Shown here: positions 1-64,000 of the stretch, piece after piece
Layout of the letters: each line of letters opens with the position of its first letter
Position numbering within the stretch: position 1 is the stretch's first letter
Assembly: GCA_030390025.1 (NCBI GenBank)
Contig: CM059431.1
Coordinates: 94,366,001-94,430,000, forward strand
Direction of reading: 5' to 3'
DNA length: 64,000 bases
From: Squalus acanthias
Lineage: Eukaryota
Notes under the pieces: model-generated
The model's database searches: none
Told to the model about the DNA's origin: nothing
Seen by the model: the letters and a program-made list of their open reading frames with translations, nothing else
Made by a program: the position numbers and the translations under genes

Positions 1-113
1 GTGAGTGTTGAGTCTGAAATCCATCTGCTGTGTGACCTCCTTGGAATACCCTCTGGCCACTTTGTCTGAGCGCACACAACCTCCATTCCTCGACTGAGAT
101 ATATACCAGCGGT

Positions 114-1373
114 ATGGGAACCATTTATATCCTCTCATCCTGGTCGTCAGATTTGGAGGAAGAGCAGCCGCGGCAGCAGCGCAACCAAGCACAGCAGCAG
201 CACCAACAACAGGAGCGCCAACCTTCTCCTCAGCCTCCTGATGATGCACAGGGCAGAGGGTGTCAGCGCAGGGCTGCACCTCGCCGCAGGAGAAACCCCC
301 AACACCGGCTTTACAGGCAGAGGATCAGCTTCCTCAACATGAGTGAGCAGTAGTGCCAAAGGAGTCTGAGACTTTCGCAAGAGGTAGTCACTGACATCTG
401 CACAATGCTGCACCAACACCTGGAGCCCAGAGGAGCGGGTGGACACTCCTTCCCAGTGGCTGTCAAAGTCACCACCACACTCAACTTCTTTGCTTCGGGC
501 TCCTTCCAAGGATCATCTGCAGACATCAGCGGCATCTCCCAGTCGGCCGCACACGTCTGTATCACGCAGGCTACCGATGCCCTCTTTGCAAAGGTGCACA
601 ATTACATCCACTTCTCTATGGATGAAGCAAGTGTAACTTCGCGTGTGGTTGGCTTTGCTAATAAGGCAGGCTTCTCAAGGGTGCAGGGCATCGTAGACTG
701 CACACATGTGGCCATTAGGGCACCCCATCACAATTCAGCTGTATTTGTCAACCGCAAGGGCTTCCACTCCCTTAACATCCAGCTGGTGTGTAACCACAGG
801 AAGATCATCATGCATGTTTGCGCAAAGTACCCTGGCAGTTGCCATGACTCCTTCATCCTGCGGCAGTCTACTGTGCCTCAGCTCTTCAATCCGCCAACCC
901 AACTTTCAGGATGGCTACTTGGCGACAAGGGCTATCCCCTGAAAAAGTGGCTCATGACACCGATGAGGAGGCCATCAAACGAGGCTGAGGAGCGGTACAA
1001 TGTGAGCCACATTTCCACAAGAAGCATCATAGAGCAAAACATCGGCTTTCTCAAAATGCGCTTCTGATGCCTCAACAGATCTGGTGGAGCCTTGCAGTAT
1101 GCACCAGCCACAGTGTCCAGAGTCATCATCGTCTGCTGTGCCCTGCACAACATCGCACAGCAGCGTGGCTTAGCGCTCCCTGAGGAACAAGTGGCTCAGT
1201 GCAGAGCATCCTCGAAAGAAGAAGGAGGAGGACGAGGAGGACGAAGAGAACGAGGACGAGGAGGAGGAGGCATGCCTTGCGGGGCCAGATGTGACCAATC
1301 CAGCAGCACTCGAGCACATTGCTGGTTGTCACGCAAGGGATGCACTCATCCAAGCCAGATTCCCTTAAGCTAA
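114..1373 (+). pseudogene. Harbinger (HARBI1-like) DDE transposase, disrupted
   Basis: ORFs 114, 405 and 1092 share one frame, split by TAG (351-353) and TGA (1065-1067). Motifs [59 protein letters not shown]. Confidence 0.93.
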
Positions 1374-1652
1374 CGCTTCAACCACAGGTGGCTGGCATAT
1401 GGCAATGAATGTGTGGATGACCTTCTTCAAACGCCATACATCATCTCTCCAATAAACGGTGCTTTCCTATCACTTTCAGCATCATCATTACAAATACAAG
1501 TCACCCTGAGCCCTCAATGTGCAACTTCCATTTCCAGAAGACATAGGCTAGAACTTCAACTGTTTGCCATCACTTTTGTTTAATAAAATCACAAAAGGTT
1601 GACAATGGCAAATATACAACAGAACAAAACACCCAAGTGACTACCTTTATGA

Positions 1653-3552
1653 CTATTTGTGTGTTAGCTTCCTCTTACGCGAGCTTCTACATGGTGCTTC
1701 CCCTGTGGCTTCAGCAGATGTAGAGGCACCTTGCTCACTTTGATGCTGCGCCTGCTTCGATGCCTTTGGCAGGCGTCCTCTGGGTTTGGGTGCCTGGGAG
1801 AGTTCCTCCACAGTCTGCTCTTCCTGCGGCTGTGCAGGGGCTGAGACGGCCATCTCAGTTGGGTGAGGACTCTGGGGCTCTGACCCAGGGCTCCGCAGTG
1901 GCATGGTCATGTGAGCACTTGGAGAGGAGCCCACACTTCCTGTTGTCTGCCACCAACATCCCTCTCATGGGTCACCCGCACTTCAGTGCTAGCAAGTGGC
2001 TGGAGAGCACTTTGCTGCACATCAGTGGGGCCATGAAGACCCGTCTCTGTACTGACAATCCTCATAACAGGGACATCCATGTACCTCTGGTGTCTCTCCT
2101 TAATAAATGCCCATCTATCCTCCATAGCAGACCATCTATTTAGAAGAGTCACCATGTTCTCGTGTGTCTGGTGACTTATGTCCTCCAAGAAGGTTGCCAC
2201 CCTCTCCATGGCGGCATGTTCATGCACCATTGCCTCCACAAAGGCAGTGCTCATGTTGGAGTTGGACTCCTCCATTCTCTCCACACCCGCAGTTACCCTG
2301 GAGGCAAACCCTGTCAGAGACTCCTGCACTTGTTCCTGGAGTTCCAGCACCGCTCTCTTTCAGGATGGCCCCAGAGGCACAGCGTCTACATGCAGCTGAG
2401 CAGAGCTAGGAGCGTCCAGCTCCCTCCGCCGAGGACTCTCCACTGCTGTCGCTGTCTCCACCGCTGCTGATGCTCACTTGTGAGCTGTGATACACCAGGT
2501 GACAACACTACTCTATGTTGCGAAGGCCCCGCCGAGGTGTGCGTATCTGCGCTGGTGCTGGGTGCGCTGAGTCCTGGTGACGCTGCTCCCTCAGAGGCTG
2601 CAGGTTCTTCTAAGAAGTCGTCCGGCTCTTCCTCCTGAACAGTGGGGAGGGGGGCTCTTGATGGTCCTGTGGGAGAGTAAAGGCATCAGTTAGACATCTG
2701 ATTTTTAGATAGCAGACACATCCTATTGTGCAGATGATACAAAGTGAATCCCTATGAACATCATATACCAATCATGAAATCTAAATGTGAGGGATGAAAC
2801 TCTATTCTGTCACCAGCTTCATCTAGTGCGCCCGTCTCTCCGTCCCCCACTTCCAGCCCCTCACCGCCTCCCACGATCTCATGCGCAGCTTCCTCAGCAC
2901 TTGTCAATGTCGCCAACGTTGGAGCCCCTCTTCCTGTCTTTGCTCTCTCGCTCCTATTGTGGGCTATCGTTTCCTGCAAGGAGGGACACAAGTGGAGTTT
3001 CAGCGAGATTGATGGAGTGACTGAAGAATTCATAACAGAAGCTTAGAGGGAGACCAAGATGGAGTGAGGTGCCAAGAGGAAGGTGCCACCCTGTGCGTTG
3101 TTAGTTGATGTCATTGCATAACAGTGAGAGCGAGTGTGAGGGGTGCATAATAGGATGGTGAAGTGATTCAATACAGAGAGAGAGATGGACAGGTAATGGT
3201 GCAAGGGAAGTAAGAGTAAGGTGTGATGTGGAGGAGTAGGCTTACAAAGCAGAGTGCTGGTGATGAGGAGAAGGGAAGCAGATAAGTGTGATGTGAAACT
3301 CACTTTTGCTGATCGCAGAAGATCATTGAACCGTTTCCGGCACTGGATCCAGGTGCGTGAACAAACGGACCTTGCGCTGACCTCCTCAGCAATATGCAGC
3401 CAGGCTGCCTTTGTTTGCTGAGGAGGCTTCCTCTGGCCATCGGGAGGGAACAGAATCTGCACCCTCTCAAGGCGCCCTCTTACTCCCTCCACAAGAGCTT
3501 GGAGGGAGTGCTCATTGAAACGTGGAGCAGCCTTCGGTTTTGCACCACTCAT
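1653..3552 (-). pseudogene. Harbinger Myb/SANT-like DNA-binding protein; exons 3552-3304, 2973-2814, 2666-~1653 (frameshifted)
   Basis: MSGAKPKAAPRF...W..IAEEV...RTWIQCRKRFNDL; GT/AG introns (phase 0, then phase 1); basic C-terminus RSSRKRK. Confidence 0.88.
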
Positions 3553-3809
3553 TGTGGCCTTGGCACATTCAGAGACCAGCAGAAATGAGAAATGAAAGGC
3601 TGAGGCTGCATGAGCCCCTTAAAAACAACTGCAGCAATGACATCATCAGAGGCGACTAACAGACCCGATCGCAGTCATTGGACCAGCCAGTGCGCACCAC
3701 GGCACTTAATAGGCCAATTAAATTAAAATGTCAATTCGGGAGCGGCTGAAACCGGCAGCGGGCCCAGAACCGACCCACCAGGCAACCCGACTCCAACCCG
3801 CCTCCTCCA

Positions 3810-4155
3810 TTAGATTCGCAGCCTGAGTGTCTCCGCTTCCACCACTTCCGTCGGCAGCAAATTCCAGGTCATCACCACTCGCTGCGTAAAAAAGTTTTTC
3901 CTCACATACCCCCTGTATCTCTTGCCCAAAACCTTAAATCTGTGTCCCCTTGTCCTTGTACCATCAACTAGTGGGAACAGCCTTCCCCCGTCTAGCCTAT
4001 CCAAACCCATCATAATCTTGTACACCTCTATCAAATCACCCCTCAACCTCCTTTGCTCTAATGAAAACAAATCCAGCTTCTCCAACCTGTCCTTGTAGCT
4101 AAGATCCCCCATCCCCGGAACCATTCTGGTAAATCTCCTCTGCACCCTCTCAAGG
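3810..4155 (-). mobile_element. CR1 LINE fragment (C-terminal ORF2)
   Basis: QRRFTRMVPG...LEQRRLRGDLIEVYKIM...TRGH...FFTQRVV. Confidence 0.92.
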
Positions 4156-4278
4156 GTATGTTACTTTTTGTTACAAAGGGATTAGAGTATAAGAGAAGTC
4201 TTACTACAATTATACAGGGAATTGGTGAGGCCACACCTGGAGTACTGTGTACAGTTCTGGTCTCCTTACCTAAGGAAA

Positions 4279-4620
4279 AAAATGAGAAGTCGCACAACAC
4301 CAGGTTATAGTCCAACAGATTTATTTAATTTTACAAGCTTTCGGAGCTATCGCTCCTTCGTCAGGTAAGTTCGCAATGAGAGAATCTCCCAGAATTCACA
4401 ATTTAAACCCAGACAAAATCTATTCACATTATTCGCTACAACAAAGAGCACAGCCAAGACAATGAGATGTGTCCCAGGGGGTCCAGCGTGTCAAACCACC
4501 TGCTGGCTGCATATCCTGTCAATTTGTGTTCTTGTGTTTTTAAAAAAAAAAAAACACCTGGGAAGACCGGCCATGATGTCAAGTCACGTTCTGTATCGTG
4601 ACATGAACCCGATATCGCGA
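4279..4620 (-). mobile_element. Short non-coding Penelope-like retroelement with hammerhead motif
   Basis: 13-bp TSD TTACCTAAGGAAA (4266-4278 and 4621-4633); first ~220 bp are very similar to 52399-52623; contains a hammerhead core. Confidence 0.85.
4331..4368 (-). ncRNA. Minimal type I hammerhead ribozyme motif
   Basis: Minus strand reads UUAC-CUGACGA-A-GGAGC-GAUA-GCUCC-GAAA-GC-UU-GUAA: conserved core, 5-bp stem II, 4-bp stem I, palindromic AAGCUU in place of stem III. Confidence 0.8.
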
Positions 4621-5276
4621 TTACCTAAGGAAAGACATACTTGCCTTAGAGGGAGTGCAGCAAAGGGTCACTAGACTGGTTCCTGGGATGAGGGGATTGC
4701 CCTATGAGGAGAGATTGAGTAGACTAGGTCTATATTCCTTAGAGTTTAGAAGAATGAGAGGTGATCTAATTGAAACATATAAAATTCTTAAGGGGCTTGA
4801 CAGGGTTAATGCTGGGAAAATGTTTCCCCTGGCTGGGGAATCTAGAACACGGGGTCACAGTCACAGAATAAGGGGTTGGCCATTTAGGACTGAGATGAGG
4901 AGAAATTTCTTCACTCAGAGGTTGGTGAATCTTTGGAATTCTCTACCCCAGAGAGCTGTGGATGCTCAGTCATTGAGTATATTCAAGACAGAGATCGATA
5001 GATTTTTGGGAACGAAGGGAATTAAGGGATATGGGGATAGTGCGGGAAGGGGGAGTTGAGGTAGAAGATCAGCCATGATCTTGATGAATGGCGGAGCAGG
5101 CTCAAAGGGCCAAATGGCCTACTCCAGCTCTTATTTCTTATGTTCTTATGTTCACTTCCTCCCCAGCCATGAGCCGCTCACAACAACTCCTCTCCCACCT
5201 CCCCCCTCGATTTACCTAGCGTCCTGCTGCCTTCTCTTGATACGAGCAGGCACTGAACTGGGCCGTCCAATCTTAT

Positions 5277-5430
5277 GGGCCGGAATTTTCTGTACCTGGA
5301 CGGTCACTGTCGCGGGTCGCGACTCCATTCTTCATTCCATCCCGCAGCTGAGAATGACTTTCCGTTAATGGGGCCTATTAAGGCCGCCCTGCGCGTTACC
5401 TGGCCCTGTTAAATGGTGCGGGTAATGGGA
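5277..5430 (+). mobile_element. Truncated Harbinger terminal fragment (similar to the H4 left end)
   Basis: Starts GGGCCGGAATTTTC; 5370-5425 resembles 29829-29883. Confidence 0.55.
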
Positions 5431-5726
5431 ATCACATTGGAGGATCACTAGTTTAAAAGGACATAACAAAGAAAATGGCAATTTTAAAATAATATCACAG
5501 AAGTATTTTGCTTGTCTCAAGATAGGTAGGAGATACCCTTTACTCTTAGAAATCCACTGAATGCGAGGGCATCCTTCTTTATTTCCAAGTGATCTAACTT
5601 CTTGGAATATGCTTCTTGCTGAGGCATTGACAGTGTCAAAGAGCCTCCAGGAGCAATGATTTTCCTGGTGTATGAATTAGCCACTCTGTCAATTATTAGG
5701 TTGAATTGAAGATAGTAGCCTTACAC

Positions 5727-5746
5727 TGCATTCTGGGAGTTGTAGT
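5727..5746 (-). promoter_or_regulatory. ZNF143/THAP11-type (ACTACA..TCCCA) promoter motif
   Basis: Minus strand ACTACAACTCCCAGAATGCA matches ACTAYRnnnCCCR plus the SBS half; ~360 bp upstream of the putative ATG at 6104. Confidence 0.45.
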
Positions 5747-6103
5747 GCCCCTGTGCGACATGCACAGTAACACTGGTGTATTCTTGGAACTGCAGTATTC
5801 AACGTGGTTGAGCTTCTTCAGTCGTGTAGGCCCTAGGTACACAATGCAAGGTCTGGGAATGCAGCAGATCTTAAGTGCACAATAGATCTAGGAAAGTGAG
5901 CATCAGTTCAAGCTATTTTTGATAACTGGATTAATCTATAGTTCTGTGGCTGGATTCAAACCCGTAAGTTTTGTAAGATAGAAAGGCCACTACAGATGTC
6001 TTCTTTTCCCACAACCACCAAGAATGAGGATCATCATTCTATCCGTGTAAATGGGCATAATGTAGGTCATCTGACTCGGAGGAATCCAGGATGCAATCTG
6101 GGA

Positions 6104-6152
6104 ATGAATTCTAGGAAATGCCTACTGTACCTTTGTGTTATTAGTGTTCTTG
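6104..6152 (+). CDS. Putative leader exon (signal peptide) of the CD200R-like Ig receptor
   Basis: MNSRKCLLYLCVISVL + G|gtatga; phase-1 donor compatible with the IgV exon; basic N-region then hydrophobic core. Confidence 0.55.
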
Positions 6153-6714
6153 GTATGAGTTTGTCCACACCTGGAAAGCAGCTTCTGGTTCCAAGCCAGG
6201 GCGTGCAAAACTGAAAAAATAATTGTTGGAAGAAAAAGCTATTTCTCCAAATATTCAAAAATTACTTTGGTAGTATTTGTTCCTGGGCATTAATAAAATT
6301 TTGAAGATGGGAATCTCCAGCAGAGAGCAGTTTCAGTCCTGATACTTTTTGTCTACAAGGGCCAATGTCAAGGGGGAAGGCACTTCCACTTTCCATGACA
6401 AAATTGGCATTTCTACATATGCTCTTTTATTATTTATATTTTTAATACACATACGCCGCTCTCACTCCCTTTCCCTTTTTTGCAGTTAATCATAGGAGCC
6501 AAATGGGTGTCATTAAAACAACACATATCTGGTTTCATTGAGGCCAGGACAACATACGGACAGAAAATCCTGCATGGTCCGCAGACCTCAATGTGTGCTC
6601 CCAGTAAGAGACGCTCCCCATCAGCAGGGAAAATGCAGCGTTACCATTCTGTTGCCCTCCCTGCTCCTCTTTGTTTTGCTCAGTCCTGTAAAAGGGGTCT
6701 CCTCCTGACCATGG

Positions 6715-6835
6715 AAATTTTGAAGAAAGGCCTCACCTGAAATGTTAACCTGCTATTTCTATTTTAAACAGTTGTGTATTTCCAGCATTTTCTATTTTTT
6801 AAATTTCAGATTCTAGCATTTACAATTTTTCTTTT
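6715..6835 (+). mobile_element. Degenerate Penelope-like terminal repeat (family of 59008-59145)
   Basis: TTGAAGAAAGGCCTCACCTGAAATGTTAAC...TATTTCCAGCATTTTCT resembles the 59008 copy. Confidence 0.5.
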
Positions 6836-6889
6836 CATTTTAAATTTTAAGAATAGGTTGGTCCAGTCACAAATAACCTGATATTTACA

Positions 6890-7500
6890 GGGAAAAAGGC
6901 CGAAGACCTGGAACGCGGAGGTTCTGCTGATCTTAATGGCCTCATTTGCATCTAGTAGCTCCGTCGCCCGCACGGCAGAGAACAGTAGCGTCAGGAGGCT
7001 GTAGCGGAGACCCTTGGCAATGGTCCCCGGCAATTGTGGGGGGTGGGGCGCTCCGGTCAGCAATCATTTTGGGGGGTTGGAGAGGATCGGCAATAGGGAG
7101 AGGGAAGGTTGGCAATGGGGAGGGGGTGGATCGGCAATAGGGAGGGGGTAGAATCGGCAATCAGGAGCGGGGAAGGTCGGCAATCGGGAGGGATGGGGAC
7201 TGTGATCAGGAGGGCTAGGGGGATGGAGGCTGGAGATCGTGGCTGAAGGCTTCCTTGAGGAGCCTGGAGGGAGAACTGCTCCTCTTGGCCCACAAGGAGT
7301 GCTGAAAGAGTCATTTACCTTGGGGAACCTGTGCAGCACGCAAAGTTTCAAATCAGGCTTCCAATTGCACTGTAGCAGCCCAATTTAAATATGCTAATAA
7401 GCGTGTCTATGACAGGACACTCGTACGCCAGAATAATAGCGGTGTTAGGATCGGGTTACGCGGTTTTCATTTTTTAACCCCCCAACCCTCTCCTGCCCGC
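6890..7500 (+). mobile_element. Harbinger-type non-autonomous element with G-rich internal repeats (termini unclear)
   Basis: GATCGG/GGCAAT G-rich repeats; 7275-7320 is similar to 13685-13740. Confidence 0.55.
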
Positions 7501-7559
7501 ACACAAAATCTAGGCTGACACGCCAATGTAATATTGAGGGAGTACTGCACTGTCGGTGG

Positions 7560-10500
7560 CGTACGGATATGCAGATCAGGGAGGTGAACACATGGCTGAA
7601 GAAGTGGTGTGGGAAAGAGGAGTTCCTTTTCTGGGACACTGGCACCAGTATTGGGACAGGAAGGAACTGGACCATTTTGACGGGCTCCACCTGAACCGGG
7701 CTGGGACCAGGGTCCTAGCGGAAAGGATAAATAGGGCATTCACAGGGACTTTAAACCAGTAAATGAGGGGATGGCTCAGGTGGAAAAGGTAGTATAAAAA
7801 ATAGTTCTAAAACAAACGAAAGGAAGAGAGTAGAGTAATAGTCAGAAATTGTGCTTTAGGCACTACAGGTAAAGGGAAAACTAAAAGATGTAAAGTGATT
7901 AAACCAGGAGAGAGAAATAAGAATTGTGTGAGTAAAACATCAGAGCAGGACAGGTTAGGGTGTGTGGCCCAAATGAGTGTTATTTATACGAACACACGTA
8001 TAAGTATAAGAAACAAATTGAATGAACTGCAGGTGCAAATTCAACTTGGAGGGTATGACATGGTAGCCATTACTGAGACATGGCTGTAAGAAGGTCAGGA
8101 CTGGGAACTAAATATACCAGGTTATAAGGTCTACAGGAAGGATAGGGAAAATGGCAGAGGGGGAGGAGTAGCCTTAATGATTAATGAAATCACTTCAATG
8201 ATAAGAGAGTATATAACGAGAGGTAGTGGAAACTTTATGGTTAGAATTAAGAAATAGAAAAGGATTTAAGACTATAGTAGGAGTTATGTATAAGACCCCC
8301 TGGTAGCAGCTGTGAAGTGGTAGAATGCATAATTGCAGAGATTGGACAAGCAAAGGCAGAATGGTTTTAATGGGGGATTTTAACTTTCATATAGATTGGT
8401 ATAAGCAGACTAGCTCATGTCAGAAAGCTAGTGAATGTCTTAAGTGTATTCAGCATAGTTTTCTGCAACAACATGTCCAAGAACCAACAAGGGGGCAGGT
8501 CATATTAGATTTAGTAATCAGAAATGAGCCAGATTTAGTTAATAGCCTAACGGTCCATGAACATTTATCTAATAGCAATCCTAATATGATTGAGTTCAAT
8601 GTAGTGTTTGGAAGGGAGAAACGCAAAACAGCTACTAAGATTCTAGATGCGATGTGACAGAGTCTGTCCACAGTAAACTGGACAAATTTGCTAATGGGTA
8701 AAATGACAGTAGATCAGTGGGAGGTGTTCAGAAAAGAATTTAATGTGATACAGAACCAGTTTTTACCCCTAAGGAGTAAGAGGTCTACTTGCCAAAAAAA
8801 AAACCCAGCCATGGACGACTAAAAAGGTAAGGGACAACTTAAAACTAAAAGAAAAAGCATTGAAAAATGCAAAAACTAGCACAGATCCAGGCAATTGGGA
8901 GAGATACAAAGAACAACAAAAGGAGACAAAACAGATAGTAAGAGCTACAAAAAGGGAGTATGAGAAGAAACTTGCAAGGGATATCAAAATCAACACAACA
9001 TTTTTTTACAATTATATTAGGAAAAGAGGATGGTCAGGAGCAATGTCGGCCCCTTAAAAACTGATAATGGTGATATTGCAATAGAAAATAAGGAAATGGC
9101 GGACATGTTGAATAATAACTTTGCATCAGTATTTACAGTAGAGGAAGAGGATAGCATGCCAGAAATCCCAAGAAAACAAATATTAAATCAGAGATGCAGA
9201 TTCACCAAAATTAAAACATAAGCAAAATAACAGTAATGAAGAAAATAATGGCACTAACAAGTGACACATCCCCAGGACCAGATGGTTTCCATCCCAGGAT
9301 TTCAAAAGAAGTGAGAACATTGCAGATTCCCTAACTATAATCTTCCAAATTGTTTCGATTCAGGAACTGTTCCTTTAGATTGCAAAACTGTGCATGTCAC
9401 TCCAATATTTAAGAAAGGTGAGATAGGGAAACCAGGGAATTATAGACCAGTTAGCCTAACATCTGTTATCGGGAAATTACTAGAGTCTATAATTAAGGAT
9501 AGAGTGACTGAACATCTTGAACATTTTCAGCTGATCAGAGAGAGCCACCATGGATTAGAAAAGGGGGGTCATGCCTGACGAACCTGTTGAATTTTTTGAA
9601 GAGGTGACTAAAGTAGTAGACAGGGGAATGTCTATGAATGTTATTTATATGGACTTCCAGAAGGCATTTGATAAAGTCCCTTGTAAGTGACTGTTAGCTA
9701 AAGTTGAAGCTCATGGAATTGAAGGTAAATTATTGACCTGGTTAGGAAATTGGCTGAACGGCAGGAGACAGAGAGTAAGGATAATGGGCAGGTACTCTAA
9801 TTGGCAGGATGTGACTAGTGGAGTCCCACAAGGATCCCTGTTGGGACCTCAACTATATACCGTATTCATTAATGACTGAGATGATGGGATAGAAAGCCAC
9901 GAATCCAAATTTGCCAATGACAAAAAGATAGGCGGCATTATAAGTGGTGTAGAAGCAGAAAATGAAAAAGAAATATTAATAGATTAAGCAAATAGGCAAA
10001 ACTGTGGCAAATGGATTTCAATGTAGGCAAATATGAGGTCATCCACTTTGGACCTAAGAACAGGGTACTTTCTAAAATGTGAAAAGCTAGAAACAGTGGA
10101 TATCCAAAGAGACTTGGGGGTCCAGGTACATAGATCATTAAAATGTCATGAACAGGTACAGAAAATAATCAAAAAGGCTAATGGAATGCTGGCCTTTATA
10201 TTTAGAGGACTAGAATACAAGGGGGTAGAAGTTATGCTGCAGCTGTACAAAACCCTGGTTAGACCACACCTGGAGTATTGTGAGCAGTTCTGGGCACCAC
10301 ACCTTAAGAAGGATATATTGGCCTTGGAGGGAGTACAGCGTAGATTTACCAGATTGAAACCTGGACTCCAAAAGTTAAATTATGAGGAGAGATTACACAA
10401 ACTAGAGTTCTATTCCCTGGTATTTAGAAGTTAAGGGGTGATTTGATCGAAGTTTTCAAGATATTAAGGGGAGCAGATAGGGTAGATAGAGAGGAGCTAT

Positions 10501-10823
10501 TACTGCTGGTTGGGGAATCTAGGTCGAGGGGGCGTAAGCTAAAATTTAGAGCCAGGCCTTTCAGGAATTAAGTTAGGAAACACGTCTCCGCGCAAAGGGT
10601 GGTGGAAGTTTGGAACACTCTTCCGCAAATGGCAATTGATGCTAGGTCAATTGTTAATTTTATACCTGAGATTTTTTTATACCTGAGATAGATTTTTGTT
10701 AAGGTATTAAGGGATATGGGGCAAAGGCGGGGACATGGAGTTAGGTCACAGATCAGCCATGATCTCATTGAATAGCAGAACAGGCTCAAGGGGATCAATG
10801 GCCTACTCCTGTCCTATGTCCTA
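7560..10823 (+). mobile_element. CR1 LINE (end of ORF1 SGNH esterase, plus degenerate ORF2 APE endonuclease and RT), inserted in a Deu-SINE
   Basis: FLGHW...[48 protein letters not shown] halves at 7501-7559 and 10824-11140. Confidence 0.93.
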
Positions 10824-11140
10824 GGTGCCGTCTTTTGGATGAGATGTTAAATCGAGGTCCCGTCTGCCCCCTCAGGTGGATTTAAAAGATCCCATGGCAC
10901 TATTCAAAGAAGAGGAGAGGTGTTCTCTCTGTGTCCTGGACAATATTTATCCCTCAACCAACATCAATAAAAAACAGATTATCTGGTCATTATCTCATTG
11001 TCGTTTGTGAGTCCTTACTTTGCGCAAATTGACTGTCGCATTTCCTACATTACAACAGTGACTATACTTCATTGGCTGTAAAGTGCTTTGGGATGTCCTG
11101 AGTTCATGAAAAGCATTATATAAATACAAGTCTTTCTTTT
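10824..11140 (+). mobile_element. Deu-domain SINE (SacSINE1/AmnSINE1-like), 3' part
   Basis: GCCGTCTTTTGGATGAGATGTTAAATCGAGG...AAAAGATCCCATGGCACTATT; tail resembles the L2 3' end at 61122-61200. Confidence 0.8.
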
Positions 11141-11333
11141 TTCTATTGCCAAAGGATACCTACTTGCTAACTGGCAGGCATCTCAGTGCACGCAGGAGGT
11201 CAAAGGGCATCATCATTCCAGAGCCTGAGTTAACATCCCCCCAAAACTATAAAATCAACAGTGGGTTGAGGGGTGAAAAATCTGGCTACATGTGTTGTAC
11301 AAGATTCAAATATGAATCAAATTGTGAAATAAT

Positions 11334-12409
11334 GGGCAAGATTTTAACTTTGAGGCTGGTAGGGAGCTGAGGGTGGAAGTCCTGGATTGCGGTCGGGAAA
11401 CCTGGGAGAACGGGTTTCCCTCAGGCCCTGCCAAATTTAACGGTAGGTCCTCATTAACATTTTTTTTCAATGTTTCCCGCCTGCAGCCAGCCAGATTGAG
11501 AGGCTGAGTAGCTGTTGGGCGGGGAGGCCTGCAGCACCAGGTTGCAGCTGGGGAGCAGAGAGGAGGGAGGGAGGGATCGGAGGCTGGGGGTTTGGGGTGG
11601 GGAACTGGGAGTCGGAGGGGGGTTCAGAGGGGGTCGGAAGGCCAGGATCGGGGGTGGGGTGGGAGATTGGGGCAGGGGTTGGAAGGCCGAGATTGGGGGG
11701 GTTGGGAAGGCCGGGGTCAGAGGAGGCTGGGATTAGGGGGGGTGGGGGTGGTCAGAAGGCCAGGATCGGGGGGGTGGGAGTGCTGGGGGGCGGGGTCAGA
11801 AGGCCGGGATCGGAGGGGGTCGGAGAGCTGGAGGTGGGGTAAGAATGCCGGGATCAGAGGGGGTCGGAGATCAGGTGAAGGAGTCAGGGGCTGGGGCCGG
11901 GGATCAGGGGCCTCATGGTGGGGTGGGGGCAGGGGGTTGGAGGCCTAGTAGGGGGTGATGGGAGGCCTCGAGGGCGGGGGGGGGGAGATCAGAGGCCTCG
12001 TGGGGGAGGTCGGGGTGAGATCAGAAGGGACGGGGTGGGGTGCGGTCCAAATGCGGGGGATTGGCAAGACAGCAACACTGGATTCAGCAGCTAAGTGGAA
12101 AGGCACTTACCTCCTGAATCCAGCAGTCCTCACCTTCCTTCAACTGCCGGGTTCCCTGAGGTTAGGGAAATCCGCCCGCCCACAGTTAACTTTAAAATGG
12201 TACTTCAAAAAGAGGCACGCAGCCTCATTGTAATATTTAAAGTGCCAGCCCGCCTCCTGGGAGCAGGTTGGCTTCCCGTCCCGTCCTGCCTATGTTCAAA
12301 CCGGAAGTGGGCGGGTTTGGAGGTGGGCTGGGGTCGGGATTCAGATTTCTAACACTTTAACCTCTCACCCAACCGAAACCGCCCGTTTTTTGGGGTTAAA
12401 ATTCCCCCC
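11334..12409 (+). mobile_element. Harbinger-type non-autonomous element
   Basis: Termini GGGCAAGATTTTAAC / GTTAAAATTCCCCCC; TSD AAT (11331-11333 and 12410-12412); G-rich core. Confidence 0.85.
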
Positions 12410-12539
12410 AATGATTGTATTTTTAAATGTACAACATAATTTACATTTGTATATCTTCTGCTCAGTTTCTGTTATGAAATGTAAATCTATTTTTTGGAAA
12501 ATATTGAAATCATTTTTGGTTGAACAGTTTTCTTTACAG

Positions 12540-12869
12540 ATGCTGATGATCGAGAATCTGTTACAGCTTCAGTCGGAGGAACAATAACACTTCGATGTAG
12601 AAACTCCTCTCTGGGAAATCTGACTCAAGTTACCTGGACCAAAGCAAGCAACAATAAATCTGAAACTGTTTTTACTTACTTACTTACTCTCAATAAGACA
12701 TACACATCCAATGACAGCCAGAGACTGGTGCTGTTACAGACTCCCCAAGAACCCTACAGTCTGCAGATACAGAAGCTGCAGATTTCTGATTCAGGGAATT
12801 ACACCTGCAAAGTGAATGGAGTTAATTTACAACAACACACCAAATGGCACCTTCTTATTTCCAAACCAG
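12540..12869 (+). CDS. IgV-domain exon of a CD200R-like type I membrane receptor
   Basis: tttacag| acceptor and G|gtagga donor; 330 bp, phase 1-1, open. ADDRESVTASVGGTITLRCRNSSLGNLTQVTWTK...YSLQIQKLQISDSGNYTCKVNG...WHLLISKP has the Cys-Trp-Cys core, DxGxYxC and six N-glycosylation sequons. Confidence 0.93.
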
Positions 12870-13040
12870 GTAGGAACTTCCTGCTTTCACTCTTCTCATC
12901 TCTCTGTGTCAAAAGAAAAACATGAACAAACTTTACAAATCAGTTTCAATGTTTTGTAGATATTAAGTTTGAAATTTTTAATGTAATTAGCTGCAATGGT
13001 AACAGAGAACTATTAAAACTATAATAAACTGTTACATTAT

Positions 13041-14068
13041 GGCTCCGATATTTACTGGAGCAGCATTTCCAAGCCGGGGGATGGGAGGGGGGAGGAGTTC
13101 TGGCCGGGAAACCGGGCAGACTGGGTTTCCCCAAACGTTGTGGAGATTGCGTGCGTGCGTGTTTTTATTAAAACAGGATCCCCACCTGGAAGCCACCCTG
13201 ATTTATAGTTTTGGTTCCCTGTCGAGCAGGTAAGTTTGTGCAGTTGGGGTAGAGATCGCGAGGGGGGGAATACAGAGTGGCTTGTCGGGTCGGGGTTGAT
13301 CGCTGGGAGTCAGAGACAGATCGGGGACAGAGATGAGGGGTCGGTGATTTTGGGGTGATCCTATCGTGGGTTGGGGGTCGGTGATTGAGGGTAGGGGTCC
13401 CGATCGTGGGGGGGGGGGAGCAGTGATATCATGGGGGTGGTTCCGATCGCGGGCGGGAGGTCCGATAGCGGGGAGGGGTCCCGATCGTGGGGGGGGGGGG
13501 CAGTGATATCATGGGGGTGGTTCCGATCGTGGGCGGGAGGTCCGATAGCGGGGAGGGGTTCTGATCGCGGGGGGCGGGGGGGCAGTGATATCATGGGGGT
13601 GGTTCCAATCGCGGGCGGGAGGTCTGATAGCGGGGAGGGGTTCTGATCGTGGGGAGGGAAGTAGGTTAGTTTGGGGGGCTGGGAGGGAGCACTCCTGCTT
13701 TTCCTGGCCCACAAGCGGTGCTGGAAAGGCTCTTACCTCTTCCACGCAGCAGTCCTCACCTCCCTTTAGCTGCCGGGTTTTCCGAGGCCCATGAAACTCG
13801 GCCGGCCAGGGTTAAACCTAAAATGGAGATAAAATCTGAGGCAAGCAGCTCATTAAAATATTCAAATGAGCAACCTGCTTCCTGGAAACGGGTTGGTTGC
13901 CCGCGCGCCCACCCCCACCACCCCCACCCCCCCTCAACCTGTCACACCTCCGTTAAAACCAGAAGTGGGCAGGTTCCAGGCAGGTTGGGTTCAGGTTTGA
14001 GATTTAAAACATTTTTATAACCTACCCGACCCAAAACTCACCCATTTTTGGGGGTTAAAATTCCCCTC
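13041..14068 (+). mobile_element. Harbinger-type non-autonomous element (H3-related ends)
   Basis: Termini GGCTCCGATATTTAC / GTTAAAATTCCCCTC; TSD TAT (13038-13040 and 14069-14071); internal ~80-bp unit repeated three times at 13399-13650. Confidence 0.85.
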
Positions 14069-14889
14069 TATAAACCTGAGATATAGATACATTCCAGAAG
14101 GAATCTGAATATTTACCCAAAAGCTGTTACACCTATGAGGCCTAATAAATGTTTCACTCTGTGTCATTAGTTATACTGATGGCTCATTTTACAAGATCAC
14201 AAGATAGATAGATTTCCCCCACCACATCATCTAACTGACTCTTGAACGAGTTTCAGATTTTTGCCTCCACTACCCGACATGGAAGTGCTGCTCACTCTTG
14301 GTATGAAGATCTTCCTATCATCTCCACTAAGCTTTCCTTTCCCCAGTTTTAGCCTATTCCCCCTTGCTCCAGTATCCCACCATAACTTGAAGTAGTGCTT
14401 TGGATTAACCTTTCATCTATGCCATTTAATACCATACTATGGGGGAGAAATTCGGTCCCTTAGTGCCTCCCGTTAGCACCTCCAGGGGGCGCTAGCGGGG
14501 CGCTACTGGCTTTGCGACCAGGCGCGGCGATCGTACCGCCACCTGCGAAATTTACGTGGAGGTTTGTGGCGGCGCCTGGAGATCGTGATGTCATCCGACT
14601 GCGCAGCGCCCCGGCTCAGAAATTCACTCGCCCCCTGCCTGAGCGCCTGCTGTTAGCAACAAGTAGAGGAGGCGGTATGCAGTTGGAGGAGCGCTGGAGG
14701 AGCGCTGTATAAAGGCTTCAACATCGATTTACTTTTAGTTGGCAAAGAATGCTGCCTTATCAGTTTGACATAGGCAAACAAGAGTTTTGAGCGATTTCAG
14801 CGTTTTTCACTTCAAGGAGTCTTCTGCCTCAGAAAAATTATTCAGTTTCAGTTAGGTGAGATTTTAAAGTGCAACATTTCCATCATTTA

Positions 14890-16075
14890 ATGGGGGCAGT
14901 ACTTGTACTGGACCTCGCCCATCACCGTCAACATTGGAGGCAGCAGAGGCAGAGAGAAAGATTGCAAAATGTGGCCAGAGAGAGGAGGGCCAACAGGGCT
15001 CTCAACAGGAGGCCTTACTCTCCGAGGGTATTCCGGCAGCATTTCTCCGACATGAATTTCACTGAGGAACAGTGTCTTAGAGAGCTCCGCTTCACCAAGG
15101 ACGTAGTCACAGAGCTCTGCCACCTCCTCCAGCTAGACCTTTAGACTCACATCATGAGCACCAGGGCTCTCTCAGTGGCAGTCAATGTCACCGTCGCCCT
15201 CAATTTCTACGCCAGCGGATCCTTCCAATGTGCAACAGGGGACATATCTAACATATCGCAGTTCGCCGTCCATTGCTGTATCCACGAGGTCACAGAGGCT
15301 CTCTACAGAAGGAGAAGGGATTACATTTCCTTCCCCATCACCAGAGAGAAGCAGCGCAAGCGTGCATATGTCTTTGCCAGGATAGCGGGCTTCCCCATGG
15401 TGCAGGGCGCCATTAACTGCACCCACGTCACTTTGCGGGCACTGCATAATAATCCTGAGGTGTTCCGTAACCGCAAAGGTTACCACTCACTTAATGTGCA
15501 GTTGGTGTGCGACCACACACAGCAAATCCTCACCGTCAATGCCCGCTATCCTGGCAGTAGCCACGATGCCTTCATCCTGTGCCAGCTCTGTTCCAGCCAC
15601 CACATCAAGCTCACGGCTGGCCGCTGGGAGATAAGGGCTATCCGCTCTCCACCTGGCTCATGTCTCCCCTCCGCAACCCCAACACTCGTGCCCAGCACCC
15701 ATATAATGAGAGCCATGCTGCCACCAGGAACATCATTGAGCAGACCATCGGAGTGCTCAAGCAATGATTCCGCTGCCTTGACCACTCGGGAGGAGCCCTC
15801 CAGTACTCGGCTGAGCGGGTGTCCCCTTTCATCGTCATCTGCTGCATGCTGCACAACTTGACCATCATGAAGGCGCAGCATAGCCGCACCACCTCAGGAG
15901 GCTGAAGTGGAAGACAAGGAGGATGAGGATGAGGAGGAGGAGGAGGCGGAGGAGGAGGAGGAGGAATAGGAGCACGAACAGCAGCAATGGAGGAGCCAGC
16001 CACTCCATCGGCCTTGTGGAAGGGTGGTCCGTGATCGCATCATCAGACTTTGGTTCCAATGAATTCGAGGCCACT
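14890..16075 (+). pseudogene. Harbinger transposase (stop and frameshifts)
   Basis: RRPYSPRVFRQ...ALNFYASGSFQ...INCTHV...RNRKGYHSLNVQLVCD...[15 protein letters not shown] and IIEQTIG lie in a shifted frame. Confidence 0.92.
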
Positions 16076-16289
16076 TCCCAGTTGCTCAGCCCGTCCCCAT
16101 CATTCCATCAATTTCTCATTCCATACCACACCCCAAAGGTGAAATGAGACACAGCACCATTTCTGCAACATTCCAATAATAAATTTATCTACAATCAGTA
16201 ACCACATATATACAACAACAATATTGACTAATCAACCTTGTGCAAACCCTTACTTCCCCTCTTTACAGTGCCTTTTCCTAATCTGTTGC

Positions 16290-18472
16290 TCCTACGTAGT
16301 GTCTCCCCAGTGGCTGCAGCAGGGCTGGTGGAAGGCTGCTGAGTGTCGATGCCAGACATTACAGATGGCCTTGCAGGACGCCCTCGACCAGCTCTGGGTC
16401 TGGAAGGCCCACTGTAGACTGCGCCACCTCAGGCTGGGCGGCAGCAGTCTGGGTTGGCTGGATGACAGGCAGCGACAAGGGCAATGGCAGAGTGGCAGTG
16501 GTGGGATCAGCAATGCTGTCATCCTGAGAGAGGACAACAGGTTCCTGCTCCACTGACCCACTGTCACTCCCCTGGGGCAGCACCTCAGCAAACATACCAA
16601 TCTGCTGGAGCAAAGATTGCTGGCCTGCTGCGACACCGTGAGATCCCCGGTGGACTGTGGTGGACCCAGGGATGATGGCCGCAGTCAGAGCTTTCATGGC
16701 ATCAAGCTGAGACTGCATGAGAGATGAGAGGAGTCTGAGATTCGATGCCAACAACCATTGACTGCATTACAGCACTAAGATGTTGCGTCATTTCTGCCTG
16801 TGCTGCAATGGAAGCTGTCACATCGTCCATGACATGCGCCCTGAGGTCTGGATCCGCACGGTCTCTCTGGGAGTCCACCATCCTCTGTACAGTGGAAATG
16901 ATGGGCTCCATGGTGTGCGCAGAGCTCTGTGCAATGTTGGAGGTGAACTCCTCCACGCTCCTTACATGGAAACATAGAAAAATAGGAGCAGGAGTAGGCC
17001 ATTCGGCCCTTCGAGCCTGCTCTGCCATTCAATATGATCATGGCTGATCCTCTATCTCAATACCATATTCCCGCTCTCTCCCCATACCCCTTGATGCCTT
17101 TTGTGTCTATAAATCTATAAATCTCCTTCTTAAATATATTCAGTGACTTGGCCTCCACAGCCTTCTGTGGTAGAGAATTCCACAGGTTCACCACCCTCTG
17201 AGTGAAGAAATTTCTCCTCATCTCAGTCCTAAATGTCCTACCCCGTATCCTGAGACTGTGATCCCTCGTTCTAGACCCCCCAGCAAGGGGAAACATCCTC
17301 CCTGCATCCAGTCTGTCTAGCCCTGTCAGAATTACAATTGCCGACAGGCTCTCGGGCACCCTTGCCATTGCACCTATCATCTCGGAGTGCATGACCATCA
17401 CCCTTCTTGTGAATACCTCCCCATCGAGCTTCTCATTTCAGTTCTGTGCAGCAGAACTCGCCCTCCGGGGAGCTGGCTCCCGAGCTACCCTTTCCCCCTG
17501 GTCTTGCTGCAGCCCGCTCGTCCTCGGTGCATCACCCAGTGCAGACCCCGCTACTAAACTTGCCTCTAAAGATCACGTAGTGCCAATATCTGAGGTGGTG
17601 CCTATGGGTTAGAGATGCAGTGACGTGGTGCTTTGCTCCTCCTCCTCTTCTCCTTCATCATTCTCAGTGAGAGGCTCAAGGACAGGCTGGTCATCTGGTT
17701 GCTGATTCTCTGAAAGCATAAAGGCACAACACTCACATTAAGGTGAGGGCAGGGGGGCAGGAAGGGAGAAGGAATGCAGACAGTATCAGGAGCTGGAAAG
17801 TGGGAAAGGCTTGTGGTGTGATGAGGAAGTGGGATGAGAGAAGGAGAGGGGATGAACATACCGTTGTTGCCCCCAACGGGGTCAACGTTGCCGAGGGCCA
17901 CGCCGCCCACCACCTGCTGCCCAATGAGTCGCAGCACTCGCTCCTCCAGGTCTGAGAGCTGCTGGAGCTGCGCACCACCCCCGCCTGTTCTCTGCTGCTC
18001 CCTCCTATTGTGGGCCATCTTGGCCTGCAAGAGAAATTAATGTGTTTGAGTCAGAGTCCAGCTATGTGTTTGGGAGATAGGCCTGCCGTCATTGAATAAC
18101 TGTGATTATAGGCCAGATGTGAGATGTGGATGAGAGTTTGACTAGGTGCTTGGTGGGTGGGTGAGTGGTGGGGGTGTGGTGGTTTGTGCACTGTGTACAG
18201 ACTGAGGTTCAGATGCTGGTATGTAGGACCTGTTGAAGCATGTCCTCAACTTGACCACCCGAGTGAGGTCATTGAATTTCTTCCGGCATTGTGTCAGGCT
18301 GCGTATAACCACACCACTGGCCGAGACCTCCTGGACCACTTCCCTCCACATTGCCCTGAAGATCTGGGGCAGTGTCCGGGAACAGCACTGCCCTCCTTTG
18401 CGCCACTCCCGCGACCAATGCCTCGTCTGTGAAATGACGAGCTCTCTCCCTGGGAGTGGGATCAGCTATCAT
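16290..18472 (-). pseudogene. Harbinger Myb/SANT gene (exon 2 is 18024-17862), interrupted by CR1
   Basis: RARHFTDEAL; RSLTQCRKKFNDLTR; AKMAHNRREQQRTGGG. Confidence 0.85.
16967..17331 (-). mobile_element. CR1 3'-end fragment nested in H2
   Basis: LDRLDAGRMFPL...FFTQRVVNLWNSLP plus 3' UTR. Confidence 0.9.
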
Positions 18473-18936
18473 GATCAGGGGATTGAGTTGGTTGCAGGTC
18501 GCTTTCACAGCCAGCAATGCTGATAATGAGGACCTCCCCTTTAACAGCTGGAAGGGGCCAGTGTGAAGGATCATTCTTGATTGCATTATTGATCTGCTGG
18601 TAGTGCCCCTGTAGCGCCCTACTGAGGTCATTAGCGCTTGATTTAGCGCTCCAGTTCTTTCCAGGAGCGCTAACAGCCAATTTAGGGGAGGCTCAGAATC
18701 ATTAGCGCCTGGTGCTAATTTTTCAGGATATTAAAAATTAGCCGACTATATACCGAAATTTTCCCCCATACTTCTTCGAGCACAAATTCAGAAAACTGTG
18801 CTCAATAATCCCCTTCATCAAATAGGAGGCTGAGTAATGCAGTGTGTTAGCACATTTCCTTTTACCTGTGGATGTTGGGTATGAATCCAGCCAAGTTGGA
18901 TGGGATGAACATCTCTCTGAGAGAGAAACTCACAGT

Positions 18937-19066
18937 AAATGTTCCCGCTAATAATTTCTGGGCTGCGCAGCCCATTCAAATTACCGCGCATGTGCGGTTC
19001 TTGCCATTGGAACGCCGTTGAGCGGCCTGCAGCAGATCACTGCGAGGCCACTAAATGGGAACATTG
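18937..19066. mobile_element. hAT-type MITE (130 bp)
   Basis: TIR (A)AATGTTCCC / GGGAACATTG; perfect 8-bp TSD CTCACAGT (18929-18936 and 19067-19074). Confidence 0.88.
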
Positions 19067-20436
19067 CTCACAGTACTGTGACATTTACAGCAGTCAATTG
19101 CTCATTGTTTTAACCTGGTACAAAGGATCATTCTGTAAACAATTCTCGCAATAGTTCTATATATTTATTTACATTGTAAATTAGTATTGGCAACTGGATA
19201 CAATAACATTTTGTGGTAAAAGTCATTCATCCGTTAACACAAGAAAATCTTTACCCTGTTTAATGCATTCTATTCTTCAGCATCAACATCCCTCATTATG
19301 ATTATTAAAGATAGCCATATAATTGGGCAGTTGTGATAGGACTTTAACGTGTGACAACAGTGAAAGGGGCAGAAACTGCTGAAGACAGGATTAAGAGGAT
19401 TAGGAAATGTTAGTCGGTCTATAGCCCATGTTAAATGGTTCCTTATTTTCTCACAGGACTCAAGGAGTAAGTCCTCTCTTGGATGAACTGATAACCCAAG
19501 GATATCCTGTTTGCTCATCCATCCATGCGGTACCTTGCTAATCCATCTCTAGACTGATATAGAATCTTACAGCAGAGAAGGAGGCTATTCGGCCCATCGT
19601 GTCTGAACCTGTTCTTTGAAAGAGCTATCAACTTAGTCCTACTCCCCTGTCCTTTCCTCATAGCTCTACAAATTTCTCCCTTTCAAGTATTTATCCAAAT
19701 CCCTTTTTAAAGTGCATTCCAGATCATAACTAAATGGTTGCCTGCTATTCGCTTGTTTTATGGTCCCTGCTATGGGCTAACCATAACCTTCATTAATTCT
19801 GCCATGATAAGCCCTCTATGAGAATTTCAGACTCCCACATATCTGCAGTTTAATGGCTACTATTACCCATCACCATCCGGTCTTAATTTCTGCAGCATTA
19901 AATTGAAATAGAGCATATAAATGTTTCTATTTGCCATTGCATAGTTCCTCAAACACATAAATTTAATAGAAAAATGTTGGGTGGTTAATCAGAAAGGTTA
20001 TTACTCTTTTCGGCTGCTAAAGAGGTGTGTTAAACCTATCTGAATCACATTAAACAGGGGAAACATAGGGAGTAATGATACTAAGCTTTTATCAGTTTAA
20101 TAACATTGCTTTGTAGAACCAACATTCTCTTAAGCAGATAGCACAGGGACCCGTACCATCTCTAACACACACAATGGCTCCGATAATAACTCCGAGGCAC
20201 ATTCAGAGCACAGGTGTGCGATATTGGATGGGAAACCCGGAAGAACTTTCATGCGTTGATCTGTGACATTTTAACACAGCTGCCTAATTATAATCTGAGT
20301 TTGGCATTGAATGCACGGCAGCGGACATGGCGCAGACCCGCATGACGCAATCTCAACTGGAGTATTTAAAGGGCCAATCCAAAGATGGAATTTGAAGGAG
20401 TTAGGAGTTTGAGCAAAGAGAGGGAGAAGTTTCTTC

Positions 20437-21910
20437 ATGGATTCAGGACGGTCAAAAGCTGCACCTCGATTTAACGATGCATTGCTTGATGCATTGCTGG
20501 GTGCAGTGAGAAGTCGGAGAGAGATACTCTTCCCCAGCAACGGGAGGAAGAAACCTGCTGCTGCAACAAGGAAGGAGTGCTGGAGATGATCAAGGAGATC
20601 AGCAGCAGGAGCATTGTATCACGTTCCTGGATTCAGTGCAGGAAATGCTTTAATGACCTAAACAGGCCAAAAAAGGTGAGTCCAGTTGCACATTCACCTA
20701 CATCCTGCTGTGCACATCACCCCCACCCATCACCCCCACCCCCCCCCCCCCACTCTGCCTTGTCAAGCCGACTCTATCACATAACTCCTCACACCCACTT
20801 ACCTTGCAAGCCCACTGATCGTTCTCTTTCTATGCACTTCCTCAGATCCCCATCTATCCATCCACCATTGCCACTCAGGGTGATCTTTATGCAATTTGAA
20901 GCTTCTCCCTGATAGTGACCCTCGCCAAAGGCACTGCATCCATCGGGTGAACATGTGCCATTACAGTCACTCGTAAGTCTGTTCTTTCCCCTGTTACAGA
21001 AGAGATCAGAGAACACAAGAAAAAGGGAGAGAAAAAGGGTGGTACTCCACAGATATCCCAGTTAACAGCTGCAGAGGAGGAAGCGCTGGAGATCAATGGT
21101 GTTTCAGCATCCCTGACCATCAGAGATCGGGAGATTGGGAGCTCCCAGCTACCTGGTGACACAATTAAATATCAGCGACCCACATGTCATACAACACTTA
21201 GTCAAACTGACTTGATTTCAGCAGCGAGTGAAATATGATCCTCTTCATCATGCTAAGTTACAACATTCTTACTTTGTCAGTACTGATTCATGTTTTTTTT
21301 CTCCACCGGGGTCTTCACGTGTACAGCAGCAGTCGGTGGAGCTCCCGGATCATGAATCCTCAGAGGAGCTGATTCCTTCTGAGGGTGCACCATCACAGGA
21401 CTCATGCTTACCATGCACCAGCTCAGATACTCACACTTCAGTAGGTCCAGCTCGGCAGTTAATTGGGATTCCACCTGGTGACTCACAGTTCACAAGTGAG
21501 CAAGAGTAGACAGTGGTGGCAGGGACAACTGTGGAGAGTCTGCGTCGGAGGGTGCAGCCCGCTCCAAGCTCTGCTCAGCTGGACACAGATGCTGTACCAT
21601 CGATGAAAAGGAATAATCATTGAGGGGCAGCAAAAAATCTGCGACGTACTGGCAGGCCTTTGACGCACACTGTCCATGGTTGCAGAGAGAATGGCCGAGT
21701 CCAGCTCAAGCATGAGTCGGTTGATGCCGTAGGGCGTTGCAAGGATATCATCTTCCATGGATCCACTATCTCTAAATTGTCAGACTGCTTGTCCGACATC
21801 CAGTACTGGATGAGCAGAAATTTCCTCCAACTAAATATTGGGAAGGCCGATTTGGAAGTGTTCACCACGTAGAAGCTGTAGGAAGTGTAAGTTGAAGAAA
21901 TTGCAAGTCA
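20437..21910 (+). pseudogene. Harbinger Myb/SANT gene (exons ~20437-20675, ~21000-21155, ~21310 onward), with an L2 fragment at ~21755-21850
   Basis: MDSGRSKAAPRFNDA...SRSWIQCRKCFNDL + gtgagt donor. Confidence 0.82.
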
Positions 21911-22189
21911 CCAAGGGTATGCACATGGGTATTTGACAAAATATTATGTTGTTAAGTTTTCTTTTTTTATAATAGCACATAAAATGTATTCATTGGCACC
22001 ACTTCCACATCTTGCCCATTATTGTGTCCCAAGGGTTAACTCACCCTTTCACTTATTTCATGATGAATGTCAATACATGCCAGGACCCCATTGGGCAGAT
22101 GTGCAATGTGTGGATGAGTGGTTGAAGGAATGTATAGTGCAAGGGTGGGAGCAGACCGCAGGATTTCATATTGTTATGTTTCACACTAG

Positions 22190-23333
22190 GTGAACCTTCG
22201 TGATATTAGGGCATCCCAGGCAGCAATGTAAGCAGCTGGTCTGGCGATGGGTGCTCCATCTTCATCCTGCTCCTCCTGTTCCTCCTCCTCCTCATCTATG
22301 TTCTCCTCATCTGAAGATGAGTGATGAGCACCTTCGTCCTCCTCCACCTGCAATGTTGTGCAGGACGCAGCACACCACGATCTTTCTGAAGACCCTCGCT
22401 GGCGAGTACTGAAGGGTGCCTCCAGACCTATCTAGGCACCTGAAGCGCACCTTCAACATTCCAACGGCTTACTCGGTGACACACCTGGTGGTCATGTGGC
22501 TCTCATTGTAGCACTCCTGCGCCTCATTGGTCGAGTTCCTCACAGATGTCATGAGGTAAGTTTGAGTTGGGTATTTCTTGTCTTCTATGAGCCAGCCCTT
22601 AAGTCCGCTTCCTGGAATGGAAAGGTCTGGGATGCATCATGGTAGCTCCCAGGGAATCTGGTGCACACCTGCATGAACCTCTTCTTGTGGTTGCACACCA
22701 GCTGCGCATTTATGGAAGAATATCCCTGTGGTTTATAAAAACTCCTGGTTGCTGCGGTGGTGCTTGGATTGCCACATGTGAGCAGTTGATGGCATCCTGT
22801 ACCCGGGAGAAACCAGTCAGAGAGGCGAAACTGAGTGCCCACTCATTCTGGCTATTGTCATCACAGAGGAAATTTACATAATTGTCGGTCCTGGCAAACA
22901 AGCCATCAGTGACTTTCCTTATGCATTTATGTGCAGCCGACTTGGAGATCCTGGATGTGTCGCTGGTAGCGCCCTGGAAGGATCCAGAGGAGACACAGTT
23001 GAGGGCAGTGGTCACTTTCACAGCTACTGGTAATGCGTGGCCACCAGGTCCAGGAGGGAGCAAGTCTTCCTGTAGGAGGCTGCAGATGTCTGCCACCACC
23101 TGCCGCAACAACCTCAGCCTGCAGAGGCGCTGCTCTTCTGAGAGCTCGAGGAAGCTGAGCCTCTGTCTATAAACCCTGTGACATGGGTAGTGCCTCCTAT
23201 GACCTCGGCCCCTCTTTTGTGCCCCTCCTTCCTGTGCACCTGCTGATCCCATCATAGCACATCGTCACTTCCGTGGATGGTGATGGTCTTCCTCTTCTGA
23301 TGTAATATCAAACACAGCCAAGGCACCTCCCAT
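22190..23333 (-). pseudogene. Harbinger transposase (frameshifted)
   Basis: YRQRLSFLELSEEQ...[18 protein letters not shown]...INCSHV; GYSSINAQLVCN..FPGSYHDA. Confidence 0.9.
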
Positions 23334-23809
23334 CCTGATCTTGTCAATTTGAAATGCTCAAAAGGTTGAAAGAAAGCTGAATCCACACACGCAGTCTCTG
23401 CCAAACATTTGCCAGAGGGAACGGAGACAGCAGCTGCAATAACTGAGCTTTTACTCAGATGGGACAATGACAAGTTTAAATACCCACCTGAACTGCTGCT
23501 CAAAATCCCCTCCGTTTCCCTGGTCAGTTTCCCAAGCCCCGGGAAACCAGTGCTGCTCAAGTAAAAATTGGAGCCAAGTTAAAAAAATTTGAAAAAGACC
23601 TCATTAACCTAAGGACGTTAATTGCAGCAATCAGTACCCGCCTGCATCCAATTATGAAATCCCCGATTTCAGCGAGTAGGTTCCCGCTGGCATCCAAACG
23701 CACCCCCGTTAAACCCGGAAGTGGGCACGTGGAGCCGGGTTGTACTCCTGCTCTAAAAATCAAAAAGTTTTACCCCCCATTATCATTGTGGATTTTATTG
23801 AACTAGCTA

Positions 23810-24280
23810 AAGGTGAAATTGAAAGGGACCTGCAGGTGCTAATAGACTCATAAGCAAAGTAAATAGATTACTGAATTATATTGCTAAGTTAGTAGGTATA
23901 ACTTGGAGGATGTCATGCTGAACCTGTATAATACCCTGGTCAGAAAATACCTTCCAAACCGTGTCTAGTTTTGGCTGCCAAAACACAGGAAGTATTCAGG
24001 CTCTGGGAGCACTGTAGAGAAGAGGATGAGGCTGATCACTGGCATCAGTTATGAATAAAGACTAGAAAAAATAGTGCTCTGTAGCCTTGAAAAAGAGGCC
24101 TTCTTCCAGTATATAAGAAATGAAATGGTATCGATAAGGTAAATCTCAACCATTATTTCAAGATCAGCCAAGTCATTAGAGCAAGGGGGCCAGAGGCAAT
24201 AACTGGCTAAAGGTCAATTTAGGACTGAGGTTAGGAAGGATCTTCACCAAAACAGTGAAGAATGTTTTGAATAATCTCCA
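23810..24280 (+). mobile_element. Old CR1 ORF2 fragment
   Basis: Degenerate LYxTLVR, RGH and WN-type motifs recognisable at the DNA level. Confidence 0.55.
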
Positions 24281-24289
24281 GGTTTTTTT

Positions 24290-24545
24290 AAATATTTATT
24301 CTCAGGATGTGGGCGACACTGGCAAAGTCAAATTTATTGCCCATCCCGGGTAGTCCTGAGAATGTGGTGGGCTTTCTACCTGAAGTACTGCAGTCCTTGT
24401 GCTGGTGGTACTCCCATGATTGTGTTAGATTGGGAATTCCATGATATTGACCCAATAATGATGATGGAATAATGATGTATTCCTAATTCAGGAGAGTGCA
24501 TGGATCAGGGGAAGTTGGAGGAGATGGTGTTCCCATGACATTGTT
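24290..24545 (-). mobile_element. LINE 3' fragment (family of 31090-32535)
   Basis: ATTTATTGCCCATCCC...GTGGTGG matches 31132-31340. Confidence 0.65.
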
Positions 24546-24583
24546 AAATAATTATTCATGTTATTAGTATTAGCACAGTCAAA

Positions 24584-27559
24584 GTAGTACCCAGCAGTGT
24601 CACACTCGGTGTAGTTCCCAGCAGTGTCACACTCGGTGTAGTTCCCAGCAGTGTCACACTCGGTGTAGTACCCAGCAGTGTCACACTCGGTGCAGTACCC
24701 AGCAGTGTCACACTCGGTGTAGTACCCAGCAGTGTCACACTCGGTGTAGTACCCAGCAGTGTCACACTCGGTGTAGTTCCCAGCAGTGTCACACTCGGTG
24801 CAGTACCCAGCAGTGTCACACTCGGTGTAGTACCCAGCAGTGTCACACTCGGTGTAGTACCCAGCAGTGTCACACTCGGTGTAGTACCCAGCAGTGTCAC
24901 ACTCGGTGTAGTACCCAGCAGAGTCACACTCGGTGTAGTACCCAGCAGTGTCACACTCGGTGTAGTACCCAGCAGTGTCACACTCGGTGTAGTACCCAGC
25001 AGTGTCACACTCGGTGTAGTTCCCAGCAGTGTCACACTCGGTGCAGTACCCAGCAGTGTCACACTCGGTGTAGTATTCAGCAGTGTCACACTCGGTGCTG
25101 TACCCAGCAGTGACACACTCGGTGCTGTACCCAGCAGTGACACACTTGGTGCAGTACCCACAAGTGTCACACTCGTTGTAGTATTCAGCAGTGACACACT
25201 CGGTGCTGTACCCAGCAGTGTCACGCTCGGTGCAGTATTCAGCAGTGTCACACTTGGTGCTGTACCCAGCAGTGACACACTCGGTGCTGTACCCAGCAGT
25301 GACACACTCGGTGCAGTACCCAGCAGTGTCGCAGTCGGTGTAGTGCCCAGCAGTGTAATACTCGGTGTCGTACCCAGCAGTGACACACTTGGTGCAGTAC
25401 CCACAAGTGTCACACTTGGTGTAGTACCCAGCAGTGTCACACTCGGTGCTGTACCCAGCAGTGACACACTTGGTGCAGTACCCACAAGTGTCACACTTGG
25501 TGTAGTACCCAGCAGTGTCACACTCGGTGCTGTACCCACAAGTGTCACACTTGGTGTAGTACCCAGCAGTGTCACACTCGGTGCTGTACCCAGCAGTGAC
25601 ACACTTGGCGCAGTACCCAGCAGAGTCACACTTGGTGCAGTACCCAGCAGTGTCACTCTCGGTGTAGTACCCAGCAGTGTCACACTCGGTGCTGTACCCA
25701 GCAGTGACACACTTGGCGCAGTACCCAGCAGTGTCACACTCGGTGCAGTACCCAGCAGTGTCACACTCGGTGTAGTACCCAGCAGTGTCACTCTCGGTGT
25801 AGTACCCAGCAGTGTCACACTCGGTGTAGTACCCAGCAGTGTCACACTCGGTGTAGTACCCAGCAGTGTCACACTCGGTGCAGTACCCAGCAGTGTCACA
25901 CTCGGTGCAGTACCCAGCAGTGTAACACTCTGTGTAGTACCCAGCAGTGTCACACTCTGTGTAGTACCCAGCAGTGTCACACTCGGTGTAGTACCCAGCA
26001 GTGTCACACTCGGTGTAGTACCCAGCAGTGTCACACTTGGTGTAGTACCCAGCAGTGTCACACTCGGTGTAGTACCCAGCAGTGTCACACTCGGTGTAGT
26101 ACCCAGCAGTGTCACACTCGGTGCAGTGCCCAGCAGTGTCACACTCGGTGTAGTACCCAGCAGTGTCACACTTGGTGCAGTACCCAGCAGTGTCACACTC
26201 GGTGTAGTACCCAGCAGTGTCACACTCGGTGTAGTACCCAGCAGTGTCACACTCGGTGTAGTACCCAGCAGTGTCACACTCGGTGTAGTACCCAGCAGTG
26301 TCACACTCGGTGTAGTACCCAGCAGTGTCACACTCGGTGTAGTACCCAGCAGTGTCACACTCGGTGTAGTACCCAGCAGTGTCACACTCGGTGTAGTACC
26401 CAGCAGTGACACACTCGGTGTAGTACCCAGCAGTGTCACACTCGGTGTAGTACCCAGCAGAGTCACACTCGGTGCAGTACCCAGCAGTGTCACACTCGGT
26501 GTAGTACCCAGCAGTGTCACACTCGGTGTAGTACCCAGCAGTGTCACACTCGGTGTAGTACCCAGCAGTGTCACACTCGGTGTAGTACCCAGCAATGTCA
26601 CACTCGGTGTAGTACCCGGCAGAGTCACACTCGGTGTAGTACCCAGCAGTGTCACACTCGGTGTAGTACCCAGCAGTGTCACACTCGGTGTAGTACCAGC
26701 AGTGTCACACTCGGTGTAGTACCAGCAGTGTCACACTCGGTGTAGTACCCAGCAGTGTCACACTCGGTGTAGTACCCAGCAGTGTCACACTCGGTGTAGT
26801 ACCCAGCAGTGTAATACTCGGTGTAGTACCCAGCAGTGTCACACTCGGTGTAGTACCCAGCAGTGTCACACTCGGTGTAGTACCCAGCAGTGTCACACTC
26901 GGTGTAGTACCCAGCAGTGTCACACTCGGTGTAGTACCCAGCAGTGTCACACTCGGTGCAGTACCCAGCAGTGTCACACTCGGTGTAGTACCCAGCAGTG
27001 TCACACTTGGTGCAGTACCCAGCAGTGTCACACTCGGTGTAGTTCCCAGCAGTGTAATACTCGGTGTCGTACCCAGCAGTGTCACACTCGGTGTCGTACC
27101 CAGCAGTGTCACACTCGGTGTAGTACCCAGCAGTGTCACACTCGGTGTAGTACCCAGCAGTGTCACACTCGGTGTCGTACCCAGCAGTGTCACACTCGGT
27201 GCTGTACCCAGCAGTGTCACACTCGATGCAGTACCCAGCAGTGTCACTCTCGGTGCTGTACCCAGCAGTGACACACTTGGTGTAGTACCCAGCAGTGTCA
27301 CACTCGGTGTAGTACCCAGCAGTGTCACACTCGGTGTAGTACCCAGCAGAGTCACACTCGGTGTAGTACCCAGCAGTGTCACACTCGGTGTAGTACCCAG
27401 CAGTGTCACACTCGGTGTAATACCCAGCAGTGTCACACTCGGTGTAGTACCCAGCAGTGTCACACTCGGTGTAGTACCCAGCAGTGACACAATCGGTGTA
27501 GTACCCAGCAGTGTCACACTTGGTGCAGTACCCAGCAATGTCACACTCGGTGCAGTGCC
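24584..27559. repeat. Minisatellite, 27-bp unit CCCAGCAGTGTCACACTCGGTGTAGTA, about 110 copies
   Basis: Direct tandem array with point variants; two 26-bp units near 26695-26725. Confidence 0.98.
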
Positions 27560-27742
27560 TGTCCTACATGGCTGTGCACTCCACAGTGTAATACATTCAG
27601 AGCTGTACATTTTTTAAAGAAATCTTTACTTCTTAGAAATGCAATGTAACTCCTCAGAAACCTGTCTGTGTCCTCTGCGCATTGATTTCAATCTGTATCA
27701 GTTTCATTTCTATTAACAACTCATATTGTCTCCATCTTCCAG

Positions 27743-27851
27743 CTGAAATAAATGGGATGTTCCACCTGTCGGTTGCAATTCTTGCACCATTAGGAATCGC
27801 AATAATCTCAGTGACTGGGGTTATTTGCTGCAGAAGATGTTTTTATAAAAC
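27743..27851 (+). CDS. Transmembrane exon of the CD200R-like receptor
   Basis: catcttccag| acceptor and AC|gtaagt donor; phase 1 to 2. AEINGMFHLSVAILAPLGIAIISVTGVICCRRCFYK: hydrophobic span with no Lys/Arg/Asp/Glu, then Cys/Arg stop-transfer. Confidence 0.9.
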
Positions 27852-27892
27852 GTAAGTATGTTGCAAAACCTGGTCTACATACTTAGGCTGAA

Positions 27893-28473
27893 ATATAGAA
27901 ACATAGAAGATAGGAGCAGGAGTAGGCCATTCGGCCCCTCGAGCCCGCTCCGCCATTCGATGAGATCATGGCTGATCATCCAAACTCAGTACCCTGTACC
28001 TGCCTTCTCCCCATATCCCTTGATACCTTTAGATTTAAGAAATATATCTAACTCATTCTTGAATATATTTAATGACTTGGCTTCAATTACCTTTTGTGGT
28101 AGAGAATTCCACAGGTTCACCACTCTCTGGGTGAAGAAATTCTTCCTCATTTCTGTCCTAAATGGCTTACCCCTTATCCTTAGATTATGACCCCTGGTTC
28201 TGGACTCTCCAACCATCGGGAACATTCTTCCTGCATCTAGTTTGTCCAGACTTGTCAGAATTTTATATGTTTCGATGAGATCCCCTCTCATTCTTCGATA
28301 CTCCAGCGAGTATAAGCCTAATCGACCCATTCTCTCCTCATATGTCATTCCTGCCATCCCAGGTATCAGCCTTGTGAATCTTCACTGAACTCCTTCCATG
28401 GCAAGAACATCCTTCCTCAGATAAGGCGACCAAAACTGCACACAGTACTCAAGGTGTGGTCTCACCAAGGCCC
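27893..28473 (-). mobile_element. CR1 3' fragment
   Basis: ORF 27986-28357 is CR1 ORF2 C-terminus, followed by 3' UTR. Confidence 0.92.
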
Positions 28474-28704
28474 ATCCTCATAGCCCTGTAATTTTTTTCT
28501 CTTCAAGTATTTATATGGGCACATTAGTGGGCTTCAGGTGTACAGAAGGGATCACAGTGCCACTTCCCATGTATACTCATTGGAAGATGATCTCCGTGAA
28601 AGTACCATACAACTTGGTTACCATGGAAATGTCTTTTGCTGCAGTGCCAGCCTCTGATGGCTTTTATTGCCGTAGAGTGAAACGATAGACATTACCTGCT
28701 CTAA

Positions 28705-29350
28705 ACATAGAATCATAGAATGATTCAGCACAAGAAAGAGTTCATTCGGCCCATCGTGCCTGTGTCGGCTCTTTGGTAAAGCTATCCAATTAATCCCACT
28801 CCCTGCTCTTTTCTCATTGCCCTGTAATTTTTTTCCCTTCAAGTATTTATCAACTTCTCTTTTGAATGTTACTGTTGAATCTGCTTCCACCACCCGTTCA
28901 GGCAGTGCATTCCAGATCACAACAACTCGCTGTGTAAAACAATGTTTCCTCATGTTGCCTCTGGTTCTTTTGGCAAACACTTTAAATCTGTCCTCTGGTT
29001 ACCAACCCTTCTGTCACTGGAAACAATTTCTCTTATTTACTCTATCAAAACTATTCATGATTTTGAACACCTCTATCAAATCTTCTCTTAACCGTCTCTG
29101 CTCTAAGGAGAAAAACCCCAGCTTCTCCTGTCTCTCCACATAAATTAAGTCCCTGTTTTTGTACTCTTTTCCTCTATTTAGAAAATCAAGGATCCTATAG
29201 GCTTTTTTAACAGCCTTCTCAACATGTCCGGCCACCTTCAAAGATTTGTGAACATACACCCCAGGTCTCTCTGTTGCTGCACCCCCTTTAAAATTGTACC
29301 ATTTAGTTCATATTGCCTCTCCTCATTATTCATACCAAAATGTATCATTA
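28705..29350 (-). mobile_element. CR1 3' fragment
   Basis: HKSLKVAGHVEKAVKKA; FTQRVVVIWNALP; ATTCTATG tail. Confidence 0.88.
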
Positions 29351-29721
29351 TCAATTTCCATCGATGTAATGTTGAATTTCATGACAGGAAATTCAACATT
29401 ACATTTTTATGAAAATACACAGATAAGAGCCCAGTTAAAAAGGTAGAGAATTAGAGATAATAAGTATCAGTAGCTGCAGAATTTACAGGTTTGATACCAA
29501 TCAGGTTATACAGTCGTGCTTAGGGCTCCTCTCCTCCGTGTAAAAATACTCAACAATAAAACTGCGAAGGTATCAGCTTGTTCCAGCACCAAACCTCTTC
29601 CCTTCTCATCACTTTGTCTATTTCTTGGAATAATTACAGATGCTCACAGATTTTAAATATACCCATACATTGAGATGTTTTTTAATGAATATTTTGTAAC
29701 ACATACCTGTTAAGTAAGTTA

Positions 29722-32700
29722 GGCCGGAATCTTTACCTTGGAGTCATGTTTTGTGCGTGCGGACCGCATAGTGGGTCGGGAGCCCAATGTTGTGAGCAGC
29801 ACATTCTTCAGCGCAACTTTAACTTAATGGCCCCAATTAATCCAGTCATGTGCGTTTCCCGACCCTATTAAATGGAGCAGGTCTGATGACGTCAATGATG
29901 ACTCGTTTCCAGCACCGATATTTAAAACAGCCTTGTACACATCTCATTTCAAGATTGGTGAAGGAGTGTTCAAGGTGATTTCCAGAGGTCTGACTACTGT
30001 TACAAAGCTTATAAAAGTGTCGGTCATGGATACACAAAGGCAGAGGGCGGCACCAAGATTTAGCGATGCATCCCTCGATGGTGCAGGCAGTGAGAGCACG
30101 CAGGGAGGTCCTCTTCCCTGGTGATCGGCGCAAAAGACCACCCAAATACACTGAAAGGGCATGGTTGGAGATCACAGAGGAGGTCAACAGCAGGGATGTT
30201 CTCAGGAGGACGTGGATCCAGTGCAGGAAAAGATTCAACGATCTCATGAGATCAGGAAAGGTGAGTGCAATGTCACACTCACCTACATCCTGATGTGTCT
30301 GTCACCAAATCCCTATCACTCTGCCATTCAAAGCTTACTTTTGCACATCATTCCTCACACCAAACTACCTTGCAGGTCCACCCATCCGTCTCTGTCTATG
30401 CACCTACTGACATCCTCATCTGACTAACCACCCCTGACACTCACCTTCATCTTGATGCAATCATAGAAAGTAACACCACAGAAGGAGGCCATTTGGCAAT
30501 GTCACCCCACTCCCTCATAGTCACCCTCTACAGACGTAGCCCATCCATTCCTTACACTCATTCCATCACTCTCACTCAAAGTTCTCTTCTTTCCCCCCTT
30601 GCAGGAGAAGAGAGCCCAGAACAATAGGGAGAAGCAGAGAACCGGAGGTGGCCCTCCAGTCGTCACTCAGTTGAATCCAGCAGAGGAGGAGGCCCTGGAG
30701 ATCACTGGAGTTGCAGAGCTGCTGGCGGTGGGAGACGGAGAGAGGGGGACATCCCAGCAACCAGGTGACAGAATTACATCTCATCCAGCCACATGGCATG
30801 CAGCAGTTACTCATATGGTGACTGAAGTCAGAAGCCAGTGAAATTTCATCATGTGCATAATGGTAACGTTACCCATTCTTATTATAACACTTCTAATTCA
30901 TCTCTTTACTCTCCCACAGGTCCATCAAGTGCCCCCCCCCCCCCACCCCACCACACTGTCCAGCTGCAGGAGGAAGACGACTCCTCAGAGGAAGCTCCAG
31001 CCTCTGAGGGTGCAGCATCAGCAGACCCAAGCGCAGCCAGCACCAGCGCAGATACGCACACCTCGGTGGGTTCTGTGCAAGATAGAGACATTTTTTTTAA
31101 GTTTGTTTGTGGGCGTCGCTGGCAAGGCCAGCATTTATTGCCCATCCCTAATTGCCCTTGAGAAGTTGGTGATGAGCCGCCTTCTTGAACTGCTGCAGTT
31201 CGTGTGGTGAAGTTACTCCCACAGTGCTGTTAGGTAGGGAGTTCCAGGATTTTGACCCAGCGACGATGAAGGAGCGACGATATACTTCCAAGTCAGGATG
31301 GTGTGTGACTTGGAGGAGAACTTGGAGGTGGTGGTGTTCCCATGCGCCTGTTGCCCTTGTCCTTCTCGGTGGAAGAGGTCGCGGGTTTGGGAGGTGCTGC
31401 TGAAGAAGCCTTGGCGAGTTGCTGCAGTGCATCTTGTAGATGGTATACACTGCAGCCACAGTACGCCGGTGGTGGAGGGAGTGAATGTTTAAGGTGGTGG
31501 ATGGGGTGCCAATCAAGCGGGCTGATTTGTCCTGGATGGTGTCGAGCTTCTTGAGTGTTGTTGGAGCTGCACTCATCCAGGCAAGTGGAGAGTATTCCAT
31601 CACACTCCTTACTTGTGCCTTGTAGATGGTGGAAAGGCTTTGGAGAGTCAGGAGGTGGGACACTCGCCGCAGAATACCTAGCCTCTGACCTGCTCTTGTT
31701 GCCACAGTATTTGTGTGGCTGGTCCAGTTAAGTCTTTGGTCCATGGTGACCCCAGGATGTTGATGGTGGGGGATTCGACAATGGTAATGCTGTTGAATGT
31801 CAGGGGGGGTGGTTAGACTCTCGCTTGTTGGAGATAGTCATTGTCTGGCACTTCTGTGGTGCGAATGTTACCTGCCACTTATCAGTCCAAGTTTGAACGT
31901 CGTCCAGGTCTTTTTGCATGCGGGCATGGACTGCTTCATTATCTGAGGAGTTGGGAATGGCACTGAACACTGTGCAGTCATCAGCGAACATCCCCATTTC
32001 TGACCTTACGTTGGAGGGAAGGTCATTGATGAAGCAGCTGAAGATGGTTGGGCCTAGGACACTATCCTGCAGCGATGTCCTGGGGCTGTGATGATTGACC
32101 TTCAACCACCACAACCATCTTCCTTTGTGCTAGGTGTGACTCCAGCCAGTGGAGAGTTTCCCCCCCCCCGATTCCCATTGACTTCAGTTTTACTAGAGCT
32201 CCTTGATGCCTCTTGGTCAAATGCTGCTTTGATGTCAAGGGCATTCACTCTCACCTCACCTCTGGAATTCAGCTCCTTTGTCCATGATTGGACCAAGGCT
32301 GTAATGAGGTCGGGTGCCGAGTGGTCTTGGCAGAACCCAAACTGGGCATCAGTGAGCAGGTTATTGGTGAATAAGTGCCGCTTGATTGCACTGTTGATGA
32401 CACCTTCCATCACTTTGCTGATGATTGAGAGTAATTGGCCGGATTGGATTTGTCCTGCTTTTTGGTGACAGGACATACCTGGGCAGTTTTCCACATTGTC
32501 GGATAGATGCCAGTGTTGTAGCTGTACTGGAACACCTGGTGTCTCACAAGTCACAAGTGAGCAGTAGAGACTCCTCGCCGGAGGGCGCAGAACGCTTCAA
32601 GCTCTGCTGAGCTGCATGCAGATGCTGAGCCTCGGGGGCCATTGAGAAAGAGGTGATCTTGGAGGGGTAGTAACAATTGCATGAGGATCTGGCAGCTTTT

Positions 32701-33500
32701 GCAGCCGCGATGTCTGTAAATTGCAGAGAATGGCAGAGTCCATCTCCAACATGAGCGCCACCATGTCGCAAGCGATGGCGATAATGTGCTGTTCCAGGGA
32801 AAGGACGGCCATCTGCATGAAGCATTAAATGCGCCAGTCACATGAGCACATTTGCTGTGGACAACAGATGGCAGACGCTCATAAACCTCATCTCTAGGAG
32901 GGATATAAACGTAGACTTGGGTGTTCATCGTCCCACTGCTGTGAAACAAGGTGCTCTCCAGCTCCTTCCTAACAGGGAAGTACGGGTGGCCCATGAGAGG
33001 GATGATGTTGAGAGGGGACAAGGAAGTGGGGGCTCTTCTCAAAGCGCTTCTCCCCCATTGTCGAACCCTCAGTCAGAGCCCCACATGCTTCCTCGGATCC
33101 CGATGGCCGAGTGTGCCCCTGCATAGTTGCAGGAGGAGCAGTCTTTGGCAGGGCCCTCACAGGCTCCAAAACCCAGTGGACGTCCGCCAAATGTTTCAAA
33201 GCAGTCGCAGCAGAGAAGTGAGCACCTGCCTCTACCTCTGCTGAAGCCACAGGGGTTGCACCTCGTAGAAGCACTTGGAAAAGAAAAAATACACAATCCT
33301 AGATGCACAAGGGTATGCACATGGGTGTATGAACAAATGTTAGTGATAAGTTTCAGTTATTTGTATGACACAGATAAATGTATTTTTTGCACCACTTTCC
33401 GGTCTTGTCCATTTTTGCCTGCTACCTTGGAAGTAGCTTTGTCACTTGGAGTGAATGGTGAGACATTACTTAACCTCGAATTGAGGACAAGCACAAAGTT
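29722..33500 (+). mobile_element. Harbinger H4 (Myb half only; no transposase or right end found)
   Basis: TTA|GGCCGGAATCTTTAC terminus; Myb exons 30026-30260, 30605-30764 and 30920-~33290, closely related to H1. Confidence 0.82.
31090..32535 (-). mobile_element. CR1/L2-group LINE, RT and 3' end, nested in H4
   Basis: QFGFCQDHS, ALDIKAAFD, LGPTIFSCFINDLP, MFADD, YKAQVRSVMEYS. Confidence 0.9.
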
Positions 33501-34319
33501 GTTTTACTTATCCAGTTTGAGTCCGACTGGAAATAAGTGTTCCTAGTAGGTAGTTTAAGGAATCATCTAGAATGAAGCTCAACAGTGGCCTTGCGTTCAA
33601 GTTTCTTCTGCTAAAAATAACTAGCAAGTCCCTGATTTCAGGAGTCACAGCATGTCTGTGTGTGTACATGCCATAGTGGGAACCAAGGAATGATGCCTGA
33701 ACACTACAGCAGTACAGGCTGAAGACGTAAGGTATGTCCCCACCCAAGTCTGGATGGGACCTAATAGCACAAGAGCTCACATTATGCAGAGAAACAAAGG
33801 AGCTGCAGCCACAAGCCCCAGCGGAAGGGACCGTTGAACTGAACACCTGCTGTTAGCTGACCAGGAGGGATTATCCATCATGCTTGAATAAAGCTGACTC
33901 CAAATCATTGATGGAATGACTGCTATCAAACAATGCGAGTCCTCCAATCACTGTAGATTGAGTCCAATGAGTTGGCCCAGGGCCAGAGTTCCCCTAAGGG
34001 GCATCAATGGTGTGCCAAACTCACTCAGCACTGTTGTCACGTAACAGTAGTATGTAAGGGAGGGGTTTCTTTGGGAACAGATGCTGAGGTACGAAAGGCA
34101 GTTGAATTGATACAATTTATTTAGTGTCATATCATATTGGAACAGCTCAAGCGCTTTACACCATGAATTATAATAACTTATTTAGGCAAACACCCCCTGC
34201 CCTGGTAAAGCAAGGATCAATGTCATTCCCTCATTGTGACCCAGGTGAACTGAATGTGATGGGGAAGTGCCATCTGTTGGAGTGACCCTGGGATGTATTC
34301 ATGTTCTGTTTTAGATAAC

Positions 34320-34395
34320 TAGACAGAGAAAGAGATCAATGGACATACAGATAGACAGATACATAGATAGATAGGTAGGTAGGTACATAGATATG
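34320..34395. repeat. Compound GATA/GACA/GGTA microsatellite
   Basis: Directly visible. Confidence 0.7.
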
Positions 34396-34483
34396 TAGCA
34401 CATCTTTTTCTTTACACCTCTCCACATTAGAAATGATGAATCAGTGAGTTAATGTATATTTTTCATATTCTTCCAAAATACAG

Positions 34484-34535
34484 GAACCAGGAGGAAAGCA
34501 GTGTTCAGAATGGGCCCTCGAATGGATGTTCACCG
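34484..34535 (+). CDS. Cytoplasmic exon of the CD200R-like receptor
   Basis: ttcttccaaaatacag| acceptor and CCG|gtaatg donor; 52 bp, phase 2 to 0; TNQEESSVQNGPSNGCSP. Bridges the TM exon (phase 2) and the terminal exon (phase 0). Confidence 0.7.
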
Positions 34536-34639
34536 GTAATGATTAGCTGGCTGTACACAGTCAGTATCTTTTCTTTACAACCCGTAAGGAGACACTGGGT
34601 TGCCCCAATGTCATCAACCCCAAAAATAGAGGGGTATAA

Positions 34640-35330
34640 CTAATAAAAACCCAAATCATAAAAAACAAAGGAAACTTGTCAAATTAAATAATAGTTATTT
34701 GCACTGTCCACTACATACTCCAGTCGCTGCGGTGCCCACTGGTTGCGGAAGGCCTCAAGTGTACTGGCGGACACCACGTGCTCCTTCTCCAGAGCCACCC
34801 GGGCGTGGACAAAGCTGTGAAAGAGAGGCTGGCAACCAGAGCGACCACCTCACGGGCCGCATCCAACCTGGACCTGTGGATGGCCACCTTGGCCAGGCCC
34901 AGGAACAGACCCACGAGGAGGTCCTCCGACTTGCCCGCCCCCCTTGGCACCAGGTAGCCAAACTTCAGGAGAGTGGGACTGAAATGGAGCTAGAAGTTGA
35001 GGAGCAGCCCTTTCAAATAGTGGAACAGGGGCTGCGACCTCCCACACTCCTTGTAAATGTGATACGTGGACTCATCCAGGTAGCAGGAGTTACAGGCGGC
35101 CTGGAAGTCTGTGAAATGACTCAAAAACCTATTGGATTGGGCTGCTCAATGCAACACTCTCCACCCCAGATCTCCAATGGTCCAGGGGAGGACTCTGCAT
35201 AGAGAATCCTCCAGAGGGGCTCCTGCTTCAGCCGGACAACAAGTTGGCGTCCGGATGGAAGACGAGGGCGAGGTAGTGGAGAGTGTGCAGGAACAGCCCG
35301 TACAGGAAATCCCTCCGTCCATGTGTTTCT
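34640..35330 (-). mobile_element. Tx1/L1-clade non-LTR retrotransposon 3' fragment
   Basis: Minus-strand peptide DLLVGLFLGLAKVAIHRSR is typical of the Tx1-like ORF2 C-terminus. Confidence 0.65.
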
Positions 35331-36124
35331 ACTTCTGCATCATTTTCAGCTTCACATTGACAATGGCAGAATCACAGCAGAAATTCTGGTCTTTGAGCAA
35401 CCCAACTTCACTGGATTGGTATTAACAGTTTAATATCTCATCCAAAATCTAACTTCTCTGGCAATGCAGCCCTCCCTCAGCACTTACTGTAACAACCTAA
35501 ACTAAATAGTAAAGAACTGAAATTGTGCTCAATTCCATAACCTTATGAGTCAGAGGCAAGACAACTACCAACTGAGCCAAGCTGAGAGGCTCTCCATTTT
35601 TGCATTTTGTTATCTCACGCACTGTATAGATCTTGTTTCATCTTTACCAGAATCTGTGTGTCATATAACTCAGTAAAGAAAACTACATTATTTCCTCTTG
35701 GTCCATTGCCTTTAGAAAGTCAGTCCATCTGCAAAAAGAAAAGTTAGACTAATTCCATGCATAGATTGCCTTTTCACTATGTCCTACCATGAGTATCCAA
35801 TGTCACCTTATACATTTCAGGGAGGTATTCTCAACTGAGTCTACAAGTAGTTTAAGGTCAATGCAACAATTTCTATCAGACTTATTCTTAACTGGTCTAA
35901 TATTTGGGAAAATAAGCTTCACAGGATTTTCTTCAAGGGGTTTGGGGCCAAGATGATCTACGGTGCATGGCTTTCCATGAGCTTATTTTCAATTTGATTG
36001 TTCTCTGTAATTTTATCATCAAAATAGTTTGAGACTTTGATGGCCTTTAGCTTTATCTGATGATCAAGTAATTGAGCCCTGCACATTAAAAATATATCAC
36101 AAACAATCCAATCAGGTTGATCTT

Positions 36125-36380
36125 TTCATAGAATCATAGAGCACAGAAGATGTCCATTCGGCCTGTCGTGAATGTGTTGGGTCTTTGAAGGAGCTAGCCA
36201 ATTAGTCCCAATCTTCTGCTCTTTCCCCACAGCCCTGCAAATTTTTATTTTTCAAGTATTTATTCAATTCCCTTTTGAAAGTTACCATTGAATCTGCTTC
36301 CACCACCCTTTCAGGCAGTGCATTCCAGATCATAATAACTTGCTGAGTAAAAATAATTCTCCTCATCTCCACCTTGTTCT
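36125..36380 (-). mobile_element. CR1 3' fragment
   Basis: FTQQVIMIWNALPERVVEA; ATTCTATG tail. Confidence 0.85.
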
Positions 36381-36404
36381 TTTGACACTGTTGATTTCTA
36401 TTGT

Positions 36405-36820
36405 GTAATGTCAGTGGTAGCACTCTTGCCTCTGAGTTATTGATGCCAAGCCCCACTCCAGCACCTGAGCACATAAATCTAGACTGACACTTCGGTACCG
36501 TACTAAGGGAGTACTGCAGTGTCACAGGTGCTATCTTTCAGCTGAGATAATAAACTGAGGCCCTGTTTAGCTGGATGTAAAAGATTCCATGGTACTATTG
36601 AAGAAGAACAGGGGGTGCTTCTGGTGTGCTGGCCAACATTCCTCTTTCAACCAACACCACCAAACGCAGATCAACTGGTCATTTTCTCACTGCTGTTTGT
36701 GAGATTTTGCAGTTTGTAAAATGGCTGCCATGTTTGCATGCATAACAGTGACCACACTTTAAATAATTAATTGACTGTGATGTGAAAGGCACCATATCAA
36801 TGCAAGTTCTTTCTTTTCTA
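36405..36820 (+). mobile_element. Deu-domain SINE
   Basis: tRNA-like head remnant, Deu core and L2-like tail; similar to 10824-11140. Confidence 0.78.
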
Positions 36821-36829
36821 GCGTCCATA

Positions 36830-37710
36830 ACAATAGAACCATAGAATGTTACAGCACAAAAACAGGCCATCTGGCCCATCAAGTTTGCAGGAGTGTTTTT
36901 CTCAATTGAGCCACGCAGTCTAATTCTACACTTCTGTTTACTCCCATGAATTTTAATATTCCTCTTTTATAAGCAACTATCTAATTCCCTTTTGAAAGAA
37001 TTTATAGACTCTACTAAAATAACAGATTGTGGCAAGGAATCCCATGTTCTAACCGCCCTCTGTGTAAAGGAACTTTTTCTAACTTCCCTTTTAATTCTTT
37101 ATTATTTTAAATTAGTGCTCTCTTGTTACCATTTCACCAACCAATGGAAACAATCACTATTTATCTCATCATAATCCTTCATAATCTTGACGACCTCTAT
37201 CATATGCCTTCTTATCTTCTCAGCTTCATGAAAAAGCTCTAACTTCTCATCTATTTTCAGAACTGTAAGCCCTCATCCCAGGTCATATCCCAGCGAATCT
37301 ACATTGCGTCTTTTTCATTGCTTTTATACCCATCACTTAATGCAATGTCCAAAACTGTACACACTACTCCAACTGCAGCCTGACCAAGGTCTTGTACAGG
37401 CTAAGCATTACCGCCTTGGTTTTGTATTCTATGCCTCTAGATACAAAACCAAGGATGCTGTTTGCCTTTTTTATGACCTCATGTATTTATATTGCTATTT
37501 TAATGACCTGTGTATCTGCACACCAAGATCCCTCTGTTTGTCCACTCCAGTTCAATTCTTTCCATCTAAGATGCCTTTCCTTTCCTTATTCTTATATCCA
37601 AAATGTATCACTGCACACCTATCTGTCCATCTGCGAGCCTATCTACCGTATTTCACACTCTTCTATTCGCCCTACCTCCAAACTTGATGTCATCAGCAAA
37701 TTTCCAATAT
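36830..37710 (-). mobile_element. Old CR1 fragment
   Basis: Degenerate RT C-terminus and 3' UTR. Confidence 0.7.
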
Positions 37711-37989
37711 TATATATTCTGGATCATTTACGTTTGCATATGCAGTACTTAATAGCTTTGATGTTTGTTTCTTTTACTTTCTAATTTTAGTTTTTTTTAT
37801 TCCTACTGGCTGCTGATTGTTGCCTCTGGTGAGTTGGTGCATTGCCAACTCTTTCAAATAGCTGCAGTACAGAACGATATTTGTATATAAGTGCTGGATG
37901 ATATTTAGCTGTTATAACTAGTTTAGTTTTGAGTGAAAAGAATGGACATCATGAAATATATTTAACTCTGCAAGCAAGTAAGAATCTGT

Positions 37990-38241
37990 AATTTTATTCA
38001 TTCTCGGGATGTGGATGTCACTGACAAGACTGGCATTTATTGCCCTTCCCTAGTTGTCCTGAGAAGGTGGTGGTGGATATTCTTCTTGAACCACTGCATG
38101 TAACAGTTTGATAGGCCAGTTCAGAGTCAATCACATTGGTGTGGGACAGGAGTCACATATAGGCCAGACTAGGTGAGGACGGCAGGTATCCTTCCCCAAA
38201 GGGCAACAATCCAACAGCTTCAAGCCAATTCCACAGATACC
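37990..38241 (-). mobile_element. 3' half of a SINE split by Harbinger H5 (5' half at 46174-46315)
   Basis: Tail matches the 3' end of the 31090 LINE; tRNA-like head on - at 46225-46312. Confidence 0.65.
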
Positions 38242-38744
38242 GGCCTTGAAATTGGAGGTGTCAGCACTGGCTGTTAAGGCCCGTTTTGGCAAAAATAGGG
38301 CAGCTGCCTCACTTCCGCCCGCTGCTGGCGGGTCCCGCGGCGGCCGCCATTTTCAGCTGGGTGGAAGCGCTGCCGATGTCTGAGCTCATTAGGGATATGT
38401 AGATTATGCAGATCGTGACGTCAGTGAGTGTGCAACACTCACCTGACGCCTGATTTACCATTTTGGAGTTCGCCGCTAAACTTACCGGCCTGTGTTAATT
38501 ACGACCAGCTGAGCAAGCATTCACAAGCAGAAAGTAGCCTCCAGCAGAGTTATTTAAAAGGATCATCAGCGATAATTTGCAGCTGACATGTTTGTTCAGT
38601 TTGACTGGCTCTGTGAAACTTTCTGAAACTCTAGCAGTGTTCGAAACTTGTTTCAAGTTCCTAAGGTGACCGGAAATGTTGTTGCAAGTGGAGAACACCT
38701 TCATTCTTATTAAAGGCTTCTGCTCACATCACTTGCGCACAGTC

Positions 38745-39780
38745 ATGAGTATCTTCAGAGAGGGAGGGGAGGCAGCGAAGAAGAGGAGAAAATGTTCACA
38801 GAAGGAGGAGGAGGAGGAGGAGGAGGGCCCGCAACAGGAGGCCTTACCCACCTAGGGTCTTCAGAGAGCTCTTCTCTTATATCCACTTAAGCGAGGAGCA
38901 GTGTATTAGGAGGCTTCGCTCCAGCAAGGAGATGGTCACAGAACTCTGCCACCTCCTGCAACCAGACCTGCAGCCTCAAAGCAGGGCAAACACGGCTCTC
39001 CCAGTGGGCCTCAAGGTCACCGTGGCCCTCAATTTCTTCGCCAGCGAATCCTTCCAGTCTGCAGCAAGAGACATAACTAACAACTCCCAGTTCACCGTCC
39101 ATCGCTGCATCCGGGAGGTCACTGAGGCTCACTACACCAGGAGAAGGGACTACGTTGTCTTCTCTCTGAGCAGAGAGAAGCAGGAGGAGCACGCATGTGA
39201 CTTTGCCAGGAGCTTTCCCATTGTGCAGGGTGCCATTGACTGCACCAACGTGGCTTTGCAGCCACCGGATAAAAATCCTGAGATCTTCCATAACCGCAAA
39301 GGCTACCACTCACTTAATGTGCGACCACGCCAAGTGCATCCTGATGGTCAATGCCCGCTATCCTGGCAGCAGTCATGACGCCTTCATTCTGCGTCAGTCC
39401 AGTTTGCCAACAATCTTCCAGCCACCACGTCACATCCGAGGGTGGCTGCTCGGAGACAAGGACTATCCGCTCTCCACCTGGCTGATAACTCCCCTCCACA
39501 ACCCCAACACTCATTGCCAGCACTCATAAAGTGAGAGCCATGCTGCCACCAAGAACATCATCGAGTAGACCATCGAGCTGCTGAAGCAACGGTTCCTTTG
39601 CCTTGACTGCTCGGGAGCAGCCCTCCAGTACTTGCTGGAGTGGATGTCCCATTTCATGGTGGTCTGCTGCATGCTTCACAACTTAACCAGCATGAGGGCG
39701 CAGCCCTTGCCAGCAGGGAAGAGGAAGAGGAAAAGGAAGAGGATGAGGATGAGGAGGAAGAAAGGAGGCAGGCAGCAAAT
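38745..39780 (+). pseudogene. Harbinger transposase (disrupted)
   Basis: VTELCHLLQPDL...ALNFFASESFQ...IDCTNV...[33 protein letters not shown]. Confidence 0.92.
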
Positions 39781-39901
39781 CCTCCTTCAAGTGAATGAAA
39801 CACCAGATCCCCGTTGCTCACCACATCCCCTTCGACCACAGTCCCATCATACCTTCCCTCTAGCGTCTACCTGGGCACAAAACTGAAATGAGAGCCACCA
39901 G

Positions 39902-40430
39902 AGAATCATAGAATGGTTACAGCAGACAAGGAGGCCATTTGGCCTGTCGAGCCCATGCCGGCTCACTGCAAGAATACTTCAGCTAGTCCCACTCCCCCGC
40001 CCTTTCCCCGTAGCCCTGCAAAAAATTTTAGTTCAGGTACTTATCCAATTCCCTTTAGAAAGCCATAATTGAGTCTGCCTCCACCATCCTCTCAGGCAGT
40101 ACATTCCAGATCCTAAGCACTCGCTGCATAAAAAATGGGAACAGTTTCTCTCTATCTACTTTGTCTAGACCCCTCATGATTTTGAACACCTCTAGCAAAT
40201 CTCCTCTCAACCTTCTCAGCTCTAAGGAGAACAACCCTAGCTTTTCTCCAGTCTATCCACGTAACTGAAGTCCCTCATCCCTGGAATTATTCTTGTAAAT
40301 CTTTTCTGCACCCTCTAAGGCCTTCACATCCTTCCTAAAGTGCGGTGCCCAGAATTGGACACAATACTCTGGTTGAGGTCGGACCAGTGTTTTATAAAGG
40401 TTCATCATAATTTCTTTGCTTTTGTACTCT
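39902..40430 (-). mobile_element. CR1 3' fragment
   Basis: [19 protein letters not shown] plus 3' UTR. Confidence 0.88.
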
Positions 40431-40432
40431 AT

Positions 40433-41223
40433 GGGCTCGAATTTCCAAGCCCCGTGGAGGCGGGTTTGGAGGCGGGAAACTTGCAGATTCGGGGGGCACG
40501 TACCCATCCCACCCCCAACCCGCCTCCATGCCAATGTCCCAGGAGGCGGGTACCCGACCTATGCTGGGAGCCGCCTCCCTGAGGCGGGAAGGGGATTAGT
40601 GCCAATTAACTGCCTGTTAACAGGTAATTAACAGGCAGTTTTTTGGCTAATCCCTATTTTTAGCCCTGAAGTGTGGGCTGCCCAACGGCTCCAAACCACG
40701 CCAAGTTAGTGAGGCGGACCGTTGGTCTGCAGGGCTTGGAGGGGTTGAGATGTCCGGTGTACAAGTGAGTGATAGGTGCATGAGTGCAGAGGTAAGTGTT
40801 TGGTGTGTGTAAAGTGTTTTAATAAGTTTTACTTACCTTTACTTTCCCCTCCAGGCTTCCTCCCTTCAGTTCTCGGGAGTCCCTCAGCTCACCGGCACAG
40901 AAAGCAGAATGGCCGCTGAGCTGTCAAAAGCTGCAGCCTCTGCTTTCTGGTCTGGAGAGCTCTAACTGAGTCTGAGTAGAAGGACTCAAGTTAGAAAACA
41001 GATTGTCAGTGTTTGACAGCTTCACAGAGCTGTCAAACGCTGATATTTCATCTGTCAAAAGCTCTTGACAGATGAAATGTCAATCGCTGACGTCACCAGT
41101 ATCCAAGTGTCCCTTAATTGGCCTGCTGAGCCCGCTGGGCGGGCTTAACAAGGTCAATCAAGGGAAAGTAGCGTGGGTTGGCCACAAATCGATGGAGGCA
41201 GGACTACAACCCAAAAAGTGGGA
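40433..41223 (+). mobile_element. Harbinger-type non-autonomous element (right end lost)
   Basis: TAT|GGGCTCGAATTTCC; homologous to 42224-42635. Confidence 0.75.
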
Positions 41224-41345
41224 GTCAGGTGAAGTGAAGAAATACCTTCACTTCACCTGACGAAGGAGCAGCCGCTCCGAAAGCTTGTGATTTCAAATAA
41301 AACTGTTGGACTATAACCTGGTGTTGTGCGACTTCTCACTTGTGT
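41224..41345 (+). mobile_element. Penelope-like terminal fragment with an inverted 5' duplication
   Basis: Reverse complement of the ends of the 4279 and 52399 inserts; 16-bp perfect inverted repeat 41224-41239 / 41246-41261. Confidence 0.82.
41253..41290 (+). ncRNA. Minimal type I hammerhead ribozyme motif
   Basis: UCAC-CUGACGA-A-GGAGC-AGCC-GCUCC-GAAA-GC-UU-GUGA. Confidence 0.8.
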
Positions 41346-42223
41346 TTCAGTTGGGGAGACATCAGATGGCCTTGCAGGACGACCTCGATCAGCTGTGAAC
41401 CTGGAAGCCCCAGCTGTCGACTGCACCACCTCGGCATGGGCAGAAACAGCCTGGGCTAGCTGACAGGCAGTGGCAAGGGCAATGGCAGAGTGGCAGTGGT
41501 GGGAGCAGGAATGCTGTCATCTTGAAAGAGGATCCTGCTCCACAGACCCACTACCACTCCTCTGGGGTGGTGGCTCAGTATTCCTAGAAATCTGTTGGAG
41601 GATAGATTGCTGGGCTGCTGCAGCATCCTGCAAGCCCCTTTCAACACTGGTAAACCCAGCCATGATGGCAGCAGTCAAACTTGGCAGCAAGCTGAGACTG
41701 CAGCATTGAGACATTGGGTCACTACTGCCTGTGCTGCAATGGAAGCCGCAACATCACTCATCACATGGCTGGGTCGACAAGATCTCTTCTGGAGTTGTCC
41801 ATCATTTCCAGGTTGGAAATCATGGGCTCCAAGTTCTGCGCAAAGCCCTGTCCAATGTTGGAGCTGGACTCCTCCATGTTTCTTGCCATTGTCAAGAGGC
41901 TTTCTGGAAGGCTTGCCATTGCAACTAGCATTTCAATGTGCATGCCCATCACCCTTCTTCTGAAGGCCACCCCGTCGAGGTCATCATCTGAGTCACGTGC
42001 AGCAGAACGCGCACGCGAACCCGCCCTCCAGGGAGCAGGCCCCTGAGCTACCCTATTCCCCTGGCCTTGCTGCAGCCCACTCATGCCCGCTGCCTCACCA
42101 TGTGCAGATCCTGCATCTTTACTACCCTCTACATTCCACGCAGTGCCAGTTTCTGAGCTGGTGTCTGCGAGTGTCAGATGCAGTGATGGTGTGTCTTCTT
42201 CTTCATCTCAACTCTGAGGCATA

Positions 42224-42635
42224 GGGGGGAAATTTGCCAGCCCTGGTGAGGCGGGTATGGAGGCGGGACTGCCGGGAAAATGGCAGAAACTGGGAGTGGG
42301 TACCGACCCCACCTACGTGCCATCTTCCCGGGAGGCGGGTCCCCGACTCGCGCAGGGACCCGTCTCCTCGAAACAGGAAGGGGATTACAGCCAATTAACT
42401 GCCTGTTAACAGCTTCTCAAAGCTGTCAAACGTTGACAATTCATCTGTCAAAATTTCTGACAGATGAAACGTCATACGCTGACGTCCTCTGTCACCGGAT
42501 TTCCCTTAATTGGGGCTTAACAAGGTCAATCAAGGGAAAATAGCATGGGTTGTCCAGACGTCGTTAGGGGCGGGACTGAAACCCGACAACAAGCAGTACC
42601 GCCCCCAACGCGTCCCCATTGATAAAATCCAGCCC
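42224..42635 (+). mobile_element. Harbinger-type MITE (412 bp)
   Basis: Termini GGGGGGAAATTTG / GATAAAATCCAGCCC; TSD ATA (42221-42223 and 42636-42638). Confidence 0.82.
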
Positions 42636-43009
42636 ATAGAGTCATAACGGCACAGAAGGAGGCCATTCAGCCCATCGAGTCCGTGCCGGCTCTCTGTAGA
42701 GCAATCCAGTCAGTCCCATTCCCCTGCTCTATCCCCGTAGGATTACAAGTTTATTTCCCTCAAGTGCCTATCCAGTCTGCCCTTGAAAACATTGACTGTC
42801 TCTGCTTCCACCACTTCCATTGACGTCAGCAGAGGCGAGTTCCAGACCCAAAACACTAATTGGCCAGGGGAGCGCACACGCAGGGAATCAATTGCCCAAT
42901 TAGGGCAAAATCGCAATTTTTTACCGGTTGAAAGTGGACGCGGGACCGGGACCCGCTGACCACCTGACCCGCACCCACCCCATCACCAATGATAAAATCG
43001 CGGCCTTTA

Positions 43010-45000
43010 AAACTGTGCTATTGCCTCTCCCTGTTCCTTCTGCCAAAATACATCACCTCACTTCTCTGCAGCCATTTACCAGAACTCGCTGTTTTCTGTC
43101 CTTAAGCCAATTCCGTATCCAAGCTGCCACTGACCCACCTATTCCATGAGCCTCAATTTTGTTAACTAACCTTCTATGTGGTACTTTGTCAAACGCCTTC
43201 CGAAAATCCATGTAAGCAACATCCATTGCATTCCCTTAATCAACCCTCTCCGTTACTTCATCAAAAAATTCAATTAGATTAGTCAAACACGATCTGCCTT
43301 TTACAAATCCGTGTTGGCTCTCCTTAATTAGCTTAAACCTCTCCAAGTGCCCGTTAATATTTTCCTTGATTATTGTTTCTAAAACTTTACCCACCACTGA
43401 TGTTAAACGGACTGGCCTGTAGTTACTGGATTGTCCTTACACCCTTTTTTGAACAATGGTGTCACATTTGCCACTTTCCAATCCTCAGGCACCTCCCCCG
43501 CATCTAGGGAAGATTGGAAAATTATGGCAAGTCCTTCTGCTATCTCCTCCCCCAATTCCCTTAGCAACCTGGGATGCAAGCCATCTAGACCAGGCGACTT
43601 GTCCACTCTAAGCATACCCAGCCTTTCGAGTACATCCTGTCTATCAATTTTCACCCCTTCCATTGCTCTACCTTTTCCACTCCTACCGATCTTTTGTCAG
43701 CACCACCTTCTTAGTAAACACCGATACAAAGTACTCATTGAGTATTCCAGCCTTGCCCTGTGCCTCTAAGCATATATCACCTTCTTTGTCACTAATAGGC
43801 CCCACCCCGCCTCTTACTACCCACTTACTGTTTACATGCCAGTAGAAGATTTTTGGGTTCCCTTTTATGTTAACCGCCATTCTACTCTCATATTCTCTCG
43901 TTGCCAATCTTATTTTCATCTTCACATCCTCTCTCAACTTATTGTATTTGGTCTGGTTCGCCCTTGACGAATTCACCTGACATTCATCATACTCCCTCTT
44001 TTTTTGTTTCGTCACCTTCTCTATCTCCCTTGTCATCCAAGGAGCCCTTGCTTTGGTTCTCTTACCATTCCCTCTTGTTGGAATGTACCTAGCCTGTACT
44101 TGGAAAATCTCCTCCTTAAAGATCACCCATTGTTCCATTACAGTTTTTCCTGTCAGTCTTTGGTTCCATTTTACCCTGGCTAGATCCTTTTGCATTCCAT
44201 TGAAGTTAGCCCTATTCCAGTTTAGAAGTTCCACTCTAGATTGTTCCTTGCTCCTCTCTATTGCTAATCTAAATCTTATGATACGATGATCACTCGTACC
44301 CAAGTGTTCTCCCACAGACACTTGGTCATCCTGGCCCACCTCAATCCCCAGCAACAGATCCAGCAATGCCTCCTTCCTAGTTGGCCAAGAACATACTGGT
44401 TAAGGAAATTCTCCTGAACACATTACAGAAATTCCTCCCCCAACTTTCCCTTTACCCTAGCATTATCCCAATTGATATTTGGGTAATTAAAGTCCCCCAA
44501 AATCAGCACTCTATAGCTCTTGCATATCTCTGCAATTTCCCTGCAGATTTGCTCCTCTACCTCCCTCTCACTATTTGGAGGCCTATAGCCCCCAATAGCG
44601 TGATCATATCCTTTTTGCTCCTCAACTCTAACCAAATGGATTCTGTCCTTGTCGCCTCAAGAACATCCTTCCTTTCCAACACTACAAGATCTTCCTTAAT
44701 CAGCACTGCCACCCCACCTCCCTTTTTTCCTTCCCTATCTTTTCTGAACACCTTGTACCCTTGGATATTAAGTGCCCAGTCCTCACCGTTTTTAAGCCAC
44801 GTTTCTGTTATTGCCACAACATCATATTGCCACACGGCTAATTGTGCTTGTAGCTCACCAACCTTATTCACCACAGTTTGTGCGTTTACGTACTTGCATT
44901 CTAAACCATTTTTGAATTTTTCGTAGTCTTTCTTAGTCTGCTCCTATCTAAGATTGTACTACTACTGCCTCTAGTACTATCTTCTCTAGTACTATCCAAC
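43010..45000 (-). mobile_element. CR1 ORF2 fragment (endonuclease and RT N-terminus)
   Basis: VAITETWL, GGGVAVLIK, LGDFNYP, SDH, KSPGLDGLHPR, WKVANVTPLFKKG. Confidence 0.92.
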
Positions 45001-46349
45001 ACATTACTTCGGGGACTGGCTGTGCGGGTGACAGATCTTGGTCATCTGAAAGCAGAAACGTGCAAGGGTCGGGCTATGGTGAGGGAAGGTGGGGAAAGCA
45101 AAATATGCATGCATACAGCATCAGCAGCTTGTAAGTGAGAAGAGATTGTGGGATGAGGCGGAAGTGGTATGTGAGAAGAAGGATTAGGAATGACAATACC
45201 GTTATTGTCCCCAAGGGCCTCAACTTCGTCCGTTGCCACAGCCTCGGTCAATTCCCCTCCAATTATGTCAAACACTGTCTCCTCCAGTTGATTCAAGGCC
45301 TGTAAAGCGGCTTGGCCGCCTCCCATCTGCTGCTGCTCGTGCTGATTGTGAGCCACCTTGGCCTGCAAGAGAAAGGGAAGTGAGTCAGTGAGTGTGGTGT
45401 AATGTGTTTGGGTGATATGCCTTCCATAGTTGAATAGCTGTCAGTATGTGCAAGGTGTGAGATGTGAGTGTGAGTGTTGCAGCAGTGGTAAGGTTGTGAA
45501 GGTGAAATGAAGCCATGATTGTGAGGTATGAGTGGTGAAAGGTAGCAATTGTTGGTAGGTGAGTGATGGGGGTGTGGTGCATGGAGCAGTGGGTGTGAGG
45601 CTTGTGGTGCAGATGGTGGGATAGGCATTTGCTGAAGCCTTCACTCACCTTGACCTGCCGTGTGAGGCCATCAAACTTTTTGTGGCACTGGATCCATGCC
45701 CTCGGTACGACACTGTTGGTCGTGACATACCCAGCTATCTCTTGCCACAGCCTTCTCGAAGTATGTACTGGTAGCTTCCTGCCACCCTGCGGGAACAGGA
45801 CAGCCCACTTCCTTTCCACTGCCAGTAACAATGCCTCCAGAGCCGCATCAGAGAACCTTCTGGCTCATTCTCTTTGCTGTTGCTCAGCCATGTCTCCCAA
45901 CTGCAATGACAATGAGGTGCTACTGCATCAAAGCACCTCCCCTTTAAGTAATAGAGAAAGACTAGGCCAAATATTACTGGCCATTAGACTGCACCCGGTA
46001 TTGGCCCACCTGTTGAGTGGTAAGCCAATCAGCAGCGCGTTTAGTGCTGAGATCAGCACTACAATCATGTAAATAAGCAGGCAGCACAAATTTTGCATGC
46101 TGCCTGGACCACTTTGAGCAGGAGCAGCCAAATAGTGCTGGGCCATTTTCGGGCCATATCCAATTTCTAGGACACCATCTTTCCATTTCCAGATTTTTTT
46201 AAACTGAATTTCAATTTTCAAACTGCCATGGTGGGATTTAAACTCACATTCATTTGAATGATTAGACCAGGCCTCTGTATTACTAGTCCAGTAACATAAC
46301 CACCACACTACTGTATCCAAGCTTTACTTTTAATATTCTTTCCCTTCAG

Positions 46350-46415
46350 GCTGGGATACACCAGACCAATGTATAGCAGGCGGTGTCCAGTGACTTTCAC
46401 AATACTACGGCAGGT
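46350..46415 (+). other. Candidate 66-bp exon of the Ig receptor with an in-frame TAG
   Basis: Strong pyrimidine tract ending in cag, gtaagt donor; phase-0 reading AGIHQTNV*QAVSSDFHNTTAG. Confidence 0.45.
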
Positions 46416-46845
46416 GTAAGTCACCTTTGTTGTGTGATTGGCATCTCTATTTTGATCAGGGAGGCTGCTTCTGTGTGACCAAGGAGGAAAATACCCTCCC
46501 ACCAGCTTGGAAAGGACATGATTAGTGTTTTTTTTCAAAGTGGGAAACATTCAAAGGGTGAAGTGTTTGCCATTAAAATAGTTAATAACTTTTTTTGGTG
46601 ATGTCTTTGTTTAGGAATGGCCTCAAAATAGGATTAATGATCAAAGAGTGTTGAGAAGGGTGCAACAGCTCCTGGAGAGGTTATGAGAGGATCAGTAGCT
46701 CACTCAGCGACCTTGGGAGGATAGAAATGTAAATACCTGATTGGGGACAGCAACAGGGTAGGACAGGAAGTGACTGTCACAGCAAGTTCAAAGACAGAAG
46801 CTGGGTAGCTGTTAGTGCCCAGTGCTGCCCTGAGGGTCAAGTTTA

Positions 46846-49095
46846 TCATAGAATCATAGAATGACACAGCACAGAAGGAGGCCGTTCGGCCCATCATGAC
46901 TGTGCCAGCTCATTGGTAGAGCTATCCAATTAATTTCACTCCCCTGCTCTTTCCCCATAGCCCTGTAAATTTGTTCACTGCACGTTTTTATCCAATTCTC
47001 TTTTGAAAGTCACTATTGACTTTCAGGCAGTGCATTCCAGATCACAACAACTCGCTGTGTAAAAAAACATTTCCTCATGTTGCCTCTGATTCTTTTGCCA
47101 ATCACTTCAAATTTGTGTCCTCTGGTTACTGATCCTTCTGCTATTGGAAACAGTATCTCCTTATTTATCAAAACCATTCATGATTTTGAACACCTCTATC
47201 AATTCTCCTCTTAACCATCTGTGCTCTAAGGAGAACAACTCCAGCTTCTCCAGTCTCTCCACATAACTGAAGTCCTGCATCTCTGGTACCATTCGAGTAA
47301 ATCTCCTCTGCACTCTCTCCAAGGCCTTGACATCCTATCTAAAGTGTGGTGCCCAGAATTGAACACAATACTCTAGATGAGGCCTAACCAGTGATTTATA
47401 AAGGTTTAGTATAACTTCCTTGCTTTTGTACTCTATTCCTCTATTAAATAGCCAAGGATCCCATATGCTTTTTAACAGCCTTCTCAACTTGTCCTGTCAC
47501 CATCAAAATTTGTGTACGTACATCCCCACATCTCTCCACACCCCCTTTAAATTTGTACCATTTAGTTCATATTGCCTCTCCTCATTCTTCCTACCAAAAT
47601 GTACCACTTCACACTTCTTTGCATTAAATTTCATCTGCCATGTGTCTGCCCATTTTACCAGTCTGTCTATGTCCTCCTGAAGTCTGTTACTATTGTAGAA
47701 TCATAGAAATGTACAGCACAAAAGGAGGCCATTTGGCCCATTGTGTCTATCCTCCTCATTGTTTACTACATTTCCCAGTTTTGTATCATCTGCAAATTTT
47801 GAAATTCTGCCCTCTATACCCAAGTCTAGGTCATTAATATATATCAAAAACAACAATGGTCCTAATACTGACCCCTGGGGAACAGCACTGTGTACTTCCC
47901 TCCAGTCTGAAAAACAACGTTCACTAGTACTCTCTGCTTTCTGTCCCTTAGCCAACTTTGTATCCATGCTGCCACTGTCCCTTTAATCCCACAGGCTTTA
48001 ATTTTTCTAACAAATCTTTTATGTGGTACTTTGTCAAATGCCTTTTGAAAGTCTATATACATAACATTGACCCTCTCCATTACTTCATCAAAGAACTCAA
48101 TCAAGTTAGTCAAAAACAATTTGACTTTAAAAAGTCCATGCTGACTTTAATTTATTACCCCATACTTTTCCAAATGCCAATTAATTTTGTCCCGGATTAT
48201 TTTCTCTAAAAGTTTCTCCACCACCAACGTCATGCTGACAGGCCTGTAGTTGCCAACTTTATCCCTCTCCCCTTTTTTAAACAGGGGTGTAACATTTGCA
48301 ATCCTCCAGCCGTCTGGCACCAGCCCCATACCCAAGGAGGATTGGAAGATTGTGGCCAGAGCCTCTGCAGTTTACACCCTTACTTCCCTCAATAACCTAG
48401 GATGTGTCCTATCCGGACGGGGTGACTTTTCTACATTGATGATTGCCAACATTTTAAATACGCCCTCTTTATCTATTTTTATCCTATCCAATATTGCTAC
48501 TGCCTCAAAAATAAAAACTGGAAATACTCAGCAGGTCAGGCAGCATCTGTGGAGAGAGAAACAAAGTTTCAGGTCGATAACTTTTCATCAGACCTTTCAT
48601 CGCTACTGTCTCCTCCTTTACTGCTACTTTGGCAGCATCCTCTTCTCTAGTGAAATCAGATGCAAAGTATTCATTTAGTATCTCAGACATGCCCTCTGCC
48701 TCCACAAGAAGATCTGCTTTTTAGTCCCTAATTGGCCCCACCTTTCCTTTGTCTACCCTTTTACTAATTTTGTGTTTTTAAAAGACTTTTAGGTTCTCTT
48801 TTATGTTAGTCACTAATCTATTCTCATACCCTCTCTTTGCCGCTCTCATTCTCTTTTTTAGTTCTCCTCTGTACTTTCTATATTCAGCTTGGTTCTCCAC
48901 TGTATTATGAACCTTACAATTGTCATAAGCCTCCTTTATCTGTCTCATTTTAACCTCTATATCTTTAGCCATCCATGGAGCTCTAGCTTTGGATTCCCTT
49001 CCTATTCCCCTAATCGGAATGTGTCTACTCTGTACCCGAACCATCTCCTCTTTGAAGGCCTCCTGTTGTTCAATTACTGTTTTGCCGACAAAAAT
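46846..49095 (-). mobile_element. CR1 LINE (RT to 3' end)
   Basis: [20 protein letters not shown]...KFADDTK; DFQKAFDKVPH. Confidence 0.92.
48507..48598 (-). mobile_element. Short Penelope-like insert with a degenerate hammerhead core
   Basis: Flanked by ATTGCTACTGCCTC / ATCGCTACTGTCTC; minus strand CTGATGA-AAAGTTATCGACCT-GAAAC; same family as 59008. Confidence 0.72.
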
Positions 49096-49116
49096 TTGAT
49101 ATGTGGTTGATTCTGA

Positions 49117-49282
49117 GGGCTAGAATTTCATCTCGGGCAGTGGTGCAAAACGGGCGGTATCAGTTCGGTCGCCTGTTATACACAATGACTGCAATGGAAC
49201 TGAATATCAGGCGCTGCGTATAATGGGCGGCCGATTCAATATCACCTGTTCTACGCCACTGCCTGAAATGAATTTCTAACCC
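49117..49282. mobile_element. Fold-back Harbinger-type MITE (166 bp)
   Basis: About 70-bp imperfect inverted arms, GGGCTAGAATTTCAT... / ...ATGAATTTCTAACCC; flanks TGA / TTA. Confidence 0.8.
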
Positions 49283-50146
49283 TTAATGTCCTCAGGACTC
49301 CTAGGGATGGACAATGAATACACCTTTTCCAACATTGCCTGCACCCTAAGAACAAGATAGAAGGAGAATCCATTTTATCAATCCCATTATCGCCCCTGTT
49401 TACTTTTAATTGTTACTCAATTTTATTCGTTGCAATTATCATGTGTTCTCATTGTATTGGAGACAGAGTTCCTTCTTCACTAAATTTATAATGAAATTAA
49501 CTCTGTTTACAGCTCCTTGGCATTACTGCGGTCACTGCTAAAATGTTTGCCTTACTGTTTGGAGGGGTTGGCACACTACATCCCACAGGCACAGGCAGAC
49601 ATAGAAGGGGTCATTTTTTAAGTTCCTGGTCCCGGTATGGAGCTCTGCTTGCCAGGAGCACACATTAGGAATTCAGGAGCATTGCTCCACCTAAGTTACT
49701 GCCCAATTGGGGACCACACGCTCAAATTCCCGATATGTGCTCCCAGCGGATGAAACTATGCATCAGTAATGAAATCTGGTAAAATTAATCCTTGGTTTAT
49801 TAGTGGCAACAGCACAGGAAAAAAATAGAGCATTAGGATTATGGTGAAGAGATGTTGTTAAGAATTAAAGACTTAACATGTAAAATTGTCAAATTAAACT
49901 TTCATTAAGAGAATTTTTGCCACCTAATTAGAAGAAATGCTCTCCTGATAATTCACACGATGAACAGTGCAGCGCATTGATTGATCAAGGCTGGGATAGC
50001 ATGGGGAGCAATACAATTTCCTTCGGTGTCCCCTAGGTTTAGGGAGGATTAACAAATCAGTCAGGATTCCTACTCCTGATCATTCTCAAAATATAAAATC
50101 AGTAGGTGTGTATGCCTCCATAGTTGAATAGCCAACTGACACTTCC

Positions 50147-50286
50147 AGGAACTTCCTCAGGGCTTCTCCCACTCTGCTGCCATAACTCCGGTGGAAACTC
50201 CTTTTTGAATATATTATGTTCGGGTTTCTGCTGGACTTCCACCAAAGTTACGACAGCAAAGTGGGAGAATCCCCAAGGGAATTCCT
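50147..50286. mobile_element. Palindromic MITE-like element
   Basis: About 50-bp imperfect inverted arms AGGAACTTCC...GGTGGAA / TTCCACC...GGGAATTCCT. Confidence 0.7.
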
Positions 50287-50789
50287 AATGTCAGTGCTTG
50301 GACTCGCTCATGAAGAATGGGACCCAGTATGTGATGTTAATGTGTGACCTAGCCTAATGGATCTGGAATTGGTTAGAACAAGATTTCTCCCATGATTTCC
50401 CACACACTCAATTCCTCAGGTACAGCATCAGAATAAGAACAAACACAGTATCAGTCATTTCTCCCTTAGGGAGGGAGGAGGGAATCTGGGAGATTCTCCC
50501 ACACTTCCTAATGTCCAGTTGCAGAGGGACATTGGTAGACACCTGGTAGCAGGTTGCCCACCTACTCCCTTACCCAAGTTACCATTAGAAACCTAAAAGC
50601 ATAGGAGAGAAATCATAAGGGTAGAAGTTGTGATGTCTCCACTGCCTGCATGCACTTGGGCCTCGTGAGGCTCCACACTGTAGAGGAGTCTGGCAATCAT
50701 GGCCTTACAAAGTCTGCAGACATATGTAACTCGATCTAAAGAAAGTTATCAAAACCTAATCCTACTACAAGTAAAGAATGAAAAATAAA

Positions 50790-51055
50790 AAATATTTGTT
50801 TATGTCCTCAAGACCTCCCAAAGTACTTCACAGCCAATGAATTACTTTTGAAGTGTAGTTATTATTTTGTAGCCAATTTGCACACAGAAAGATCTCACAA
50901 ACAGCAATAAAATGAATGACCAATTAATCTCTATTTTTAGTGAAGGATACATTTTGGCCAGGACACAAGGAGAACTCCCCTACTCTTCTTCAAATAGTGC
51001 CTTGAGATCTTTTACATCCACCTGAGGGGCAGACATCTGGTTTGGTTTAACATCA
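50790..51055 (-). mobile_element. Deu-domain SINE fragment
   Basis: Reverse complement of the 10850-11130 sequence. Confidence 0.75.
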
Positions 51056-51423
51056 AACTACATTCTGCCTTAAACACAAGGAAACCGACTGGTGCTGCTG
51101 CATTAGTCATACCCGACATACAACTGTACAAAAATACCAGTGGTAGTTTCATTTTCTTCCACTCCTATTTAATCAGTGCTAACGCTCTCTCAATACAAAA
51201 CATCAAAAACATTATGTAACCAGTGCCTGCTAGTTTCTCTTCCATTCCTGCCAGCTATTTAAACAAGTTAACAATGACAATTTTCCAAGGGCATGCCCGG
51301 GTACAGGGCCTCTCAAGACTCTGCGCCTTTAGCTCTATCTCTGGTATTTATAAATCTACAATGGTGTGATCAGAAGTTGAATCATGTTACTTTAAATTGC
51401 TTTTTACTATCTGTTTCCCCAAG

Positions 51424-51507
51424 GCACAGAATGAAGTCGTTCCTGAGCACGATTACTTTGAAAGAATCAACTCAGTTTACGATACATCAAGACCAAATTC
51501 TCAGTAA
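51424..51507 (+). CDS. Terminal coding exon of the CD200R-like receptor (tyrosine motifs)
   Basis: ctgtttccccaag| acceptor; phase 0; AQNEVVPEHDYFERINSVYDTSRPNSQ*. Y-x4-N-x-x-Y-D-T spacing parallels the CD200R1 tail (YTEKNNPLYDT). Confidence 0.82.
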   Translation, partial: AQNEVVPEHDYFERINSVYDTSRPNSQ

Positions 51508-52398
51508 AAGCCTTTGTGCTATTTAACACGTTCAAGATTTTTTTCCCTTCAATAATGTTATTGAAGTATATATATTTAGTAAAGAGTATAGTTTTTATGA
51601 TTGTGACATAGATCAGTGTATTTGCATTTTAACAGTGATTTATGCTGGATTGGCAATGCACTGAGCAATAACAGAGGGATAATTATAGGCTTAAATCAGG
51701 ATCAAGTCTCGTGTCTCATCACAAATTATAATAACTCTGAATAAGTAGGACATTGGCTCATTAAAACACTGCACTTAGATTGACATTTACTTCCCATGTT
51801 GGTGACCGACAGAGACAAGCCCCTGTCTTGGCCTCTCTTGTTATAGTCAAGCAGATTCAAGATGGGAATTTTCAACCAGGTTCCCATTCCTGATCACTGT
51901 TGCAGTGAGTTCTGGCTGAAGCACGTGGGTGTCGGGTGAGGACAGCATCAGGCTTGGCTGTGATGCCCTCCATAATTCAGTAGCCTACAGCCACTCAGTA
52001 TCTAGACTCGCACATAAAGAAGGGTGATTTGGGACGGCACCAAAAGGCTGCCAGTGCTTGTGGAACTGCACCCTTGCATCAGTTATGTCTTTCAGGAAGG
52101 AGAGTAGAAGATGAGATGTTTTTAAGCAGCTTCCTTTGCTATAGGAAGTTAAAAGCCCATGGGATCCAGGGCAAAGTGTCAAGTTGGATTCAAAACTGGC
52201 TTGGAGACAGGAAGCAGAGGGTAATGGTTGATGGGTGTTTTTGTGATGGAAGGCTGTTTCCAGTGGGGTTCCGCAGGATCAGTACTAGGTCCCTTGCTTT
52301 TTGTGGTATATCTCAATGATCTAGACTTGAATATAGGGGGTATGATTAAGAAGTTTGCAGATGATACTAAAATCGTCTGTGTGGTTGATACTGAAGAA

Positions 52399-52623
52399 AA
52401 TGAGAAGTCGCACAACACCAGGTTATAGTCCAACAGATTTATTTAATTTTACAAGCTTTCGGAGCTATTCGCTCCTTCCTCAGGTAAGTTAGCAGTGAGA
52501 GAATCTCCCAGAATTCACAATTTAAACACAGACAAAATCTATTCAAATCTTTCCCTACATCAAAGACACACTAAGAGTACAGCCAAGACAATGAGATGTG
52601 TCCCAGGGGGTCCAACGTGTCAA
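52399..52623 (-). mobile_element. Short Penelope-like retroelement with hammerhead motif
   Basis: 9-bp TSD ACTGAAGAA (52390-52398 and 52624-52632); homologous to 4279-4495. Confidence 0.85.
52449..52487 (-). ncRNA. Minimal type I hammerhead ribozyme motif
   Basis: UUAC-CUGAGGA-A-GGAGC-GAAUA-GCUCC-GAAA-GC-UU-GUAA. Confidence 0.78.
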
Positions 52624-55221
52624 ACTGAAGAAGGAAGCTGTAGACTGCAGGAAGATATCAATACATTCGTCAGGTGGGCAGAACAGTGGCAAATGGAATT
52701 CAATCCAGAGAAATGTGAGGTAATGCATTTGGGGAGGGCTAACAAGGAAAGGGAATGGTACACATTAAATGGTAGGACACTGAGTAGTGTAGAGGAACAA
52801 AGGGAGCGTGGAGTGCATGTCCACAGATCCCTGAAGGTAGCAGGCCAAGTAGATAAGGTGGTTAAGAAGGCATACGGAATGCTTGCCTTTATTAGCCGTG
52901 GCATAGAATACAAGAGCAGGGGGGTTATGCTTCAACTGTATAAAACACTAGTTAGGCCTCAGCTAGAGTACTGCGTGCAGTTCTGGTCACCACATTACAG
53001 GAAAGATGTGATTGCACTTGAGAGGGTACAGAGGAGATTTACAAGGATGTTGCCGGGAGTAGAGAATCTTAGCTATGAGGAAAGACTGGATAGGCTGGGT
53101 CTGTTTTCCTTGGAACAGAGGAGGCTGAGGGGAGACCTTATTGAGATGTATAAAATTATGAGGAGCACAGATAAAGTGGATAGAAAGGACCTATTGCCCT
53201 TAGCAGAGGGGTCAAAAGCTAGGGGGCACAGATTTAAAGTAATTGGGGGAAGGTTTAGAGGGGATTTGAGGGGAAATTTCTTCACCCAGAGGGTTGTGGG
53301 GGTCTGGAACTCACTGCCTGAAAGGGTGGTAGAGGCAGGAACCCTAACCACATTTAGAAAGTACTTGGATGTGCACTTGGGATGCTGTAATCTGCAGGGC
53401 TATGGACCAAGAGCTGGGAAGTGGAATTAGGCTGGATAGCTCTTTGTTGGCCGGCGCGGACATGATGGGCCGAAATGGCCTCCTTCCGTGCTGTAACTTT
53501 CTATGATTCTAGGAGTTACTGTAACTTTGTAACTGTCTTCAGGACCCAGATGATGTTCAATGATGTCCTAGTCTGTCAGTCCATTTTTATTTTGTTCAAA
53601 GAACAAGGTTGGAGACCATGGCCTCGAAGACCACTGGGCCCTTGATCCTGGCATAAATGTTGGGAACCACCCACCAATGACCTCCAGCACTGACCCCACC
53701 AAGCTCGCAGAGTCAAGGGGAGGTCATCTCAGTAAACATAATATGAGCGGGTGCCTGCACGAGTAGAGGCCGCATCTTGGGTGCCCACCATGAAGTCGAG
53801 GCCACAAAATATGATTTTGGGTGTCCACTACAGGAGGGATATGGGTGTCCCCCAACCCCCATAAACATTACACAACAGTGATCATTGGCTCCTTTATAAA
53901 GGAACTGAGGAAAACTTTAAACTTCAACTTTAAATCTCCGAGGTGGGCCTCACTTCTGTATTTGGATGGGCGAGTATGTCTGGCCCCATTTGGTGTATGG
54001 CCAGCCACTTTTCCACCAGGCCTGACACTCTCTTGACCGGTCTCACTCCCACTTAAACAGCTGGACTTGTTTAGGGTGGGAGGAGGCACTGTTCCTTATA
54101 AAGCCCCAGTGAAAACTCCCAGAAAAGGCAGAGATGTGGAAATTCAACCACCATTTTCAATTGAAATTTCACACAAAACCAAATACTTCTCATGTATTAA
54201 CACAAAATGGAAATAGTGCTATTTAAGGAATCATTTAAGTTACGTAGTTTCTAAAGCAAGCACATTTCTGTCAGCAATGGTGAGATCAATATCTGCCTCC
54301 TATGACAGATTGGATTTCTTGACCATCTCATTCTGTGGACTACAAATGTTCTCCTTCTTCCAACCTGCCTTCGTCACTGGTAGAAGTCACTAATGGAGGT
54401 GCTTGCTAACATCTTCATTTCTACCACTAATTTCTCAAAACTGCAAACAATATCCACTAAAACCCATTACCAAAAGGTTACTCATACTCAGGTTAAGTAA
54501 TCTATGGTTTAACTGAACTAAAATCTTATCTAAAAGTTGGACTGCATATCTTTGTAAATGCTGTGTATCCAGTTTATAAACATTATATTTTTCTGTATGT
54601 AAAAATTTAATAAAATTATTAATAAAAGAAAAATTGTGGAATTGATACAGGTGTCGCAGTTCAGTGATTCGGATGAGTCTGAAGACTACTCTAAACCAAA
54701 ATACTAAACAAACACAGTGCGCTGCACCTACCTTGTCCTCATTTTAAAAAGCTCCAGGTAATCAAGTTATTGCTTCATTATTAAGAACTTTGTCTGAGAT
54801 TAGAATATGAAATATCAATTCACGTATTTCTTATCATTAATATTCTACTTAAGTTGATTCCTTTGAATGTTTCTTTTTCTGACATGTAATATAAATGATA
54901 TACAAAGGCAAATTTTGCAATTTAGCAACCCCAGCAGAACTTTGGAGCGCAGGGTGGGAATTTGGGCATTAATGCTCCCAATTCATGTTCCACACAATCT
55001 TAATAACCAAAAAATCGTGCGGGGCACAAACCAGACACACTGACCTCTGTGCCCAAATTCCTGATAATGCAAAGCTGTAAACTGGAAGCACATAAATTGC
55101 AAGAGATACTCCTGACTTGTGGGAGCCCTTTCCACAAGTTCGGTTTGGGCCTCTACATTTTACTGGACAACGGTATGAAATACTACCTACTTAATCTGGC
55201 GTCACACTGCCTTTCATTAAG

Positions 55222-57660
55222 TGCATTCCAAATCTGAACCACTCACTGCGTAAAAAGTTTTTCCGCATGTCGCCTTTGGTTCTTTTACCAATTACCTGTG
55301 TCCTCTGGTTCTCGACCCTTCCACCAATGGGAACAGTTTCTCTCCATCTACTCTGTCCAGACCCCTCATGATTTTGAACACCTCTATCAAATCTCCTCTC
55401 AACCTTCTCTGCTCTAAGGAAAACAACCCCAGCTTCTCCAGTCTATCCATGTAACTGAAGTCCCTCATCCCTGGAATCATTCTTGTAAATCTTTTCTGCA
55501 CCCTCTCTAGGGCCTTCACATCCTTCTGAAAGTGCAGTGCCCAGAATTGGACACAATACTCCAGTTAAGGCTGATGAACTAGTGTTTTATAAAGGTTCAT
55601 CATAACTTCCTTGCTTTTGTTCTCTATGCCTCTATTTATAAAGCCCAGGATCGCGTATGCTTTTTTAACCGCTTTCTCAACCTGCCCTGCAACCTTCAAC
55701 GATTTGTATACATATAGCCTCAGGTCTCTCTGTTCATGCACCCCCGTTAAGATTGGACCCTTTAGTTTATATTGCCTCTCCTCGTTCTTCCTACCAAAAT
55801 GTATGACTTTGCACTTTTCTGCGTTAAATTTCATCTGCCACGGGTCCACCCATTTTACCAGCCTGTCTATGTCCTCTTGAGGTCTATCACTATCCTCCTA
55901 AATGTTCACTATACTTCCAAGTTTTGTGTCATCTGCAAATTTTGAAATTGTGCCCTGTACACCCACATCCAAGTCATTAATATATATCAAGAAAAGCAGT
56001 GGTCCTAGAACCGACCCCTGGTGAACACCACTGTATACCTTCCTCCAGTCATTAAAACAACCGTTCACCACTACTCTCTGTTTCCTGTCAATTTTGTATC
56101 CATGCTGCCACTCTCCCTTTTATTCCATGGGCTTCAGCTTTGCTGGCAAGCCTATTATGTGGCACTTTATCAAACGCCTTTTGGAAGTCCATATACACCA
56201 CGTCAACCACATTGCCCTCATCAACCCTCTCTGTTACCTTGTCAAAAAGCTAGATCAAGTTAGTTAAACATGATTTGCCTTTAACAAATCCGTGCTGGCG
56301 TTCCTTAATTAATCCACACTTGTCCAAGTGACTGTAACTTTGTCCCTGATTATCATTTCTAAAAGCTTCCCCACTACCGAGGTTAAACTGACTGCCCTGT
56401 AGTTGCTGGGTTTAGCCTTACACACTTTTTTGAACAAGGGAGTAACATTTGCAATTCTCCAGTCCTCTGGCACCACCCCCGTATCTAAGGAGGATTGGAA
56501 GATTATGGCCAGTAACTCCGCAATTTCCTCCTTAACTTCCCTCAACATCCTAGGATGCATCCCATCTGGTCCCGGTGACTTATCAACTTTGAGTACAGAC
56601 AGCCTTTGTAGTACCTCCTCTTTATCAATTTTTATCTCATCCAGTATCTCAACTACCTCCTCTTTCACTATGACTTTGGCAGCATCTTCTTCCTTGGTGA
56701 AGCAGATGCAAAGTACTCATTTACTACCTCAGCCATGCCCTCTGCCTCCTTTTTGGTCCCAAATCAGTCCCACCCCTCCTCTTACTACCCGTTTATTATT
56801 TATATGCCTATAGAAGACTTTTGAATTCACTTTTATGTTAGCTGCCAATCTATTCTCATACTCTCTCTTTGCCCATCTTATTTTCTTTTTTACTTCCCCT
56901 CTGACCTTTCTATATTCAAGCTGATTCTCACTTGTATTATCAACCTGACACCTGTCATACGCGCTCTTTTTCTGCTTCATCTTACTCTCTATCTCTTTTG
57001 TCGTCCAGGGAGCTCTGGCTTTAGTTGCCCTACCTTTCCCCCTAGTGGAAATGTACCTCGACTGTACCCAAACCATCTCCTCTTTAATTGTTCGATTACA
57101 CTTTTGCCTGCCATCCCACCTCCTTTTTTCTTTCCCTATCTTTCCTGAACACCTTATATCCAGGAATATTTAATACCCAATCCTGCCCTTTTTAGAGCCA
57201 GGTCTCCGTTATCGCCATGAAATCATATTTGCATGTGACTATTTATGCCTGCAGCTCACCAACCTTATTTACCACGATTCATGTATTTGCACACATGCAC
57301 TGTAAACCTATCTTAGAACTTCTTGTATTTTCTCTTAGTCTGACCCCACCTAATACCGTACTCTTTCTTACTCTAGTGCTATATGTCTCTCCCAATTCTT
57401 TGTGCACTTTGTTTATCCTTTATAATGCTACATCATGGTGCCCATCCCCCTGACAAATTAGTTTAAACCCTCCCCAACAGCACTAGCAAACCCTCCCATG
57501 AGGACATTGATTCTGGCTCTGTTGAGGTGCAACACGTCCAGCCTGTCCAGGTCCCAGCTCCCCAGAAGCAGTCCCAATGGCCCAGGAATCTGAAGCCCTC
57601 CCTCCTGCACCATCTGTCCAGCCAGGCATTCATCTGCTCTATCGGTACCAGGAGTAATCC
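55222..57660 (-). mobile_element. CR1 LINE with internal deletion (ORF1 esterase end to RT)
   Basis: WCRREGFRFLGHW; KSPGPDGMHPR; KRFTRMIPG. Confidence 0.92.
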
Positions 57661-57724
57661 TATAGAATTACAAATTACTATAGAATTACTGTGGGCAGGG
57701 TTTCCTGTAAATTTTTCTATTCTT

Positions 57725-58080
57725 TTAGGGTGTTGGTTCAAATCTCACTCCAGAGACTGGAGCACATAATCTAGGCAAGCACATCAGTGCAGTATTGAGG
57801 GAGTGCTGTACTGTTGGAGGTGCTGTCTTTCAGATGAGACGTTAAACTGATCTCCCATCTACCCTCTCAGGTGGATGTAAATGATTTAATGGCACTATTT
57901 TGACGTCCTGGCCAATATTTATCCCTCAACCAACATTATTAAAACAGATTATCTGGTCATTATCACATTGCTGTTTGTGGGACCTTGCTGTGTGCAAGTT
58001 GGCTTCTGCATTTTCGACATTACAACAGTGATTACAATTCAAAAGTACTTAATTGGCTGTTAAAACACTTTGGGAAGACT
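57725..58080 (+). mobile_element. Deu-domain SINE
   Basis: B-box-like GGTTCAAATC, then the Deu core. Confidence 0.78.
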
Positions 58081-59007
58081 TGCATTCATGGAAATCATTA
58101 TAAGTCACCCATTTCACATCTTTATGGTTTTATTTTCCAAGTGTTAGTCATGTCTGCATGCTCTCTTTCTTCTCTAATTAACTTACTGTCTTCAATGGGC
58201 TTGAATTACAAAGTTCACAAAATGGAGCAAAGGGGATTAACCCACAACAAAGTCCCAAATTGTCAAAAGTAAATAAAACCACAGCTCTGTAAGAGAAATC
58301 AAGCAGCTAAGTGTGTATGAAACAAAACCACAACAGAAATTATATAGACGGAAATAACAACGTGTCACTCTAAAATGCCAAACTTGTTAATTATACAGCT
58401 CTGTACGAGGTTGTTGTACAGCATGATTGGCGCCAGTGAAAATTCCACTGTCAGACCACCTGTACTGAATGAATCAAACAGGCTCAAGCTGCCTGAAGTG
58501 AGCATCCATAGAGAGATAGATGGGCTAAGGCTGCAACATTTGCAAACAAGTTCCAAGGATTGCAGGGATTGGGCTTTATAAATATTAAGGGGACTGAATT
58601 TCTTTACCCACTCCCCCTCGCCAGAATGTTCGACAGGAGCACCTGAACTGCACTGCCTGCCCAGGCCAAAGTGCAGCTAATTTTGGTTCACATGGCTCCG
58701 TCACACCTGAAGCATGGACACGTCCCTGCTCCCTCCTCTCTACCCAATCAGGACCTTGTCCAAAACAGGAGGCAGGAATAGCCTGAAGCCCACAGCTACA
58801 GATCTAAATATCGACTTCAAACTAGTCGTGCAATATAATTGCCACTTCTCTTCTAGGAATGTCCACCTTGAAGAAGTTCTGCTCTTCTCTCTGACGGGAT
58901 TTCCATTTGTCTCTTTTACCTTGTTCATCTTCATTGCTTTCTGTTTCAACTCTTGTGTTTGATCAGGTACACTTGCTTAAAAACCTGTTCCATCTCCAAC
59001 GTTTTCC

Positions 59008-59145
59008 AGTTCTGACGAAGGGTCATTCACCTGAATCGTTAACTTTGTTTCTCTCTCTACAGATGCTGCCTGACCTGCTGAGTATTTCCAGCATTTTCTG
59101 TTTTTTATTTCAGATTTCCAGCACCCGCAGTATTTTGCTTTTCTG
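59008..59145 (+). mobile_element. Penelope-like terminal repeat (second family) with a degenerate hammerhead at 59008-59044
   Basis: AGUU-CUGACGA-AGGGUCAUUCACCU-GAAU-CG-UU-AACU; stem I AGUU/AACU intact, GAAA mutated to GAAU. Confidence 0.68.
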
Positions 59146-59464
59146 TCCTGCAATATAATTGTCCACTTACCTTTTAGCCTTGTTGCCTGGTCTCATGACA
59201 CTCCCTGATCTGAGGGCTCACTGGCACTAGGACCCATTAACACTTCTTCAGGTGTCCCTGCATCTATTGTCCGACTGACCAAAACACAGGGAAATGAGGC
59301 AGGAAGCTCAAGAAGGTCCCTTCCTACCTTAGTTAAATAAGTTAATTGGGCCTGCACCTATTATTAGGCCACATAAGGGGTGGCAGAGACTCGGCATAAT
59401 GGGTCTCTGGCACCGTCTCAACCCATTGAAATTGGCCTTCCTTCAATTAAATATTTTTACTCCA

Positions 59465-60690
59465 GATTACTCACTGTCCTTTTCCATAACTAACCTAAAC
59501 CTTATGGTACAATGATCACTGTTCCCTAAATGTTCCCCCACTGACACTTGCTCCACTTGACCCACCTCATTTCCCAGAACCAGATCCAGCAGTGCCTCCT
59601 TCCTGGTTGAGCCAGAAATGTACTGATCAAGGGAGTTCTCCTGAACACACTTCAGAAATTCTTCCCCCTCTCTGCCCTTTACACTATTACTATTCCAGTC
59701 TATATTAGGATAATTGAAGTCCCCCATTATCACTTCTCTATAGTTCTTGCACCTCTCTGTAATTTCCCTGCAAATTTGCTCCTCTATATCTTTCCCACGA
59801 GTAGGTGGCATATAGAATACACCTAGTAGTGTAATAGCACCTCTATTGTTTCTTAATTCTAACCAAATAGATTCTCTCTTTGATCCCTCCAGGACATCCT
59901 CTCTCTCCAGCATGGTAACATATTCCTTAATCAATACTGTCACCCCACCTACTTTTTTTCCTTCCCTATCATTCCTGAACACCTTATATCCAGGAATATT
60001 TAAAACCCAATCCTGCCCTTTTTTGAGCCAGGTCTCTGTTATCACCACGACATCATATTTGCATGTGGCTATTTGCGCCTGCAGCTCACCAACCTTATTT
60101 ACCTCGCTTCGTGCGTTTACATATGTGCTCTGCTAAGCTATCTTAGATCTTCTTTTATTCTCTCTTAGTCTGATCCCACCTAATACTGTACTATTTCTTA
60201 CTCTAGTGCTATCTGTCGCACCCAAACCTTTGTGCACTTTGTTTCTCCTTTCTAATGCTACATCCTGGTGCCCATCCCCCTGACAAATTAGTTTAAGCCC
60301 TCCCCAACAGCACTAGCAAACCCATCCTGCGGGGACATTGGTTCCAGCTCTGTTGAGATGCAACCTGTCCGGCCTGTCCAGGTCCCATCTCCCCCAGAAC
60401 TGGTCCCAATGCCCCAGGAATCTGAAGTCCTCCCTTTTGCACCATCTCACCAGCCACGCATTCATCTGCTCCATCCTCTTATCTCTATTCACTCGCTCGT
60501 GGCACCGGGAGTAATCCAGAGATTACTACCTTTGAGGTCCTGCTTTTTAATCTCTTTCCTAGCTCCCTAAAACCTACCTGCAGGACCTCATCCCTCTTTC
60601 TACCCATGCCATTGATACCAATATGGACCACGACCTCTGGCTGTTCACCCTCCCCCCTCAGAACGTTCTGCAGCCGCTCAGTGACATGCC
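59465..60690 (-). mobile_element. CR1 fragment (ORF1 SGNH esterase and APE endonuclease)
   Basis: PEVVVHIGIN...SKVVISGLLPVP; ITETWL...MGDFNYP...LDLVL...SDH. Confidence 0.92.
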
Positions 60691-61121
60691 ACTCCTCATG
60701 CAAAACGAACATCTCAAGAACTCTTAACAAGTTGATGAGTTGGACACCGAGTTAGAGAAGGAAAGATATGTAAGAAAACCTAAAGCCCAGTCAACAATAA
60801 GGGTTATTTTTAGGAGAGGGAGGTAGCAGGAAGTGAGTTCGACATGGCAGAAGTTTAGCGCCTGAATAATCAGCCTCCAATGTAATTTACAGGTCTGAGC
60901 TGCAATACAAGATTCTGCAGTTAAACTTCAGGTTCACACAAAATGACCAGTGCCTCAATGTGTTTAGTCACCACCCTCATTTTCAGTATGTGCAGCTGTT
61001 CCGCTGAGCATGGAGTGGTGTTACCAATGGCTACTGTTCTCTTGTTCCTTCCTGAAAGAAGCTGAGGGGTGTTAGGAAGGCGATTATTTGATCACCATTT
61101 TAACACTAATCAAGGTTTACT

Positions 61122-63260
61122 ACAACAACAACAACAACAACAACTTGTATTTATATAGCACCTTTAACATAGTAAAACGTCCCAAGGCGCTTCACAGGAG
61201 TGTTATAAGACAAGAACTTTGACACTGAGCCACATAGGGAGAAATTAGGGCTGGTGACCAAAAGCTTGGTCAAAGGCGTAGGTTTTAAGGAGCGTCTTAA
61301 AGTAGGAAAGAGAGGTAGAGATGCGGAGAGGTTTAAGCATGGAATTCCAGAGCTTAGGTCCGAGGCAACAGAAGACATAGTCACCTATTGTTGAGCGATT
61401 ATAATCAGGGATGCTCAAGAGGGCAGAAATAGAGGAGCGCAGATATCTCTGGGGGTTATGGGGCTGGAGGAGGTTACAGAGATAGGGAGGGGTGAGGCCA
61501 TAGAGGGATTTGAAAACAAGGATGAGAATTTTGAAATCGAGGCATTGTTTAACCGGGAGCAAAAGTAGGTTTAGCAAGCACAGGGGAAATGGGTGAACGG
61601 GACTTGGTGCGACTTAGGACACAGGCAGACGAGTTTTGGATGACCTCAAGTTTATGTCGGGTAGACTGTGGAAGTCTAGCCAGGAGTTCGTTGGCATAGT
61701 GAAGTTTAGAGGTGACAAAGGCATGGATGAGGGTTTCAGCAGTGTATTAGCTGAGGCAAGGGCGGAAACGTGCGATGTTACGGAGGTGAAAATAGGCGCT
61801 ATTAGTTATGCCGCGGATATGTAGTCGGAAGCTCATTTCAGGGTCCAATATGACACCAAGGTTGTGACTAGTGAGGCTCAGCCTCAGACAGATGTTAGGG
61901 AGAGTGATGTAGTCAATGGCTAGTGAACGGAGTTTGTGGCGGGGACCGAAAACAATGGCTTCGGTCCTCCCAACATTTAATTGGAGAAAATTTCTGCTCT
62001 TCCAGAACTGGATGTCGGACAAGCAGTCTGCCAATTTAGAGACCGTGGAGGGGTCGAGAGAGGTGGTGGTGAGGTAGAGCTGGGTGTCGTCAGCCTACAT
62101 GGGGAAACTGACGCTGTGTTTTCGGATGATGTCGCCAAGGGGCAGCATGTAGGTCAGAAATAGGAGGGGGCCAAGGATAGATCCTTGGGGGACACCAGAG
62201 GTAACGATGCGGGAGTGGGAAGTTAAGCCGTTGCAGGTGATTCTCTGGCTACGATTAGATCAATAAGAATGGAACCAGGCGTGTGCAGTCCCACCCAGCT
62301 GGATGACGGTGGATAGGCGCTGGAGAAGGTTGGAGTGGTCAAATGTGTCAAAGGCTGCTGACAATCAAGAAGGACGAGAAGGGATAGTTTACCTTTGTCA
62401 CAGTCACAAAGGATGTCATTTGTGACTTTGATGAGAGCCGTTTCTGTACCATGGCAGGGGCGGAAACCTAATTGGAGGGATTCAAATATGGAGTTTCAGG
62501 AAAGATGGGCATGGATTTGGAAGGCGACTACATGTTCAAGGACTTTGGAGAGGAAAGGGAGGTTGGAGATGGGGCAGTAGTTTGTAAGGACGGAGGGCTC
62601 AAGGGTTGGTTTTTTGAGAAGAGGGGAGATGACATCAGATTTGAGGGAGAGGGGGACAGTACCTGAGGAGAGAGAACCGTTAACAATGTCAGCTAACATG
62701 GGAGCCAGAAAAGGAAGTAGGCTGATCAGTAGTTTGGTGGGAATATTGTCGAGGGAGCAGGAAGTGGATCTCAGGGACAAGATGAGCACGGAGAGGTCAT
62801 GAGGGTAGATCGGAGAGTAACTGGAGAAAGATGTGAGTTCAGGGCTAGGGCAGGGGGAACCTTAGAGGAAGTTTGGCCTGGTGGGCTAGGGGAAGGAAGG
62901 GCAGTGTCAGAGGCAGCGGAATGGATGGTCTCAATCTTAGAGACAAAGAAGTCCATGAGCTTCTCACACTTGATGTCGGAGGTGAGGGTGGAGGAGACAG
63001 GGGAGAGGGGTTTAAGAAGACAGTTAGCAGTAGAGAATAGAAGCCGGGGTTTATCTTTGTATTCCAGAATGATTCTGGAATAGTGAGCAATTTTTGCAGA
63101 TGAGAGCAAGACCCAATAATGCTTTATGTGGTCCAGCCAGATCTGGCAATGAATAGCTAAACCAGTTGTCTGTCATATCCGTTCAAATCTGCGTCCCTTG
63201 GACTTAAGGGAGTGAAGATGAGGGCCGTACCAGGGGGAACGGCTAGGGTGAGAGAGAGTT
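61122..63260 (-). mobile_element. L2-clade LINE (RT to 3' end with (TTG)n tail)
   Basis: NYCPISNLPFLSKVLE; CLSDIQFW...NFLQLN...TEAIVFG; FKILILVFKSL; (CAA)n at 61123-61145. Confidence 0.92.
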
Positions 63261-63261
63261 A

Positions 63262-64000
63262 GGGGGAGAAATTCAGTATCGCCCCATTTGGGGCGCAATT
63301 ATCGGCCGGGCACAAAGATTAGCGCCTGGTGCTAATTATCGCCACCGACTGCAAACTTGACTTTTATCGACCCTGGAGGTGATTGGAGCGCTAAATCAGG
63401 CGCTTCACACCTGTCTTAAGGCGCAAAGGCTGAGGAGCGAGGCGCTACCTCAGAGCACTGGCGAAGCTCATGTAATGTCAGTCAGCAATGGAACACACAC
63501 ACAATGGCATGGGCCAGTTCTTAAAGGGGATGGTTAATCTTGCTTTCCATCCACATTCTGCTCATTGCAGCCTTGAATCTCAGCCTGGAAAGACCTGCAC
63601 ATCAAATCTGCTGGAAAGAACAATGGAGAGTACGAGGTAAAGAGCTCAGAGTGCAGCCCCGACAGTCTCTGCTAAATCGATACAAGGAATGGCAAATCAA
63701 AATGAACCTGCAAAGTGCTGCTCAGTACCCAAAACTCCTTCACACAACGTTGAATCTCTCCAGAAGTATCTCTCTCTCTCTCTCAGAATGCGTAGTTCAA
63801 AAATGGCACCAACATTAAAAGGCAGGAAGCGGTCACCTTTAAATAGTGCTCCCCCTTTCCCTTCATGACTGCAGAACGCTCCCCTCAACCTGTCGTTGCT
63901 AGCGTCAGGCGGTAAGGCAGGGGGCGCCACTCAATATCCGCTCCGGGGCGATACCGGGGCGTTGCGCACTCGACTGACATCACGATCTGCCGGCGCAGGA
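63262..64000 (-). mobile_element. Internally deleted H2-lineage Harbinger derivative (other end beyond the window)
   Basis: TTA|GGGGGAGAAATTC terminus; ATTAGCGCCTGGTGCTAAT as at 18701; 63953-63997 matches the reverse complement of 14572-14615. Confidence 0.8.

Follow-up and report, generated by a model that had tools for sequence, protein, structure and literature searches.

The Three Inserts and Their Surroundings

The window, by which we mean the whole 64-kb stretch of DNA analyzed here, contains three members of one repeat family. BLAST of each copy against the window returned exactly these three, named c1, c2, and c3:

4279–4620, minus strand: c1, a 342-bp 5′-truncated retro-copy and the longest of the three, delimited by a 13-bp direct repeat, by empty sites, and by homology with c2 and c3
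4266–4278 (left) and 4621–4633 (right): target-site duplication of c1, TTACCTAAGGAAA, found with a flanking-direct-repeat script
52399–52623, minus strand: c2, 225 bp, within the reverse transcriptase region of a LINE; hammerhead core at 52453–52483, terminus at 52401–52436
52390–52398 and 52624–52632: 9-bp duplication of c2, ACTGAAGAA, found with the same script
About 41224–41338, plus strand: c3, about 115 bp, from a diverged lineage; hammerhead core at 41257–41286, terminus at 41303–41338

c1 and c2 are nested in copies of LINEs of the APE-endonuclease/reverse transcriptase type, and the frame flanking c2 matches the Pfam family RVT_1. According to BLAST, c1 and c2 are 90.3% identical over 227 columns, and c1 and c3 are 88.8% identical over 89 columns (41250–41338). 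The 3′ end is common to all three copies, and their 5′ ends lie at three different points. An earlier reading made from the letters of this DNA, hereafter the sequence-only reading, had proposed the c1 and c2 inserts with their 13-bp and 9-bp duplications, and the direct-repeat script reproduced its boundaries to the base. Its statement that both share their 3′ end with a third insert, placed here at about 41224–41338, was borne out by BLAST and alignment.

For c3, the flanking-repeat script found no convincing target duplication, the best candidate being the 5-nt GGGAG, and no empty site could be rebuilt, as the paralogous repeat that one flank matches differs from the one matched by the other. 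Its truncation point lies just upstream of helix I of the motif described below. At its 5′ end, c3 is also duplicated in inverted orientation over 16 nt, which gives a hairpin at 41224–41261 with near-perfect 16-nt arms (inverted BLAST self-match, 89.5% of 38); c1 and c2 have no such structure. Heavy 5′ truncation, tails, and inverted 5′-truncated copies are described in parts of Craig et al. (PMC8557442) as hallmarks of Penelope-like elements (PLEs). The inverted duplication of c3 fits loosely with such inverted copies, is too short to weigh much, and could also have been produced by snap-back priming.

Other features of the window are as follows:

59470–60132 (−), 8316–8654 (+), 44560–44943 (−), 31803–32129 (−), 47704–48146 (−), and 52624–53427 (+): fragments of APE-endonuclease/reverse transcriptase LINEs
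354–1064 (+), 15145–15858 (+), and 39170–39526 (+); 3046–3618 (−), 45388–45864 (−), 30015–30290 (+), and 18145–18465 (−): PIF/Harbinger fragments, with DDE_Tnp_4 pieces and nearby Myb/SANT-like ORFs
24584–27556: tandem array in which the 27-bp unit GTAGTACCCAGCAGTGTCACACTCGGT recurs about 110 times (93% matches), creating long spurious open frames on both strands
12524–12922 (+): match to the immunoglobulin V-set domain (PF07686, E = 3.8e-15), the only host-gene-like feature among the scanned ORFs

Insertion of c1 into a LINE Copy

c1 is a true insertion into a LINE copy. This is proven by the empty site, which is found both in a paralogous LINE copy and in contigs from public runs. In the LINE copy at 28275–28468, paralogous to the host of c1, the duplicated site is present once, and contigs from runs X1 (n = 2) and X12 (n = 2) pass straight from position 4265 to 4621, 13 letters being ambiguous. 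All the contig evidence reported here comes from Logan contigs, which do not show RNA ends, of four of 24 listed public runs, X1, X6, X12, and X20. For X6 and X12, RNA as the source is no more than a guess; both cover the LINE flanks and the empty sites as the DNA run does and are treated as uninformative about transcription. X20, recorded as a metatranscriptomic RNA library from a different coded organism, provided one contig, over 4547–4622 only, and none over the hammerhead or the terminus. This contig is 171 nt long, is identical to c1 over that interval, and runs 75 nt past the 5′ end of c1; on its opposite side, it has a longer A-run interrupted by CCC. Words of the element are present at shares of 0.41–0.89 in runs of six different coded organisms, and the family is thus common to related species.

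At both datable 5′ junctions, those of c1 and c2, 2 nt can be assigned either to the element or to the target. For c1, these are 4621–4622 in the right copy of the duplication, and contigs derived from other copies align through 4622. For c2, the GT before TTGACACG matches the homologous GGTTTGACACG of c1. Such microhomology is usual at 5′-truncated target-primed insertions and is known from LINE-1 junctions. Both datable targets begin with TT(T)C. The common 3′ end, the varied 5′ ends, and the varied duplications fit the target-primed reverse transcription proposed in the sequence-only reading.

A Predicted Minimal Hammerhead Ribozyme

Pattern matching and dissection of the minus strand of c1 delimited the following features:

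4331–4368, minus strand: minimal hammerhead of c1
4365–4368, minus strand: 5′ strand of helix I
4335–4364, minus strand: core and helix II
4331–4334, minus strand: 3′ strand of helix I
4320–4325, minus strand: AAUAAA hexamer, 10–15 nt after the predicted cut, kept in all three copies according to their alignment

The pattern CTGANGA-N8-30-GAAAGCTT occurs three times in the window, once per copy, against 0.03 expected from 100 shuffles, and the 22-nt terminus described below also occurs three times against none expected; in both cases, the occurrences are homologous copies and not independent events. The same order is found in 3/3 copies: stem I (4 bp), CUGA-N-GA, a bulged A, GGAGC-loop-GCUCC, GAAA, GC, UU, and the second strand of stem I. 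All three therefore possess the conserved core C3-U4-G5-A6-N7-G8-A9 ... G12-A13-A14, A15.1-U16.1, and H17 at the cut site, in the form CUGA-C/G-GA ... GAAA-GC-U-U, where N7 is C or G and the 3′ strand of helix I comes after U17. Helix II, GGAGC/GCUCC (5 bp), is invariant and carries three different loops, GAUA, GAAUA, and AGCC. Helix I, of 4 bp, is UUAC/GUAA in c1 and c2 and UCAC/GUGA in c3; this single compensatory change, from a U-A to a C-G pair, gives thin support as it comes from n = 3 sequences. The bulged A stands before GGAGC and G10.1-C11.1 is present in 3/3 copies, whereas loop 3 is absent and the palindrome A15.1-G-C-U16.1 directly follows GAA. With AGCU as its only letters and no loop 3, helix III is predicted to be able to pair only with a second copy.

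In c1, the predicted cut falls after GAAAGCUU, between 4335 and 4334, and in all three copies, it lies 52 nt before the common ...CUUCUCA end. These features support the prediction of a minimal hammerhead of type I such as PLEs carry. The sequence-only reading had described such a motif about 50 nt from the 3′ end, followed by AAUAAA, and both its anatomy (no loop III, palindromic AGCU, a nucleotide bulged after A9, G10.1-C11.1) and its position agree with the present dissection.

When the motif is folded as an isolated segment of 44–45 nt, the minimum-energy structure of each of the three copies consists of helices I and II. In a context of 100 nt, the folds are no more stable than those of shuffled sequences (z from −0.25 to −0.35), and the minimum-energy fold of c1 is another pairing, not the hammerhead. 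No Rfam hammerhead model matched, either over the whole window at the gathering score or around c1 and c3 at E up to 10. Models of this kind are expected to need a closed helix III and to miss loop-less variants. Passages of Cervera and de la Peña (2014, PMC4209133) state that the minimal variants needed a dedicated descriptor, and the missing match consequently decides nothing; the Infernal search suggested in the sequence-only reading thus failed to recover the motif in a way that is expected of a helix III without a loop. Weak Rfam matches to CAESAR, miRNA models, and RMST_4 were rejected as chance; the miRNA ones, at 41224–41261, reflect the hairpin of c3.

Constraint on the Motif and the 3′ End

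Between c1 and c3, 8 of the 40 motif positions differ, four in the strands of helix I and four in loop II, and none of the 25 positions of the core, helix II, and helix III (P = 8e-5 if the differences were spread at random). This test is not wholly circular, because c3 was found via its terminus and not via the motif. Substitutions between c1 and c2 affect 10 of 124 upstream positions and 1 of 88 positions in the hammerhead and tail (Fisher P = 0.028). Among contig variants from three runs (at a frequency of at least 10% or seen in a contig), the only ones in the 30-nt core concern N7 (4360) and loop II (4351, a one-base deletion). Elsewhere on c1, the stretch 4368–4486 has ten variant sites and the tail has three (4319 and 4329–4330), where the variants are c3-type letters; by density alone, this table is not significant.

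As a dead copy decays alike in all its parts, these patterns reflect differences between source lineages. Since these differences spare the core and the last 36 nt, they point to selection on the hammerhead and on the last 36 nt in active elements, judging from three copies and a small test. A lack of excess conservation in the core, along with a lack of cleavage, had been named in the sequence-only reading as grounds for abandoning the ribozyme; the outcome favors the motif, as the differences among the three copies avoid the core and helix II in what is a small test.

The 3′ Terminus and Its Abundance

4283–4318, minus strand: 36-nt 3′ terminus CUGUUGG...CUUCUCA, identical at 36/36 positions between c1 and c2 and between c1 and c3

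The terminus is followed by four T in c1, two in c2, and none in c3, and a poly(A) or microsatellite tail was found in none of the three copies. With up to three mismatches allowed, the 22-nt terminus still identifies only c1, c2, and c3 in the window, and the same scan, together with BLAST, found it on none of the APE-type LINE fragments of the window. The 30-nt terminus had no exact match in collections of metagenome and genome contigs, and the hammerhead pattern had none in collections of metagenome and viral contigs; host DNA is not expected in either. We presume that the 36-nt terminus is the site of recognition and initiation by the reverse transcriptase.

The summed contig depth over c1, which is a poor measure, peaks on the terminus and is lower toward the 5′ end in X1, X6, and X12. 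This gradient fits 5′ truncation. The terminus exceeds the hammerhead from about 6-fold (X1) to about 25-fold (X6 and X12) by the same poor measure, summed contig depth. In X1, the depth rises again over 4505–4612, contrary to what a simple gradient of truncation would give. Furthermore, single contigs keep the terminus and replace the hammerhead region, passing from 4318 to 4377 in X6 and from 4327 to 4383 in X1. Together with the excess depth on the terminus, these contigs suggest that other families may share the tail. The 36-nt terminus might then be a portable recognition module of the PLE reverse transcriptase, carried by several very abundant noncoding families with and without the hammerhead, a reading that we regard as speculative and rather improbable. 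One contig of X1 jumps from 4316 back to 4274 with a single T between. It thus joins, head to tail, two fragments made up of the terminus only, a hint that very short insertions lie side by side elsewhere in the genome.

Continuation Past the 5′ End of c1 and a Putative Parent ORF

4584–4619, minus strand: possible last 11 codons of a parent ORF, translated as RDIGFMSRYRT, followed by a TGA stop at 4584–4586
4537–4555, minus strand: T14-A5 tract in the untranslated part of c1, with adjoining indel variants in contigs

X6, X12, and X20 each provided a single contig that aligns with the 5′ part of c1 through 4622 and then continues with the same 30 letters. As the same continuation past the 5′ end of c1 was obtained in three runs, the source RNA must have been longer than 342 nt. 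When the frame ending at 4584–4586 is followed through 4620–4622 and into the reverse complement of the 30-letter continuation, it stays open, and AKFRTHEDGLN precedes RDIGFMSRYRT by eye. This frame may correspond to the C-terminus of a PLE ORF, a reading that comprises 22 codons, of which 11 come from the 30-letter contig consensus as read by eye. Its end may be that of a GIY-YIG endonuclease, as a ...LN.D.G stretch with its asparagine lies near the C-terminus of such endonucleases in PLEs. None of the strings LNRD, LNRDIG, and NRDIG occurs in the supplement of PMC8557442, nor does a 13-nt stretch of the terminus.

A Pfam search of 165 of the 175 ORFs of at least 90 aa in the window, the ten others lying inside the 27-bp tandem array, gave no GIY-YIG match, and the matches to RVT_1 and to endonucleases in the window belong to APE-type LINEs. 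A 60-codon open frame of c1 (4439–4618, minus strand) was rejected as coding; it has no Pfam match at E ≤ 10 and no homologue, none of the eight word-sharing candidates reaching E ≤ 1 in a search of longer proteins. The statement of the sequence-only reading that the insert holds no credible ORF thus stands for the body of c1; inside the 5′ end, one frame does close after 11 codons. The T14-A5 tract was considered as poly(A)-related and rejected, because whichever orientation is assumed, the run is on the wrong side of the segment next to it. A pattern scan and BLAST within the window identified no second hammerhead, internal repeat, or adjacent unit for c1.

On these letters, the parent RNA was probably that of a coding PLE, of which c1 would contain the last 11 codons and an untranslated region of about 300 nt (the pseudo-LTR). 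Should the frame end be real, c1 would be a truncation of a coding PLE and the family would not be separate, given that the sequence-only reading itself had held that copies which are simple truncations of a coding Penelope do not make a family of their own. The ragged 5′ ends and the longer parent agree with such truncations, whereas no reverse transcriptase/GIY-YIG ORF was found among the 165 scanned ORFs of the window.

Origin of the Inserts

By analogy with known systems, we infer a PLE machinery, dimeric cleavage, and a coding parent. The inserts are, with fair probability, truncated PLE retro-copies made from the RNA of a hammerhead-bearing coding PLE. c1, c2, and c3 would be dead-on-arrival, 5′-truncated products of a PLE reverse transcriptase/endonuclease, the template being a PLE-type RNA whose 3′ region bears a minimal hammerhead of the dimer type. 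The element protein would bind its RNA near the hammerhead and the tail and nick T-rich target DNA. The cDNA would start at a fixed internal site, ...CUUCUCA, 52 nt past the hammerhead cut, and early stops would be frequent, so that the copies would share their 3′ end, break off unevenly at the 5′ end with 2 nt of microhomology, and be flanked by duplications that differ in length. As helix I has 4 bp, helix II has 5 bp, and helix III has only A-G-C-U, the active fold would need a second copy, provided by a tandem transcript or by two RNAs, and would probably be assisted by protein. The hammerhead would process multimeric transcripts of the element, and the insertion step itself would be independent of the ribozyme.

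Several of these features are known from other PLEs. [quoted passage not shown] For fishes, coelacanth, Xenopus, and reptiles, the same sections report thousands of mostly solo minimal hammerheads that are "probably related to truncated PLEs." The present motif resembles those of PLE pseudo-LTRs described there in being of type I without loop 3, with a palindromic 15.2–16.2, a helix I of 4 bp, and a helix II of 5 bp. Unlike in those PLEs, as far as they are described in these sections, no full element with flanking repeats is present in the window. Neither the family nor its 36-nt terminus is named in the text of the Results and Discussion of that article.

The Poseidon-type PLE of Anolis carolinensis, PAc, carries its hammerhead at the junction of pseudo-LTR and ORF (Frangieh et al. 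2024, PMC11167929). Its reverse transcription starts at fixed internal sites about 85–90 nt past the hammerhead cut, which produces a constant "tail"; AT-rich DNA is nicked, and its ribozyme requires protein for cleavage, which insertion in vitro can do without (PMC11167929). The copies described here share with PAc a hammerhead near the 3′ boundary of the insertion and on the sense strand, a constant tail, and frequent 5′ truncation, and their datable insertions abut TT(T)C as PAc nicks AT/T-rich targets (PMC11167929). However, the ORF of PAc starts inside the hammerhead and its reverse transcription starts in an AC-rich stem-loop (PMC11167929), whereas the copies of the window end 52 nt past the cut, are GU-rich there, and have no ATG in between.

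The sequence-only reading had seen in these inserts a separate noncoding mini-retroelement family, which is probably wrong in view of three different truncations, contigs extending past the 5′ end of c1, and the closure of a frame. In its more explicit form, such a family would be nonautonomous, either SINE-like or a solo non-LTR retrozyme, would consist of the 3′ module of a PLE only, and would be copied in trans. The body of c1 has indeed no coding capacity, and the family is very abundant, with three copies in 64 kb and, in X1, X6, and X12, a terminus depth above that of the flanking LINE; the variants that share the terminus but lack the hammerhead region suggest a portable tail. Animal non-LTR retrozymes are described in passages of Cervera and de la Peña (2020, PMC7229834) as tandem repeats of 150–450 bp with canonical type I hammerheads and circular RNAs. 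Li, Clavereau and Pollet (2026, bioRxiv 10.64898/2026.07.22.740005) report, in part of their preprint, retrozymes in the one cartilaginous fish sampled, and argue that non-LTR retrozymes are nonautonomous PLE derivatives; their mean consensus of 363 bp is near the length of c1. Like the retrozymes of both accounts, as far as these describe them, the inserts are noncoding, a few hundred nucleotides long, and low in GC, carry a type I hammerhead, and would depend on PLE machinery. Conversely, none of the three copies has a defined 5′ end, and other copies extend beyond the 5′ end of c1. The portions of PMC7229834 cited above define retrozymes as tandem, with a small palindromic loop on helix III and with circular RNAs; the copies of the window are solo, are truncated differently, and lack loop 3, and with one hammerhead per copy and no second one in the 342 bp of c1, they do not form the head-to-tail tandem by which retrozymes are defined. 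An untranslated region of about 300 nt is moreover what a truncated coding PLE is expected to leave, and a frame closes 11 codons inside c1. We therefore consider a separate family unlikely.

A SINE, or a 3′ fragment, moved by an APE-type LINE would make the hammerhead-like motif a functionless product of chance or a relic. Fragments of such LINEs abound in the window, an invariant 3′ tail with a partner reverse transcriptase is the classical SINE/LINE arrangement, and neither the Rfam hammerhead models nor the fold stabilities, which do not exceed those of shuffled sequences, speak for a ribozyme. However, the terminus is carried by no LINE fragment of the window, and the bulged A, G10.1-C11.1, the AGCU palindrome, and the compensated helix I go beyond what the search pattern had imposed. 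In addition, the core is spared where the lineages differ, and the hammerhead occupies, on the sense strand, a position known for PLEs (PMC11167929). Mobilization by an APE-type LINE is thus very improbable, and truncated retro-copies of a coding PLE are the reading that we retain.

Significance for Penelope-like Elements

The inserts do not open a new class of element: PLE tails with minimal hammerheads, masses of solo truncated copies, and nonautonomous relatives of PLEs have already been published. In the literature searched, the general phenomenon is fully described and nothing was found on this particular family, for which the supplements of preprint 10.64898/2026.07.22.740005 may name relevant families. 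From a repeat-rich animal genome, the window offers well-delimited, hammerhead-bearing retro-copies of Penelope type, for which datable insertions and empty sites are available. The constraint suggests selection on the ribozyme core and on the last 36 nt, though the ribozyme of another PLE was dispensable in vitro (PMC11167929). If the terminus were indeed a portable module, the families that carry it would be vertebrate SINE-like parasites of a Penelope-like element, and the need for the ribozyme could be read from a comparison of lineages with and without the hammerhead.

What the first reader, a model, noticed from the sequence alone, without database searches (positions are those of the whole stretch)
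4279..4620. Mobile non-coding mini-retroelement carrying a minimal hammerhead ribozyme
Seen: a 342-bp insert with a 13-bp TSD and no credible ORF. It shares its 3' end with inserts at 52399 (225 bp, 9-bp TSD) and 41246-41345. About 50 nt from that end lies CUGAnGA-A-stem II-GAAA-GC-UU closed by stem I, followed by AAUAAA. Established: Penelope-like elements and derived retrozymes carry minimal type I hammerheads whose tiny palindromic stem III implies dimeric cleavage. Inference: a non-autonomous ribozyme-bearing family mobilised in trans. Shared 3' ends, variable 5' ends and variable TSDs fit target-primed reverse transcription.
Basis: partly seen in the sequence, partly recalled or inferred. 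Interest (0 to 1): 0.8.

Follow-up and report, generated by a model that had tools for sequence, protein, structure and literature searches.

The report
Truncated Penelope-like retrotransposon copies with hammerhead
The 342-bp insert is the broken-off tail end of an ordinary, protein-coding Penelope-like retrotransposon, whose end regions are already known to carry a minimal hammerhead ribozyme motif, so it is not a new kind of mini-element.

Summary
Window 4279-4620 (minus strand) is a discrete insert with an exact 13-bp target-site duplication. It shares an identical 36-nt 3' block with copies at 52399-52623 and 41224-~41341. It carries CUGACGA-A-GGAGC-GAUA-GCUCC-GAAA-GCUU, then AAUAAA.

In 29 of 30 genomic copies the sequence continues upstream into an 892-aa ORF (reverse transcriptase plus GIY-YIG-type endonuclease). 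That ORF is flanked by 247-nt direct repeats (pseudo-LTRs) which hold the motif. The window insert is only the last 11 codons, the stop and the 3' region. All three window copies are 5'-truncated copies of autonomous Penelope-like elements (PLEs).

Inverted 5'-truncated partners, a 38-nt "tail" at one end and AT-rich targets match published PLE hallmarks. The motif meets every sequence feature of the published PLE "min-HHR". Rfam models do not detect it.

Genome-wide the motif occurs 55,484 times (control 39). Pair-preserving transitions in helix II outnumber pair-breaking ones 14,981 to 280. One helix I pair covaries (U-A 12,512; C-G 31,166; mixed 541). The RNA structure is therefore maintained in propagating lineages. 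Cleavage itself is untested.

Verdict: a known kind, of low novelty.

The parts
4266..4278 (.). Left copy of the 13-bp target-site duplication TTACCTAAGGAAA
   Evidence: Exact repeat of 4621-4633
4279..4620 (-). 5'-truncated copy of an autonomous Penelope-like element (PLE): end of the ORF plus the 3' region / pseudo-LTR up to the proximal ('short') terminus
   Evidence: 40 scored genomic matches span all 342 nt (one 1-341) at 98-100% identity; 29 of 30 loci continue upstream into the ORF
4584..4620 (-). Remnant of the PLE ORF: one base of a split codon, then RDIGFMSRYRT and the stop
   Evidence: Same frame as the 892-aa ORF of L031 4216-6894 and the open-ended ORF of L005 ending at 1537
4331..4368 (-). 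Minimal type I hammerhead motif: helix I 5' strand UUAC (4365-4368), CUGACGA, bulged A, helix II GGAGC-GAUA-GCUCC, GAAA, GCUU (core 4335-4364), helix I 3' strand GUAA (4331-4334). The predicted cleavage site lies between 4335 and 4334
   Evidence: features as in PMC4209133; genome-wide pairing statistics
4320..4325 (-). AATAAA hexamer downstream of the motif, conserved in all three copies; role unknown, and no poly(A) tail is present at copy ends
   Evidence: Read
4283..4318 (-). 36-nt 3' block identical in all three window copies, followed by the T-run (4279-4282) at which this copy ends
   Evidence: 0 mismatches in 3 copies; 11 of 30 loci end at or just after the T-run
4621..4633 (.). Right copy of the 13-bp target-site duplication
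52399..52623 (-). Second, more severely 5'-truncated copy (sister subfamily; hammerhead core 52453-52483, loop GAAUA, N7 = G), flanked by the 9-bp duplication 52390-52398 / 52624-52632
41224..41341 (+). Third copy (older subfamily, helix I UCAC/GUGA, loop AGCC; hammerhead core 41257-41286). Its first 16 nt (41224-41239) are an inverted stub of 41246-41261, a miniature of the head-to-head arrangement typical of PLEs

Best explanation
All three window inserts are dead-on-arrival, 5'-truncated copies of autonomous Penelope-like retrotransposons (PLEs), from closely related subfamilies, in a genome where these elements are very abundant and look recently active. The full unit is about 3.0 kb. [quoted passage not shown] The 3' end of an insertion runs into the start of the next unit's ORF, so the template RNA is longer than one unit. 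Shown here: this anatomy; the truncation series; the target-site duplications; the head-to-head inverted partners; the two alternative 3' termini 38 nt apart. Inferred from published work on an anole PLE (PMC11167929): the endonuclease nicks AT-rich DNA on both strands, and reverse transcription starts at either of two internal sites of the RNA. This produces the 'tail' and the inverted partners, and premature termination produces the truncations. The hammerhead motif sits in the pLTR, 92 nt upstream of the ORF start. It is the published PLE 'min-HHR': a type I hammerhead with no stem III, only the palindrome AGCU. Two copies would therefore have to pair to build helix III. Shown here: helices I and II are kept paired in the lineages that amplified. 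Inferred, not shown: the motif self-cleaves tandem transcripts after GCUU, probably with help from protein, to release unit-length RNA.
For: Identity as a truncated coding element. 29 of 30 loci continue upstream of the window copy's 5' end with shared sequence. That sequence is the end of a long ORF, complete at 892 aa in L031 4216-6894. Pfam RVT_1 matches residues 427-557, E 2.2e-8. The C-terminus aligns with 27 homologues, and Y792, Y805, G807, R816, H820, E866 and N881 are nearly invariant. 23 of those 28 sequences match Pfam GIY-YIG. pLTRs: 247-nt direct repeat 3973-4219 = 6992-7238, 100% identical, spacing 3019, each with the motif. Inverted 5'-truncated partner: L031 3025-3972 and 13 of 30 loci. 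Tail: ends split 43 short / 42 long. All 21 head-to-head pairs found in L001-L063 (L031-L033 left out) are one long plus one short, as are 20 of 20 short dimers. These are the published PLE hallmarks (PMC8557442 passages; PMC11167929 main text). Motif: every sequence feature listed in PMC4209133 is present. Genome count is 55,484 against 39 for the control. Helix II at non-CpG pairs 2-4: reference 34,616; plus pair-preserving transitions 49,597 (+14,981); plus pair-breaking transitions 34,896 (+280). Helix I pair 1.3-2.3: U-A 12,512, C-G 31,166, U.G 361, C.A 180. Position N7 takes all four bases in abundant variants.
Against: No Rfam hammerhead model matches, even at E <= 10 on the short regions. 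Pfam does not call GIY-YIG on this ORF itself, and a profile search of solved structures gave only weak RT hits, so the endonuclease assignment rests on alignment to homologues that I picked from the 120 listed. No evidence of cleavage or even of transcription was obtained: the runs found were contigs of uncertain kind. Both arms of one head-to-head pair carry a core change, U4 to C (C1:5309345/5310061). A template with a damaged core was therefore still inserted, in line with the published in vitro finding that hammerhead mutants do not affect insertion. The pairing counts are copies, not independent events: a few successful lineages account for most of them. The pairing could be kept for protein binding rather than catalysis.
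Confidence: 0.92

Rival explanations
1. One reading: a separate, non-coding, non-autonomous ribozyme-bearing mini-retroelement family (retrozyme-like or SINE-like) that borrows the 3' end of a Penelope element and is mobilised in trans.
For: The window copies are short and non-coding, have target-site duplications and share the 3' end. Non-autonomous PLE derivatives with hammerheads (non-LTR retrozymes) are described in vertebrates, including one cartilaginous fish (bioRxiv 10.64898/2026.07.22.740005, abstract and passages).
Against: There is no discrete 5' end. 29 of 30 and 21 of 30 loci of the two young families run on upstream into the ORF or 3' region of the coding element, and the rest stop at assorted points. 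No tandem head-to-tail arrays were seen at the window copies, which are single and flanked by duplications. Sequence identity to the coding copies is 98-100% throughout.
Confidence: 0.03
2. The short head-to-head dimers are themselves a self-propagating, palindromic non-autonomous family copied as a unit. These are about 206 bp plus a 38-nt tail, with two opposed hammerhead motifs, flanked by duplications. The 41224 copy would be a truncated member.
For: All 20 fetched loci are such dimers with duplications of about 9-13 bp. About 12 of the 20 share the same junction (one arm from CTTCAC, the other from GTATTY). The window copy starts exactly at the base of the palindrome.
Against: The 20 loci were retrieved with a query that contained that junction, so the sample is biased. 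In the unbiased listing, start-to-start distances of opposed motifs run almost continuously (36, 44, 46, 52, 52, 55, 62, 63, 71, 122 ... 2591), and further pairs at 37-45 appear. Asymmetric dimers and longer copies of the same subfamily exist. Both arms often share a variant (both arms of L070 and L073; of L079 and L083; of L080 and L083). This is expected if both arms are made from one template at insertion, and not if a diverged master dimer is copied. Inverted truncated partners are a known by-product of PLE insertion, and the anole PLE extends both target strands.
Confidence: 0.07
3. The conserved CUGANGA...GAAA hairpin is not a working ribozyme. It is kept as a binding or folding element for the element's protein, or merely hitch-hikes on the element.
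For: Published metazoan PLE hammerheads cleave very poorly in vitro, even as dimers. In the anole element hammerhead mutants do not change insertion, and no RNA-seq ends were found at the site. PLE clades without the motif proliferate well. Here a U4-to-C core variant was inserted as a pair. Monomer folds are only weakly better than shuffles (z -1.5 to -2.25).
Against: Across the abundant variants listed, the only core position seen to vary was N7, the one position free in hammerheads. The bulged base, G10.1-C11.1 and the AGCU palindrome are all kept, which a plain hairpin would not need. The anole motif does cleave with protein present, and C3/G8 rescue mutants behave as for a true hammerhead.
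Confidence: 0.25
4. The inverted-repeat units are DNA transposons (MITE-like, with terminal inverted repeats) rather than retroelement products.
For: They have terminal inverted repeats and flanking duplications.
Against: Duplication length varies (about 9-13 bp). One end always carries the 38-nt tail and the other never does (41 of 41). The arms are truncated versions of a reverse-transcriptase-coding element. No transposase is associated.
Confidence: 0.01

Closest known systems
Penelope-like elements with C-terminal GIY-YIG endonuclease (Penelope/Poseidon, Neptune, Nematis clades; Craig et al. 2021, PMC8557442; anole Poseidon PAc, Frangieh et al. 2024, PMC11167929)
   Same: Single ORF with RT and a GIY-YIG-type endonuclease; pLTRs from partial tandems; heavy 5' truncation; an inverted 5'-truncated copy at the 5' side; a 30-40-bp tail at one end; AT-rich targets; a hammerhead motif in the pLTR; unit of about 3 kb.
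   Different: Here the two termini lie about 40 nt before the ORF start and at the ORF start. In PAc the RT start sites lie 111-118 nt inside the ORF and the hammerhead overlaps the start codon. The CX4CX2C linker points to Neptune/Nematis rather than Penelope/Poseidon, but no phylogeny was made. The one-tail rule held without exception here (41 of 41 pairs), whereas the paper says 'often'.
Minimal hammerhead ('min-HHR') of metazoan PLEs (Cervera and de la Pena 2014, PMC4209133; dimer cleavage, Lunse et al. 2016, known to me only from the reference list seen)
   Same: Type I topology; CUGANGA and GAAA boxes; an extra base between positions 9 and 10.1; G10.1-C11.1; palindromic 15.1-16.1 (AGCU) with no loop III; a short helix I (4 bp); most motifs solitary in truncated copies; opposed pairs 100-700 bp apart.
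   Different: Helix II is 5 bp here, against 7-8 bp in the schistosome families and 6 bp in Drosophila virilis described there. The copy number with this one descriptor (55,484) is several times the 4,000-9,000 reported there for coelacanth and Xenopus, though the descriptors differ.
Non-LTR retrozymes of animals (Cervera and de la Pena 2020, PMC7229834, search listing only; Li, Clavereau and Pollet 2026 preprint, abstract and passages)
   Same: Hammerhead-bearing, PLE-related sequence.
   Different: Retrozymes are discrete non-coding units in head-to-tail tandem arrays that give circular RNAs. The window copies are solitary truncations of a coding element, not tandem, and have no unit boundary of their own.

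Membership tests
Penelope-like element (EN+ type) | Reverse transcriptase domain in a single long ORF | tested here: met
   892-aa ORF in L031 4216-6894; Pfam RVT_1 E 2.2e-8, above the curated cut-off; D534 and D535 of YIDD are invariant in the alignment of 28
Penelope-like element (EN+ type) | C-terminal GIY-YIG endonuclease | tested here: met
   Indirect. Pfam gives no GIY-YIG hit on this ORF. However, 23 of 28 aligned homologues (my own pick from the 120 listed) match PF01541, and the ORF shares the nearly invariant Y792, Y805, G807, R816, H820, E866 and N881 with them. No fold test was made
Penelope-like element (EN+ type) | Pseudo-LTRs from a partial tandem arrangement | tested here: met
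   247-nt direct repeat flanking the ORF, 100% identical, spacing 3019; the 3' repeat ends in the ORF's own start codon
Penelope-like element (EN+ type) | Frequent 5' truncation and an adjacent inverted 5'-truncated copy | tested here: met
   Window copies of 342, 225 and ~118 bp; 13 of 30 loci with an inverted upstream partner; 25 (-,+) against 2 (+,-) neighbouring motif pairs within 3 kb in the first 100 genome rows
Penelope-like element (EN+ type) | [quoted passage not shown] | tested here: met
   38-nt extension; 43 short and 42 long ends; 21 of 21 pairs and 20 of 20 short dimers have exactly one
Penelope-like element (EN+ type) | RT branching with telomerase RTs / placement in a named PLE clade | not tested
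   No tree was built. Only the CX4CX2C linker (C753, C758, C761) hints at Neptune/Nematis
PLE minimal hammerhead (min-HHR) | Conserved core boxes CUGANGA and GAAA in type I order, with helix II closed by a loop | tested here: met
   N7 is C, G and C in the three window copies
PLE minimal hammerhead (min-HHR) | Unpaired base between positions 9 and 10.1, and a G10.1-C11.1 pair | tested here: met
   A after CUGANGA; helix II GGAGC/GCUCC; features listed in PMC4209133
PLE minimal hammerhead (min-HHR) | No stable helix III; palindromic 15.1-16.1 that allows a dimer | tested here: met
   GAA-AGCU-U: AGCU is self-complementary (read); monomer folds show no helix III
PLE minimal hammerhead (min-HHR) | Helices supported by covariation across copies | tested here: met
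   Helix II: 14,981 pair-preserving against 280 pair-breaking transitions. Helix I pair: 43,678 of 44,219 Watson-Crick in two alternative states. A small variant GGAGU...ACUCC was seen at three places. Counts are copies, not events
PLE minimal hammerhead (min-HHR) | Self-cleavage after position 17 (as a dimer or with protein) | not testable with these tools
   Needs transcription and cleavage assays or raw stranded RNA reads; only contigs were available
Rfam hammerhead families | Match to a curated covariance model | tested here: not met
   No family at gathering score in the window. No hammerhead family at E <= 10 in 4250-4650 or 41150-41400. The published work also needed a special descriptor for these motifs
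Non-LTR retrozyme / non-autonomous mini-element | A discrete non-coding unit with its own ends, not a truncation of a coding element | tested here: not met
Non-LTR retrozyme / non-autonomous mini-element | Head-to-tail tandem copies giving circular RNA | tested here: not met
   The window copies are solitary and flanked by duplications. Circular RNA could not be tested

The most novel reading that the evidence does not exclude
The short head-to-head units are not random by-products. They have two opposed hammerhead motifs and, in all 41 pairs examined, exactly one 38-nt tail; both arms often share the same private variant. They would record an obligate two-ended insertion in which one protein dimer copies a single RNA from the two alternative start sites, one on each target strand. 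Alternatively, the dimers themselves have become a palindromic non-autonomous lineage. Either reading would give a concrete, testable rule for the still unsolved Penelope insertion mechanism.
Probability: 0.12. Interest if true: 0.5.

Novelty: new member of a known kind. Interest (0 to 1): 0.15.

Why it matters
As a discovery claim it matters little. Penelope-like elements with minimal hammerheads in their pseudo-LTRs, and the scatter of solitary motifs in truncated copies, were described in 2014, and PLEs are reported in all vertebrate lineages examined (PMC4350176, passages). What is useful is the scale and freshness of this case. There are about 55,000 motif copies, copies identical over 225-342 nt, and an open 892-aa frame. 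That makes this genome a good natural data set for two open questions about PLEs. The first is whether the hammerhead structure is needed in vivo: the 53-fold excess of pair-preserving changes says the structure is kept, although insertion in vitro does not need it. The second is how the tail and the inverted partner arise: the one-tail rule held in 41 of 41 pairs.

Tried and rejected
1. Rfam scans gave no hammerhead family (at gathering score; at E <= 10). I take this as a limit of the models for motifs that lack stem III, not as evidence against the motif.

2. Pfam on the C-terminal 252 residues at E <= 10 gave nothing. A profile of 28 homologues against solved structures gave only weak RT hits (best E 0.0029), with no GIY-YIG chain.

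3. RNA evidence. The one search for sequencing runs returned only Logan contigs, most of guessed kind. Laying X1, X2, X4 and X9 gave no usable starts, ends or circular joints. The depth step at L031 7152 reflects the 3' block shared by all subfamilies, as the loose ends from other subfamilies show. One 171-nt contig from a true RNA library covers 6800-6931. No verdict on transcription or cleavage follows.

4. I first read the shared centre of the 20 short dimers as a sign of one inherited structure. The unbiased genome listing and longer or asymmetric copies showed that my query had selected that junction.

5. Earlier findings of this scan: one look-up by words found nothing.

6. Lunse et al. 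2016 (PMC5785218) is not held. I know it only from a reference list.

7. I did not check Repbase or Dfam (not available), so I cannot say whether this particular family is already catalogued.

8. No structure prediction, complex prediction or tree was run. They would not change the verdict.

Full report
**What is in the window**

The insert at 4279-4620 lies on the minus strand, with its 3' end at 4279. It is bounded by an exact 13-bp direct repeat (4266-4278 = 4621-4633). The insert at 52399-52623 is bounded by an exact 9-bp repeat (52390-52398 = 52624-52632). Each carries CUGANGA, one unpaired A, a 5-bp hairpin GGAGC/GCUCC, GAAA and GCUU, followed by AAUAAA. The third copy begins at 41224, not 41246. 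Its first 16 nt are the reverse complement of 41246-41261 and form a 16-bp hairpin with it. The described sequence features are therefore real.

**Copies elsewhere in the genome**

The window's own assembly (3.7 Gb, 3,882 contigs) was searched with the 342-bp insert. Of 769 first-look candidates, 40 were scored. These gave 44 matches, of which 40 cover all or all but one of the 342 nt at 98-100% identity. I fetched 30 loci.

- In 29 of the 30, every one except the window's own, the similarity continues upstream of the window copy's 5' end.
- That upstream sequence is the end of a long open frame.
- One locus (L031) holds the whole frame: 892 aa at 4216-6894.
- The window insert therefore starts inside the last codons of this frame. 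Positions 4584-4620 (minus strand) encode RDIGFMSRYRT and the stop; the rest is the 3' region.

The 225-bp copy behaves the same way. 41 matches were 100% identical over its length. In 21 of 30 fetched loci the similarity runs at least 90 nt further upstream into the homologous 3' region. The other 9 stop at assorted points, several with their own target-site duplications. The third copy belongs to an older subfamily (90-98% identity), of which longer copies also exist.

**What the full element is**

- The ORF matches Pfam RVT_1 (E 2.2e-8, above the curated cut-off).
- Pfam does not call a GIY-YIG domain on it, either on the whole protein or on the last 252 residues at E <= 10.
- Its homologues are, at 79-91% identity, proteins that the sources label as uncharacterized proteins of sharks, then turtles, ticks and other animals at 33-45%.
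- I aligned the ORF with 27 homologues picked from the 120 listed, favouring diverse ones and ones flagged with GIY-YIG.
- 23 of the 28 aligned sequences match Pfam GIY-YIG (best E 7.1e-8).
- The ORF shares the nearly invariant Y792, Y805, G807, R816, H820, E866 and N881 with them. It also shares three cysteines spaced CX4CX2C in the linker.
- The endonuclease assignment is thus indirect but consistent.
- Craig et al. 2021 (passages seen) attribute such a linker motif to the Neptune and Nematis clades. I made no tree.

**Layout of a full copy**

In L031 the ORF is flanked by a 247-nt direct repeat (3973-4219 = 6992-7238, 100% identical, spacing 3,019 nt). The hammerhead motif sits in each copy of the repeat (4095-4124 and 7114-7143), 92 nt before the start codon. 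The 3' repeat ends in ...CATCATGA, whose ATG is the ORF's own start. Some copies run a few codons further. The template is therefore longer than one unit, as expected for a partial tandem. Directly upstream lies an inverted, 5'-truncated copy (3025-3972) with its own motif.

**Match to published PLE hallmarks**

Craig et al. 2021 describe heavy 5' truncation, partial tandems that form pseudo-LTRs, an inverted 5'-truncated copy at the 5' side, a 30-40-bp 'tail' often at only one end, and a hammerhead motif within the pLTR. All are present here.

- 13 of 30 loci of the first family have an inverted upstream partner.
- Copy ends fall into two classes 38 nt apart: 43 short (at or just after the T-run) and 42 long (60 loci: L001-L063 without L031-L033).
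- All 21 head-to-head pairs found in those 60 loci combine one long and one short end. They come from 19 distinct places, because two places were fetched twice.
- The same holds for 20 of 20 short dimers of the older subfamily.
- Each such unit is flanked by one duplication of about 9-13 bp, so it entered in one event.

Frangieh et al. 2024 (main text read) report, for an anole element, cleavage and extension of both target strands. They also report reverse transcription starting at two adjacent internal sites, with the tail being the sequence between them, and AT-rich targets. That mechanism accounts for what is seen here. I infer rather than show that it applies to this element.

**The motif**

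Cervera and de la Pena 2014 (parts 1-2 read) defined the 'min-HHR' of metazoan PLEs. They list as recurrent features an extra base between positions 9 and 10.1, the G10.1-C11.1 pair, a palindromic 15.2-16.2 region with no real helix III, and a short helix I. They also noted opposed pairs 100-700 bp apart, and that most motifs are solitary and probably lie in truncated elements. The window motif has each sequence feature: A after CUGANGA, GGAGC/GCUCC, the self-complementary AGCU, and a 4-bp helix I (UUAC/GUAA or UCAC/GUGA).

No Rfam hammerhead model matches, at gathering score or at E <= 10 on the short regions. That fits the need for a special descriptor reported in that paper. Monomer folds give helix II and helix I but no helix III, and are only modestly better than shuffles (z -1.5 to -2.25). 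In the 41224 copy the inverted stub would lock up helix I and part of the core.

**Is the structure kept?**

The degenerate pattern occurs 55,484 times in the genome, against 39 for the same pattern read backwards. This shows abundance, not function.

For function I compared mutations that are the same event on opposite DNA strands, and so equally likely after insertion, at the three helix II pairs that are not in CpG context.

| Helix II class (pairs 2-4) | Count | Excess over reference |
|---|---|---|
| Reference GGAGC/GCUCC | 34,616 | - |
| Reference plus transitions that keep a pair (G.U) | 49,597 | 14,981 |
| Reference plus transitions that break a pair (A.C) | 34,896 | 280 |

For helix I pair 1.3-2.3 the four combinations are:

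| State | Count |
|---|---|
| U-A | 12,512 |
| C-G | 31,166 |
| U.G | 361 |
| C.A | 180 |

Both Watson-Crick states were amplified, and the mixed states occur only as scattered copies. A small variant with a compensated closing pair of helix II (GGAGU...ACUCC) was seen at three places. Position N7, the free position of hammerheads, takes all four bases in abundant variants.

These are counts of copies, and few independent events underlie them. They do show that lineages which went on to amplify kept the helices.

When the core was left free in the pattern, 13 of the first 100 rows had a core change. Seven of the 13 are at CpG sites, as expected for dead copies. One opposed pair carries U4-to-C in both arms, so a template with a damaged core was still inserted. 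That agrees with the anole result that hammerhead mutants do not affect insertion in vitro.

**What could not be shown**

Cleavage and expression remain untested. The only runs found were contigs, mostly of guessed kind. Laid on the pLTR, they gave no usable ends or joints.

**The short dimers**

I first took the 20 dimers with one shared centre for an inherited palindromic unit. They had been retrieved with a query containing that centre. In the first 100 rows of the unbiased motif listing, 25 neighbouring pairs within 3 kb are in the (-,+) order and 2 in the (+,-) order. Their start-to-start distances run from 36 to 2,591 with no gap. Asymmetric junctions of the same subfamily also exist. 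Both arms of a unit often share a private variant, which fits both arms being made from one template at insertion. A self-propagating dimer family is not excluded, but I put it at under 10%.

**Comparison and verdict**

In both mechanism and membership this is a Penelope-like element with the published minimal hammerhead. It is not a retrozyme-like or SINE-like family. PLEs are reported in all vertebrate lineages studied (PMC4350176, passages). A 2026 preprint (abstract and passages) finds tandem non-LTR retrozymes, which it derives from PLEs, in most of the vertebrate classes it sampled, including the one cartilaginous fish. I could not check Repbase or Dfam, so this family may or may not be catalogued. 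I file it as a new member of a known kind, of low interest. Two by-products may be of use to people who study PLEs: the strength of the pairing signal, and the exceptionless one-tail rule.

Noticed in passing
L001-L063 (without L031-L033) and L064-L083 (loci of the window's genome); window copy 41224-41341 is a partial example: In head-to-head insertion units exactly one arm carries the 38-nt tail: 21 of 21 pairs (19 distinct places) plus 20 of 20 short dimers. Copy ends overall are split 43 short to 42 long. Independent choice of start site on the two strands would give about half mixed pairs.
   Followed up: partly
whole genome G000 (pattern counts): The minimal hammerhead pattern occurs 55,484 times, about one per 67 kb, several times the 4,000-9,000 reported in 2014 for coelacanth and Xenopus with a different descriptor. 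In the first 100 rows, 25 neighbouring pairs within 3 kb are head-to-head and 2 are tail-to-tail.
   Followed up: partly
G000:C1:5309345-5309382 and 5310061-5310098: Both arms of one head-to-head pair carry the same core change (CCGACGA, U4 to C). A template with a damaged catalytic core was therefore still inserted.
   Followed up: no
window 4100-4278 and 4621-4800; 52250-52398 and 52624-52800: Both young inserts sit inside copies of another retroelement's coding region. The flanks translate to LINE-type reverse-transcriptase C-terminal motifs of the kind also seen as ORFs in L005 and L031 (...[15 protein letters not shown]..., ...MRGDLIETYKIL...). These are nested insertions in the dominant repeat of this genome.
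   Followed up: no
window 4535-4552 and the matching place in L034-L063: The 3' region holds a T-run followed by an A-run whose lengths differ between copies and subfamilies (for example T13A5 against T8-13A5-10), a small length-variable tract inside the element.
   Followed up: no
L031 6800-6931 (run X9): One 171-nt contig from a library recorded as RNA matches the end of the ORF and the start of the 3' region without a difference, and stops in the T-run. This is a weak hint of transcription, or of DNA carried into the library.
   Followed up: no
L031 4216-6894: At least one copy of the young family has an uninterrupted 892-aa frame, and its flanking repeats are 100% identical. Together with many copies identical over 225-342 nt, this suggests recent activity. 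No other copies were examined for open frames.
   Followed up: partly

What the first reader, a model, noticed from the sequence alone, without database searches (positions are those of the whole stretch)
41253..41290. Compensatory changes across hammerhead copies
Seen: stem I is UCAC/GUGA here but UUAC/GUAA at 4331 and 52449, a paired C-G to U-A swap. Stem II GGAGC/GCUCC is invariant while loop II varies (AGCC, GAUA, GAAUA). The only core change is at the tolerant position 7 (C or G). Inference: selection acted on RNA structure in the master elements, supporting a functional ribozyme rather than a chance motif.
Basis: partly seen in the sequence, partly recalled or inferred. Interest (0 to 1): 0.72.

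Follow-up and report, generated by a model that had tools for sequence, protein, structure and literature searches.

The report
Penelope retrotransposon minimal hammerhead copies
The three hammerhead-like motifs are the known small self-cutting RNA motif carried near the end of Penelope-like jumping genes, here in dead truncated copies, and the matched base-pair swap between copies is real but is an ordinary feature of this already described class.

Summary
The copies at 4331-4368 (-) and 52449-52487 (-) have UUAC/GUAA, loops GAUA and GAAUA, and N7 = C or G.

All three are 5'-truncated 3' ends (99-347 bp) of a Penelope-like retrotransposon (PLE). The motif fits the "minimal hammerhead" (min-HHR) that Cervera and De la Pena described in PLE terminal repeats in 2014: short open helix I, an extra A after A9, no helix III hairpin, and a palindromic AGCU that implies action as a dimer.

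The 3.7 Gb genome holds 101,296 copies of the element's conserved 21-mer and about 77,000 motifs with the core boxes.

Genome-wide, pair 2.3:1.3 is C-G 44,680, U-A 25,717, U.G 2,242 (mostly one amplified haplotype) and C.A 448.

Stem II variants seen in three or more insertion events all keep pairing. That supports selection on the fold in master copies. It rests on only two covarying pairs, and cleavage itself is untested.

A U4C core lineage (3,930 copies) also amplified.

Verdict: a new member of a known kind, of low interest. The scan had already noted this class elsewhere in the same genome.

The parts
41247..41345 (+). Copy A: 5'-truncated 3' terminal fragment of a Penelope-like element (hammerhead plus terminal segment), without the 39-nt extension
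   Evidence: blastn to the L076 unit and to L033, 88% identity; window self-blast 41250-41341 against copies B and C; no extension
41253..41290 (+). Minimal hammerhead motif of copy A. Stem I 41253-41256 with 41287-41290. Core CUGACGA 41257-41263. Extra A 41264. Stem II 41265-41269 with 41274-41278. Loop AGCC. GAA 41279-41281. Palindromic AGCU 41282-41285. U17 at 41286. Predicted cut between 41286 and 41287.
   Evidence: the minimum-energy fold gives stem I plus stem II; model R1 88.4 bits (this copy was in the training set)
41224..41261 (.). Short inverted repeat (16-nt arms, 6-nt spacer) at the 5' truncation point of copy A; the right arm is stem I 5' strand plus the first core bases
   Evidence: self-hit 41224-41261, reverse; the same junction type occurs in 39 of 169 genomic copies
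41287..41341 (+). Conserved terminal segment between the predicted cut site and the element end, shared by all subfamilies; it holds the 21-mer GGACTATAACCTGGTGTTGTG at 41308-41328
   Evidence: the 21-mer occurs 101,296 times in the genome
4274..4620 (-). Copy B: 5'-truncated 3' end of a PLE of the second subfamily group (3'UTR piece, hammerhead, terminal segment), inserted in LINE-like sequence
   Evidence: blastn to L033, 87% over 363 bp
4331..4368 (-). Minimal hammerhead motif of copy B (UUAC/GUAA stem I, loop GAUA, N7 = C); predicted cut between 4335 and 4334 on the minus strand
52397..52624 (-). Copy C: 5'-truncated 3' end of a PLE of the same subfamily group as B
   Evidence: blastn to L033, 95.6% over 228 bp; 90% identity to copy B
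52449..52487 (-). Minimal hammerhead motif of copy C (UUAC/GUAA stem I, loop GAAUA, N7 = G); predicted cut between 52453 and 52452 on the minus strand

Best explanation
The three motifs are copies of the minimal type I hammerhead ribozyme motif (min-HHR) that canonical, endonuclease-bearing Penelope-like retrotransposons carry in their terminal repeat.

In this genome one unit reads: hammerhead, a 53-55 nt terminal segment, a 39-nt extension, ATG, a roughly 850-aa ORF (reverse transcriptase plus GIY-YIG endonuclease), about 330 nt of 3'UTR, then hammerhead and terminal segment again. The window holds only dead 5'-truncated 3' ends of such units. Their differences therefore record the sequences of the master elements they were copied from.

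Shown:
- the element identity and its architecture;
- the copy numbers;
- the fit to the min-HHR descriptor;
- that variants which spread to many insertions almost always keep stems I and II paired, while loop II and N7 vary freely.

Inferred:
- In the element's RNA, two motifs pair through the palindromic AGCU, or AAGCUU (from a tandem or longer-than-unit transcript, or two RNAs). This forms the missing helix III, and each motif cuts after U17/C17.
- Cutting would trim the transcript just upstream of the terminal segment that serves as the start site for reverse transcription.
- Selection on that fold in master copies produced the C-G to U.G to U-A path in stem I and the C-G, U.G, U-A path in stem II.
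For: Element identity:
- Locus L076 has a natural 847-aa frame with RVT_1 at 37.8 bits (cut-off 29.6).
- L001 has a GIY-YIG match at 22.3 bits (cut-off 22.6) with YLIRC..YIGET visible.
- The ATG follows directly after the 39-nt extension.
- Of 55 inverted pairs, 53 carry the extension on exactly one arm. Craig 2021 (PMC8557442, passages) and Frangieh 2024 (PMC11167929, passages) describe the inverted 5'-truncated partners and the one-sided 30-40 bp tail as PLE signatures.

Motif fit, in 136 parsed copies of 169 tail-anchored ones:
- extra A after A9 in 136 of 136;
- G10.1-C11.1 in 131 of 136;
- AGCU in 136 of 136 (the parse required GAAAGCT with at most 1 mismatch);
- N17 = U in 116 and C in 20.
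These are the traits listed in PMC4209133 (results and discussion read).

Fold:
- The minimum-energy fold of each window motif is stem I plus stem II.
- RNAalifold independently predicts stem I (3 bp) plus stem II (5 bp).

Selection:
- 96.4% of cells are paired, against 24-51% when partners are slid.
- Genome counts for 2.3:1.3 are C-G 44,680, U-A 25,717, U.G 2,242 and C.A 448.
- Stem II variants present in 3 or more events (10.3 A>G, 10.5 C>U, 11.1, 11.2 and 11.4 C>U, and 11.5 G>A always with 10.5 U) all keep pairing. The four breaking variants each occur in 1 event.
- N7 takes all four bases and there are 25 loop II variants.
- The core transition A6>G has only 72 copies.
Against: - No Rfam hammerhead family matches, even at E up to 10.
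- Cleavage was not and could not be tested here. The public runs were contigs of guessed kind and showed no RNA ends.
- Only 2 of 9 pairs covary, and 86 of 500 shuffles reach that number. The subfamilies are close relatives (ORF 95% identical), so the number of independent events may be as low as two.
- The fourth stem I pair is broken in amplified subfamilies: 2.4 U>C in 7 events and U>G in 5 events.
- C.A at 10.5:11.5 has 1,135 copies. Most look like CpG decay, but one haplotype occurs in inverted pairs and so was present in template RNA.
- A U4C core lineage reached 3,930 copies.
- 5' junctions of inverted copies do not pile up at the predicted cut site.
- Published work: low in vitro activity of metazoan min-HHRs (PMC4209133). 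For an Anolis PLE, catalytic mutants did not affect insertion in vitro, and no RNA-seq reads ended at the cut site (PMC11167929).
Confidence: 0.85

Rival explanations
1. The fold is under selection, but not for self-cleavage. The conserved stems and boxes would serve as a structured RNA signal of the element, for example a binding or dimerisation site for its reverse transcriptase/endonuclease, or part of an internal promoter. The hammerhead core would then be an inherited feature with little or no catalytic role in this lineage.
For: - The U4C lineage has 3,930 copies, against 72 for the neighbouring A6>G change. It diversified further and shows C-G, U.G and U-A states in stem II within the lineage.
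- There is no pile-up of 5' ends at the predicted cut site.
- PMC11167929 (passages): hammerhead catalytic mutants do not change insertion in vitro, and no RNA-seq ends lie at the cut site.
- PMC8557442 (passages): PLE clades without hammerheads proliferate well, and the hammerheads may 'simply parasitize PLEs'.
- PMC4209133: low in vitro activity.
Against: - All other catalytic positions stay fixed across about 77,000 copies, while N7 and loop II vary freely. That is the specific hammerhead pattern rather than a generic hairpin.
- U4C is a known natural variant that keeps enough activity in vivo for viroid infectivity (PMC3088659, discussion passage).
- Fungal PLE hammerheads cleave well (PMC4209133).
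Confidence: 0.25
2. No selection on RNA structure. The C-G/U-A difference and the wobble variants are neutral differences between a few subfamilies that happened to amplify, and their high counts only reflect shared ancestry.
For: - Only two pairs covary, and the number of covarying pairs is not above the shuffles (86 of 500).
- The subfamilies are close relatives.
- Most stem II variants are C>U or A>G transitions, the commonest mutations, some at CpG sites.
- Pair 2.4:1.4 and, partly, pair 10.5:11.5 tolerate mismatches.
Against: - Of the ten possible single transitions in stem II, the five that keep pairing each occur in 3 to 17 insertion events. Of the five that break pairing, 10.2 G>A occurs in one event, 11.5 G>A occurs only together with its compensating 10.5 U, and the other three were not seen.
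- U.G is five times commoner than C.A at 2.3:1.3, although each arises by one transition.
- The 3'UTR just upstream has diverged beyond alignment, while the core boxes are intact.
- The same pattern is reported for PLE hammerheads in many animals (PMC4209133).
Confidence: 0.08
3. The motifs belong to non-autonomous 'non-LTR retrozymes' (tandem hammerhead repeats that give circular RNAs) rather than to autonomous PLE copies.
For: - The short copies in the window lack any ORF.
- The 2026 preprint 10.64898/2026.07.22.740005 (abstract and two passages seen) derives vertebrate retrozymes from PLE terminal repeats and reports them in one cartilaginous fish.
Against: - The window copies are single and dispersed, 37-48 kb apart, not tandem.
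- Copies B and C align with the 3' end of ORF-bearing units.
- In the sample the motifs come as inverted pairs flanking PLE ORF pieces, or as 5'-truncated ends.
Confidence: 0.05

Closest known systems
Minimal hammerhead ribozymes (min-HHR) of metazoan Penelope-like elements (Cervera and De la Pena 2014, PMC4209133)
   Same: - Type I motif with a short open helix I.
- An unpaired base between A9 and 10.1.
- A conserved G10.1-C11.1 pair.
- No helix III hairpin, and a palindromic 15.2-16.2 that implies a dimeric active form.
- Location in the PLE terminal repeat.
- Pairs on opposite strands a few hundred bp apart; most copies are single truncated ones.
[quoted passage not shown]
   Different: - Helix II is 5 bp here, against 7-8 bp in the Schistosoma families.
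- The copy number (about 77,000 motifs with core boxes, 101,296 terminal segments) is roughly ten times the 4,000 (coelacanth) and 9,000 (Xenopus) given in that paper.
- An amplified U4C core lineage is present, whereas the paper's exceptional core variant was U3-A8.
- Activity was not tested here.
Canonical EN+ Penelope-like elements (Penelope/Poseidon, Neptune clades; Craig et al. 2021 PMC8557442; Frangieh et al. 2024 PMC11167929)
   Same: [quoted passage not shown]
- An inverted 5'-truncated partner copy.
- A 30-40 bp 'tail' extension on one end only.
- A hammerhead near the unit junction.
   Different: - The clade was not determined. A CHGKLCKTC linker is visible; that this is a Neptune-type trait is recalled, not tested.
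- Here the hammerhead lies about 95 nt upstream of the ATG, whereas in the Anolis Poseidon element the ORF starts inside the motif.
Rfam type I hammerheads (Hammerhead_1 and related families; family names recalled, not returned by any search), such as the Schistosoma and newt satellite motifs
   Same: - The CUGANGA and GAAA boxes.
- Helices I and II.
- Cleavage after H17.
- Dimer-dependent activity when helix III is weak (Forster et al. 1988, as cited in PMC4209133).
   Different: - No Rfam hammerhead model matches.
- There is no helix III hairpin or loop 3.
- No recognisable loop I to loop II tertiary contact was established.

Membership tests
PLE minimal hammerhead (min-HHR) | Core boxes CUGANGA and GAAA in the right order and spacing | tested here: met
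   3 of 3 window copies. 123 of 169 tail-anchored genomic copies have both boxes exact; most of the rest are truncated inside the motif.
PLE minimal hammerhead (min-HHR) | Helix II closed by G10.1-C11.1, with an unpaired base between A9 and 10.1 | tested here: met
   G-C in 131 of 136; extra A in 136 of 136. Stem II is 99.2% paired.
PLE minimal hammerhead (min-HHR) | Short, open-ended helix I (type I topology) | tested here: met
   4 bp in the three window copies. Only 3 bp are conserved genome-wide, which is shorter than the published 4-5 bp.
PLE minimal hammerhead (min-HHR) | No helix III hairpin; palindromic 15.2-16.2 that allows a dimeric helix III | tested here: met
   A-GC-U in 136 of 136 parsed copies (the parse required GAAAGCT with at most 1 mismatch). 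The dimer itself was not recovered as the minimum-energy cofold.
PLE minimal hammerhead (min-HHR) | Cleavage-site base 17 is not G | tested here: met
   U in 116 and C in 20 of 136.
PLE minimal hammerhead (min-HHR) | Site-specific self-cleavage | not testable with these tools
   No raw RNA reads were available; contigs cannot show RNA ends.
Rfam hammerhead families | Score at or above the family's gathering threshold | tested here: not met
   0 matches in the whole window at gathering level. No hammerhead family at E up to 10 in 41000-41500.
Penelope-like element (EN+) | Reverse transcriptase domain in the single ORF | tested here: met
   RVT_1 E = 2.2e-9, 37.8 bits, cut-off 29.6, in L076:3470-6013.
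Penelope-like element (EN+) | C-terminal GIY-YIG endonuclease | tested here: inconclusive
   GIY-YIG E = 1.6e-4, 22.3 bits, just under the 22.6 cut-off. The YLIRC..YIGET motif is visible.
Penelope-like element (EN+) | Inverted 5'-truncated partner copies, and a 30-40 bp tail extension on one end only | tested here: met
   55 inverted pairs in the sample, of which 53 carry the 39-nt extension on exactly one arm. L001 and L076 anatomy.
Penelope-like element (EN+) | The reverse transcriptase groups with PLE/telomerase reverse transcriptases in a phylogeny | not tested
   No tree or named-homologue search was run.
Non-LTR retrozyme | Head-to-tail tandem arrays of short hammerhead-bearing units | tested here: not met
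   The three window copies are single and 37-48 kb apart. Genome-wide tandem arrays were not searched for.

The most novel reading that the evidence does not exclude
The roughly 77,000 young copies act as a natural deep mutational record of a minimal hammerhead. Within it, a U4C core lineage (3,930 copies) kept amplifying and kept evolving compensatory stem II changes. This would mean the fold is selected in these elements for something other than, or in addition to, efficient self-cleavage. One candidate is pairing of two template RNAs through the AGCU palindrome, or recognition by the element's reverse transcriptase next to its start site.
Probability: 0.2. Interest if true: 0.55.

Novelty: new member of a known kind. 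Interest (0 to 1): 0.27.

Why it matters
It matters little beyond annotation. These motifs should be masked as Penelope-like element ends, not reported as genes or as new ribozymes.

Two modest points of value:
- This genome carries about ten times as many minimal hammerheads as the counts the 2014 paper (PMC4209133) gave for coelacanth (about 4,000) and Xenopus (about 9,000).
- The copies are young enough that amplified variants can be told apart from decay variants. That gives a cheap in-genome readout of which hammerhead positions the transposing lineages could change. The role of hammerheads in PLE transposition is still open, since cleavage is dispensable in vitro per PMC11167929, and this dataset could help frame that test.

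Tried and rejected
- Rfam search at gathering level over the whole window, and at E up to 10 around copy A: no hammerhead family.
- RNA evidence for cleavage: all 24 runs offered were kept as contigs, 23 of guessed or unknown kind and one on record as RNA. Laying four of them (X1, X2, X3, X6) gave depth that simply follows copy number, no joints, and no begin or end places. This says nothing either way.
- Cofolding two copies did not return the AGCU:AGCU dimer as the minimum-energy structure. The energy model has no knowledge of the hammerhead core, so this is not informative.
- 5' ends of inverted copies: junction points spread from 20 to 85 nt before the 21-mer, with no pile-up at the predicted cut site.
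- Arm-concordant against arm-discordant variants in 38 inverted pairs: too few discordant stem II sites, and stem I calls were confounded by junctions, so the comparison was not used.
- A distal second part of helix I (AUUU/AAAU in one subfamily, UAA/UUA in another) was seen by eye. It sits in different registers in the two groups, so it was dropped.
The positional sample is therefore 169 copies from 98 regions, not all 200 listed places.
- A search term that was too short gave an error and was corrected.

Full report
**Observation**

The sequence at 41253-41290 (+) reads TCAC CTGACGA A GGAGC AGCC GCTCC GAAA GCTT GTGA. The two other copies lie on the minus strand at 4331-4368 and 52449-52487. 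They read TTAC...GTAA, with loops GATA and GAATA and with N7 = C and G.

The motif is not a chance hit. The pattern occurs 3 times in the window against 0 in 100 shuffles. Its genome-wide form occurs 19,090 + 18,787 times against 0 for the reversed control.

- an unpaired A between A9 and stem II;
- the absence of a helix III hairpin, since only A15.1-G-C-U16.1 is present, part of the palindrome AAGCUU;
- a conserved stretch of 53-55 nt that follows the motif and then ends abruptly in all three copies;
- in copy A, a 16-nt inverted repeat at 41224-41261 that abuts the motif.

**What the element is**

The window lies in a 3.7 Gb assembly. In locus L001 two motifs face away from each other. Between them lies the C-terminal part of an ORF with a GIY-YIG-like end (22.3 bits, cut-off 22.6), then about 330 nt of untranslated sequence, then the motif and the terminal stretch. 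The whole is flanked by a target duplication.

Locus L076 holds an inverted truncated copy followed by a full unit. That unit reads: motif, terminal stretch, a 39-nt extension, ATG, an 847-aa natural frame with RVT_1 at 37.8 bits (cut-off 29.6), 3'UTR, then motif, terminal stretch and extension again.

In a positional sample of 169 copies anchored on the terminal 21-mer, 71 carry the extension. Of 55 inverted pairs, 53 carry it on exactly one arm. Inverted 5'-truncated partners and a 30-40 bp tail on one end only are the published signatures of Penelope-like elements (PMC8557442, passages). Frangieh et al. (PMC11167929, passages) traced the tail to two adjacent start sites of reverse transcription.

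The window itself has no PLE ORF (tblastn found none). It has only three 5'-truncated ends: 41247-41345, 4274-4620 and 52397-52624. A covariance model built from the sample finds only these three in the window.

**What the motif is**

Cervera and De la Pena (PMC4209133; results, discussion and methods read) defined a minimal hammerhead in the terminal repeats of metazoan PLEs. Its traits are:
- a short helix I;
- an unpaired base between A9 and 10.1;
- a conserved G10.1-C11.1 pair;
- no helix III or loop 3, with a palindromic 15.2-16.2;
- predicted action as a dimer;
- low activity in vitro;
- copies mostly single, or in opposite-strand pairs;

The motif here meets each sequence criterion. The extra A is present in 136 of 136 parsed copies. 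G-C at 10.1:11.1 is present in 131 of 136. AGCU is present in 136 of 136, with the caveat that the parse required GAAAGCT with at most one mismatch. N17 is U in 116 and C in 20.

Each window motif folds on its own into stem I plus stem II. RNAalifold on 116 sequences predicts stem II (5 bp) and a 3-bp stem I. No Rfam hammerhead family matches, which is expected for a motif without helix III.

**Sampling for the covariation test**

To avoid selecting on the motif, I anchored on the terminal 21-mer, which occurs 101,296 times in the genome. I fetched the regions of the first listed places on contig C1.

Of 169 copies, 136 parse as a motif. The other 33 are mostly truncated or joined inside it; by eye about 29 are truncations or junctions and 4 are mutated. 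For stem I, I dropped 23 more copies whose 12 upstream bases resemble no distant copy, because these are truncation junctions. I added the three window copies, which gave alignment A1 with 116 rows, 75 of them distinct.

**Covariation results on the alignment**

On A1, 96.4% of cells are paired. Column shuffles gave 94.2 ± 0.3% (0 of 500 reached the observed value). Sliding the partners gave 24-51%.

Only two pairs show changes on both sides:
- 2.3:1.3, with C-G 44, U-A 22, U.G 6 and other 3;
- 10.5:11.5, with C-G 70, U-A 3, U.G 1 and other 1.

Two covarying pairs is a number that 86 of 500 shuffles reach. Pair 2.4:1.4 is unpaired in 14 of 75 rows.

**Genome-wide counts**

For pair 2.3:1.3, with both boxes exact, the counts are C-G 44,680, U-A 25,717, U.G 2,242 and C.A 448. 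U.G and C.A each arise by a single transition. The listed U.G copies are mostly one haplotype, often present in both arms of inverted pairs. The listed C.A copies are scattered over many haplotypes. So a U.G lineage transposed, and no C.A lineage did.

In stem II, the variants present in three or more insertion events all keep pairing:
- 10.3 A>G, 17 events;
- 10.5 C>U, 7 events;
- 11.1 C>U, 3 events;
- 11.2 C>U, 3 events;
- 11.4 C>U, 6 events;
- 11.5 G>A, 4 events, always together with 10.5 U.

The four pair-breaking variants each occur in one event. N7 takes all four bases and loop II has 25 forms. The core change A6>G has only 72 copies.

**Evidence that cuts the other way**

- The subfamilies that differ at 2.3:1.3 are close relatives. 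Their ORFs are 95% identical over 1,905 bp, while the 3'UTR is mostly unalignable and the motif plus terminal stretch is 84-88% identical. The two covarying pairs may therefore reflect very few events.
- At 10.5:11.5 the counts are U-A 2,075, U.G 1,977 and C.A 1,135. Most C.A copies are what CpG decay of the commonest haplotype would give. One C.A haplotype, however, occurs in inverted pairs and so was present in template RNA.
- A lineage with C instead of U at core position 4 has 3,930 copies and diversified further. Perreault et al. (PMC3088659, discussion passage) note that a U4C variant lowers activity in vitro yet still permits viroid infectivity, so this is not proof of an inactive motif.
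- Junctions of inverted copies do not cluster at the predicted cut site.
- The public runs gave no information on RNA ends.
- For an Anolis PLE, catalytic mutants did not change insertion in vitro, and no RNA-seq reads ended at the cut site (PMC11167929).

**Mechanism**

Shown: the element is a PLE, the motif is its min-HHR, and the window copies are dead fragments.

Inferred, at about 0.5-0.6 for cleavage in vivo: in element RNA two motifs pair through AGCU to build helix III, and each cuts after U17 or C17. That site lies 53-55 nt before the short-form end of the element and about 95 nt before the ATG of the next unit.

The main rival, at about 0.25, is that the fold is kept for a non-catalytic role next to the reverse-transcription start site.

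**Comparison and novelty**

This is a further example of a class described in 2014, and the covariation among copies was already noted there in general terms.

What is new here is only quantitative:
- the very high copy number;
- the U.G-over-C.A asymmetry;
- the amplified U4C lineage.

I searched the paper library for Penelope-like plus hammerhead (37 papers, 15 listed), and read passages of four of the listed papers and most of a fifth. I did not see this genome's family described. I cannot exclude that it appears in supplements or repeat libraries that I did not read.

Noticed in passing
G000 contig C1 sample (loci L031-L128); example L076:6555-6595: The 39-nt extension after the terminal stretch (it ends immediately before the ORF's ATG) is present in 71 of 169 copies. 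Of 55 inverted pairs, 53 carry it on exactly one arm, 26 on the left and 27 on the right. This is a very clean example of the PLE one-sided 'tail'.
   Followed up: partly
G000 genome-wide; examples L050:2869-2931, L052, L096: A subfamily with core CCGACGA (U4 to C) has 3,930 copies. It mostly carries stem II GGAGU...ACUCC, with U.G and C-G relatives inside the same lineage.
   Followed up: partly
L032, L038, L073, L076 (subfamily with loop II AAUCGAUA): Loop II of one abundant subfamily contains the 6-nt palindrome AUCGAU. This could let two motifs kiss through their loops, in addition to the AGCU palindrome.
   Followed up: no
window 4200-4275, 52300-52396, and L001:416-1498: The PLE fragments are inserted into LINE-like reverse-transcriptase sequence ([17 protein letters not shown] ORF). 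The window is largely a mosaic of such LINE copies (many self-blast hits).
   Followed up: no
window 41027-41097: A near-perfect palindrome of about 70 nt lies just upstream of copy A. It gave weak miRNA-like Rfam hits on both strands (E 0.3-2, far below gathering).
   Followed up: no
window 41013-41212 and 42406-42584; 40440-40623 and 42231-42412: Two pairs of direct repeats, about 70-74% identical, flank copy A at about 1.4-1.8 kb spacing. They are probably fragments of another repeat family.
   Followed up: no
L076:5950-6013 against L001:2200-2371: The ORF of the otherwise full-length unit in L076 leaves the frame seen in L001 shortly before the GIY-YIG end. So even this unit is not intact.
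   Followed up: partly
Sequencing-run output: Runs labelled with several different organism codes (A, B, J, K, L) hold 42-80% of the sampled 31-mers of the element's 3' end. Near-identical copies therefore occur under more than one species label.
   Followed up: no
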